Assembly: GCA_030390025.1 (NCBI GenBank)
Contig: CM059432.1
Location: 19,594,001-19,658,000 of the forward strand
DNA: 64,000 bases
Source: Squalus acanthias
Taxonomy: Eukaryota
Direction: 5' to 3'
Shown here: positions 1 through 64,000 of the stretch, piece by piece
How the letters are laid out: each line of letters starts with the position of its first letter
Position numbering within the stretch: position 1 is the stretch's first letter
Program-made: the position numbers and the translations under genes
Notes under the pieces: generated by a model
What the model was told of the DNA's origin: nothing
Databases searched by the model: none
What the model saw: only the letters and a program-made list of their open reading frames with translations

Positions 1-1270
1 AAAGTTTCTCATAAAACATCAATTTAAACAGAGATATCGTAATGACCCAGGGATCTATTGGCCTAACATCTGTTGTTCGTCAAGTGTTAGAAGACAACCT
101 GAAAGAAGGGATAATGAAACATCAAGATGGGTAGGGTATGGTAAGATGGAATCAGCATAGATTAACGGCAGGGAGCTCTTGGCTAACATATTTACTGCAA
201 TTCTTCAACGAAATGACAGACCTTGTTGACAATGGAAATTCTGTGGCGGCGATATATTTACATTTAATCAAGGCATTTAATATCGTGTCACACAGGTGAT
301 TAGTCCATAAGGTAAGAAGGCAAGGGAATAGGGGCAAGTTTCTGAGGTGGACTGAAAATTGGCTGAAACAAAGACAGCCAATAAGGGTGGTTGTGAATGG
401 AGCTACATCAATATGGAAAGGATTTATTAGTGGGGTGCCACAGGGATCAGTGCTGGGCCTTTGAGGCTTGCTGTGAGTTTCGATGATTTGGAGCTGGGAA
501 CCAAAATAAAGCTCGTCTCAAAGCACTTTACAGCCAACATGAAATTGGGAGGTTTTTCAAGCAATAGCAACAGACAAACCAAACACAAAGGGATCTGGTT
601 AGACTATCAGCATTTAATGTGGACGAATATAAGGTCGTGAGACAAGGACAGATAAACAAACATTGGTAATATAAACTAAATGACTCTCGGCTACTGGACA
701 CAGCACAGGAAAGAAAGAAAGAAAGACTTGCATTTATATAGCGCCTTTCATGACCACCGGATGTCTCAAAGCACTTTACAGCCAATGAAGTACTTTTTGA
801 AGTGGAGTCACTGTTGTAATGTGAGAAACGCAGCAGCCAATTTGCGCACAGCAAGCTCCCAGAAACAGCAATGTGATAATGTTTTTGTTATGTTGGTTGA
901 GGGATAAATATTGGCCAGGACACTGGGGATAACTCCCCTGCTCTTCTTTGAAATAATGCCATGGATTTTTTTACGTCCACCTGGGAGAGCAGACAGGGCC
1001 TCGGTTTAACGTCTCATCCGAAAGACAGCACCTCCGACAGTGCAGCACTCCCTCAGCAGTGCACTGGAGTGGGAGCTCTGGGTATTCATGGAGTAGCTCA
1101 TCAAAACCAACAGTAGCAATAAGAAAAGTTAAGCAGATCTTGAGATGTGTAGTCAAAGGAATAGAGCACAAATCCCAGAAGATAATCCTGAGTCTATACA
1201 CAATGCTGATACTGCCGTACCTGGAGTACAGTGTACAATTCTGCACATTGTACTGCAGCAAAGATATCCA
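1..1270 (+). mobile_element. Old degenerate CR1 LINE ORF2 (RT) fragment, interrupted by a SINE
   Basis: Decayed CR1 motifs: gggtgccacagggatcagtgctggg (GVPQGSVLG) near 433; ORF 1059-1298 reads LYTMLILPYLEYSVQFC, matching CR1 LYxxLVRPHLEYCVQFW. Confidence 0.8.
708..1071 (-). mobile_element. Deu-domain SINE (SacSINE1-like), 5'-truncated
   Basis: Reverse complement of the full copy at 60478-60940; (GAAA)n tail at 708-726. Confidence 0.8.
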
Positions 1271-1523
1271 AGCATTTCCAAAATTTCCTGGGCTTTAAAA
1301 GATAAGAGAAGTGAGCAAAATACTCACCAACCAACTAATCACTCACTCTTTTCTCTGTGATGTCACCTTTTATTTTTCTCCGAATGCAGTTGGGGGTGTC
1401 ACGGAGCCGAACTCCCGTTGGTTCTCTGTCCTCTCTCGTGCAGCTTTTTAACTCCTACAGAAAAAGAAGAAAGGAGCACCTCCCTCCCCAAACTTCCTTA
1501 CTCACCAAACTCTAAGGTTTACA

Positions 1524-2388
1524 GGGGGAGAAATTCAGTATCGCCCCGTTTGGGGCGCGATTATCGGCCGGGCGCAAAGTTTAGCGCCTGGCGCTAATTA
1601 TCGCCTCCAACTAAAAACTTGGCTTTTATCGTCCCTGGAGGTGATTGGAGCTCTAAATCAGGTGCTGCACACCTGTCTTAAGACGCAAAGGCCGAGGAGC
1701 GAGGCGCTAACTCAGAGCGCTGGCGAAGCTCATGTGATGTCAGTCAGCAATGGAACACAGACACAATGGCACGGGCCAGTTCTTAAAGGGGAGGGTCGAT
1801 CTTGCTCTCCATCCACATCCTGCTCATTGCAGCCTTGAATCTAGGCCTGGAGAGACCTGTACATCAAATCTGTTGGAAAGAACAATGGAGAGGCCCAGGG
1901 AAAGAATTCAGAGTGCAGCCCCCATAATCTCTTCTAAATCGATGCAAGGAAGATCAAATCAAAAAGAACCTGCAAAGTGCTGCTCAGTACCCAAAACTCC
2001 TCAACACAGCTTTGAATTTCTCCTGCAGTCTCTCTCTCTCTCATTCAGAATGCGTGGTGAAAAAATTTTGCCGACAAAAAAAGGCAGGAAGCGGTCGCCT
2101 TTAAATAACGCTCCCCCAGTCCCTTCCCGACTGCAAAACGCTCCCCTCAACCTGTCGTTGCTAGCGGCAGGCGGTAAGACAGGGGGTGCCACTCAATATC
2201 TGGTCCGGGGCACTACCGTTGTACGCTCGATTGATGTCACGATCTGAGGGCGCGGGAGATCGCAAAATGTCTTGTCAATTTCGTGAGCGGCGCAAACATC
2301 GCCACGCACGGGCGCTAGCTGCTTTGCGCCCCATTAGCTCCCTCTTAAGGCGCTAACGAGAGGCACAAACCAACCAAATTTTTTCCCC
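1524..2388. mobile_element. Non-autonomous PIF/Harbinger element, family A copy 1
   Basis: TIRs gggggagaaattcagt / accaaattttttcccc; TSD ACA (1521-1523, 2389-2391); colinear with 43095-43987. Confidence 0.85.
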
Positions 2389-2730
2389 ACACTCTTTTCC
2401 AAGCTGCACTCTGTGACAAACTGCATTCTAGCCTCCCTTATTTATACTACTGATATTTAAATAAGTGAGCTCTCTGGCAGTTACAGAACCAGATTAGGCC
2501 AGTTAATGAATTAACTACTCTCACCTGCTCTCCAGCACAGAGCTTGCTTAGCCTTGCCCAAGCCTGGAAGAAACTTAAAACTTGAAACAGTAAATTTAAG
2601 TTAAATGCTAATGGCAAGCACACAAGACTAGATTTTATTTTAAAAAATAGATTAACCCTTAAGATTCACTCCCTTACTCACCAAACTCACAGGTTTACAC
2701 TCGCTGCACTCCATGACAAACTGCACTCTC

Positions 2731-2880
2731 CAACAACAACCATATCAACAATATCAACAACTTGTATTTATATAGCGCCTTTAACATAGTAAAACGTCCC
2801 AAGGTGCTGCACAGGAGTATTTTAAGACAACACATTTGACACCGATCCACATAAGGATAAATTAGGGCAGGTGACCAAAC
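2731..2880 (-). mobile_element. L2-type LINE/SINE 3' end
   Basis: (CAA)n tail followed by cttgtatttatatagcgcctttaac; reverse-complement match to 33770-33945. Confidence 0.65.
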
Positions 2881-3106
2881 TGAGGCTGTGGCTTGCTGGT
2901 CCTGCCCACTTGCTGCCACACCTATTGTCACCTGCACAGATGGCTGGGTGCACCTGATGTGGGGTCCCCTTGAAAGACAACAGCCTTATCAGTGCCCTCT
3001 CCATACTTGCCACTGCTACTAGGCACTTCCTCAACATGTCCATAGATCTATGTGGTAGTAAACCTGAGGGCAGCAATAGGATGCATGAAGCCCTGCCTCA
3101 TGGATT

Positions 3107-3647
3107 CATAGAATCATAGAATGGTTACAGCACAGAAGAAGGCCTTTCAGCCCGTCGAGCCCATGCCTGCTCTCTGCAAGAGCACTTCAGCTAGTCCCAC
3201 TCCCCTGCCCTTTCCCCGTAGCCCTGCAATTTTTTTTCCTTCAGGTACTTATCCTTTTGAAAGCCGTGATTGAATCTGCCTCCACCACCCTCTCAGGCAG
3301 TGCATTCCCGATCCTAACCACTCGCTGAGTAAAAAAGTTTTTCCTCATGTCGCCTTTGGTTCTTTTGCCAATCACCTTAAATCTGTGTCCTCTGGTTCTC
3401 GACCCTTCTGGCAATGGGTACAGTTTCTCTCTATCTACTCTGTCCAGGCCCCTCATGATTTTGAACCCCTCCATCAAATCTCCTCTCAATCTTCTCTGCT
3501 CTAAGGAGAACAACCCCAGCTTCTCCAGTCTGTCCACGCAACTGAAGTCCCTCATCCCTGGAATCATTCTCCTAAATCTTTTCTGCACCTTCTCGAAGGC
3601 CTTCACATCCTTCCTAAAGTGTGGTGCCCAGAATTGGACACAATACA
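3107..3647 (-). mobile_element. CR1 LINE 3' end
   Basis: ORF 3241-3753 contains YCVQFWAPH and FFTQRVVRIGNALP; (CATAGAAT)n tail. Confidence 0.92.
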
Positions 3648-3859
3648 CCAGATTGTATGAATGATTAGGATGAGCAGAGTAAAAAAAAATCCAGTTGTGA
3701 GGAAATACTTTGTGAAATGCATACTTTAGGCAGCTGGTTGGTAAAGGATGCAAAAATTGAGCACTAGTACATAATTAGGTTTTAGCATGGCAAACCGGTG
3801 TTCATTATACACAGGACTGATTATATTACCTCCATTCCTCCTCCATGTTAACAGTACAA

Positions 3860-4680
3860 GACCCAGAAAACATTCATATTGAGCTCAAACAATGGTTTGC
3901 CCATTCATTATCATCTCCTGCTTTCTGTTATCAAACCAATTTCTATCCCAGTTAAATAATTCCATCTGCTTTTATTTTCTTTAAAAAAATTCAGATGTAT
4001 AATAGTTTATTAAATTCCTTCTGAAAATCTAAGTACGTTTGCTACTTATCTCTCATCCATTAATTCAGTTACACCTCAAAGAAAACTGGTAGATTTATGA
4101 GCCCAGATCTATTGCTCTGTGCTATTTGGATGAACATTAATAGTATCCCATAAAATGATCTCAGAATATTTGCCACTACTAATGCTGTATTAACTGGTCT
4201 TTAATTCCCTCCATGCCTGACTCATTTTTTTGAATATTGTGATGAAGTGAATCCTATCGTCCTCGGGTACAGCCTTTATATTTATGGAGCTCGTAAAAAT
4301 ATTTGTCTCACTCTTTTCCTTGAGCATTCCAGTATGTATCCTGGAATATGTGCCCTTTAAACATTTTACAAGATCACATGATAATTATGGATGAGGTAGG
4401 CCATTCAGCCCATCCAGAAAGTACCTACTGCCCCCGCCTCCCCCCAGCCTATTTCAGCATCAATATTGTTTCTTAAATGATTCCAGGAGTTTTGTCTCCA
4501 CCACTCTATCTGGAAGTTCATTTCATGTGTTGATCACTCTGTGCATGAAGAAGAACTTCCTGGCATCAGTCTTAAATTTGCTTTTCACTAGCTAAACCCG
4601 TGTTCCCTTGTCCCACTCTCGAACTTTTCCATTTCATTAACCATCTCAGATATCTCTGTAAATCACCTCTCAGATGGAAG
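3860..4680 (-). mobile_element. Highly degraded CR1 fragments
   Basis: Residual reverse-strand CR1 RT-like and 3'UTR-like words (gtaggccattcagccc, gaagaagaacttcct). Confidence 0.5.
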
Positions 4681-5426
4681 GGATAATATTCCACTTCAGC
4701 ACTCCAGCCTGCTATTTCTCTGTAGTTTTTGTCATGGTTTTTAGTATTCATGTTAGTTATCCTCATCTGACATTTCTATAATTCACAATCCTCATTTTCA
4801 CTTGTGATCGGACAGCCCCTTTAATTATTAACAGGAGTTCTGCCCATTCCTCTGTCACTGTTGTGCCACAAATGTGCAATTGAAGTATATATAAACCTAG
4901 TATTTATATTCACCTAGCAGCACATCAATCACTAAGGCACTGAACAATATTCTTTCATTTGTGCCATGATTGTCAAAATAGGTAGCATAAAATCTTACCC
5001 TTTGGTCACTGTAGTGGCGCTTTGTATTTGCTCGGTGCTATGGAGCAGGGACAGGCATGGGTTTGTGTCCAGGTTTGTTGGGCACAGGTTTAAGTTAGTT
5101 GTTGAACTGACTAGGGTTGAGTGGGAATGCAGAGAGCAGCATCTCCCAGTAGAGCACACAGGCAAGATCAGAGGCGATTCTAAGCAACAGTCTCCAGTTT
5201 TTTCAGCTGCAGGAGGCCGGGAAGACCAATGGGGGAAAAAAAAGGGACTAAAAGTAAAGGGGGAAAACTTACGCAAAATATGAAAATAAGATTTTTTTTA
5301 AATGAACCTTTTGTAAGAATTATGTGTAATAAGGAATACTATAATATGAAGCTGCATCTGCTACTAAAACCTAGTGTGTCTCACAGCACTCTGAACATGT
5401 GTACTTGGGGTCCCTTTTTATATATT

Positions 5427-6189
5427 GGGCCAGAAATTCGGCTTTCCGGCTTCCTGCGGGTGCAAGCATCGCGCGCGTACTTGCCTACCGCGCCTGCCAT
5501 TGTGCTTTGGGACCACGAGGACTTCGGCTCCTGGGCCTCCTACAGCTGCTGACGCGCAGTGCTTGCGTATCCCAGGGGGGCAGTTAGTTCGAAGCGTCCC
5601 CTGGGATCACGTGGGCCATGGAGAGCCAATCCTAACAGGGCATTTTCATTCATAGATTTGACAGGAAGACCTGTCAAATCTATGAATAGAGATCGGCCCC
5701 AAAACCACACTTAAACGTCAAATAATTTTTTTTAAACCATCACATTTTAAAAATAACTATAAGTTACATAAATTAATACGTTAAACAAAAATTTAAATTT
5801 TTGAAAAAATTAATTATACTTTTTAACGGTGCTAAAAATAAACTTACCTTTCTTTAAAGTATCTAAAAAAGATAAACCTGTTGAAAAAATGTTTAAATTG
5901 TAATTAATTAACCACTTACCTTGTTAAAAACAGGTCTTGCACCTCCTTTTTAAATGTGCAGCTTCTCCATACTTACCCTCCCGGAGAAACCTGAAAAAAA
6001 AAATGAAGTTCGCTGCGTGCGCGCAGCCTCTCCCGCGCAGGTGTTCGACTTCTGAACCCCTCCCTTCAGGGGAATGGAAGTTCCGGTTTCCCGCGCATGC
6101 GCAGTGCATGCAGGAAACCGGCACTTCAGGTGGCCTTACGGGTGAGTACACAGCGCGTACTCACCTGACAAGAGCCGAATTTCTGGCCC
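5427..6189. mobile_element. Harbinger-type MITE, family B copy 1
   Basis: Perfect 17-bp TIR gggccagaaattcggct; internal hairpins; inverted homolog at 47812-49627. Confidence 0.85.
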
Positions 6190-6293
6190 AATATATCCAG
6201 CTGGCAGCATTAGCATTAAGACAAGAGTCTTACAATATTTATATATCATTTTAAATTGCATTATCAAATTCCAACCTCTTTCCCTGCAACATT

Positions 6294-8059
6294 GGCCAGA
6301 ATTTTCCGGGGAATCAGCAGGCAGGATCGGTGGTGGGTTGGGTGGGAAATTTGATTTTTTTGACAGCAGGTCAGGACCCCGCTGTCAACCCGCTGCAACG
6401 CGCCTTTTTCAGTGTCGGGTCTGTCAGCACTGAGCAGAACTGACAGGCAGTGGCAGGCAACCCAATTAAATTCATTAGCATATAGTTGACAGATCATTAA
6501 CAGGCTTTTTTAACTTAACCTTTTCACTTCAACTTCATGGCCACGGGAACCACGCTGTTCGGGGACCACGGCTGTCAACCTGAGGCGGGAGTTCAGTGGC
6601 CATTGCTCCAGCTGATTACTTGACAGCTTCAAATGTACAGTAAAAGCTCCCACCTGACAGATCATCAATTTCCTCAGCCACAAGCTGTTTCTCAGTCTTA
6701 TTTCCAGCACAGATTCTGCAGGCTTTCCACTTTCACTCTCCATCCACTCTCACCTCATTGGAAGAACTCTCTCACCATTGACAGAATGCTTCTGTCAACT
6801 CTACTTCACCTGCCATCTATTCCATCAACATGGGTGCCCTTTATACTGTCTCACCTTGGTCCTCAGAATCCCACCACGATCAGCCCCAACAACAGCAGCA
6901 CCAGGCACACCAGCAACACCAACAACAACACCAACCTTCTCCGCAATAACTTGATGCTGCACAGGACACAGGGCATCAGCAGCTGAGTACATTGCTGCTG
7001 GGAGGCTGTGGATGCCAGGGAAGATTTACTTCACTTGACGCTGTACACCCTGCTGACACATGATGCGCCAGGTTGGTACCACCCCACACCAACATCATAA
7101 CACATCCCTACAGTGTGCAAGCTATTCCTTTCACACTCACCACCATTGTGGGGGGTACCGTTATGCCTCACCATTCACTGCAACTCACTAAGCCACTTCC
7201 AAAGGTTCACACAAATCTGTCCAAGAGCGCAAAGTGTTGAAAATAAAGGTTTTAACGTTTGATAGCACATTAATAGAAACTTTACTTGAACATTGGATAA
7301 AAGACCCAAGTGGCTACACTTGTGTGTTATTAGTTGGTATGATGGCACTAGGATAAGGGTGAGTGTGAGAGGTGGCTAGTGAGATGGGGATGTGATAATG
7401 TCGATAGAGAGAGAGGGATGGGTGGATGTGCAAGTTAAGTTGGTGTGAGTAAGGATGTGCAGGAGTAGGGTAGAAGGCAGAGTGATGGGGATGTGATGAG
7501 AGGCACAGCAGGATGAAGGTGAGTGTGGCTTTGTACTAACGTTTCATGATCTACTTAGATCATTGAAAGGTTTGCGCCACTGCACCCAGATCCTCCTGAC
7601 GACATCCCTGCTTGTGACCTCCTCTGCAAAGTGCAATCAGGCTGTGTTGGTCTCCTGGGGAGGACTCTTCTGCCCATCAGAAGGGAAGAGGACCTCCCTG
7701 CGTGCTCTGACTCCCTCCATAAGCAAATGGAGGGAGTCATGGGAGAACCTGGGTGCAGCCCTGCACCTCTGTGCAGTGATTGTCAGTGTTTGTAGCACTT
7801 CAATGCAGTAGAACACTGACAGCACAAATGTTAAAAGAAAGTTGGCCATGGTCCCTTTAAGGAAATCGGCTGATGATGTGTCATGAATGACGTCGCCAGA
7901 CCTGCTTCCTCTAATTGGTCCGGGAAACACGCTGGGCGGGCTTAACAAGCCCTATCAATGGAAAATCATTTTCCAGAGCGGATGGAGCCAGCAGCGGGGT
8001 CGGGACCTGCCGCCGAAGTCGCCCGCCCCAGACCCGCCGAGGTAAGGAAAATCTCGTTC
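6294..8059. mobile_element. Internally deleted Harbinger with Myb/SANT exon-1 remnant on the minus strand (~7540-7785)
   Basis: Ends ggccagaattttcc / ggaaaatctcg; minus-strand peptide AAPRFSHDSLHLLMEGVRARREVLFPSDG, homologous to the exon at 15507. Confidence 0.75.
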
Positions 8060-8940
8060 ATCAACTCTCATCCAAATCTCTTCCCATTGAATGGCATTCA
8101 TTCTAGTTACTCAGTCTCCCTGCCTCTCTGATGCCCATCAAACACTCAAAATCCGAGTTATTCAAATATCTGCATATCTTGGAGGCTATAAACACAAGAT
8201 TGCTTTGGGACTGTGGGACTTTTGCTGTAATTTGGAAAGAGTTCCTCATGTGCAAATTATGATACAATACTTTAAATTGGAAGCAACCATTTCTTCTTTA
8301 TTTAACAAACACAACCGAATCCCTTAACCAGATCATCTGTTCTTCCTCTCTTTCCAGAATATAATTCTGCTTCCAACCTGCCCTGGAAAATTGATAATAT
8401 CGGCTTCAGTATATGTGGGCTAGGAAGGGTAAAAATCAGCATGCTAATCACTATCACATGACTCCTACTGCAAAGTATTCAAGTTCATGTGCATCAACAT
8501 TTATAGTTGTTGCTTCATTTCATTGTCAAAGTTAGATATCATTTTCAATATGTAATTTGGAGATATTTAGAGATATTTCCCTATCTCATTGAAATAATAG
8601 GGCTAGAAATTCGTTATAGCCAAGGAATGTTTAGACTAAAAATGGTTAAGTAGCACCAGTTGAAAATTGTCTAGACTGCATGCAAAATTCGTCCTCACTC
8701 CTCATTAAATGATTGCAGTCATGTTTCTCATCTAAAAACCCAAGCTCATTGGCCTTACACTGAAAAGATGGACCAATATTGGGTGCAGTCTAAATGCAAG
8801 TAATGATTGCCCCAAGTTTTTTTCACTACTTAACGGGGAGGTCCATTGATGCTGCAGTACCTCATTCTCAGCATTGTTGGGTGTACAGCTGTCTCAACAA
8901 CCATAAGAAGAAAAACAAAGAAAAGAAGCACTTATTTACA

Positions 8941-9187
8941 AATGCTGATAGCAGATCGCCGCCCAAGGGAGATAACCCGGAGGTTTTCCGAGGAAGCTTT
9001 GGAGGCATTGGTTTTAACGGTGGAGAGAAGATGGGCGGTCCTGTACCAACTGTCAGGAGGCCCTCGCCACAAGTCTGCCAGACTATGTGGAGGGAGGTGG
9101 CACACCACATCACGGGCAGCACTGTGGTCTCCAGGTCCCACACCCAGTGCAGGAGGAAGTTTAACGAGCTCACATGGGTGGTCAGGG
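8941..9187 (+). pseudogene. Harbinger Myb/SANT DNA-binding protein exon 1, frameshifted
   Basis: RFSEEALEALVLTVERRWAVLY in one frame, WREVAHHITGSTVVSRSHTQCRRKFNEL in another; donor agg|gtgagt at 9188. Confidence 0.8.
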
Positions 9188-9540
9188 TGAGTGAAGGCTT
9201 CAACAAATGCAACTTACCACCATCTGTACCACAAGCTTCACACACTGTTCAATGTACCACACCCCCAGCACTCACCCACCAACAATCTCTACCTAGCAAC
9301 ACTCACACCCACATCTCACACCTTGCACAAATTGACAGCTATTCAACTATGGCAGGTGCAAGGATCATTAGTTATTAGAATTCATTTAATATGTGTATAG
9401 ATACATTTATTAATGGTGTTTGGAATATTTTGTGGTCTCTCTCATTTCACCTTTGCGCCCAGGAGAATGCTGTGATATGGCATGAGACAGGGATGGTATG
9501 ATGGGGATGTGGTGACCAATAGAGATCTCTAGGGTTTCAT

Positions 9541-10090
9541 TCATTCGAATTGCAGTCTGATGAGCCAGTCACGGACAGCCCGTCTGGAAGGCCGATTGTC
9601 TCTCTGCCTCCTCCCTCCCTCCTGTTCCTCCTCCTCCTCCTCGCCCACCTCCTCATCCTCCTCTGCTTCATCATCCTCCTGAGGTGGTCCCGGAATCCCT
9701 GCTGGCAAGGGCTGCGCCCTCATGATGGCCAAGTTGTAGCAGACCACCACGAAATGGGACACCTGCTCTGGCGAGTACTGGAGGGCTCCTCCAGAGCGGT
9801 CAAGGCAGCGGGACCGTTGCTTCAATAAGCCAATGGTCTGTTCGATCAAGTTCCTAGTGGCAGCATGGCTCTCATTATAGGAGTGTTGGGGTTGCGGAGG
9901 GGAGTCATGAGCCAGGTGGAGAGCGGATAGCCCTTGTCTCCGAGCAGCCACCCTCGAGCTTGATGTGGTGGTGGGAAGAGTGCTGGCACACTGGTCTGGC
10001 ACAGGATGAAGGCATCATGGCTGCTGCCAGGATAGCGGGCATTGACATTGAGGATTCACTGTGTGTGGTCGCACACCAACTGCACATTAA
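9541..10090 (-). pseudogene. Harbinger (HARBI1-like, DDE_Tnp_4) transposase C-terminal remnant
   Basis: NVQLVCD...[13 protein letters not shown]...[10 protein letters not shown]...[27 protein letters not shown]...LQYSPEQV, with frameshifts. Confidence 0.9.
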
Positions 10091-10544
10091 GTAAGTGAGT
10101 GATTTTTAGCAAGTGTTGTACTTTGAAGCCTTTCAGAAATAATGAGGGAGTTTTGTACTTGCCAGAACACTCCCTGATACCAAGGAACCTTGAAATGAAT
10201 AAGGAAAACTCTTCCAGTAGCAGTAAGTAGCACACAGCCACTCAAACTGCAAAAACCCTGACAGGTGTGAGTGATTGATGAGGATCCCTTTAAATAGCAT
10301 CACTGCAGCTGGCTTCCTGCTGCTGCATGTCACCTCAACCTGTCGTTGCTTTCTCCAGCCGGTAAGTACTTTGGCTAAAATTAAGTTGGGAGATCGGGCA
10401 TCCAGTGAGCACTGCACATGCACTGACGTCACGATCTCCATCATGGCGAGCTGCTGGAACCGGCATCAGTTATCGTTACAGCTGTCAACGGCACTTTAGC
10501 ACCATCTCCTGGCACTAACATGTGGCCACACAAATTTCTCCCCC

Positions 10545-10915
10545 ATAAGATTCTGTGGGGGATTGACAGGGCAGATGCTGAGAGATTGTTTCCCCTGGCT
10601 GGGGAGTCTAGAACTGGGGCACATAGCCTCAGGATAAGGGGTCGGCCTTTTAAGTCTGAGATGAGGAGGAATTTCTTCACTCAGAGGGTTGTGAATTTTT
10701 GGAATTCTCTGCCCCAAAGTGCTGCGGATGCTCAGTCATTGAGTATAGTCAAGGCTGAGATAAATAGATTTTTGGACTCTAGGGAAATTAAGGAATGTGG
10801 GGATAGGGCAGGAAAGTAGAGTTGAGGTCAAAGATCAGCCATGATCTTATTAAATGGCAAAGCAGGCTCGAGGGGCCGTATGGCCTACTCCTGCTCCTAT
10901 TTCTTATGTTCTTAT
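10545..10915 (+). mobile_element. CR1 LINE 3' end
   Basis: ORF 10520-10819 RRNFFTQRVVNFWNSLP; ttcttatg tail. Confidence 0.92.
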
Positions 10916-11384
10916 CTTCATCAGTAACTGGCAATGAATCAATTGGGCAATCCATTTGAACTAGCTTACATTAGCCAAAAGGCACTGAAAATAACATTTG
11001 TTAGCAGGAGATGAACTGCTGAATGCTGTTTTAAATCTTAATAAAAGTATTCCTTTCACATTAAACTTTGGATTACAAAGAAGCCTAAAACAAGTTCAAG
11101 ATAAGAGCAGTACTATAATCACTTAGGTGACATATCAGAAAGAGATGGCAGGGGAGAAATTCGTGTTCGCCAGCAAAGTTGCCGGTGACAAAGTTAACCG
11201 CCACCGAAAATGTGGTCAATGCTAACGGAGCAAAATTGGTCTGGGGGGATGGAGATTGGTGGTGCAGCGCCTACCTGCCGTGCAACGCCATCCTGGTGAT
11301 GTTGCTGGAGTCAACTGAGACGAAGTTCCAGTGCAGGAGTTGGAGTTGGAGTTTCGTACAGCCTCTGGGAGCGAGGCTTTTTTA

Positions 11385-11560
11385 AAAATTCATTTAATGG
11401 ATGTGGGCGTCGCTGGCAAGGCCAGCATTTATTGCCAATCCTGAATTGCCCTTGAGAAGGTGGTGGTGAGCCGCCTTCTTGAACCGCTGCAGTCCGTGTG
11501 GTGAAGGTACTCCCACAGTGCTCTTAGGGAGGGAGTTCCAGGATTTTGACCCAACGACGA
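11385..11560 (-). mobile_element. LINE/SINE 3' tail (CR1/L2 group)
   Basis: Near-identical to 52620-52800; the same tail ends the SINE at 32743-33180. Confidence 0.75.
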
Positions 11561-12784
11561 TGATGTGGAGCTCGCAAGGGATTGTGGGTAATGAAGAGGT
11601 CTGAGAATTAAAGGGGCCATGCACACTGAAGCAATACAAAATAAAATGAAGTGAAACAATGCAGTTTTCAGCCCTTCCTGCCTTTTAAAAATATTTAACA
11701 TTAAAAAGAAGTCCTAAATGTGAATGTTCAGCTCTTAAATCTGAATTACCTTCCTAACCTCATCAAATGGGAAAAATACCTCAGTACTGACACAAATGGC
11801 TCAGCAAGCTAGGGAAGGGGCACCCAGGGTCTCGCATGCAGGACTCCAGCCTTGTGCAGGGGGTCAACACTGCAAGACAGGCCCTCTACCCACAAGGGCC
11901 AGGAGGCCCTCCAGAAAGAACGATGTGGGGGTACATCACCGAGGCCATCACTGCCAGCAGTGTCACCCCCAACACTTGGCTCCAGTACCCAAAGAAGCTT
12001 CATGACCTCAGACCACTGGTCAGGGTCAGTGAATGCATCTTCAATGGCCTTCTCCTACCAACTGCCTCACAAACTGCTCAATGCATGACTCCCACCCCCA
12101 ATCACTCACCTACCAACATTCTGCACCAATCACGAGACATATCTCCCATTCCTAGCCTCACCTCACCTCCTTGGAGGAGACGGTGCAGGCCATTGTTGGC
12201 AGAAGCATGGCTGAGCCCTTGGCCAGCGGCAGGGCTGAAAGGATACAAGATGCTGGTATCCTCATACGTTATCCTCCTTCTGGCATGCACCTCATGCTTT
12301 CCCGCCCTCCTGTCATCACAACTCCACCCTTGTGCCTTCCTTATTTCACACACCCAAGAAATGCAGACTGCCCAGCCAGCGGTTGACCAAGAAAAGGGAA
12401 AGGAGAGTGAAGAAGAAGAAGAACAAGCAGAAGATGATTGATTTGACACTCCCAGCCACCAGCTCTTAACTGACCAGCTGACCAGCACAGTCAACCAGCA
12501 AGGACATTTGCAGTGTCCCCCACTGAAAGTCAGCAGCCTTCCACCAGCTATGCTGCAGCCACTGGGGTAGCACTGCGTGACATCAGTAGGATAGACAAAG
12601 GCACACACAAGACACTCACTAAGAGAATGAGTTGATTTCTTGATGTCACATTGGATGGATAGATGTATATAGGTGGATTGGAAGGTTGGCTTTGTGGTGG
12701 CCTTTATTTCAGCATCGTGGCCAAGAGGACGTTGTGATGGTCAGTAACAGATGGAAGGTAAGGTGTGGGACTACTGATGAAAGG

Positions 12785-14176
12785 GGAATTGTGGTTGTGG
12801 TCACTGGGATGATTCCATTCAATTTGGAATCAAAAGGAAAAAATAGAAGAACATCTAGAAACCAAAAACATAGTAATGAATAGTCAGCATGGATTTCAAG
12901 AGGGAAAGTCTTGCTTGACCAACCTCATTGAATTTTTTGAAGAGGTAACAGAGAGAGTAGACAATGGTAATGCAGTAGATGTGATTTATCTAGATTTTCA
13001 AAAGGCCTTCAATAAGGTACCCCATGATAGACTGATGAACAAGATCAGAGAATGTGGTGTCAGGGGACAAGTAGCAGAAGAGTATATACAGTAGCTGGCT
13101 TCAAGACAGAAAGCATAGAGTAGGTGTAAAAGGTAGCTATTCACAGTGGCACAAGGTGGGTAGTGGTGTTCCACAAGGACTAGTGCTAGGACCACTGTTG
13201 TTCACATTTTACATTCATGATTTAGACTTTGGAATCAAAATACAATTTCTAAATTTGCGGATGCCACCAAATTGGGGGAGATAGTCAATACTGAGGAGGA
13301 CTGCAACAAATTACAGGAGGACATTAATAAACTTGCAGAATGGGCATATAATTGGCAAATGAAATTCAACACAGATAAATGTGAGATATTACATTTTGGT
13401 AGGAAGAATAGATGGCTCACTTATCACTTGGAGGGTGCGAGTCTAGGTGGGGAAGAGGAACAAAGGGATCTCGTAGTACAAATACACAAATCATTAAAAG
13501 TTGTGGTGCAGGTTAGCAAGGCCATACAAAAAGCAAACCAAGCTCTAGAGTTTATTTCTAGAGGTATAGAATTGAAAAGTAGGGAAGTTATGCTAAACCT
13601 GTATCGAACTTTGGTTAGACCACACTTTGAGTACTGCGTACAGTTCTGGTCGCTATATTATAAAAAAGATATAGAAGCACTGGAGAGGGTGCAGAGAAGA
13701 TTTACAAGGATGATACCAGAAATGCGAGGGTATACATATCAGGAAAGGATGAACAGGCTGGGTCTCTTTTCTCTTGAAAAAAGAAGGCTGAGGGGTGGCC
13801 TGATAGAGGTCGTTAAAATTATGAAAGATTTTGATAGAGTGGATTCAGAGAGAATGTTTCCACTTGTGGGGAAGAGCATAACTAAAGGCCATCAATATAA
13901 GATAGACAGCAAGAAATCCAATAGGGAATTCAGAAGAAACTTCTTTACCCAGAGAGTGGTGAGAATGTGGAACTCGCTACCACAGGGAATGGTTGAAGCG
14001 AAAAGTATCGGTGCATTTAAGGGGAGGCTGGACAAGCATATGAGGGAGAAGGGAATAGAGGGTTATGCTGATAGATTTAGACAGGAGGAGGCTCGAGTGG
14101 AGCATAAACACCGGCATGGACTGTTTGGGCCGAATGGCCTGTTTCTGTGCCGTATATCCTATGTAATCCTATGTAA
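12785..14176 (+). mobile_element. 5'-truncated CR1 LINE (RT)
   Basis: SQHGFQEGKSCLTNL...DVIYLDFQKAF; ORF 13272-14189; (ATCCTATGTA)n tail. Confidence 0.95.
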
Positions 14177-15506
14177 AGGAGCTGTCTAGGATGCATCCTT
14201 CCATCTGATTCCTCCTCTTCTGTGTCTTCCTCTTCCCTCTGCAAGCGGATGCTGTAAATGTGAAGTGCCAGCATAAAATGCTGGAAATACTCAGCTGGTC
14301 CAGCAGCATCATGACCTGAGACATGAACTCTGTTTTTCTCTCCTTGGATGTTGCGTGACCTGCTGAGTATTTGCAGCATCTTCTGTCTTCTCAAAGGCCA
14401 TCATTTACCATCCGAGCCCTTGCAAGCGTTCAGCAGCATTCCCTACAAACTTAAAAAAAACTTTTCACATCTATTGCAGCAAGCCACGACTTGGTCCAAA
14501 ACTTTAAATCCAAACTTACCTGAACAATCTGCGTGTTCCTTTAAGAGGTGCAGACATCGCCACTGACAGCCTACTTGCACGCCAGGTTAACCTTGCATGT
14601 TTAGGACCCAGCAGCGCTGGGGTCAAAGTTCGCGCTTGTGGTGTAAAGTCAGCATTGCATGCCGATTTATGTCACAATGCCGTCATTTTGTCCAGCATGG
14701 CGCTGCCACAAATGTAAGGATGAAAACAGCAGCCGCCGCGGGAAACGCTAGCAGCTGGCGAAAGAGCGGCGGCCACCGTTTTGGCAGCATTTAATGGGGC
14801 CACGGAGTGGTGCTAATGCCACGAATTTCTAGCCCAGAAATTCTGGTCAGTTATCTCGTTGGATTTTGTTGTGTGCAAATTGGTTGCTGTGTTTGCCTAC
14901 ATTACAACACTTCAAAAATACTTAATTGTCTGTGAATTGCTTTGAGGCATCTTAAGAATGTGAAAGAATGTCATAGAATGAATGTTCTTTCTTCATTCTT
15001 TCAAAATAATAGTACAGCTTTACAATATTGTTTTGGGCCATATATTTTCTTCATGGTGTAAACCATTACAAAACAGGTGCAGTTTGTAAACTGGTGAGGA
15101 AATATTTTCACAAACTGCCTTAAAACTGCATATAAAAATGATTTCCTCCAATTTAAAAACAATTGATCTATAAATAACAAAAGAAGACTGAAAGTTAGTT
15201 CTTAAGGGCTTGTTAATTAATAGTTAGGGCTCGATGTTGCCAGTTTGGGCGGGCTGGGGTGTGTCAGGTGGGATTCGTGTCATGACGCCGACTCCGAAGT
15301 GAAGTGTTGAAAAATTGCGATTTTGCCCTAATTAGGCAAGTGATTTCCAGCGTGTGGGAACCCCTGGCCCAATGAGGCTTTTCATACAGAAAGTCGCCTC
15401 CGATAACGTCATCAATGCTGCTGGATTTAAGGCCTGCAAGCAGCCTTGCTTCTTCTGGAGACTGGAAACGCTTTGGAAATTGTATGAAGGACTTCATTTA
15501 CCAGCC

Positions 15507-17479
15507 ATGTCCACCAGCAAGCAAAAGTGTGCACCTCGCTTTGATGAGCCCTCCCTCCAAGCTCTGCTGCAGGGAGCAAGATCTAATAAGGAGGTGCTCT
15601 TCCCTTCCTCAGGGATAAAAAAGCCACCACAACAGACTAAATCTGTGTGGCTGCAAGTGGCCCAGGAGGTCAACTCCATATCAATGTGCCGCAGAACATG
15701 GCTGCAATGCAGGAAGAGGTTTCATGACCTTCTCCGCACAGGAAAAGTGAGTATGACTTTCCCATCACCCTCAAAATGATCCCCATCGCCTCTCCTCACC
15801 AACACTCTGCTTTGCCAACCTCTTCCTCCACATCCCACTTGACACTTACATCCCTGCACCCTTACCCATTCCCTCTCTCTCTATGGTCACATTCTCTTAA
15901 CTATTCGACCATGCAGCCCTCACAATCTCTATCACTGTGATGCAATGACAACAACTTACAACACACAGGGAGGGTCCTTTGTCTCCTTCTAAGCATCTAT
16001 GCTATGGATTCTCTGCACTCACTCCTTCATTCTCGCTCAAACTCCACTTGTGTCCCTCATTGCAGGAAAAGAGAGCCCACAATAAGAGGGAAAGAGGCAT
16101 GACAGGAGGAGGGCCACCCTCAGTAGCCCAGCTCACCACCTGGGAGGAGGCGGCCCTGGAAATCGCCGGGATCGAGGAGGATTCCGAAGTGGGGGACGGA
16201 CAGATGGACGCGTCACAGCAAGCTGGTGACAGAACAGTTTGGCATCTCTCTCATTGACATTGCATGAGTCACTGATAATGAAACTGATGCTTTAACAGAT
16301 TGACTTATGATCATCTGCACTATTCAATGTGCATGTAACCTTGACCTCACATCTCTAACTCTTTCCTTTACTCCCCCACAGGACCATCGAAAGCCCCCGT
16401 CCCCACTGTCCAGGAGGAAGAGCCTGAGCTTCCAGACTCCTCAGAAGAAGCTGCAATAACTGAGGGCGCAGCATCAGCGGAATTCAGCGCACCCAGCACC
16501 AGCGCAGACACTCACACCTCAGTGGGACCTTCGCGAGATAGCGTAGTGTTGGCACCTGGTGTATCACAGCTCATAAGTGAGCATCAGCAGATGGTGGAGA
16601 CAGGGTCAGCAGTGGAGACTCCTTGTCAGAGGGCGCAGGACTCTGCCAGCTCGGCTCAGCTGCATGTCAACCCTGTGCCTCCGGGTCCATCCAGAAGGAG
16701 AGCGGTGCTGGAACTTCAGGAACAGGTGCAGGAGTCTCTGGCAGGTTTTGTCTCCAGGGTCACTGCGAGTGTGGAGCGAATGGAGGAGTCCATCGCGAAC
16801 ATGAGCAGAGCCTTTGTGGACGCATTGGCGCATGAAAGCATCACTGCGGAAAGGATGGAAACCTCCATGGAACGGATGGCTACCTCCGTGGTAAGGCTGG
16901 CTACCGTAGAGGAGAGGATGACTACGGTTCAGGAGAGGATGGCTACGGCCATGGAGGAGCTAAGTCGCCAGGGTATGGAAAACATGGTAATTGTTCAGAA
17001 TAGAATGACATCTTTTGAGGAGCGATGGTCAAACAAACCAGACCTTCATGGAAGTCCTCTGGAGTAGGACTTCCAGTGCAGAAACGGGTCCTCATGGCCC
17101 CCCTGAAGTGCAGCAAGGTGCTGTCAAGCCACTTGCTAGCTCTGAAGTGGGGCTGACCCATGAGAGGGATGTTGGTGGCATACAACAAGGAAGTGGGGGC
17201 TCCTCTCCAAGCGCTCACACAACCATGCCACTGCAGAGCCCTCAGTCAGAGCCCCACCAGAGTCCTCACCCAACTGAGATGGGCATCTCAGCCCCTACAC
17301 AGCCGCAGGAGCAGCAGACTGTTGGCGAGCCCGCACAGGTTCGCAACCCCAGAGGACGCCCGCCAAAGGCGTCAAGACAGGAGCAGTAAGAAAGTGAGCA
17401 AGGGGCCTCCACATCTGCTAAAGCCACAGGGGAAGCACCACATAGGAGCACGCGTAAGAGGAAGATAAAGCACAAGTAG
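15507..17479 (+). CDS. Spliced Harbinger Myb/SANT-like DNA-binding protein (exons 15507-15746, 16066-16225, 16382-17067; ancestral end probably 17479)
   Basis: ATG in gccATG context; GT-AG introns in phases 0 and 1 give a 361-aa open frame: MSTSKQKCAPRFDEPSLQALLQG...WLQVAQEVNS...RTWLQCRKRFHDLLRTGK|EKRAHNKRERGMTGGG, then a coiled-coil-like M/E/R repeat. A probable frameshift near 17020 and a stop at 17387 affect the tail. Confidence 0.8.
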
Positions 17480-17737
17480 TCACAAGGGTAGTCACTTGGG
17501 TGCTGTGATGTTTTATATTTGGACCAGCCATCATTGTCATTGTATTATAAACAGATTTGATGGCAAACTGTTGAAGTTGTGGCCTGTGTCATTTCGCAAA
17601 TGGGACTTTCACATTGAGGGCTTAGGGCGCCTTGCAATTGTCAGTATGGTGGTCAGAGTGATAGGAATCCGCAGTTTCTTGTCCATTGTCGATGCTCTGG
17701 TAAGAAGGTGCGAGACAAAAGTGTTTGATTGTGCAGG

Positions 17738-17960
17738 CTAACCAAATCTGGCCAAGATGAGTGCGTCCCTTGCATCCCAGGCAGCAATGTTGTCGCGCGC
17801 TGGCGCCTTCTGGCCTGTGCAGCTTCAGGTGGGTGACTAGCAGCTTGGCACTCCTGTTGATGCTCCTGCTGTTGGTGCTGCTGCTGTTCATGGTTCTGCT
17901 GCTGCCACGGCTGGTCTTCGTCTGAATCTGATGTCCAGGAGGAAAGGAATTAAATGGTCG
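17738..17960 (-). pseudogene. Harbinger transposase C-terminal tail remnant
   Basis: Q/E-rich segment ending IAAWDARDALILARFG*, similar to the end of the 9541 transposase (RRAVRDWLIRLQFE*). Confidence 0.55.
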
Positions 17961-20900
17961 CCATGCTTCTGGTATATGCCTCAGTTGAGGAAGCGCTCAG
18001 TCAAGGTGGGGAGAGGAGTTTCCTAGGAGGTCACACTGGAGATGGGTGTCAGGCTCCAAACTTCCACAACAATGAGTAGGCCTGCTAAAAGTTCGCCCAG
18101 ACCTGAGACAACAAATTTCTGCCACATGCAAATGATCATCGGTGAAAACTCCTTTTTAATGGTGGAGCTGCAGCTGTTAGTAAGCAATCCAATTGTGAGG
18201 CCGCCAGGATTACCTGGCATGTTCCAGAGGAGGCGTGTAGGATGAGGGAAATGTCTAAAAATCAGAAAGGCCTCTCAAAATGGGATAATAGAGGCAATTA
18301 AGTGTTTGTTAAGGGCCTTAAGGGTCTATCCCGCCTCTTGGAGGCAGGATGGAAACGGGGTCAGAAAACACGCATGTGGGAAAATTGCTCGGAGGCGGGA
18401 TGGAGGCGGGATCTGGCCCGCCCGCCATTTTTTGTGATTTTACCACCTCACACGCCTCCAAACCCGCCTCCTCGTGCTTGGCAAAATCGAGCCCTTAGTG
18501 TCCGAACTGTACTTGTTGCATATTTCCATTGTACCGGTGAGATCCTTAACATAGACATGATTTGAAGAGGATGAGATTATCATTTATTCAGCATGCTGTA
18601 AATTTATAAATGGAGGTCAAGCTGTCCAAGTCTCACCAGCTTCGGTTAGCTTCAGCACAACCTGGTCAACTGTTAATGTTATACTGAAATTGACAGAAGT
18701 TGCTGAATAACTATCAGTTTTATTCATACAACCCTTTCAGACATCACTGAGAGTTTTCACTCAACCCCTGTTAGTAACCTTCAATTGGATCCACACAGCT
18801 TTCCCCTGCAGTATCAGGCCTAAACATTCCTCAACCATCGCACACCTCAGGAGTATCAGACCACGGCAACTCCAAGGGCTCCAAGCTCAGCAACCCCCGC
18901 AATGACAGCCCACACATTGACATAAATGATCAGCAAGTAAGCTGTAACTCAGATCATTTCTGTGAATGAGTCATTACTATCATGTCAGTCATAAATTTCC
19001 GAAAGTAATACTTTGCAAAAATTTAACGGCTCTCCTTATTCGGAATGATCAATCTCTTAATGAACTGAAAGCCAAAATGTCAGTCATTCTTAAATAGAAT
19101 GGATGTCCATAAATAGGGCATAAATGTTGATCATACACCTGAAACAAACATTTTATGGGAACCTAGTCCACTTAAAAGAGACATAGGGCCCGACACATGA
19201 GGGCCAGGGCAGCAGGGGAAGGCTGAGGGATGACTTAGCAGGGGAGATCCATGTAGTGGCAGCAGGGGTTGGTTGAAGATTGCCACCAGGCACCGGCCAG
19301 AGTAAATATATCTTGAGGAGAAACCTGTGTGTGACTATTCCCTATTATTACAGTATTTATAACTTTGCTTTGTGTAAAACACTGGATTTACAAATAGTTA
19401 AACAGTGCGTTACAGAAGTGTGAAACTGACCATCAGTATTGGTTGACCAATTTCCGCTGGGTGAGAAGATGAAACTCATGAGGGTCGAATCCAACAGCAG
19501 GAAACCTAAGACTTAAAACTTAAACCAGCTTACTGCACAAAATCGATTATCTTTACTAATTATTTCTAAAGGAAGAAAAGACAGCCTTAATATTCAAATA
19601 ACGCTCTAAATGATGAAAATTCTGCCATAATGCAAATTTTTTCTTGAAGTTTCCAAAGTCATAAAACTGTGCTCCTTCATCTTGTAGATCATTAGCAAAA
19701 TGAATTTCATTACTTTGAAAATATATGTACATCATTTTACATCATAGTATCTGATTCTGATTTTTAAAAAACCTATTTCTCTGCATTAACTCATGTCCAT
19801 CCAAAAATTTCCGTCCCTTCCTTTGGGAGCTCCCAGCCAGTTCAGACTGTTTTTGGGTAAACCAAGGGTTACATAACTGCAATCATTATATAATCTAATC
19901 CAAACTGCCGGAATATCAATTCATGAATGGAATTGGAACTCTTCCCATATTGAAATAAGATATTCATTACCTCTTTAGACTTTATAATTAGTATGTAGCA
20001 CTAATGGCTCAAACACTCAAAGCAGAGTCTGACATATTCATCCTTCTAATCCAACTTGTTATGAACACAGCAATAAAATTGCAGTGATTTATAATTGTGA
20101 ACAAACTGGTTTTGCCTATATTTGGTTGATTTCCCCATACACATTCAGCAATAGTTTCAAATAATCTCTAATTAATGTGCGTGATCAAATCATGTTTTTA
20201 ATGTCGCTCATATCGCAGCCGCATTCAACTTTCCTGCACAATCTCAAGTGATTTTTCTTTTCTATTTTCTGTATTTATTTTACACCAATACCCCTTCCAG
20301 GTCTACGGAAAAGTAAATTAGATCTCGAACATCAAGGGGCGTCAGCTCCTCACTTTTGTTTTTTTTTCAAATTTAATTCAAAAACAATTTCTGAAATATC
20401 CTTGGCCTTAAAATGGCACCATTCAATTTTAATGGATCCGCACTTAAGCGTAATTTTTTGACAGGCCCCACACTGCCCATGGGTTCATAAGCGTGTTTTA
20501 GAATGTTTAAATAGCATAAGCAATGCTCAGCAGTTAACAGCGCAAGCAGTATCAGAGCCTGAGCACAGCCTGTGGAACGATAGCAGGAGACAGCACATCG
20601 GGGGAGGAGAAAATTCTTTTTAAAAAGCTATTGAAAAAGTATTTCTAAACAAATAGAAAGAATAATCTGAATTAAAATTCTATTCTGTACATGTCTCCAG
20701 TTCTGTTTTATATTAAATAAAAAAGCTTTTTTTCCCCTGTTCTTATCTAAAAGCATAGAGGAATGTGATTCGAGAGCTGATGACATCTTTGGGTACTCAA
20801 AGGGTTGGATGCTAATCTGTGGAATTGCTCGCTTTTTTAATTTGTTTTTTAATTTTTGTCAAATTTCAAAGCAGATAAGATAAGCTTTTTCATTTTCATA

Positions 20901-22170
20901 CAGCACCGTATAATTTGGCAGAGTGACATGTTAAATCGAGCAAAACCCATAGAGATTCCTTTGATGTCCTACTTCACTTAGAAAGCATGCTTAAATTTAC
21001 AGATAAAATTAATGAATAAAAGGAAAATAGATTCTGATTACATCCACATTGAACACTGAAACATTCTGATTACTACACTAATTAAAGAAGGATTGATGTC
21101 AAGTCTTTAAAAATTCAGCTTTTAAGAGAACAAAAATAATTAGAAAAGTCCTCAATGAACATTTTAACAGGTTCACTGTATAATGTACACAATGTTTAAC
21201 TCAGTCCTGGGATAAGTGCATGAGATATATTTGATGTAAGGCAGAGAATACGGTCATTTTCCTTTCTGTCTCTGATATCTTATAAGAACATAAGAACATA
21301 AGAAATAGGAGCAGGAGTAGGCCATTCGGCCCTTCGAGCATGCTCCGTCATTCAATAAGATCATGGCTGATCTGATCTTGGCCTCAACTCCACTTTCCTG
21401 CCCGCTCCCCATAACCCTTGATTCCCCTGTTTTTCAAATATCTGTCTATCTCCGCCTTGAATATATTCAATGACTCCGCCTCCACAGTTCTCTGGGGTAG
21501 AGAATTCCAAAGATTCACGACCCTCTGAGAGAAGAAATTCCTCCTCATCTCTGTTTTAAATGGGCGAACCCTTATTCTGAAACTATGCCCCCTAGATCTA
21601 GATTGCCCCACGAGGGGAAACGTCCTCCCTGCATCTACCCTGTCCAGCCCCCTCAGAATCTTATACGTTTCAATAAGATCACCTCTCATTCTTCTAAACT
21701 CCAATGAGTATAGGCCCAACCTGCTCAACCTTTCCTCATAAGACAACCCCTTCAACTCAGGAATCAACCTAGTGAACCTTCTCTGAACTGCCTCTAATGC
21801 AAGTATATCCTTCCTTAAATAAGGAGACCAAAACTGTACGCAGTACTCCAGGTGCGGTCTCACCAATGCCCTGTACAGTTGCAGCAAAGCTTCCCTACTT
21901 TTATACTCCATCCCCCTTGCAATAAAGGCCAATATTCCATTTGCCTTCCTAATTAGTTGCTGTACCTGCATGCTAACTTTTTGTGTTTCATGCACAAGAA
22001 CACCCAGATCCCTCTGTAGCGCAGCATTCTGTAGTCTCTCTCCATTTAAATAATATTTTGCTTTTTTATTCTTCCTACCAAAGATAACCTCACATTTTCC
22101 CACATTATACTCCATCTGCCAAATTTTTGCCCACTCACTTAACCTATCTATATCCCTTTGCAGACTCTTT

Positions 22171-23013
22171 GGGCTGGATTTTCATTGACCCGTGGAGGCG
22201 GGTTTGGAGGCGTATGGGGGTTAAAGTTGCAGGTTAAAGGTCCCGAACCCATCCCGCCCCCAACCCGCCTCCATGCCAGTTTTGCTGGAGGCGGGTACCC
22301 GACCTGTGCTGGGACCCGCCTCCCCGAGGTGGGAAGGGGATTAGTGACAATTAACTGCCTGTTAACAGGTTGTTAACAGGCAGTTTTTTGCCTAATCCCT
22401 ATTTTAAAAGCTGAAATGTGGGCTTCCCGAAAGGTCCCAACCACGCCAAGTAAGCGAGGCGGACCGTGGGTCTGCAGGGGTTGAAGGGGTCGATATGTCT
22501 GGTGGGCAGGTGAGTGATGAGTGCATGTGTGCAGAGGTAAGTGTGTAAGGTAAGTGTAAAGTATGGGAAAAAGTTTTACTTACCTTAACTTCCTCCTGCA
22601 GGTGTCAGCCCTTCAGGTCTCGGGAGTCAGAAATCTCACTGGCACAGAAAGCACAATGGCCGTGGTGCTGTCAAAAACTGCAGCCTTCTGTTTTCTGTGC
22701 TGGAATGATTTCTAACTCAGCCTGAGAGGAAGGACTCAAGTTAGAAATCATATTGTCAGTGTTTGACAGCTTCACAGAGCTGTCAAACGCTGATATTTCA
22801 TCTGTCAAAAGCTCTTGACAGATGAAATGTCAATCTGTGACGTCGCCTGTTGCCGGGTGGCCGTTAATTGGCCTGCTGAGCTCGCTGGGCGGGCTCAACA
22901 AGGTCAATCAAGTGAAAATGCAGTGGGTTGGCCACAAGTCGATGGAGGCGGGACTACAACCCAAAAAGTGGGAGTCCCGCCTCCATCACGTCCCCAGTAT
23001 CAAAATCCAGCCC
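22171..23013. mobile_element. Harbinger MITE inside the CR1 RT
   Basis: TIRs gggctggatttt / aaaatccagccc; TSD TTT; CR1 sequence rejoins across the insertion. Confidence 0.9.
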
Positions 23014-25335
23014 TTTGTGTACTTCTCACAACTTGCTTTCCCACCTATCTTTGTATCATCAGCAAATTTGGCAACAGTACACTTGGTCCCTTCATCCAAG
23101 TCATTAATATAGATTGTAAATAGTTGAGGCCCAAGCACTGATCATTGTGGCACCCCACTAGTTACATTTTGCCAACCTGAAAGTGACCCATTTATCCCGA
23201 CTCTCTGTTTTCTGTTAGTTAGCCGATCCTCTATCCATGCTAATATATTACTCCACCCCCCCCCAACCCCCATGAGCTCTTATCTTGTGCAGTAACCATT
23301 TATGTAGCACCTTATAGAATGCCTTCTGGAAATCCAAATACATTACATCTACTGGTTCCCCTTTATCCACCCTGCTCTTTACATCCTCAAAGACCTCTAG
23401 AAAATTTGTCAAACACGATTTCCCTTTCATAAAACCATGTTGACTCTGTTTGATTGTATTATGATTTTCTAAATGTCCTGCTATTACTTCCTTAATAATG
23501 GATTCCAGCATTTTCCCAAATACAGATGTTAGGCAAACTGGCCTATTGTTTCCTGCTTTCTGTCTCCCTCCTTTCTTGACTAGGGGAGTTACATTTGCGG
23601 TTTTCCAATCCGCTGGGACCTCTCCAGAATTCAGGGAATTTTGGTAGATTACAACCAACGCATCCACTATCTCTGTAGCCACTTCTTTTAAAACCCTAGG
23701 ATGCAGGCCATCAGGTCCAGGGGACTTGTCAGCCTTTAGTCCCATTAGTTTGCCTAGTACTTTTTCTCTTGAGAAAATTATTGTTTTAAGTTCCTCCCTC
23801 CCTATAGCCCCTTGATTATCAATTATTATTGGGATGCTTTTAGTGTCTTCTACCGTGAAGACCGATACAAAACATTTGTTCCAAGTCTCTGCCATTTCCC
23901 TTTTTCACATTATTAATTCCCCAGTCTTATCCTCTAAGGGACCAACGTTTACTTTAGCTACTCTCTTCCTTTTTATATACCTGTAGAAGCTCTTACTTTC
24001 TGTTTTTATATTCTTTGCTAGTTTACTCTCATAATCTATCTTCTCCCTCTTAATTATTTTTTTAGTCATCCTTTGCTGGTTTCTAAAAATTTCCCAATCC
24101 TCTGGCCTACCACTAATCTTTGCAACATTGTGTGCCTTTTCCTTCAATTTGATACCATCCTTAGCCACGAACGGTTCATCTTCTCGTAGAGTCTTTCTTT
24201 CTCGCTTGTAAGGGGGCGTGTCTCAGACGGTGCTGGTGCGAGGTTAGGCCTTCGTTGCCTATACTATTGCTTGCTCTGGTCTCCGGCCAGCCTTTTTGCA
24301 ATAAGCACCTGTGAGTGGTTCGACCCACTCGCCCTTACGGTTCTAACACCTGGACTTAGATGCAAGGAGCAGTAATGCAGAGAAAACTCAAATAGACCCG
24401 GTTGAATAGTACAAAATGGAAATCTTTATTGCATGGCGTCTAAAATCATGAAATACATGTCATAGGCACAAATCAACGAGAGTACAAGTATACATACATT
24501 CATAAAGCTTGGTCTATGGAAATGGAGAACACACGGCACATCGTAAAAAGGGGGAACACATTATACCTTAACCTTATTAAAAACCACCCTCCCTTAACAA
24601 TACCTACACTACGTCTGGATTTGTAGGATCGTAAAACATGCTCACCACTCGTGTTACTTCGGAGATTTTAAAATGAGGCACTCAGCTCGTTTCGCTACAG
24701 CGCCTGACTGTCACGTGTTTGGAAGGGTCTCTGCGCCCCACTTGTATACTTTCGCTGCTGCGAAAAACAGGCCAGACTCCCTGTTGTCATGAAGAACTCG
24801 ACAGAACTCGGAACGTTTGTAAAATTCAAAGAAGAGTCTTCCTGTGTCCGGTACAGGTTGTAGTCTGTAGAACTCAAAGAAGAGTCCTGTATTTATATTT
24901 TCGGGCGCGGTCGGGGTTTACTGACCGTGGCGGCACGTGGAATTTCTTCTCGTCTTCTTCTCGTCTCCTCTCCTCGGGCCTCCGGGTCCAGATACCATTT
25001 ACCGACACTCGGGATGGTGTACCCTGTTACTTGCCCTTGTCGGGGCGGCTCGTTCCGATTGAGCTCCACCCAACACTTGAATAACCGACCAGTACGGCTA
25101 AGAGTCAGGAGTCAACAAAGTCCAGAGAAACACAAAGTCCAGCCCCAAGGAAGAGCTTCAGCAAGGGTCCGCAGAGAGATAAGAGAATAAGAGACCGATG
25201 GACATTTGTTCTCTATAGTTATAGTGATGTGTCCGCTTATCTCCCGCTCAAATCTTAATGTTTGTCCTTTGTGTAATATTTGGCGCTCAAAACTCCCAGC
25301 ATGGGGCGATTATCTTCTTTAACGGGTTTCGGTAG

Positions 25336-26370
25336 CATCGACAGTTCCGACGGCCACAGCGAAAAACCGCATAGACCTCCTCAGAAGACGAACACGGGAC
25401 ACAACCAACAGAGTACCCTACGTCGTCCAGTACTTCCCCGGAGCGGAAAAACTACGCCATGTTCTTCGCAGCCTTCAACATGTCATCGATGACGATGAAC
25501 ACCTTGCTAAGGCCATCCCCACGCCTCCACTACTCGCCTTCAAGCAGCCGCCTAACCTCAAAAGTACCATCGTTCGCAGCAGATTACCCATCTTTCAGGA
25601 GAACAGCAACCACGACACCACACAACCCTGCCACGGCAACCTCTGCAAGACATGCCAGATCATGGACACAGATACCATCATCACACGTGAGGACACTACC
25701 CACCAGGTACATGGTACATACTCATGTGACTCGGCCAACGTTGTCTACCTGATACGTTGCAGTAAAGGATGCCCCAGAGCATGGTACATCGGCGAGACCA
25801 TGCAGACACTGAGACAACGTATGAACGGACACCGCGCAACAATCGCCAGGCAGGAGGGTTGCCTCCCAGTCGGGGAACACTTCAGCAGTCAGGGGCATTC
25901 AGCCTCGGATCTGCGGGTAAGCGTTCTCCAAGGCAGCCTTCGGGATACACGACAGCGCAAAATCATAGAGCAGAAACTGATAGCCAAGTTCCGCACTCAT
26001 GAGGATGGCCTCAATCGCGATATCGGGTTCATGTCACGATACAGAACGTGACTGGACATCATGGCCGGTCTTTCCAGCCTTTTTTAAAAAAAAAACTAAC
26101 ACAAGAACCAAAGTCAACTGCAGAGGATATGCAGCCAGCAGGTGTTTTGACACGTTGGACCCCCTGGGACACATCTCATTGTCTTGGCTGTGCTCTTAGT
26201 GTGTCTTTGATGTAGGGAAAGATTTGAATACACTTTTTCTGTGTTTATATTGTGAATTCTGGGAGATTCTCTCACAGCTACTCTACCTGAGGAAGGGGCG
26301 ACAGCTCCGAAAGCTTGTAATTTTAAATAAATCTGTTGGACTATAACCTGGTGTTGTGCGACTTCTCTTT
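25336..26370 (+). mobile_element. 5'-truncated Penelope-like element (GIY-YIG endonuclease and pseudo-LTR)
   Basis: PCHGNLCKTC...SANVVYLIRCSKGCPRAWYIGETMQTLRQRMNGHR...VGEHF...EQKLIAKFRTHEDGLNRD; stop at 26051. Confidence 0.93.
26281..26325 (+). ncRNA. Minimal hammerhead ribozyme motif in Penelope pseudo-LTR
   Basis: CTGAGGA (26287-26293), stem II ggggc-gaca-gctcc, GAAA (26309-26312), palindromic AAGCTT, then GTA. Confidence 0.7.
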
Positions 26371-26933
26371 ATTATCAGGACAGCATTTCGTTTAATAAAA
26401 CTGATCAAACGAATCTGCTTCTCTTATGTTATTTTGAATCGCGATAATTGCGAAACTTTACACGCTGGAATAAACCTTTGCTGAGAGTTATGAAATATCT
26501 CCTTAAATGTCTGCCATTGCTTTTCTACCGTCCTACCCCTTAATCTATTTTCCCAGTCCACTTTAGCCAATTCTGTCTTCATACCTTTGTAATTGTCTTT
26601 ATTTAGTTTAGGACATTAGTTTCAGATACAAGTTTCTCACCCTCAAACTGAATTTGAAATTCAATCATGCTATGATCACTCTTCCCTAGAGGATCCTTTA
26701 CAATGAGATGATTAATTAATCCTGTCTCATTATACATTACCAGATCAAAAATAGTTTGCTCCCTGGTTGGTTCCACACATATTGTTCTAAGAAACCATCC
26801 CGAATATATTCTATGAACTCGTCCTCAAGGACACCCTTGCAAATTGGATTTGTCCAATCTATATGAAGATTAAAATCACCCATGATTATTGCAGTACCTT
26901 TCTTACAAGCCCCCATTATTTCTTGATTTATAT

Positions 26934-27365
26934 TAGAAACATAGAAACATAGAATCTAGGAGCAGGAGTAGGCCATTCGGCCCGTCGAGCCTGCTCCACC
27001 ATTCAATACGATCATGGCTGATCATCCAAGTCCAGTACCCTGTCCCTGCTTTAATCCCCACAGTACACATATCCCACCCTACCCCCGTAACCCCACGTAT
27101 TTAATTCCCCCTAACATATCCCATCCTATCCCCATAACCCCACATATTTAATCCCCCCCTAACACTAAGGGTCAATTTATCATAGCCAAATCAACCTAAC
27201 CCGCACATTTTTGGACTGTGGGAGGAAACCGGAGCACCCGGAGGAAACCCACGCAGACACGGGGAGAATGTGCAAACTCCACACAGACAGTCACCCGAGG
27301 TCAGATTCGAACCCGGGTCCCTGGCGCTGTGAGGCACCAGTGCTAACCACTATGCCACCGTGTTG
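26934..27365 (-). mobile_element. HE1-like tRNA-derived V-SINE
   Basis: tRNA head with A/B boxes (tggcatagtgg, ggttcgaatc); V-domain gtgtggagtttgcacattctccccgtgtctgcgtgggtttcctccgg; CR1-derived tail with (TAGAAACA)n. Confidence 0.88.
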
Positions 27366-27637
27366 TCCTACAGTCTAGCTACTGTTAGGGGGTCTATAAA
27401 CTACTCCCACCAGTGACTTCTTTCCCATACTATTTCTTATCTCCACCCAAACTGATTCTACATCTTAATCTGCTGAGCCAATATCATTTCTCACCACTGC
27501 ACTGATCTCATCCTTTATTAACAGAGCTACCCCACCGCCTTTCCTTTCTGCCTATCCTTCCGAAATGTCAAATACCTCTGAATATTCAGTTCCCAGCCTT
27601 GGTCACCTTGCAACCACATCTCTTTAATGGCAATCAG

Positions 27638-29337
27638 ATCATCCCAGAGATGTCGGGGACCATAGGGTCTAATGAGAGGGAGGAACTGAATGAAATCAGT
27701 ATTTGTAGGGAAATGGTGTTAGGGAAATTGACAGGATTGAAGGCCGATAAATCCCCAGGGCCTGATAATCTACATCCTAGGGTACTTAAGGAAGTGGCCC
27801 CAGAAATAGTAGATGCATTGCTGGTCATCTTCCAAAATTCTATAGACTCTGGAACAGTTCCCATGGATTGGAGCGTAGCTAATGTAACCCCACTATTTTA
27901 AAAAGGTGGTAGAGAGAAAACGGGGAATTATAGACCGGTAAGCCTGACATCGGTAGTGGCGAAAATGCTAGAGTCCATTATAAAAGATGTAATAGCAGAG
28001 CACTTGGAAAACAGTGACAGGATCGGACAAAGTCAACATGGATTTACAAAAGGTAAATCATGCTTGACTAATCTACTGGAATTTTTTGAGGATGTAACTG
28101 GTAGAATAGATAAGGGAGAACCAGTGGATGTGGTGTATTTGGACTTTCAGAAGGCTTTCAATAAGGTCCCGCATAAGAGATTAGCGTACAAAGTTAAAGC
28201 ACAAGGGATTGGGTGTAAGGTACTGTCTTGGATAGAAAACTGGTTGGCAGACAGGCAGCAAAGAGTTGGAATAAACGGGTCTTTTTCCGAGTGGCAGGCA
28301 GTGACTAGTGAGGTACCGCAGGGATCAGTGCTAGGACCCCAGTTATTCACAATATATATTAATGATCTAGACAAGGGAACTAGATGTAATATCTCCAAAT
28401 TTGCAGACGACACAAAGCTGGGTGGGCGTGTGTGCTGTGAGGAGGATGCAGAGAAACTCCAGTATGATTTGGACAGGTTGGGTGATTGGGCAGATGCATG
28501 GCAGATGCAGTATAATGTGGATAAATGCGAGGTTATCCACTTTGGTGGCAAAAACAGGAAGGCAGATTATTATCTGAATGGCAATAGATTGGGAAAAAGG
28601 GAAGTGCAACGAGACCTGGGTGTCCTTGTGCACCAGTCGCTGAAGGTAAGCATGCAGGTGCAGCAGGCGGTTAAGAAGGCAAATGGTATGTTGGCCTTCC
28701 TAGCGAGAGGATTCGAGTACAGGAGCAAGGATGTCTTGCTGCAGTTGTACAGGGCCTTGGTGAGACCACACCTTGAGTATTGTGTGCAGTTTTGGTCGCC
28801 TTATCTGAGGAAGGATGTTCTTGCCATGGAGGGAGTGCAGCGAAGATTTACCAGACTGATACCTGGGATGGCAGGAATGACGTATGAAGAGAGATTGGGT
28901 CGATTGGGCTTGTATTCGCTAGAGTTTAGAAGAATGAGAGGGGATCTCATTGAAACTTATAAAATTCTAACAGGACTAGACAGACTAGATGCAGGAAGGA
29001 TGTTCCCGATGGCGGCGGAGTCCAGAGTCAGGAGTCACAGTCTAAGGATCATGGGTAAGCCATTTAGGACTGAGATGAGGAGGAATTTCTTCACCCAGAG
29101 AGTGGTGAACCTGTGGAATTCTCTACCACAGAAGACAGTTGAGTCCAATTCATTAAATATATTCAAGAAGGAGTTAGATATATTTCTTAAGGCTAAGGGG
29201 ATCAAGGGATTTGGGGAGAAAGCAGGGACAGGGTACTGAATTTGGATGATCAGCCATGATCGCCTTGAATGGCGGAGCAGGCTCGAGGGGCCGAATGGCC
29301 TACTCCTGCTCCTATCTTCTATGTTTCTATGTTTCTA
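27638..29337 (+). mobile_element. 5'-truncated young CR1 LINE (RT nearly intact), antisense inside the older CR1
   Basis: 427-aa ORF 27956-29239 with VPQGSVLGP and FADD; (TTCTATGT)n tail. Confidence 0.95.
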
Positions 29338-29689
29338 TTTTTATTTGTGCCATCAACTCATCTATCTTGTTACGAATGCTGCGTGCATTCAGATAAAGAG
29401 CCTTTAATTTTGTCTTAATTTAATTTTTCTCTACTCTGACTCTATTTGCTGGTGCACTCTTAAGTTTGTATGCTCTGTCTCTTCCTGTCACACTCTGGTT
29501 CTCACTATCCCTATCGCTACCCTGCACTCTTTCCGCCTTCTTTCTCTTTGACTTTCTAAATTCCCCTTCACCTGAACCCTCCCCCGCACTATTTAGTTTA
29601 AAGCCCTATCTACCGCCCTAGTTATTCGATTCGCCACGACACTAGTCCCAGCGTGGATCAAGTGAAGCCCGTCCCAACGGAACAGCTCC

Positions 29690-30030
29690 CTCTTTCCCCA
29701 GTACTGGTGTCAGTGCCCCATGAATGAAAACCCATTTCTCCCACACCAATCAACTCTCTGATCTTATTAACCCTATGCCAATTTTCTCGTGGCTCAGGTA
29801 GTAATCCAGAGATCATTACCTTTGTGGTTCAGCTTTTTAATTTGGATCGTAGCTCCTGAAACTCACTCAGCAGAACCTCTTTCTTCGTCCTACCTATGTC
29901 GTTGGTTCCTACATGGACCACGACAACTGGATCCTCCTCCTCCTCCTCCCACTTCAAGTTCCTCTCCAGCCCCGAGGAGATGTCTTTAACCCTGGCACCG
30001 GGCAGACAACACAGCCGTCGGGATTCACGC
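29690..30030 (-). pseudogene. CR1 ORF1 SGNH-esterase domain remnant
   Basis: CCLPGARVKDI...VVVHVGTNDIG...EFQELRSKLKS. Confidence 0.85.
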
Positions 30031-31163
30031 TCCTGTTGCTTTTTCTCTCTATCTCTCCCTTTCTGTTTCTGCATCTTTCCTGCTGCTCCCCTCTCTTTAC
30101 ATGTTGCTTTTGCTTTCTCTCTCTGTCTGTCCTCTCCTGTTTCTCTCTCTGAAGTTGATTTTGATTGTGGACGAGCATCAGGTGGGCAGCGGATGGTGAG
30201 ATCGCACCACCCACCCGATGTCCTTGGTGAGAGGCCTGAGCCTTTTTGAGGGCTGGGCCTCTCCTGCATAATGTCGGCGATCTTCGAATTCGGGGAGGGT
30301 GCAGGAAATCTGCCAGTGCCTCCGCGGAACTGAGCTGGAAGTTCAGAGTTAAAGGGGGAGGAGGTAATCACGGGGGCGGGGTGAGGGCAGAGCCTGCCCA
30401 GCAGCGGATGTGCATATATTTGTGGAGCCAGGAGGAGCATGGTTATGCCGCTCTTTGTCTTGATAACAATGGGTGGCGTGCGCACTGTGCCTGAATTGGT
30501 ACCTGAAAATTGCATTGGTGTCCCACAGTTTGCATATTACAAGTAGGCTCCCATCTGAAACAGGGAGTGCAAGCTTTGCCGCCCATTTCTACAACAGGTC
30601 AGAAAGAGCAGAGGATGGATCTGGAGTGGGAATAGGACTGTAATTTTAGCACTGCAATTTTCGGAGTGCTGCCACCCCACTCCCATCTGGGAAGGACATG
30701 AAAATCAGGCCTTTTGACTTTCCCTTCTTCTTTCCTTTCCTTTAGATTTGGAGGTGATGGACGGTATGGAGTGGTGTGAATAGGAGCCATAAATGGCTCC
30801 AGACTGTATTTAGGGTGGAGATTGCAAGGAAATGCGGCCCCCGGCAGTTCCCTTCCCATCCCCTCTCCAATTGCTCATGCTACCTCACATCCCCTTACTC
30901 CCATTGTTTCACCTACCCCTTCAACTTCCCACTGCACCCTTTCTCCCACCCCTCACACCAATCACTACCACTACCTCTTCCCCTTTGACCAACCCACTTG
31001 ACCCTTTTCCCTCCTTTCCTTTCTCCACTGTTACTCAACTCACCTTTAATCCTCCATCCACCTCTCCTCCCAACTCACTCCCCCAAAGGTGGTGTCGAGG
31101 GAACAGAGGCTCCTCCCCCTCAAGCTGTTTCCCTCCTACCCTCCCTTCCTATTTTCTTCCCTC

Positions 31164-31279
31164 AGAGACTTTGTTTGCTTTTAAAATTCATCTAAAAAAA
31201 TCTAATTAAGGGTAAGGCAACAAACTTCAATTTGATTTATTTTTTAAAAAGATGAATTTTAAAAGCAAACAAAGTCTCT
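31164..31279. repeat. Perfect 30-bp inverted repeat with 56-nt spacer
   Basis: agagactttgtttgcttttaaaattcatct (31164-31193) and its reverse complement (31250-31279). Confidence 0.9.
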
Positions 31280-31660
31280 TCTACTGAAATATAGGCATAC
31301 ATTGAAGATTAGAAAGTCTTAGCACAGAGCCTCATAACAGGGTGATAGAAAACTCCTTATGACATGTATAATTCATACATCTAGATGATAGAGTTAAGTA
31401 TTGGCTAGCCTTACCTTGGCAGACTTCCAGACACTCAACATTTTTTTGTTTCTGTTCCCATATCTTTTGGCTACTTGATTCACTCTGTCTGCCACTTCGA
31501 GCCAAGCAGAGTGTATTTATCTCTTGGAGGCAGGTACACTGGGGTCTCAAATAGGGCAAGCCTTCTTTGCTGCATTTCCTGCACAAGTATCTCCAAAGGA
31601 GCTACTGAGAATGATGGTGTTCTGCATCATTGACCAGCGACTTCCATAGCAACAATTTAA

Positions 31661-32098
31661 CATAGAAACATAGAAACATAGAATCTAGGAGCAGGAGTAG
31701 GCCATTCGGCCCGTCGAGCCTGCTCCACCATTCAATACGATCATGGCTGATCATCCAAATCCAGTACCCTGTCCCTGCTTTAATCCCCACAGTACACATA
31801 TCCCACCCTACCCCCGTAACCCCATGTATTTAATTCCCCCTAACATATCCCATCCTATCCCCATAACCCCACATATTTAATCCCCCCCCTAACACTAAGG
31901 GTCAATTTATCATAGCCAAATCAACCTAACCCGCATATTTTTGGACTGTGGGAGGAAACCGGAGCACCCGGAGGAAACCCACGCAGACACGGGGAGAATG
32001 TGCAAACTCCACACAGACAGTCACCCGAGGTCAGATTCGAACCCGGGTCCCTGGCGCTGTGAGGCACCAGTGCTAACCACTATGCCACCGTGTTGCCC
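31661..32098 (-). mobile_element. HE1-like V-SINE, full length
   Basis: Only about four differences from 26934-27365. Confidence 0.9.
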
Positions 32099-32169
32099 TT
32101 TTTAGTAGCTCCTTTAAGCACCAGCTGTAGCCTTTAAGAGCTGCAGCTCTTGAACCACCGCCTGCAAAC

Positions 32170-32740
32170 TACCGCCCCCTACGCCCTTTCCTCTTCAGCG
32201 GCCTTGAATATGTTGTCACTTCCCAAATCTGCACCCACCTTTCCTCCAACTCCATGTTTGAATTTTTCCAATTAGGTTTCTGCCCCTGCCACAGCACTAA
32301 AATAGCACAACTCAAAGTCATAAATGACATCATTTGCTTGTGCGTGTAGTCCACGATTCCTCCTCGTCCCCCTCAACCTCTCTGCAGCCTTTGAGACAAT
32401 CAATCACATCATCCTCCTCCAATGTCTTTCCTCCATTGTCCAGCTCAATGGAACTGCCCTCACATGGTTCCACTCTTAGCTAGTTGTAGCGAGAGCATCT
32501 CCAGCAAAGGTTTCTCTTCCTGCCCCCATAATATTACCTCTGGAGTCCACCAAGGATCTATCCTTAGCCCCTCCTCTTCCTCATCTACGTGCTGCCCTTG
32601 ACAATCACATAGACATGGGGTCGCCTTCCACTGATTCTAACTCTCTAACTCTCCACCCCTTCTCTACTTCCGTTTGTCATACTGTTTGTCTGACATAAGG
32701 TCACAAATTCCTTCAGATAAGTACTGCGAATGCCGAATCA
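32170..32740 (+). mobile_element. Degraded L2 LINE RT fragment
   Basis: ggtttctgcccctgccacagcact (GFxPxHST) and ggagtccaccaaggatctatcctt (GVxQGSIL). Confidence 0.7.
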
Positions 32741-32742
32741 AT

Positions 32743-33180
32743 GGGTACGGTAGCATAGTGGTTATGTTACTGGACTAGTAAGCCAGAGGCCTGGACTAAT
32801 GATCTGGGGAACATGAGTTCATAATCCCACCATGGCAGCTGTGGAATTTAAATTCAGTTAATTAAATAAAAAAAAAATCTAGAACAGAAAGCTAGTATCA
32901 GTAATGGTGACCATGAAACTACTGGATTGTTGTAAAAACCCATCTGGTTCGCTCATGTCCTTTAGGGAAGGAAATCTGCCGTCCTTACCCAATCTGGCCT
33001 ATATGTGACTCCAGACCCACAGCAATGTGGTTGACTCTTAACTGCCCTCTGAAATGGCCTAGCAACTCACTCAGCTGTAAAAGGCGGCTCACCACCACCT
33101 TCTCCAGGGCAATTAGGGATGGGCAATAAATGCTGGCCTTGCCAGTGACACCCACATCCCATGAACAAATAAATTAAAAA
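32743..33180 (+). mobile_element. tRNA-derived SINE with LINE-derived tail
   Basis: Head ggtagcatagtggtta...gagttcataatccc; homologous to the minus copy at 41090-42370. Confidence 0.8.
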
Positions 33181-33769
33181 AGAAATCATCTTCAGACCCT
33201 GCCACAAACTTCAAACCCTTGCCACCAACTCCATTCTACCTGGCCACCTATCTTTGTAACATTCTGCAGCTGGAAAACACCCCCACCCCCCCCCCCTGCC
33301 CTTACCTGAAACTCTCTGTTCCTCTGACTCATCGGCTGGCTAGATCATTCACTCCGGAATTACCCCCATAAATCCCTCCAGCTGGCGGAAACCAGGTGGA
33401 CGGAGATTAAAATCCAAGTGCTCTTGGCCCTGTGGTCATTTTAATGCTGCTGTTTTCCTAGTCGATTAAGACATCCGCCTAATTCAGGCAGAAGCCTCAT
33501 GAATACATGTAAATCGGGGTCCTTTGCACACATAGGACCCCAAAGCCTTTTTAACCGCCCAACTGACCAGAGCATCAGCTGCGGATGCTCCACCCTGTAA
33601 AACCTGGCGGGCAAGACACGGAGGCCTTTTTCGGTAAATGTAAAAATCTATTTTTGTGTGGAGTGCTCCTCTGGGCCTCAGTAAGAAAATTTGCTTACCA
33701 CTGCTCCCCAACCCACCAGATCTCCACTCACCGATGTCTTACCTGAGTGCTGAACCTCTCCGCCTCTCT

Positions 33770-33945
33770 CTCATCCTTTGAGTCGCTCCTTAAAACCTAC
33801 CTCTTTGACAAAGGTTTTGGTCACCTGTCCTAAAATCTCCTTATCTGGCTCGGTGTCAAATGTTGTTTGATAACACTCCTGTGAAGCGCCTTGGGACGTT
33901 TTACTATGTTAATTGCGTTATATAAATGCAAGTTATTGTTGCTGC
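33770..33945 (+). mobile_element. L2 3' end
   Basis: gtgaagcgccttgggacgttttactatgtt...tatataaatgcaagttattgttg. Confidence 0.7.
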
Positions 33946-34227
33946 CGGCTGGGTAGACGCTGGACAGCCCAATATTCGGCTGCGAGCTGCCTTAATGTTC
34001 GTTTCGGACCGGCAGCTTGCCGCATCTATGTCAATGAAGCCTGGTCTTTAAAATGGACTGAGCCTCTTGCAGCCCCTCCCAGCCGCCGGGTCCACGCGTT
34101 CAATCGGCTGGAGTTAAAATCCCCCCCTATTAAGACTGACCACTTGCATGAGATGCTGGGAGATATCACTGAACACTATCCCAGTACGAGTCAGCAAAGG
34201 AAGGCAAGAAATTGGAGAAATAGTTTT

Positions 34228-34358
34228 GGGTAGAAATTCATCTCAGGCGGGTGGCGCAAAATGCAGTCCATGGAACTGAATATCAGGCGCTGTGTATAAC
34301 GGGCGGCCGATCCGATACCGCCCGCTTTGCGCCACCGCCCAAGACGAATTTCTAGCCC
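34228..34358. mobile_element. Tiny (131-bp) Harbinger MITE
   Basis: ~33-bp imperfect TIRs gggtagaaattcatctcaggcgg / ccgcccaagacgaatttctagccc; TSD TTT. Confidence 0.8.
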
Positions 34359-34692
34359 TTTCTTTCCTCACAGGAATGACAACAATGGAATGCACTATTG
34401 GTTTCAAAGCACAAGCACATTTATTTCATAGATAGTACAGACACTGCCACAGGCATACATTGTAGTTTCACACCGAAGGCACTGCTTGACAATTGATTTG
34501 GTCAAGAGTGCATTAAATCGCACATCCCAAATATCTATCACATGGATGAAATTCGCAACTGCCACATACCCCAGACAAAGAAAAATAGAAAATCACTTTA
34601 CGCAAAATATTTTCAACCATACTCTCACTTAATTTCACGTCATGAATTTTGGCAGTTAAAAAAAAGAATTCTTCTATTTCTTTGGTGCATAC

Positions 34693-34768
34693 CTGGACTC
34701 TTTCAAAAAGATGTATGCCAAAAGATAACATCATTGTCAGTATCCAGCTCTGATACATATACCTCAAA
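34693..34768 (-). other. Candidate 76-nt coding exon of an unidentified gene
   Basis: Acceptor tttttttgctgtccatag, donor cag|gtatgc; open frame LRYMYQSWILTMMLSFGIHLFERVQ; lies in non-repeat DNA. Confidence 0.3.
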
Positions 34769-35603
34769 CTATGGACAGCAAAAAAAAGCCTGGGAGGCAG
34801 GGGAACTCTCCCTAGGTGAATTAACATCACGTCTGCAATCTATAGAGGGCGGCAGGAGGTTACGAAGATATTCCGTTATGTTGAGTAGAAAAATCTGACT
34901 TAACCAGCACTGCAGCAATGGTGCTACAGTTTGTGTCAATACCTCTGGGTTGAGAAAGGAAAAATCAACCTGGATTCCAGATCCTGATCACTACCCAATG
35001 ACTCTTGCTGGAAAATGTGCATACGGACAGGATGAGGCGTAGTTCCGATTCCTCCACAGTCAAACATTCTGCCAACATTCTGGCCCCGATACACCTGTGT
35101 GTGCCTGGTGACACTCAGTTCCCAGATGCAAAGGAAAGGAGAAATGGGCGGAAGCCCACAAACCTTTCATTACTCCAGGCTTTTTAGGGGAGGGAGTGTG
35201 GAGCACCTGTAACTGCAGTAGGTAAAGCATTGTAGTAGGGTGGAAATGAGGGAAGAGGGGCCTAACAGGAACTCCTGCTTCATTTTCCACTGAAAACGTC
35301 TGGTGGTGTCCATCAGCCAACCCCCCGCTCCGAACCGGAGGATTTGAGATGGACTTGGGTTCTACCTACTGAAGTCCACAAGAAGGTCCTTTTTATTTTG
35401 CAGGTTAGTGAGGAAGATCTTTGGTGTTGAAATCCTTCTCGATGTTGTTCTTGGACAGAAGGCAGAAGGCCCTGCAGTGGGCAGTTATTACCATTCCTGC
35501 AGGCTTCTGAGTGGCTACTGTAAGGTGGCACGTAAAGTCATCACTTGGGGCGGGTGGCTAGTGTCTGTAAAACTGTTTCCCAGCATGAGTCAGCACCTTC
35601 AAC

Positions 35604-36318
35604 AGAGGTAGAAAAAAGACTGAGGCAGAAAAAGCGAATATCAAATAATAAGGCAGAAATTTCTACAAAACTGCAAACAAAAAGAAGAGATTCTTGTTGA
35701 AACCGGTTTCGGCCTGTTTTCAGGCCCAAAATAGACGATGTGCTGCAAGCGCTTGTCAGAGGCCAGAGGCCCAAGGCTCACCCAGATTGGGCCCCATTTT
35801 AGTAATAGAGGTGAGCGGCCGGTGCCTGTCACACCTCCCGAGGCAGCTCACCTGACGTTGGGGATCGAATTTGGGCCTGTTGCCTCGCCGACAGTGGGCC
35901 TCAGGTAAGTCCTGGGAGGGGGCGCGGAGGAAAAGGCAGACTGGCAGTGGCCCACAGCAGTGCCGTGGGGGCGGGAGGAGCACTGCTGCTCCTCCTGGCT
36001 TCACAGTAGGGGGAGGCAAAGGAAACGTTCCTTACCATTTCTTTGGCTGTCTCCAGCAGCCTCTTTAACGATTGCTGTCGAACTGGGAAAAAACAGAAGG
36101 GTCCTGAAACAGGTGCAAGACTCAACTTTATATATTTAAATTGATACAACGCCGATTTTGGTCCGCCTCCAGGTATGTCTAAAAACACTGAAGAAAATTG
36201 TGGTGGCAGCCATGCTTCCGGCGCAGATCGGACACAGGGCCTCACGCTCAGAAATCTGCATAAGCTGTGTTTGGTTTACACCTGAAAAAAGGACGAAATG
36301 CATACCACTTTCTACCCC
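35604..36318. mobile_element. Probable Harbinger-type MITE
   Basis: Ends gaggtagaaa / tttctacccc; GC-rich interior with ggaggagcactgctgctcctcc hairpin like other MITEs here. Confidence 0.55.
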
Positions 36319-36994
36319 ATTATCTTCCGTCTTTCTAAAGGAACTAAACCTTATGGTATTGTAAATTACCTCTCCGTAAATTTTTCTCTAACTAAAATAA
36401 GCAATGTAATTGTTAAATGAGTATTCTGTAGCTGTTTGTTCTGCAATCCTATCCGTATCGGCGGTGATAATCTTATAAATATTTATGGAGCCCAAGGGGT
36501 CCTATTAATATTCATTTCCATCAGCTCTTTTGAATAGCTCAGACAATATACAAACATCAACTCTCAAAAGCATCACTTTGGGCAAACAGAATGCAAAAAC
36601 ACATCTTAAAGTTCCTGATAATTATGCGATAACAAGAATTATCGTGGTGAGAGTTTTATAGCAATGTCACAAAGTGCAGACGCCGCAACATCTTCAGGGT
36701 AAAGAGGATAATCGGTATAACTTGACCTTTACTTCACTGATGAAGAAAATACGACGTCAAACAGATTGTTCTGCAGAATTTAAACCTGGTGATGTACACT
36801 TAGATGCAATCAGTTTGAAGAAAGGAAAGTTAGTGTTGCCAATCAATACACACTTCCACAAAATAAAACACCAAACGTGCCAATCCTTCTACGCACACCT
36901 CAAGCACCAGCCCTGAAACAGTGACTCTCTTACAGGCACAGCATGGAGTCTACCTTGATTCGAGCCACACCAAATGCCTGCCAGTTACAATATA

Positions 36995-37950
36995 TTCCAG
37001 TTCTGATGGAAGGTCAGCGACCTGAAACATTGGCCTGGAATTTAGGTTGGAGGTGAATTCCATGCAGGCGGGGCTGTAGTGAGGTCGGAAGAACGGGTTT
37101 CCCGAATGTCCCGCAGTTTTTAAACTGCGGGGCTCCTTTAAATTTTTTTCTGTCGGGTTCCCGCCCACAGGCAGACTGATTGACAGGCTGGAGGCCTTTC
37201 AGGCAGAAAGCCTGCTCCACAAGGTCGCAGCCTACGAGAGCAGCGGGGAGTGAGAGAGATCGTGGGGGGGGTCCCGATCGCGCGTGGCGGGGGGGGGGGG
37301 GGGGGCGACGGTGGTTAGGGTGGTCCCGATTGCAGGAGGGGGTGGTCCGATGATGGTTGGGCATGAGCAGATGGTGGTCGGGTGGGTTCAATGGTGGTCA
37401 GGGAGGGTCCCGATCGCAGTTGGGGGGGGGGTTCGATGGTGGTCAGGGGGAACAGACAGATCATGGGGGGTTTACTGGGTAGCTTGTTGGGCCTGGAGGA
37501 AACACTCCTGCTCCTCCTGACCCACAAGCAGTGCCGTAAAGGCACTTACCTCATGGATCCATCCCTTCTCACCTCCTTGCACCTGCCAGGTTTCCAGAGG
37601 CCCGGGAAACCTGGCAGAAATGAGTTAAAAATAGAATGACTGTTAAAGTTAAGGCAGGCAGCCTCATTATAATATTTAAATGACCAAGCTGCTTCCCGCG
37701 AGCGGATTGGTCACTCACTCCTCATCCCACATCTGTTAAAACTGGAAGTGGGCTGGTTCAAGGTGGGTTGGACTCCTGTTTCAGATTTTTTGCATTTTAA
37801 CCTCTGACACGACCCCAACCTACCTGTTTTTGGAGTTAAGGTTCAGCCCATTAACTCTGTGTCTCTCCACAGATACTGCCTAGCCTGCTGAGTGTTTCCA
37901 GCAGTTTCTGTTTATATTTCAGATTTCCAGTATCCGCAGTATTTTGCCGT
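36995..37950 (+). mobile_element. Penelope pseudo-LTR-like short repeat with hammerhead-like core, split by a MITE
   Basis: ctgatggaaggtcagcgacctgaaacatt | aactctg...ctgctgagtgtttccagc; homologous to 41203-42090. Confidence 0.6.
37032..37849. mobile_element. Harbinger MITE with G-rich interior
   Basis: Ends ggcctggaattt / aaggttcagccc; TSD ATT (37029-37031, 37850-37852). Confidence 0.75.
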
Positions 37951-38239
37951 TTGCACAATATATTCCTGTCACTTTGTGCTTTCTGTTTCGCTGAAGTTCA
38001 GCTGATTTGATGGCAAAAGAAGGCTTTCTCATTGCTCATGACAGCAAAAGATTAATCAGCAAATGCAAGTGGTTTTAAAGGGTGATATATTTGGTCATAA
38101 AAGCTCAACTTGTCTGAGAAAGCTTAGTGGCAGGCCAAGGCACGGGACCACCGAGGTTGATAAATGCAGGAGAAAAGATGAGATAAATCAACAAGTTGTG
38201 GTTACACAATGCTAAGCTTGGGTGTTTAAAGCTTGTAGA

Positions 38240-38785
38240 TTGTAGAGTCATAGAGTCACAACGGCACAGAAGGAGGCCATCAAGTCCATGCCGGTTCTCT
38301 GTAGAGCAATCCAGTCAGTCCCATTCCCCTGCTCTATCCCCGTAGCCCTGCAAGTTTATTTCCCTCAAGTGCCTATTCAGTCTCCCCGTAAAAACATTGA
38401 GTGTTTCCGCTTCCACCACTTTCATCGGCAGCGAGTTCTAGGTCCTCACCACTGGCTGCGTAAAATTTTTTTCCCTCACATCCCCCCTGTATCTCTTGCC
38501 CAAAACCTTAAATCTGTGTCCCCTAGTCCTTGTACCATCAACTAGTGGGAGCAGCCTTTCCCCGTCTAGCCTAGGCAAGCAAGAGTGAAGGAGGTGAAGA
38601 GTTCCACAATTTCTAGGTCCTGGGTAAGAATGAGGCTATTTTTCATGCCCTTCAGTTACTGACTCACCAACCTGTGGAAATAGATTTTCTGATTTCCCTT
38701 ACCAAAACCACTTATAATTATCAGATCTCCTCTTAACCTTCTTTGTTCTAACGCAAAGAGCCCCAGTTTCTCCTCATAACTAAAG
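38240..38785 (-). mobile_element. CR1 3' end, degraded
   Basis: (TAGAGTCA)n tail; cacagaaggaggccat 3'UTR motif. Confidence 0.8.
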
Positions 38786-41202
38786 GTGATTTGGCTCCTG
38801 ATTGCCTTTTTAAATGAAGCAAATCTTTAGTATTTTGAATGAACAGAGTCCACTTTTTTAGTGGCATTCAATTTTCCAAATTCTCCAGATTGGAAATATG
38901 TAGGCTGCTCATTTGCTTTGACATTTTAACATGCAGGCACCAGACTGGCTGCCTCCCTCCCTCCCTACAATCCCTCCAACTCTCCGTGTAGTTTCAACAG
39001 GACCTGCCCCATGTACTCCTCTTCATATGTCTTGAAGAAGCAAGAAAAAAATATGGACATGTATCAACCAATTGTACACTGCGCATCAGACACAGGCACT
39101 CTCCCAATGAGAGGCATGAGTGCACAAGGGAGATGTAACTAATGCAGGATCAAACCTGACATTGCACAGGCACTTTTCTAAAGCCACCAAGTATCTTTCT
39201 TTGATTCTAGTAACCAGTGTTGGAAACTTAGGACTTATTTAAAAAAAAAGATACAATGGCAGAAAACATGTGTATTGTTTGAAAACTGCAATGGACCCTC
39301 AATATGCAAAGTAGTTAAACACCACCTTTAAGTGCCGCAATCTCCTCTCTCCTTTTCAAATTAAATGCGAATAAAGGACCTGTGTAATTTTCAATGATGA
39401 TCTTTAACAAATTGTATGGAGAACAAGAGCTCGTAAAGGAATCCATTTTGTTGGTAAATACTCCGTTTTATACTAAGCCCTAGCATTAAAAGCCTGAAGA
39501 ACTTTGCAGTCTTTACTGAGGTCACAAGCAGTCTGATCTTGAGGTCAAATTACACAATGATTACATATAAACCTAGACTTTATCACTGTTTTTGCATGCC
39601 TCGAGACTAATGTATTTGTAATTGTTCTCATGAGAATGCCTTCTATACCTTGTTAGCCTTCCAGAGCAACCTTGCGAACCATAAACACCAGTAGTTCTAG
39701 CCTTCGAGACCACAGACATTAGAAAGTCCTGGGCGATAGATGTTTGGTGAGCCTGGAAGTTGATAAAGATTGGTATGAGCTGGTACATTGTGTGTATAGG
39801 TTATGGAATGTACAGTATACAGATTAATGGTTAGAAAAGGGTATAAAAAGAGCATGATCATAGTCAGAAGATAGATGAAGAACAAAAAGATGAGGCAGAA
39901 GGAAGAGATCTAGAAAGTTGGGCTCAATGACCAGAACATGTATCTTCTGCAGCAAAGCATCACTACATGCTGACTGCGAGTATTTCCTTTAACCTTTAAT
40001 AAATTGTACATGTTTGACTCCTCCATCTAGAACCCTCATTTCTGGTACATAGACAATGACTGCAGCCTCAGTCTATCATTACAAAATTCATACTGCTGGC
40101 ATAAAAGATACTACCCTGTTTTTTTTGTGGATGAAACTCTGATGTGGCTCGACACGGATTTATTTTGGCTGAGAGGTCTTCCCTCAGATAAGATACAGAA
40201 TGCAAGGTGAACTTCAGGACAAACAACTGCAAACTGCAGCCTCCAAGCACAGACATCGAATCTTATTAGCCGATAATGTCAACTCTTTAGTTTAACTAAA
40301 CTTAATCTAGTTGATAATTGTACATTGTTTAAAATCAATATTCTAGCCCAATTACATGATTAGACGTTTATGTTGCACAATCAAATCTCAAAATGTCGAT
40401 GAATTCGTCTGGGGGCTAATTTGCTGAATTCATGCAGCTGTCGGAGAATCTTGGCCAGCAGCCAAAACGTATCGGAAAAATCACAAGCAACAGGCTTGCA
40501 ATCTTCCAATATGTGTCACCATCATGTATTCAGAAAATCACACCCAGTGCATTAGCAAAGTAATAAAAGCCCAACACTGAATAATCCCTCTAATCCAAGT
40601 TTGCAATTAGTTTACTGAGTACAAGGCTATTTCCTTTGTGTTACAAAATCGAAAACCTGTTTAACAAAAGAACAGGTTATGACTTAGTGGCATACAGTAT
40701 ACGCAGGAAAACTTCCCCTTACATTTGATGATGTCTCAAAAGGATTACTAAATCACTCCTTGCTGATTAAATAATTAAGCCTGCCTCTGCCATCACATCA
40801 CACAAAAGAGTGTTAAAACACCAAAACTCGTGGACAGAAAATTTGTTGGCATGAGGTGACTTATTGTGAACCGGTTCAATGAGGCAACATGCAATTTATT
40901 CCAGATCTGAAAGTAACTGTTCACTGGGTTATGGGTAAGAAGAAGGAAGTCAATAGGTTGTAGGACAGTTTCGATAAGTCGGGTGAATGGGCCGATGCAT
41001 GGCTGATTTTATTTAATGTGTACAAACGTAGTGTCATGCACTTGGAGTTGAATAACTCTGCACATGTTTGGATCACTAAGGGATGCTTGTTTTCTTTTTA
41101 TTCGTTCCTGGGATGTGGGTGTCACAAGGCCAACATTTATTGCTCATCCCTAATTGCCCTTGAGAGACAACTAAGTGGCTTGCTAGGCAATTTCAGAGGG
41201 CA

Positions 41203-42090
41203 AAAGCAAAATACTGCAGATGCTGGAAATCTGAAATAAAAAACAGAAAATGCTGGAAACACTCAGCAGGTCAGGCAGCATCTGTGGAGAGAGAAACAGA
41301 GTTAATGGGCAGAATTTTCATTGACCCATGGAGGTGGGTTTGGAGGCATGTGGGGGGTTAAAATTGCGAAAACTGGCGGGCGGGCACAAGCCCGCCTCCA
41401 TCACGCCTCCACGCAATTTTCATTAAATCGTGTCTGCTGGTCCCGACTCCGTCCCGCCTCTAAGAGGCGGGATAGGCTGTTAAGGCCCTTAACAAGCACT
41501 AAATTGCCTCTATAATGCCATTTTGAAAGGCCTTTGTGATTTTAACCCTTTTTCTACGTGAAGCACGTCTGTTCTGAACCACGAATGTGAAACCTGGCGG
41601 GAGCACATTTCAATAGCTGACTATCAGCTGCAGGTCCACTATTACAACGGAGATGTGATGATGTAGTAGTAGTAGTAGTAGGAGGAGGAGGAAAAAAATA
41701 TATATCTGGGAGTGGTGGTGGTGGTACAAAAATATCTGGGAGCAGACTTAGGGCTGCTGCTGCTCATTTTGCCTCCAGGTCCTTTCACAGCAAAGGCCAG
41801 GCAGTCTTTGCAGACCTTCAATACAGCAGCAATGATGACATCATCAGAGGCGACTTTCAGACTGAAAACACTAATTGGGTCATGGGTTCCCACATGCTGC
41901 AACTCAATTGCCCAATTAGATGAAAATCGCATCAATCTCCCACATCCAATTGCAGTCGGGTGGATAACACGAAAAGTGGATAACATGACCCCAACCCGAC
42001 CCAGTATCAAAATCCAGCCCAATGTTTCAGGTCGATGGCCCTCCGTCAGAACTCTGCTGAGTATTTCCAGCATTTTCTGTTTTTATTTCA
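41203..42090 (-). mobile_element. Penelope pseudo-LTR-like remnant with inverted end
   Basis: 14-bp TSD aatttcagagggca (41189-41202, 42091-42104); cagaaaatgctggaaacactcagcag inverted at 42054-42080. Confidence 0.7.
41307..42020. mobile_element. Harbinger MITE related to the 15227-18494 element
   Basis: TIRs gggcagaatttt / aaaatccagccc; TSD AAT; both subterminal regions resemble the 15227 element. Confidence 0.88.
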
Positions 42091-43094
42091 AATTTCAGAG
42101 GGCAGTTCAAGAGTCAATCACATTGCTGTGGATCTGGAGTCACATTTAGGCCAGACCAGGTAAGGACATTAATGAACCAGATGGGTTTTTACGACAACCC
42201 AGTAGTTTCATGGTCACCATTACTGATACTAGCTTTTTATTCCAGATTTATTTAATTAACTGAATTTAAATTCCCCAGCTGCCAGTGATGGGATTATGAA
42301 CTCACGTCTCCGGATCATTAGGCCAGACCTCTGGATTACTAGTCCAGTAACATAACCACTATGCTACCATTAAAGCCAATGGATCAAGAAAGAGACCTGG
42401 GTAATAGTCAATCACTCATTGAAAGTGCACAGATAGTGTGAGGTGACTACAGGGAAAGCAAATAGGAGTTTTAGGCTGTGTTGCTAGGTCCATCAAATAG
42501 AAAATGAAGGACACTATAGGTTAAATAAGGCTCTGGTACAGTTGCACTCTGTCCAGTTTTGATTTCTGCATATAGTTAAGGATTTTTAAAGACTTGGGGT
42601 TATTTACTTTGGAGAAGTGCAGGCTTCGAAGGGAATCATAGATGTTTTCAAAGTGATGAAGGGTTTGGATACATTCCTGTTACATAAATTATTTGACATG
42701 TGTAGGGATTATACTTATAAAATCTGTAGGTAAAGTATTAGGATAGCTATCAGCAACAAATTCCTTTCACAAAGTGCCAGCGCCCTTTATAATAAATTGC
42801 CAGGACATGTGGTGAGTGTGGAATCGCTCAGTGCTTTAAAAGGAAACTTGACAAGTGCCTAACAGAAGAGGTTGTTTCCAGTTAGAGAGAGTAAATTATT
42901 AGTTAGTTGTAGTTGTGATGAGTCACTGGCAACTGTGGCCTCCTGGAGTCTGAGAGGAATTTGGAGTTTTTTTTTGAAGTAGCCACAGGTTCTTTGCCTC
43001 TCCCAGAATTGGGGGAGTGCGGATGAACAGCGTGCGAGGTCGGAGCATTGAATGGCCAGGCCACCTTTGTTATCGTATGGTTATAAGATCCTAA

Positions 43095-43987
43095 GGGGGA
43101 AAAATTAGGTCGCGCCCCATTTGGGGTGCAAATATCGTCTGGACGCAAATATTAGCGCCTGGCGCTAATTATCGCCACTGACTGGAAACTTCACTTTTAC
43201 CGCCCCGGGAGGTGAGTGGAGCGCTAAATCAGGCGCTGCACACCTGTCTTAAGGCGCAAAGGCCAAGGAGTGAGGCGCTAACTCAGAGCGCTGGCGAAGC
43301 TCATGTAATGTCAGTCAGCAATGGAACACACACACAATGGCACGGGCCAGTTCTTAAAGGGGATTGTTAATCTTGCTTTCCATCCACATCCTGTTCATTG
43401 CAGCCTTGAATCTCGGCCTGGAGAGACTTGCACATCAAATGTGCTGGAAAGAACAATGGAGAGTACCAGGCAAAGAGCTCAGAGTGCAGCTCCCACAGTC
43501 TCTGCTAAATCGATACAAGGAATGGCAAATCAAAATGAACCTGCAAAGTGCTGCTCAGTACCCAAAACTCCTTCACACAACGTTGAATCTCTCCAGAAGT
43601 CTCTCCCTCTCTCTCTCAGAATGCGTAGTTCAAAAATGCCACCAACAATAAAAGGCAGGAAGCGGTCACCTTTAAATAGCGCTCCCCCTTTCCCTTCATG
43701 ACTGCAGAACGCTCCCCTCAACCTGTCGTTGCTAGCGTCAAGCGGTAAGGCAGGGGGCGCCACTCAATTTCCGCTCCGGGGCGCCACAAGGGCGTTGCAC
43801 CATGGAATGACGTCACAATCTGTGCGCGCAGGTGGTCGCAGCGGTAAAGTTTAGCGCCGCCGCACAATATCTAGTTAAGTTCCCGAGCGGCGCAAACATC
43901 GCTGCACCCGGGCGTTAGCGGCTTTGCGCCCCATTAGCGCCCTCTTAAGGCGCTAACGGGAGGCGCAACCAACTGAATTTTTACCCC
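43095..43987. mobile_element. Non-autonomous Harbinger, family A copy 2
   Basis: TIRs gggggaaaaatt / aatttttacccc; TSD TAA. Confidence 0.9.
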
Positions 43988-45060
43988 TAAAGTGTTGTGA
44001 TTGGCAGTGAACTGTTAAACTGAGCTTGGTACCAATTAATAGTCTTTTGATTACTCCACATCTCAGTGCTCCTGCTGTTTGGAAATTGAGAGAACCACAG
44101 AAGATCGCATTAAAACATTAATTCATGTATAATCTAACGGTGTCAGTGAGGTCCAAGATACGTGTTTGCAAAATATGCAACAGCATGATTTGCTGCAGCA
44201 CTGGGCTTCATCTTGTGCCAATCATGGACACACAATGTTGATAGTCACAGTAATCACACATTTTTGTGTTCATTTCTGTCATCAGAAATTAAATTTGCAG
44301 TGTCAACTTGATCATGGGATGAGCTTTCACCAGAGTTATCCCCGCGGTTTAATCACAACTTTTTATTCAAATGTTCAAAGCCATTAAAAACTGAAAAACA
44401 TCTTTCCTTTTTCTTGTGACCTTCACGTCGAATCATAGAATCATAGAATAGTTACAGCACAGAAGGAGGCCATTTGGCCCGTCGAGCCCGTGCCAGCACT
44501 CTGCAAGAGCACTTCAGCTAGTCCCACTCGTCCGCCCTTTCTCCGTAGCCCTGCAAATTTTTTTCCTTCAGGTATTTATCCAATTCCCTTTTGAAAGCCA
44601 TGATTGAGTCTGCCTCCACCACCCTTTCAGGCAGTGCATTCCAGATCCTAACCACTCGCTGCGTAAATTTTTTTTTCGTCAGGTTGCCTTTGGTTCTTTT
44701 GCCAATCACCTTAAATCTGTATCCTCTGGTTCTCGACCATTCCGCCGATGGGAACAGTTTCTCTCTATCTACTCTGTCTAGACCCCTCATGATTTTGAAT
44801 ACCTCTCTATCAAATCTTCTCTCAATCTTCTCTGTTCTAAGGAGAACAACCCCAGCTTCTCCAGTCTATCCACGTAACTGAAGTACCTCATTCCTGGAAT
44901 CATTCTCGTAAATCTTTTCTACACCCTCCCTAAGGCCTTCACATCCTTCTAAAGTGTGGTGCCCAGAATTGGACACAGTACTCCAGTTGAGGCCGAACCA
45001 GTGTTTTATAAAGGTTCATCATAACTTCCTTGCTTTGGTACTCTATGCCTCTATTTATGA

Positions 45061-45294
45061 TGTGGTACCTTTTGATGTGGTACCTTCCTGGCTGACTTAA
45101 TTAACTTTATCACACCTCGGCAGATAGTCAGGATGATTTAATTTATTGGTCTGCAATTGTAAAGTACACATGCTTTTTTTTCCATCTCTGGCGATTCTGT
45201 ATCCAATTTACTTCACCTGAGGAAGGAGCGATAGCTCCGAAAGCTTGTGATTTCAAATAAAACTGTTGGACTATAACCTGGTGTTGTGCGACCT
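45061..45294 (+). mobile_element. Short Penelope 3' (pseudo-LTR) insertion in CR1
   Basis: 12-bp TSD ctctatttatga (45049-45060, 45295-45306); last ~80 nt match 26285-26368. Confidence 0.85.
45211..45255 (+). ncRNA. Minimal hammerhead ribozyme motif (second copy)
   Basis: CTGAGGA, stem II ggagc-gata-gctcc, GAAA, AAGCTT palindrome. Confidence 0.65.
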
Positions 45295-47559
45295 CTCTAT
45301 TTATGAAGCCCAATATCCCTTATGCTTTTTTAACCACTTTCTCAACCTGCCCTGCCACCTTGAACAATTTGTGCACACATACCCCCAGGTCTCTCTGTTC
45401 ATGCACCCCCTTCAGGATTGTACCCTTTAGTTTATATTTCCTCTCTTCATTCTTTCTACCAAAATGTATCACTTTGCACTTTTCTGCATTAAATTTTATC
45501 TCAGTGCTCCGCTCATTTCACCAGCCTGTCTATGTCTTCCTGAAGTCTAATACTCTCCTCCTCACTGCTCACTATATTTCCAAGTTTTGTTTCATCTGCA
45601 GATTTTGAAATTGTGCCCTGTACACCCACGTCCAAGTCATTAATATATATCAAGAAAAGCAGTGGTCCTCGTACCGACCCCTGGGGAACCCCACCGTATA
45701 CCTTCCTCCGGTCCGAAAAACAGCCTTTCACCTCTACTCTCTGTTTCCTGTCACTTAGCCAATTTCGTATCTATGCTGCCACTGTCCCTTTTATTTCATG
45801 GGCTTCAACTTTGCTGGTAAGCCTATTATGTGGTACTTTATCAAACACCTTTTGGCATTTGATAAAGTCTCAGTGGTTTACAAGTTGAGTGCAGGGAGAA
45901 GAACACTGAGACAGAGATGGGAAAGGATTCCAGGTGGGGGAATTAAAAGCACAGTCAATTGATATTTTTAAGAGGCCTTTGAAGGAAAGGAGAGAGGTGG
46001 CATGGCGAAGTAGATTTGAGAGAGGGTTCTAAAGACAAGCACATGGTGGCTGAAAGATTAACTACTGAAGGTGGAGCAGAGAATGAGTAACGAGTCACAA
46101 TCCGAGGTGCAGGGCTGGAGTGTGCGATAAACTTAACCTAGCTTGCTAGAGCAGTGCTGACTGTTGCAGTGTGTGAACTGAGGTAATTATATGAACTTCA
46201 AAAGACATTAAAACATTTTGACGATAGGGTTGCCATCTTTTGCCAAGTCTAAAAGCAGAGAGGAGGCAGGGTTGTGGTTGAGCAGTAGGTGGGATTATGG
46301 TTGGTTGCTCCGCTGATAATAAAACAATATTGAAAAACAGTAACCAACATTATAGGATAGAGGAAAGATAGGGCTTGCTTGTCCAGTTCGCATCTTATGA
46401 ATATGCAGACACCTCACTCAAAAATACCAGCTCCTGACAAAGGCGCATCTCCCGACTGCACTGCTCCAGACAAGGCACTGAAGGAAGGCAGTGAGGAGGT
46501 CTGGCTGCAACAATGGGAGTTGGGACATTAAATAACTGGAGCAGGTGATCTGGTATCCTTCTGGATGGATTATGAAATTCGTAAGGTTTTCAAAAACTGG
46601 ATTGTCTGATTCAAAATGGGACAGGTGGCAGTCCTATCTGAAATTGGACCGTAGCCAGCAAGCATTTTCAACATGCGGGATTACTTTTCCGAAGATTCCG
46701 CTGCCTTTTAGTATATTCCATCACACCCATGCACTCTGGTGCAAAGGTTAAATAGATGCATGTGCTATTTCTTAAGAATTTGTGCAGACACGTTGAAGAA
46801 TTAGCAAGGGAGGTGTTAACGTGCCAAAATACCAATTTAGTGTTTGAAGATAGTTTCTCCCAGTATTCATTGAATGTCAGAACTTCTTTCCACTTTGTTG
46901 TGTCCCCTGTGCCTCTGAAGTGCAATAAAGCAGTCCATATTGGATTTAGCTGATAATGATTCATGTCCATTGGGCTGTTTTACTTCCACTTATCTTGTTT
47001 TTATGATGATGACTTAAATGTGGTCCATCTGCAAAATAAAAAAAAGACAAAGCACTTTACTGACAAATATTTTGCCATTTTAAACGAACACAAGATATGG
47101 ATAATAGATAAATGATAAGATAGTCTCAGAGTTCATACATGTTCAGGCCAGTTTTATGAACTCCTGCCTCTGGCTGGAAGCTATACCTGCCGGACACGTT
47201 TATCGGGAAATTACAGACACGCTCCCCGTGATTGTTTCTGTCCATTAAAATTAATGGAGAGAAATATGGCTATTCTGCTCCCAGCGGGTGAGGCTTCCCA
47301 CCAGCAACAAGAATTCATAAAATCAGCTCTAAAAAGATAACAAGAAAAATTAAAGGCTGAAAATCCGATATAAAAAGCAGTAAATGCTGAATATACATGG
47401 CAGGTCAGTCAGCACCTGAAAGAGAACTGCAGGTTAAGATTTCAGGAAAGGCCCTGTGTCACAACCTGATTGGTTACAATCTCAATCCTGTCCGGTTGTC
47501 GAAACTTCTGATTGGCATATCTGAATTCTAAAATGTTCCAGAGACTATTGCAGGAGGCA

Positions 47560-47750
47560 GAGTTCCAGGAGTTGGGGGGATGAATTATCTGCTCGTTACC
47601 ACATCGCTGTTTGCGGGAGCTTGCTGTGCGCAAATTGGCTGCCGCGTATCCTGCATTGCAACAGTGACTACTTCAAAAAAGTAATTCATTGGCTGTAAAG
47701 CACTTTGGCACACCCTGAGGTCGTGAAAGGTGCAATATGAATTCTTTCTG
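47560..47750 (+). mobile_element. Deu-SINE 3' fragment
   Basis: gggagcttgctgtgcgcaaattggctgccgcg...ggctgtaaagcactttgg. Confidence 0.7.
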
Positions 47751-47811
47751 ATTTTTAATTGAATTCGGATTTTTTTTCATACTTTTCCATCAGATGGATT
47801 AACACATTAAT

Positions 47812-49627
47812 GGGGCAGAAATTCGGGTCTCTACGGGTGAGTACGTGCTGTGTACTCACCCGTAGGCCCAACGAAAGTGCCGATTTCTTGCATGCACTGT
47901 GCGGGAAACCAGGACTTCCGTTCCCCTGAAGGAAGGGGTTCAGAGGTCGAAAATTTGCAGATGATACAAAGATGGGAGGGAAAGTAGTGAGTGAGGAGGA
48001 CATAAAAAACCTGCAAGGGGACATAGACAGGCTAAGTAAGTGGGCAGAGATTTGGCAGATGGAATACAACACTGGAAAGTGTGAGGTGATGCACTTTGGC
48101 AGGAAAAATCCTAGAGCAATTTATTATCTTAATGGCAAGAAACTGGAGAGTACTGAAGTGCAAAGGGATCTGGGGGTCCTGGTGCACGAAACTCAAAAGG
48201 TTAGTATGCAGGTGCAGCAAGTGATTAAGAAGGCAAATGGAATGTTGGCTTTCATTGCTAGGGGGATAGAATATAAAAATAGGGAGGTATTGCTTCAGTT
48301 GTACAAGGTATTGGTGAGACCGCACCTGGAATACTGCATACAGTTTTGGTGTCCTTACTTAAGGAAAGACATCCTTGCTCTCGAGGCAGTGCAAAAAAGG
48401 TTCATTCGGTTAATCCCGGGGATGAGGGGGTGGTCATATGAGGAGAGGTTGGGTAGATTGGGACTCTACTCATTGGAGTTCAGAAGAATGAGAGGCGATC
48501 TTATTGAAACATATAAGATTGTGAAGGGGTTGGATCGGGTGGATGCGGGGAGGATGTTCCCGATGACGGGTGAGACTAGAACTAGGGGACATAGTCTTAG
48601 AATAAGGGGCTGCTCTTTCAAAACTGAGATGAGGAGGAACTACTTCACTCAGAGGGTGGTAGGTCCATGGAATATGCTGCCACAAAAAGCTGTAGAAGCT
48701 ACAACATTAATTAAATTTAAAACAGAAATAGACAGTTTCCTAGAAGTAAAGGGCATTAAGGGTTACGGGGAGCGGGCAGGAATTTGGACATGAGTCTAGG
48801 TTCGGATCGGTCATGGCCCTGTGGGTAGTGGAGCGGGCCCAGGGACTGTGTAGCCTGATTCTGCTCCTATTTCGTGTGTGCAATTCTGTTAGATGCAGGA
48901 GATGGTTCTGTGATAGATAGTAGATTGGCGGTTAGGATCAGATCAGCCATGATCTTATTGAATGGCGGAGCAGGCTCGAGGGGCCGATTGGCCTACTCCT
49001 GCTCCTATTTCTTATGTTCTTATGTTCTTATGAACGCGCACGCCGGAGGGCCAGCGCGTTCGCCTCGCACTTCGGGTTTTTTTTACAGGTTCCTCCGTGA
49101 GGGTAAGCACGGAGAAGATGCACATTGAAAAAGGAGGCGCAAGGCCTTCTTTTAACAAGGTAAGTGTTGATTTTATTCAAATTTAAACATTTTTTTCAGA
49201 GATTTATCTTTTTTAATTACTTTAAAGAAAGGTAAGTTTAGTTTTAGCCCCGTTAAAAAGTGTAATTAATTTTTTCAAAAATTAAAATTTTTGTTTAAAA
49301 TAGTTAATTAATGTGATTTTTAAAAAAATTATTTGTAGTTTTAGGGATGTTTTGGGGCCGATCTGTATTCATAGATTTGACAGGTCTCCTGTCAAATCTA
49401 TGAATGAAAGATGGTCTGCTGCCATTGGCTCTCCATGGCCCACGTGATCCCAGGGGACGCATCGCACTAACTACGCCCCTGGGATACGCAAGCACTGCGC
49501 GCCGGCAGTTGGAGGAGGCCCAGGACCGGAATCCCCCGCGGGCCCAGGGGTCAACGGCAGGCACGGTAGGTAGGTGCGCGCGCGATCCTTGCACCCGCGG
49601 GAAGCCAGGGCGCCAAATTTCTGGCCC
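47812..49627. mobile_element. Harbinger MITE family B copy 2 (inverted), split by a CR1
   Basis: TIRs ggggcagaaatt / aatttctggccc; TSD AAT; homologous to 5427-6189. Confidence 0.88.
47951..49032 (+). mobile_element. 5'-truncated CR1 LINE
   Basis: ORF 47972-48793; (TTCTTATG)n tail. Confidence 0.95.
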
Positions 49628-49959
49628 AATATTGTATTTTGATGCAAAAAATCCAGATGTGTACAATTAAATGACAATAAATTTGTCATTTTATTGTACA
49701 TCTGATTGAGAAACGTGGGATTGGAGAAAAACAAATTAAGCACATTTCAGACTGAAGCTGAATGTACCTTTTGTGCATTAAGTTTTGAAAATTATGATAA
49801 TTGTAATATATGTGGGTAGAACAAATGAAGGACAGAGACAGGATGAGTTGCTAGTCCATGTGCTTGTTTTACTAGGCCAGGGCGAACTTTAGCATGCTCA
49901 TACCAAACCATGTGATAAACCATGTGACAATACATAACACTGCTTTCCCCTTAAAAAAT

Positions 49960-52430
49960 TCTCCTCTCAATATTGCTAGGCACAGTTTGTGATTGGTTAT
50001 CAGGGTAAACTTTCTGCCAATCAGGAACTGTTGGAATTTCTTGATTCCAAACACTATGGCGAGTGCTTCCTTTTCAATTTGTGCGTAGTTTGCGAACGCG
50101 ATTGGTTTCTCTTGGCCGTCATCCATTACGTGGCTTATGACAGCTTCCACACCATAGCTAGAAGCATCACACGCTAACTTAAGCTCACGCTCTGTGTCGT
50201 AGTGCACAAATACAGCATCGCTAGAGAGACTTCTCTTACAAGCATCGTAAGCTTCCTGTTGCGCTTTTGTCCACTTCCACTGGACATCCTTCTTGAGGAG
50301 CTCATGCAATGGTCGCTAACTAAGGTAAGAAACGTGTGTAGTACTGGACCATTCCAAGGAAAGAGCTTAACTCAGACACGTTCTGTGGCTTTGGAGCATT
50401 GATGACAGCATCAACCTTTTCCTTCACTGGTTGCAAGCCATTTGCATCAACTTTCAGACAAAGATACACAACCTCGGGTTGCACAAAAGCACATTTGCTC
50501 CTTTTCAATTTGACATTGTGGGAATTCAACCTTTGAAGCACTAAATCTAACACTTCTAGATTTTCTTCCTCGCTGCATGTTGCGATTAGCACATCGTCTT
50601 GATTGCATAAGCAGTTTGGAATTCCTTGCAAAATCTTATCCATCGTAGCCTGGAAGATTTTGAAGGAGGACATTACACCATACGGCAGCTTGGTGTATGA
50701 GTACAGTCCCTTTTGTGCGTTGATAGTAACATACTGTTGACTCTCTTTGTCAACATTCAGCTGAGCGTAAGCATGTGACAGGTCAAGCTTGGAGAAAACC
50801 TTTGACCCAGAGAGGGCTGCATACAAATCCTGCAATGTCGGTAACGGGTACTGCTCATCGTCGACTGTTTGGTTGATAGTAACTTTGTAGTCACCGCACA
50901 AGCGTACAGTTTTGTCTGCTTTGGGCACTACCACAATCGGGGCAGTCCATTCACTTTTGTCAGTTTTTACTAGCACTCCGTTCTCTCTGAGCTTCGCTAG
51001 CTCTTCCTCCACCTGACTTTTCAACGCATAGGGGACCAGCCTTGCCTTACAATAGACAGGCTTCGTGTTGGACTTGATGCGGATATATGTGTCATACCCA
51101 GTGATGTCCTCACAACTGTCTGAGAACATGCTTTCATACTTGTTCAGCATTGTGTCGAGTCACTTCTTTGAAGCATCTACACTAAAGATGTTTTTCCAGT
51201 CCAATTTTAACTTTCTCAACCAGTCTTTGCCCATGAGGGTTGGCCTGTTGTTGTAGCTCACTACAATAATAGGCAGCTTTACTGACTGGCCATTGTGTTG
51301 TTCTGTACATTCCATTTGTCCACATGTCTCCAGGATTTCTCCGAGTAGGTTTTTAACTCTACGGTACTCTTTGGAAGTGGTATTTGATTAAACTTACTCT
51401 CATGTGTGTCCTTACTCATGATGGAGCAGTACTCCGCTGTGTCAATACACATATCAATATATTGCTCGTTGACCAAAAGTTTTGTACGGAAGTCTTTCTC
51501 ACGACTGCTTGCGTTGCCGTTAGTGGCATAGATACTGTAGATGCCTAATTTTTCAACATCAGGTGTGTTCACTTCAATATTGTGAACTCCCTTTTGTTGT
51601 CGCTGCTTTGCATTGCCACTGGAATGGTTCTTACTTCCTGCTTTTGATCTAGCTCTGCAAGCTGTTGAAATATGGCCTTGCTTCTGGCAGTGAAAACACT
51701 TCGCATTTCTGTATTGGCAGGACTGTGGAGAGTGATTTCCACTGCAGCGATAACAATTCACTGAACTGCTTTTGACTTGGTCTCACAACTTTAGGTTTGG
51801 CAGTGGCTTTGTGACTGTAGACCTCAGCTGCACTAGTCACTTGAGTTGGACGGAGCTCTCTTGCTATCTTAGACGTCATCTCCATAGTTAGGGCAATTTT
51901 GCATGCTATGTCAAACATTAGGTTCGGAGTGCTCAGTAATTTGGACTGTGCGCGCTCATCCACCAGTCCACACACAAATTTGTCTCGCAACGCATGATCC
52001 AAAAATGTGCCGAAGTTACAATGTAAAGACAGGTTTTTAAGAGCTACAATGTACTCACTGATGGTTTCACTTTGTTTTTGGATTCTGGTACCAAACTTAT
52101 AGCTCTCTGCTATTTCTAACGGCTTTGGGTCAAAATGGTCCTCGAGTTTCTCGACAATGTCTTCAAAAGACACATCTTTCGCTTTCCCTGGCGCGAGTAG
52201 GTTTGTCAACGTTCCGTAAACATCTGGCCCGATCTCGGTTAGAAAAATTGCTTTCTTCTGTTCATGAATTACTTTATTTTGAGCTTGAACATTCTCATCT
52301 GCACCTTCAGTCTCAATAATGTTATTGGCCTTAAAAACATCTCCATCCGCTCAATGTAAGAACTGAATGGTTCCCAAACTTGGTCATACATGCCGAGGCT
52401 TCCAATGAATCCCATAGGCACAGCCATGAA
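49960..52430 (-). pseudogene. Gypsy gag-pol (gag, two CCHC-type knuckles, protease, RT, RNase H), frameshifted
   Basis: LEDHFDPKP..LRDKFVCGL; CYRCSGNH, CFHCQKQGHISTAC; CIDTAE protease site; VRLCGDYKVTIN..FSKLDLSHAY..LPYG..NQDD; LACDASSYG..YAQIEKEALAIVFGIKKF. Confidence 0.93.
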
Positions 52431-52619
52431 TGTCCCGATCCCGTTGAACAGTGACTCAGCACGCTACCTGTGTACCTGTGAGAATCAACGCCACTGTTGC
52501 TGTGTATACATACATGAGAAGGCGAAGCACAGACAATTCTGCATCAGCATTAACAGTAAAACATCGCAAAAAATTCAGTTTAGGCGTCACAAATTCACCT
52601 TAAACATTTCCACTCAAAG

Positions 52620-52885
52620 GTTTTTATTATTCGTTCATGGGATGTGGGCGTCGCTGGCAAGGCCAGCATTTATTGCCAATCCCTAATTGCCCTTGAGAAG
52701 GTGGTGGTGAGCCGCCTTCTTGAGCTGCTGCAGTCCGTGTGGTGAAGGTACTCCCACAGTGCTGTTAGGGAGGGAGTTCCAGGATTTTGACCCAGCGACG
52801 AGGAAGGATCTGCGATATATTTCCAAGTCAGGATGGTGTGTGACTTGGAGGGGAACTTGGAGGTGGTGGTGTTGAACACTATGTC
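52620..52885 (-). mobile_element. LINE 3' fragment inside the Gypsy 5'UTR
   Basis: SFLVAGSKSWNSLPNSTVGVPSPHGLQQLKKAAHHHLLKGN; same family as 11385-11560. Confidence 0.8.
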
Positions 52886-53011
52886 CTTCCATGATCCCTA
52901 AAAATAGCTTTGGGATCCTACTCTCATCGCCAAAAATGTAATATAAGTGGGTAGAACAAATCAAGGACAGAGACAGGATGAGTTCCTAGTCCATGTGCTT
53001 GCTTTACTAGG

Positions 53012-53178
53012 GTGGACAACTTGATGTCGGTGTCGATATGCGCGATCTTCTTGGCGATTCTCTCCACTTTGAGCCGGCAGTTTGTGGTGTCGATAGTGGT
53101 CATGATGCGGAGATGCCGGTGTTGGACTGGGGTGGACTGGGGTGTCCACCCCAGTCCAACACCGGCATCTCCGCATCA
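53012..53178 (-). mobile_element. Penelope-like 5' fragment with inverted terminal segment, inside the Gypsy 5' LTR
   Basis: 12-bp TSD tgctttactagg; 37-bp perfect hairpin 53101-53180; minus-strand ATG at 53103 gives MTTIDTTNCRLKVERIAKKIAHIDTDIKL. Confidence 0.7.
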
Positions 53179-53969
53179 TGCTTTACTAGGCCAGAGGGAA
53201 CTGAGCATGCTCATACCAAACCATGTGATAAACCATGTGATAATACATTACAGTAATGATCTGTTGGTTCCATTTCCCATGTTCAAGAAAGGGAATATGT
53301 TGAAGTCATTGAACACCCAATTTAAACAGCACTGCTTTGAAAGCTCTTTTGGCCATTTTGGAGCTTACACTCTTAAAGAGGAATGCTATTATTGATTTTG
53401 TTGCACTACTTTCTGCTCATTCAGTATTTTTGCAATGTTTTGATGGCATTTGCTGTTGGTTTTGGATGTGACCTAGTTGTTTTATGTTTTGCATTTTTTT
53501 GTTGTAACTTCTTATCTTTGATCTATGGTTTGTTACCAAGTACAATTTCAGATGCCACAATTTCAATTAGGAAGATGGGTCTCCTGCTGAAAATTCCTCT
53601 CTATTTTCTGGTTTTGGAAGAGGGCCTGAGGAGTCTTGAGTGGGAGATGCACTGACACCTAATTGGTCTTCTGGCACCCATTCTTACCCAACCACACTTG
53701 TCCAAGAACAAGATGCACCTACTTAGAAATATCTGAAGCGATCTGCCTTCACCTCTTAAGCTTCACTAGGAAAGCAGCCACAGAAATAAGCAGTCTCCTT
53801 AAAGCCAGATCTTGAGGCAAGTTCCAGGACAGGGTCAGTTCTGCGAATGATGACAGCCGCTAACGTCCATGCTACTGGATCCTTAAAACAACCAAATTTT
53901 GACAACAGGCGTACAGCAATACATAAAGGAGGTAATAGATGCCTTGTTGGCCCTTTCTTCCCTTTTCCT

Positions 53970-55238
53970 ATGGAAAGCAGCATGGCTTTGTCAGGGGGAG
54001 ATCATGTCTAACCAATTTGATTGAATTTTTCGAGGGGGTGACTAGGTGTGTGGATGAGGGTAGTGCAGTTGATGTGGTCTACATGGACTTCAGTAAGGCT
54101 TTTGACAAAGTCGCGCATGGGAGACTGGTCAAGAAGGTAAGAGCCCATGGGATCCAGGGCAACTTGGCACATTGGATCCAAAATTGGCTTAGTGGCAGGA
54201 GGCAGAGGGTGATGGTCAAAGGTTGTTTTTGTGACTGGAAGCCTGTGTCCAGTGGTGTACCGCAGGGATCGGTGTTGGGTCCTTTGCTGTTTTAGATATG
54301 AATGTAGGAGGTATGATCAGTAAGTTCGCAGATGACACGAAAATTGGTGGAGTGGTAAATAGCGAGGAGGGAAGCCTCAGGCTACAGGACGATATAGATG
54401 GGTTGGTCAGATGGGCAGAACAGTGGCACATGGAATTTAACCCTGAAAAGTGTGAGGTGATGCATTTTGGGAGGACTAACAAGGCAAGGGAATACACAAT
54501 GAATGGTAGGATCCGAGGAAGGACAGAGGAACCTTTATTGTGCATGTACATAGATCCCTGAAGGCAGCAGGACAGGTAGATAAGGTGGTTAAAAAGGCAT
54601 ATGGGATACTTGCCTTCATTAGCCGAGGCATAGAATATAAGAGCAGGGAGGTTATGATGGAGCTGTACAAAACGCTAGTTAGGCCACAGCTGGAATACTG
54701 TGTGCAGTTCTGGTCGCCACACTATAGGAAGGATGTGATTGCATTGGAGAGGGTGCAGAGGAGATTCACCAGGATGTTACCTGGGCTGCAGTGCTTCAGC
54801 TATGAAGAGAGACTGGACAGCCTGGGGTTGTTTTCCTTAGAGCAGAGAAGGCTGAGCGGGGACCTGATTGAGGTGTACAAAATTATGAGGGGCATAGATA
54901 GGGCAGATAGAAAGGAACTTTTCCCCTTAGTAGAGGGGTCAATAACCAGGGGGCATAGTTTCAAGGTAAGGGGCAGGAGGTTTAGAGGGGATTTGAGGAA
55001 AAACTTTTTCACCCAGAGGGTGGTTGAAATCTGGAACTCACTGCCTGAAAGGGTGGTAGATGCAGGAACCCTCACAACATTCAAGAAGCATTTAGATGAG
55101 CACTCAAAATGCCATAGCATACAAGGCTACGGACCAAGTGCTGGAAAATGGGATTAGAATAGACAGGGCTTGATGGCCGGCGCGGACACGATGGGCCGAA
55201 GGGCCTCTTTCTGTGCTGTATAACTCTATGACTCTATG
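53970..55238 (+). mobile_element. 5'-truncated CR1 LINE
   Basis: QHGFVRGRSCLTNL..GVPQGSVLGP..FADD..FFTQRVVEIWNSLP; (ACTCTATG)n tail. Confidence 0.95.
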
Positions 55239-57512
55239 TTAAAGGCTGTAGTCAAATGCATTCAAAAAGATTGCTGCACTTTCTCCAGGTAATAGGTTTC
55301 CCCAAAGTACCGTACATTATTCATAGCACACATTTGGCCATTTGAGCTCCTACACCCAATCCTACAAGCTTCATGAACAGAAAAGGCTTCCACTTTATTA
55401 ATATGCTTATTTGGTTTGTGATTATAGACACAAAATTATGGATGTGAATGTCCGTTACCCTGACAGCAGTTATAATACCTTTGTTTTACAGCAATCTATC
55501 ATGATTCAATTAAAACTAGATGGTTGGCTTCTCAGCCTTGGCTCATGACCTCTTGAGATAGCCATGAACAAGAGCCGAACAATGATATCATGATGCACGC
55601 ACAGCCACCAGGATCGTGGATGCATATACCATCGGAAAGCCTGAAGACATGACTGCTGGACCCCAATTGCAGCCAGGAAGAGTCTTAAATGATGAATTCC
55701 TGTTCCACCCAATGGACAGTCATATCTATGAGTGACCAGTAAAATGGACCAAAACACCAAACTCACCATTACCCTCTGCCTTACATCAGTTATAATAGAT
55801 TCCAATCCTTTACTCTGCTGCTTACTCCAAGTGACCTCTCAGCGCACAATTAAAGTAAAACCCCTCCTTTAGTCCCCCTAATATTGTGAGGTGCATCTGT
55901 GCTCTTACTTTGGTGCTTTCGCTTCGTTAAAGTGTATGGTGCTTCCTAATCTGGTGCCCCATCAATGGGAGGAAGATCTGTGGTAACTGGCTGTTGAGTG
56001 GAAGTGCATGTCTCTTGGGATGGTCCAATACCTCCTTTGTGCTGGATGATGAGTTGGCCCTGCAACTTCTGCCGCCACATCATATTGTGGTGGCGGCCTA
56101 GTCCCGTGGGCTTATCTGACACACACAGTGAGTCATTTCAGCAGGCTGGCTGGCTGGAACAGATAGGGTGTCTCTCTGAGAGACAACTCACTATCCCTGC
56201 CAACTCCGGCCTCTTCTCTTCTGCCAAGCGCTCGCAGGTTGTTGAAGCCCTGTGCTATGGCTTGCTCAATTTGAATTCCCAGCACGTTGGAATCAGACAA
56301 CAGAGTCCACTGAGCCCAGGGTGTCGACTGCCCCAGTCGGTGCGTTCATTAGAGAGACTGTGCCTGCTCTGAGGCCCTTTGTCATTGGTGGCTTCAAAGA
56401 GCCCTGGAGTGGCCACACTCTCCATGGTGGCCTGTAGTATAGCCTGCCAGTCAAATATCACTGCATAGATGTGGCTAGTAGGCTTCCTTTTCAGGCACAC
56501 ACTCAAAAGACTGCATGAAACATTCAGACTCAGATTTGAATGGATTTATGATGTTACTATAGATAGCAACCTGAGCAATTCTTCCACGCTTTTTATAGTT
56601 TCTTGTGGTATCCCCGTTGATAAACTCCAGCCACTTCACATTTCACCTCCATGTGTTTCTGGTCCATCTGTTTGGATCTCAAATACTAGAGTATCGTTGT
56701 TTAAGTGCAACCGAGTCATTATCAATCTAATCCAATTCAGAGCAAAGCCATAGCAAACAATCTCTGAAGGTTTTATAAATACTGATAGATTTAAGGTTAA
56801 TTCCTTCATTCCAATTGCACTTAATGCCATGAAATATTCAGATAGTTCACAAGAATAACTCAAGTGGAATCGCATCTCCTTAAGCTGACGATTCAAGTTT
56901 GGATTTTTAACTCCTGAAATGTCATGTTATCATAATATAGTGAGGAGCTAATATCCAAAAGGAAAAGCAATTATTTATATATCGAAATGTAAAAGAAGGA
57001 GTCTGACCATCAGTACATCGTCCAAATATCAAACCTTTCACTAGAATTTCGATTACCTTCAATGACCTTTTGATATTTTTTGTGGTGTAAGGTGATGGTG
57101 AACGGGAAGCATTAGTCTGGCAGAGATGGACTTGAATTAACATCAGTAGATAAATCTCAAAAATTGAAAATATTGCTATTTCATGATCCTTTAATACTGC
57201 AGAACTACTTTCGGTAGAAGAAGCGGTTCATCTTACGGGCTTACCAGGCCGTGGAATCCACCCTATCTACATTGGGGAAGAGCAGGGTTTCTCCCATTTG
57301 TCCACCGTAACTGCGGTGGAAGAAACACAGATGCCCTGGATAAACGGCCTAGATGATCGGGAGAATCCCCGCGGAAATTCAACCCTGATGTCCTTAGTGT
57401 CTGTTGAAAAAAATCACAAATGCAACCTTCATTTCAGCCTGTCGATTTTTCCAGATCGCCGGGGCCGGTCTATCCAGGCAGGTAGTGCGGAAAGCCCGTT
57501 GGCGAACTTTAT

Positions 57513-58266
57513 GGGCTGGATTTTCAATGACCTGTAGTGTCGGTTTTGGAGGCGTGTGGGAGGTTAAAGTTGCGGGGTCGGGGGTCCCGACCCCATCCCG
57601 ACTCCATCCCACCTCCACGCAATTTTGACAAAATCAGTCACGGAGTTCCCGACTCCGTCCCGCCTCCAAGAGGCGGGAGAGGCCATTAAAGCCCTTAACA
57701 AGCCCTAAATTGGCTCTGTAATGCCATTTTGAAACGTTTTAGCTAGTTTAACCCTTTTTGGACGTGAAGTACGCCTGTTGTGAAACACACCAGTGAAACC
57801 TGGCGGGAGCACAAGTGGATAGCTGACTATCAGCTGCAGGTCCACTATTATAACGGAGATGTGATGAAGGTAGTAGTAGCATTGTGATGAAGGTAGTAGT
57901 ATTAGGTCTGAAAGTCGCCTCTGATGCTGCTGCATTGTCTTCAGAGACTGCCTGGCCTTGCTGTGAGAGGCCCTCGATGAAAATAAAAAATCTCTCTCTC
58001 TCTCTCTCTCTCCATATTTTGCATCCAGGTCCACTCACAGCAAAGGCTAGGCAATCTCTGAGACCAGGCAGCCTGCAATGATGACATCATCAGAGGCAAC
58101 TTTCCCACTGAAACCACTAATTTGTTCATGGGTTCCCACATGCTGGAACTCAATTGCCCAATTAAGTGAAAATTGCATCATTCATCCACATTTTTCTGGA
58201 GTCGGGGGGACAACACAAAATTCGGGTAACACGACCCCAACCCGACCCCAAGACAAAATCCAGCCC
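57513..58266. mobile_element. Harbinger MITE (relative of 41307-42020) nested in older MITE debris
   Basis: TIRs gggctggatttt / aaaatccagccc; TSD TAT. Confidence 0.88.
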
Positions 58267-59004
58267 TATGGGTGGAGTGAGCAGTCAGATTGCCTGTGAC
58301 TGTAAATAGTGTCACGGGCAACCTCCGGTAGAGGAGCAGTTGAGTACAAGCTCTTGAGGCAATTCTCTTCTTCTGTGGTAGCAGTAAAGACCGCAGGGGA
58401 AAATTCAACTCACAGCCATCCCTTTTGCACCTCAGACTCCCCACTGATGGCCAAGGCCTGTAAATGGGCGAGCAGCCTGCCCACCTGAAACAGGCTTACG
58501 GCTGCTCTTCTATGTAAATAGAGGACCTACACCAGTTGTAGCAATTCAGGATGGAGCTTGTATCGTACAATCTGTGCCCTTTTTGTGCCAAGTCATGAGC
58601 AGCCTAACTGACAGTCCTTAAAGGGACCACTGGAGGTTGCTTAGACAAAGGCCGCAAAACTTTTTAAAAGTTATTATTTCTGTGGATCCAGAAGGAGCAA
58701 AAGTACTGTGGGCTGCTGCCAGCATGGGCCTGCCCCATTGATTTCACCTCCGCCTACCACTGTACCTAACCATCGTGCCTGTGCCCACTCTCTTTGAAAG
58801 AGCTTTCCAATTAGTCCCACTCTTTCATATTGATGCAATATTCATGAAGCTGCATTTCATTTTGAAAGAGATTCTGGCCTTAGCCAGAGTTTTCTTTGGC
58901 TCTTTTGCTGAAGTTACAGCGTACGATCAGGAGAACCCCCGTGGAAATTCAGCCCCTATAGGGTTGAGCTTCTGTTCTCACTGCTTCTACAAAGTGTTGT
59001 TACG

Positions 59005-59325
59005 ACACTGTGTCACTGGAGGAGCCAGTTCGCTGTCCTTTCGATTATTAAAGTGAGGAGCATTCTAACTTCTCAGGTGGATGTTGAAGATCCAAAGGCA
59101 CTGTTCAAAGAAGAGCAGGGAGTTCTCCTGGTACCCTGGACAATATTCTTCCCTCAACCAACCCCAGCAAAACAGATCAGCCATTCATCTCATTGTACTT
59201 TGTTTCATCCTATTGTGCACAAAATGGCGGCTGTGTTGGCCAATACTAGAATCAATGCAATTGAAAGTAATTTATTGAGACGTTTCTGAGAGGGATAATA
59301 GGGCATTATATATAAGCCTTTTTTT
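59005..59325 (+). mobile_element. Degraded Deu-SINE
   Basis: ctcaggtggatgttgaagatcc...gaagagcaggggagttctcctggt...ccctcaacca. Confidence 0.65.
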
Positions 59326-60477
59326 ATTTATTTGTCACCCAATGCTGATGGTTTTTAGATTGATGAGCAGAAGAAAAATAGCACCAACATTTTTTACTTA
59401 ATAAAGGGAGTGATGGTAGGGTGATTGATGGTGAGACCTTTTACTTAATATTCATAGTTCAAAAATTCCTGAAGATGTCATGTTTCAAACAAATGCTTCC
59501 ATACTTTACCAATTTGCAAACAAAAGCTTGCAATGTCTTGTGCAACTATTAGTTCCTTTAATTTCTGAAGGTTGACTTTTCCCATCCACCTTCTGACCTC
59601 CTTTTCCTGAAGGCTTTTGGGCAAATTTTTAAAAAGCTTGTTAGAAAGTAAGTGAAAGAAAACAAAATGACATTGACTCACATTCAAATTACTCAAACCT
59701 TATTCACCAATTGTCATGCTATCAGGAGAGTGGGACTAACTGGATTGCTCTTCGAAAGAGCCGAGGCAGACTCGATGGGTCGAATGGCCTCCTTCTGTGC
59801 TGTACTGTTCTCAATGATTATAGTCACACTGATTATGCCAACAAATGGCAGTCAATGAATGTTAAAATTCTGTCGGGCAATTGTTCTCAAGTGTTAGCAA
59901 TTGCACAAGTTACTTTTAAAAGCACATTATCGTAACATTTCCAAACATCATTGTTTGTTAGAAATCCCAACATTCATATGCTTCAGCTCAGTATTACGAC
60001 AGAATAGTGTGTCTCCCTAACAAACGTTCTCCACTGCCCTGGCAGTTGGGATGAGTGGTTAGCAGAAATTAAGACATCCCTGCAATAGGATCAAGAAGAA
60101 AGCCAAGCCAATCTGCTCCTGCAAGCGCTCCACTGCCAGCTCAAGAGTGGCATGGGCAAAAGACTTGGGTGCAGGGTGTAAGCAGGCCATCTACTTGGTC
60201 AGTGGAATGGTGTGTGTCACAGAAGAAAAAGGTAAGCATTGTCTTGGTCCTGATTTTATTACTTGCAAAGAACTCTTCCCATTAGGTTTTTTTTCCCCTT
60301 CTCATGTCAATGATGAGTTTGCTCATCCAAGTGTAATCAGGGTCCATTTTTATTCTGCCCTCAACCAATTGTTTCTGGTGCAGCCTGCTTACCAAATGAC
60401 ACGTTGTTAAACTCACTTGCCTTCTTAACCACTCGCGCTGACCACCGTGCACTGCTTATTACCCTATTACCATGTGT

Positions 60478-60940
60478 CAGCTGTGGTTCAGTGGGTAGCA
60501 CACTCACCTCTGAGGTCAGAAGGCTGTGGGTTCAAGTCCCACTCCAGGGGCTTGTGCACATAAAGCTAGGCTGACGCTCCAGTGCAGTGCTGAGGGTGTG
60601 CTGCACTGTCGGAGGTGCTGTCTTTCGGATGAAACGTTAAACCAAGGCCCCGTCTGCTCTCTCAGGTGAATGTAAAAGATCCCATTGCACTTTTGCGAAG
60701 AAGAGCAGAGGAGTTATCCCCTGGTGTCCTGGCCAATATTTATCCCTCAACCAACATAACAAAAACAGATTATCTGGTCATTATCACATTGCTGTTTGTC
60801 GAAGCTTACTGTGCGCAAATTGGCTGCTGCGTTTCCCACATCAACAGTGGCTCCACTTTAATAAGTACTTAATTGGCTGTAAAGCACTTTGAGACGTCCG
60901 GTGGTCGTGAAAGGCGCAATAAATGCAAGTCTTTCTTTCT
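60478..60940 (+). mobile_element. Full-length Deu-domain tRNA SINE (SacSINE1-like)
   Basis: A box tggttcagtggg, B box gggttcaagtccc, central Deu domain, L2-like tail ending (TTTC)n. Confidence 0.85.
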
Positions 60941-62678
60941 TATAACTAGGAATGTTTGTTTTGCAAAAAAAGCCGAGAGGCAGGGTAATCAAAGATGCAG
61001 GTCAGTTAATGTTTAACGAGGGAAGTCAACCATGCAAAGCGCAGAGAGAAATAATGCTTCACTTATCTGGTAGCTGCAGCCCCAGGCAACTCAGTAGCAA
61101 ATAGTCCCAGTGCGAGAAGGCTTGCTAGCCCAGGCACTATCAGAATCAGGATTAAAGCAGGCAAAAAATATTTAAAGGATGGCAGGTCAAATCCACTGCT
61201 TTCTACGGCAGCGCCCCCCTTGATTAACCTTTAAGACCTGCTGTATCATTTTTCCACAGGAGTTGGGATAAAGTTAATTTACATAGAGAATGTGCTCAAC
61301 AACTTCGACTAATCCTCCCTCTGTAAGATTCATAAATAATCATTGTTTTTTCTATTTAGCATGTTAATTGATAGAAATTTCGGCTGTACAGCAAGTTCAA
61401 AAGAAAACGTAGAGAGAAAAAAAAGAGATGGCAATTTAAATTCAAGAACTGCTGTCTCCAGAATTTATGACGGCATCGTGATCTAATATGTACCTGCTAC
61501 AAAGAGAAGTTCAAAAAAAAAACCTCACACTGTATTGAAAATTCTATTTTCTTATCCCATGGTAACTTCTGACAACCCATGCCACTGTTAATAAATCTTT
61601 TCAGTTGTTACAGTAATATCTGAGTAAGTTTATTCTGCCTGTAGGGACTATAACCAATGCATGTAAACAGAACTTTACTCGGATCTGATGAGCCAATAGC
61701 TCGAGGTATAAATGCAGTTTGCAGTGTGGGACTGAGTCATAACGATCAGAAGGTCAACACTTTGACCTGTAGTCTGTGTGGAGGCAGTTGATCTGAACTA
61801 GGTGCAGTAAGGGGGGGGCGGTCTACAATTGGATTCAGCACTTCCTGAAGAGAGAGGGGGAACAATCAGTCACTGATCACAATCCAATCAGCCCTGCTGG
61901 AAAGTAAATATTGGGTGTGTTTGGGGATTTGTCTCGATTTAAATGTCCCCTTACAGTCAAGTAGGCTGTCAACACCCTCTGGGCTTGCAAAAGAGATATT
62001 AGAAGGTGGCCAGAATTTATGGGTTAGTACCACAGCCTGAAACACTATCTTCAGGGAAGGGAAGGTAAAAATTGAGGCAAAATTTTACCACATCTTTTTC
62101 TCTTCTGCTGTGTGCGGGAATTTCAACAGTGCTGTGGAGTTGGGGCTGTTGCCTATTCCATCAACATCAGGATCCGATTCTCACAAATTGCATTTTATAA
62201 AATTAGGATTACTTTCACCAACAGCCATTAAAGTATTACTGAAATGTCTTTATCTTGCTGTAATTTTTTTCTGGCATGCTGGCAATTAGACTTCCAGGCA
62301 TCTTTGTGTGTCACTGGTGGGAAATAGAAATGGTTGGCAAGGGTTGGCTGCTGAACTAGGAGAGAAAGGGTGAATACTGAGTGGAACATCCAGGGTTAAG
62401 AAAAAGAAACAGAAAGAGATCAGTTCTATAAATCGTCTCAACTGTCAGCAGACATAGTCACTGTTTGTTATTGTATGGTATAGATGCAAACAAAAGCTGG
62501 GATTTAATATGTTTATTCCATTTTCCTGCCATCCCATCAGGTTGAGTCAGTGGGATTGTTTAAGATGCATGCGAGACTTGCAGTACAGGTACTCCCCCCC
62601 TTGAATAATATATTATGTCACTGAGAAAGCAAGGTGCAGCACATCACCATCATTGAAAATAGTAGGAGAAAAGACAAT

Positions 62679-63377
62679 GGGCCAGAATTCTCCTCACACT
62701 TACTCGAACAATTTTTGCCCTACAATTTGCTGGAAATGCGAGTTGATAACGGGGCATCTGGGATCTTAGTGAACAATGGGACCAACAGTCTATCTCCTTA
62801 ACCAATGAGGTTTAAGTATAGAGAAAAACACAGAGGAACGACGGCGAGGAAATAGTAAATTAAAGTCAAATTAGGTACTGAAAGAGAATTAAAGAGGGGA
62901 AAAGAAAGATTGGATTAAGAGAGCGAGAAAAATGAGAGAAAGGAAAATTAAGAAAAAAAAAAAAAAATTATATTTTAAAAACCTCTAATGTTAATTTACT
63001 ACCTGCAGGAATGAGACTCCACAGTTTTAATTGTTCCCTTTCTGGGCCGGAGAGGTTGAGTGGCATTGCAGGAACATGAATCTCATCATTAAAAAGGTCC
63101 TTATGCTCACTGTTAAGTACAAGCCCGAACTTTCTGCGGCGAGTTTAATTTGTATTTACTGCGCAAAAGCAGCAATTTCTTGAAACTTACAAGGAAGTTC
63201 AGGGTGAGCTGCTGTTTTCGTAAGGCTAACGGTGGAGCGGCGCAAATCGTCCAGCAATTTGTGGTGATTCACAACTCACAGGTTATCTCTTCTTTGCCAT
63301 AAATTGCAGGGTTATTTCCACACTAATAATGGCGTGCACATTAACTGCAACGTTACATTCCCTGCAAATTCTGGGCC
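62679..63377. mobile_element. Harbinger-type MITE
   Basis: TIRs gggccagaatt / aattctgggcc; TSD AAT. Confidence 0.8.
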
Positions 63378-64000
63378 AATGTAAATTAACAAATCCTGAT
63401 TGGGCAAAGCCAAACTTGGCTTTAAAAATGTGGAGATAGTAGGAGGAAGGAAAGTCTAAGGGAGAAGGATTTTAGCTGCTATAAGTTCCTGGAAAAGAAG
63501 GAGTTACAATAGGTGATCATACAATGAACACTGGTCCCATTCCTTTATTGCCCCAGGCTCATAAGATGTCTTTCCATAATTGACAAATGTTATAGAAATG
63601 TAAGTTGTTGTATTTATTATTTATTAATGCATGTTATGTAGAAGAGTGTAGCTGAAAATAAACTAATAACAAGGACAAGCATCCTATATTGAATCTGGTG
63701 GTTGGATCACATGATTGACTGGGGTGGGAAATGGGAATGATTCAGTGCAAGATGTATTTTGAGTTTGAGATTAACACACATTTTGCGTTTGAAATTGCAC
63801 TGTGTTATTATTAACAAATTGATTAATCTATTCAGAAGACATTCCTTTATTCCCTATTTGAATGAAGGCATGAACCCATTTAAAATAAACAGCTACCAAG
63901 CCATTGGCTACAGGAACCTAAAGCAGTAATGTAGCCTGATTAAAAAACTCTCTACTACACACATGGATATGAGCTAATGTTACTTGAATCATGAACTGCA

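Follow-up and report, generated by a model that had tools for sequence, protein, structure and literature searches.

Two MITEs at one site of a hammerhead-like repeat

The window (the whole 64-kb stretch of DNA that was analysed) holds four copies of a hammerhead-like repeat, two of which, A and B, are each interrupted by a Harbinger-like MITE (Table 1). M1 lies between ATT duplications at 37029-37031 and 37850-37852, and M2 between AAT duplications (ATT on the opposite strand) at 41304-41306 and 42021-42023; the insertion point is the same base of the two separate repeat copies. With the MITE and one TSD taken out, copies A and B were identical at 116 of 128 aligned positions. Local alignment of M1 with M2 gave scores of 23 and 28, the shuffle maxima being 28 and 30, and since neither score rose above the shuffles the two interiors are unrelated. 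Comparison of 1 kb of flanking DNA to either side of both loci returned a single 24-nt match (E 0.02). M1 and M2 are independent insertions.

A previous sequence-only reading had placed M1 in a GAAAC[ATT]AAC site and M2, with another interior, in the reverse complement of the identical site in a separate copy of the repeat; the coordinates, TSDs and flanks of both MITEs were confirmed, and the M1-M2 alignment upheld the independence that it had supposed. It had also put the site where stem III of a hammerhead would lie. A hammerhead-like core does adjoin the site, but the duplicated triplet falls on positions 16.2, 16.1 and 17 in minimal-hammerhead numbering, which together form the predicted cleavage triplet; helix III of the motif is only about 2 bp long. 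The probability of at least two insertions at the site was 2e-6 if any WWW triplet is targetable and 0.005 with targets confined to full-motif sites; both figures are post hoc, are based on the 8 paired Harbinger-like elements of the window and 3 assumed repeat sites, and leave out the fourth, more diverged repeat copy.

Table 1. Repeat copies and Harbinger-like elements discussed in the text
Feature	Position	Strand	Remarks
Repeat copy C, empty, diverged	14245..14389	+	triplet ATG; no full motif match
Longer Harbinger-like M2 relative	15227..18494	.	TSD TTA; outside repeat
MITE, ends common with M2	22171..23013	.	TSD TTT; outside repeat
Repeat copy A, left	36999..37031	+	helix I 5' strand, core box, 5-bp helix II, GAAAC, first TSD ATT
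MITE M1	37032..37849	.	818 bp; 12-nt TIRs, 8/12 matching; no close relative in window
Repeat copy A, right	37850..37947	+	opens with second TSD ATT and helix I 3' strand
Repeat copy B, downstream of hammerhead motif	41206..41306	-	includes TSD copy 41304-41306
MITE M2	41307..42020	.	714 bp; 12-nt TIRs, 10/12 matching
Repeat copy B, core side	42021..42053	-	TSD 42021-42023; core and helix II 42049 to 42024; G9
Inverted partial repeat copy adjoining copy B	42054..42096	+	as in Penelope-like insertions (available part of PMC8557442)
Repeat copy D, empty, diverged	47356..47418	-	triplet CTT
M2-family MITE	57513..58266	.	TSD TAT; outside repeat

Features of the repeat

The core boxes CUGANGA and GAAA are both intact in the commonest empty form of the repeat but not in the filled copies, each of which carries G at position 9 (core box of copy A, 37003-37009). 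Helix II is 5 bp long with an unpaired base after position 9, and helix I has 4 bp in copy A and more than that in copy B. Positions 15.2-16.2 are palindromic (C, G) in the commonest empty form in sequencing runs X1, X2 and X16, whereas in both filled copies they are C and A and not palindromic. The G10.1-C11.1 pair, called highly conserved in minimal hammerheads in the available part of PMC4209133, is absent, A-U standing in its place; the claim to membership is thereby weaker, and the repeat was filed as hammerhead-like. The family has putative hammerhead activity. Adjacent inverted partial copies, a pLTR feature, are present at 42054-42096 and 14245-14310, and a Penelope origin of the repeat appears probable. 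No RT and GIY-YIG ORF adjoining any of the four repeat copies was found in the window.

A hammerhead of a different family follows a GIY-YIG-like ORF at 25323-26051 (PF01541, E 2e-4, just under the cut-off). Rfam gave no hammerhead match in the window, missing also the intact motif behind this ORF, and a PDB sequence search with the Penelope-like ORF returned nothing meaningful. Pattern scans for the repeat gave no match in viral contigs or in a first metagenome scan; seven metagenome and four genome matches, only 21-31 nt long and not extending into the repeat, were rejected as chance.

Harbinger-like elements and their target motif

Both M1 and M2 have the 3-bp TSD (ATT/ATT and AAT/AAT) and short TIRs of PIF/Harbinger MITEs. 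M2 matches 57513-58266 at about 81% and both end regions of 15227-18494 at 76-81%, and the latter element, carrying a Myb/SANT-like ORF (PF13873, E 3e-10), links M2 to a Myb/SANT-like-encoding element. No Myb-bearing relative of M1 was found within the window, M1 being assigned to PIF/Harbinger by TIR and TSD only. A DDE_Tnp_4 match (E 9e-7) was located in 8599-10544, an element with a similar TIR; blast showed no link between this element and M1 or M2, and tblastn with its DDE_Tnp_4 fragment gave no match in 15227-18494.

Six of the eight paired elements in the window, including three M2 relatives, lie outside the repeat, and their preferred target is A-N-N-Y-[WWW]-R-N-N-T. Of their 12 flanks, 10 have A at -4 (P 1e-4) and 11 have a pyrimidine at -1 (P 0.003); the counts cover these six paired elements, unpaired TIR-like ends being left out, and the P values are not blind, the flanks having been seen before the motif was fixed. 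All TSD copies of the six elements are A/T-only; in two elements the copies do not match each other. A matrix made from these elements alone, and thus resting on 12 flanks, ranked the insertion site first in both pre-insertion copies and within the best 0.38% of all positions in the window; a triplet containing G drops the same site to the top 3%. The two copies contain 25 and 42 WWW triplets, and in each of them this is the only site with the full motif. In a leave-one-out analysis one of the six training sites failed (top 16%). Copy D has a full motif match one base shifted, which is unoccupied, and the two hammerheads of the other Penelope-type family, with low scores (top 7-8%), carry no insertion (0/2 struck). 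With the four-position motif alone, the fill rate was approximately 2-3% per site and the probability of two filled sites in one window 3e-4 to 8e-4; the site may be hotter than the four positions explain, and the motif is presumed to be longer.

Empty and filled copies in sequencing runs

The loose-end consensus of empty copies was GTT in runs X1, X2 and X16 (566, 734 and 1353 contigs, respectively), among 24 listed of 1549 entries. In X16, 991 empty copies had ATT and 1353 did not; in X15 the figures were 751 and 590, and the opposite CpG decay product was also present there. At core position 9, 97% of the depth in X1, contig depths not being taken as copy numbers, carried a letter other than the G of the filled copies. 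Filled copies A and B, by comparison, have ATT on both TSD copies together with G at core position 9. Among 32 pieces listed of 242,500, nine contigs joined the repeat to a TIR at the same base (one in X1, two in X2 and six in X16, a run whose label names another organism). These contigs consist of a diverged repeat arm followed by 10-16 nt of TIR, of which an empty copy would match just 2 of 16 letters. As the nine come from other copies, the hot spot recurs.

Origin of the hot spot

The site is a new instance of a known Harbinger target preference. We consider it likely that both MITEs entered simply because the site matches the motif, the match itself probably having been armed by CpG decay of GTT to ATT. 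The left half of the motif would be provided by the hammerhead GAAAC box and the right half by the helix I 3' strand AACT, and a CpG-type G-to-A change would have turned the triplet A/T-only. Since the repeat is very abundant, a good site would be offered many times, and different MITE families could land there independently. Each insertion splits the core from helix I, in copies likely to have been inactive beforehand (G at position 9, C-A mismatch at 15.2/16.2). The commonest empty form has GTT, while the filled copies have ATT on both TSD copies and G9; the target would thus be a likely product of CpG decay, in copies whose ribozyme was by then probably inactive. Decay would then have preceded insertion, an order read from two loci, with CpG methylation as its probable cause.

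Targeting of the ribozyme is unneeded to explain the hot spot, because the motif of the six outside elements ranks the site first in both copies. What the sequence-only reading had proposed thus stands in part: the idea of a sequence-specific, recurrently struck hot spot is borne out by the independence of M1 and M2 and by the nine further junction contigs, whereas transposon-into-ribozyme targeting gives way to the observation that the site is the repeat's best match to a motif used outside the repeat, three M2 relatives lying elsewhere. Its suggestion that insertion inactivates the motif is not supported either, since at core position 9 and position 16.2 both filled copies already depart from the family.

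A known transposase preference and a very abundant repeat would accordingly give a base-exact hot spot without evolved targeting, and anyone who comes upon a transposon-into-ribozyme pattern may be misled by it. If the CpG link is true genome-wide, it would offer an internal clock (repeat insertion, decay, MITE insertion) and thousands of near-identical targets for gauging single-base effects on Harbinger site choice. A literature search, made without most subscription journals and Repbase, returned no published account of the hot spot.

A broader version of this account, which we put forward tentatively and regard as rather doubtful, is that the catalytic core of the minimal Penelope hammerhead is a latent Harbinger target. 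GAAAY would be the left half of the target, the cleavage triplet the TSD and helix I the right half, and wherever a CpG forms the dimer palindrome, host methylation would kill the ribozyme and arm the landing site by one mutation. If so, dead Penelope copies would take up insertions of many Harbinger families, as a sink of quantitative importance across the lineage, and these insertions would mark only decayed copies, active ones being spared.

Alternative explanations

The same preference could have acted on intact copies, with insertion at GTT and later decay of both TSD copies, in which case insertion itself would have destroyed a possibly active ribozyme. Each TSD copy does follow a C (after GAAAC, and after the TIR-terminal CCC), which is a CpG context, and the empty ATT copies of X16 and X15 make such decay common at the site. 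Even so, this order of events is improbable: four separate changes in the same direction would be required at two loci, the TSD copies of the six other elements are all A/T-only, and the G form of the triplet scores much lower.

Under selected targeting, these Harbingers would have acquired recognition of the Penelope-type hammerhead, gaining a safe haven or disabling a competitor. This would fit a duplication lying exactly on the predicted cleavage triplet, its recurrence with further TIR-bearing families and in the run whose label names another organism, and a site that is maybe hotter than the short motif predicts. We nevertheless judge selected targeting quite improbable, as six of eight paired elements, three M2 relatives included, sit outside the repeat and have this flank motif too, no insertion interrupts the other hammerhead family, and the struck copies are already degenerate.

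Descent of both loci from one repeat-plus-MITE composite, by retrotransposition or local inverted duplication, would agree with their lying 4 kb apart and inverted, and with two features common to both, the ATT and, at core position 9, the minority G. It is very unlikely in view of the M1-M2 alignment, the unrelated flanks past the repeat, the occurrence of the M2 family at other sites with its own TSDs and the differences between the repeat copies at 12 of 128 positions. The orientation of M1 and M2 relative to the repeat was dropped as a sign of common descent, their best end-to-end alignment not exceeding shuffles. Chance alone is hardly credible: dense MITEs and a common repeat would place two insertions at one site in some window, and this window was chosen for its pattern among many, but the WWW-only null gives the very small probability quoted above and nine further junction contigs share the base.

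Comparison with known systems

For zebrafish Harbinger3_DR, the available part of PMC3016246 gives a palindromic target consensus with A at -4 and C at -1. The elements described here resemble Harbinger3_DR and Harbinger3N_DR in their 3-bp TSD within an extended palindromic target with A at -4 and a pyrimidine at -1 (same source and part), and in the Myb-like ORF, here in the longer M2 relative. They differ in that the central triplet is A/T-only rather than CWG, the preference looks looser, and the hot spot has formed within a different mobile repeat. Tourist-like MITEs such as mPing share the short non-autonomous form, the TIRs, a 3-bp TSD rich in A and T, and a preference reaching past the TSD, according to the portion of PMC2836001 consulted, which also describes a 15-bp target preference for vertebrate elements. 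The plant preference spans 9 bp and is usually centred on TAA/TTA, whereas the elements here use the ATT register, even though a shift of one or two bases would give TTA or TAA, respectively.

With the minimal hammerheads of Penelope elements, as portrayed in the accessible sections of PMC4209133, the repeat shares the core boxes, the unpaired base after position 9, the short helix I, the palindromic 15.2-16.2 (in its commonest form) and dispersed single copies, and with Penelope-like elements in the corresponding sections of PMC8557442 an adjacent inverted partial copy. It departs from them in a 5-bp helix II that begins with A-U rather than the conserved G-C, in having no RT/endonuclease ORF linked to it in the window, and in the G9 and A16.2 of both filled copies.

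Two MITEs at the same base of separate repeat copies

M1 and M2, two Harbinger-type MITEs with different interiors, had been placed by the sequence-only reading at the identical base of separate copies (A and B) of a hammerhead-like repeat, and the window sequence agreed. With the MITE and one TSD deleted in silico, the hammerhead-strand empty site was GAAAC-ATT-AACT at both loci, and copies A and B were identical at 116 of 128 positions. Alignment of M1 with M2 also spoke for independent insertions: the best local alignments (scores 23 and 28) did not beat shuffles (maxima 28 and 30), and outside the repeat the flanks of the two loci were unrelated. The type of TIR was the sole thing that M1 and M2 had in common.

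Three relatives of M2 were found in the window, all outside the repeat and each with its own 3-bp TSD (Table). According to the available part of PMC2836001, the traits of PIF/Harbinger include a TSD of 3 bp, a Myb-like protein as partner and a target that is extended; M1 would be placed in this superfamily by TIR and TSD only. The further Myb-like remnants suggest that several Harbinger families have decayed in this stretch. CR1-like ORFs were also plentiful in the window, which looks like part of a cartilaginous-fish genome.

Features of the window (positions in nucleotides)
Feature	Position	TSD	Remarks
M1 MITE (copy A)	37032-37849	ATT on each side	antisense splice-donor-like motif at 37542-37551; weakly similar to ~35925-36140 (score 64; shuffle maximum 35)
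M2 MITE (copy B)	41307-42020	AAT on each side	
M2 relative	57513-58266	TAT	~81% identical to M2
M2 relative	22171-23013	TTT	ends in common with M2
Longer M2 relative	15227-18494	TTA	both end regions match M2 at 76-81%; Myb/SANT-like ORF inside (PF13873, E 3e-10)
Separate element, similar TIR	8599-10544		DDE_Tnp_4 fragment
Myb-like remnants	7514-7795, 9010-9201, 11848-12030		by tblastn
Harbinger-like MITE, 5427-6189 family	47812-49627	AAT	CR1-like fragment within; flanks do not match motif
Empty repeat copy C	14245-14389		triplet ATG
Empty repeat copy D	47356-47418		triplet CTT; full motif match one base off triplet, unoccupied
Short similar stretch	36910-36930		possible remnant, 90 bases upstream of copy A
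Minimal-hammerhead motifs, second family	26283-26322, 45213-45253 (GAAAGCTT)		uninterrupted; the former comes after a GIY-YIG-like ORF (25323-26051)
Broken ORFs	49872-52350, minus strand		resemble LTR retrotransposon gag and pol, by eye

Recurrence of the junction

Contigs of four public sequencing runs (X1, X2, X15 and X16, the last labelled as another organism) were compared with window positions 41200-42098. Those diverging from the reference at the junction read on, by consensus, as empty repeat (566, 734, 1353 and 590 contigs at 41305 in X1, X2, X16 and X15, respectively). Among the 32 pieces listed (of 242,500), nine carried a diverged repeat arm followed by 10-16 nt of TIR (one from X1, two from X2 and six from X16), a stretch in which 2 of 16 letters would agree with an empty copy; nine is a lower bound, the rows having been chosen for length. 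The repeat arms differed from the window locus by 13-21 letters, so these pieces did not come from the M2 locus. Just inside M2, X16 had a depth of about 200, whereas X1 and X2 reached about 5e5 to 9e5; the six X16 pieces are therefore likely to represent insertions of other Harbinger families at this base. X1 may come from the same source as the window. The 24 loose-end rows listed, of 1549, included none at the TIR end. With at least nine further repeat-TIR junction pieces at the same base, the proposal that the repeat is a recurrent Harbinger hot spot was strengthened.

Target motif and site choice

Flanks were tested against the motif A-N-N-Y-[TSD]-R-N-N-T in the six elements outside the repeat with paired ends (unpaired ends omitted; TSD copies mismatched in two of the six). 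The TSDs were A/T-only. Of the 12 flanks, 10 had A at position -4 (P 1e-4) and 11 had a pyrimidine at -1 (P 0.003). By a matrix built from these six elements, the hammerhead site ranked first in both pre-insertion copies and in the top 0.38% of window positions; on leave-one-out, five of the six training sites fell in the top 1.3% or better and one failed at 16%. Neither copy had another full-motif site, which explains the use of ATT and not of the overlapping TTA or TAA. The uninterrupted hammerheads of the other family at 26283 and 45213 ranked at 7-8%.

Full-motif sites in the window were filled at a rate of about 2-3%, and at that rate P for two filled sites is 3e-4 to 8e-4 (0.005 by another framing). 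The hammerhead site may be a better target than expected from a motif of four positions; the excess would be accounted for by a longer preference like that in zebrafish, 12 flanks being too few to learn one. The hot spot is real, recurrent and base-exact, and its best explanation is probably ordinary Harbinger target choice, which would act on an abundant, decayed Penelope-type repeat. No published account of it was found in a literature search, and the available main text of bioRxiv 10.64898/2026.07.22.740005 contained neither Harbinger nor shark.

Probable state of the ribozyme-like motif at insertion

The TSD falls on the predicted cleavage triplet (positions 16.2, 16.1 and 17), which was GTT in the commonest empty form; GTC or GGT was seen in empty variants from X1 and X2. 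With G in the triplet the matrix rank fell to the top 3%. This G lies within a CpG, and empty copies showed both decay products (ATT in 991 contigs of X16 and 751 of X15, and the opposite change as the X15 consensus at 41305). ATT was present in all four TSD copies of the two loci. Decay after insertion is the less likely order, as it needs four same-direction changes, and for these two loci it is more likely that CpG decay to ATT preceded insertion.

The change from GTT to ATT disrupts the 15.2-16.2 pair. In addition, both filled copies had G at core position 9 (37009 and 42043), where the family had A in 97% of X1 depth; this shared minority letter could mark a subfamily or be a coincidence. 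A9 is important for hammerhead catalysis. The claim that transposon insertion inactivates the motif was accordingly not upheld: with a broken 15.2-16.2 pair and G at position 9, the copies that were hit had, judging from their sequence, likely been inactive already.

The repeat and known systems

The repeat had no match in an Rfam search, which also missed the intact motif that follows the GIY-YIG-like ORF of the window, and pattern scans of public sequence data gave no copies of it. Because the window held no coding region linked to the repeat, we can only infer that it is of Penelope origin and self-cleaving. Copies B and C each had an adjoining inverted partial copy, a feature common in Penelope-like insertions (PMC8557442, available part). 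For one Penelope-like element, the accessible text of PMC11167929 describes a hammerhead that cleaves only with protein and is dispensable for insertion in vitro.

In the empty-repeat consensus (X1, X2 and X16), an intact CUGAUGA box was followed by a single unpaired A, a helix II of 5 bp, GAAA, C-G-U-U and a helix I of 4 bp. As far as PMC4209133 was available, minimal Penelope hammerheads share this layout, including the palindromic 15.2-16.2, except that helix II starts with A-U in the repeat and with G-C in theirs. On the side of the transposon, the A and C of the flank motif are the same as in the zebrafish Harbinger3_DR consensus (PMC3016246, available part).
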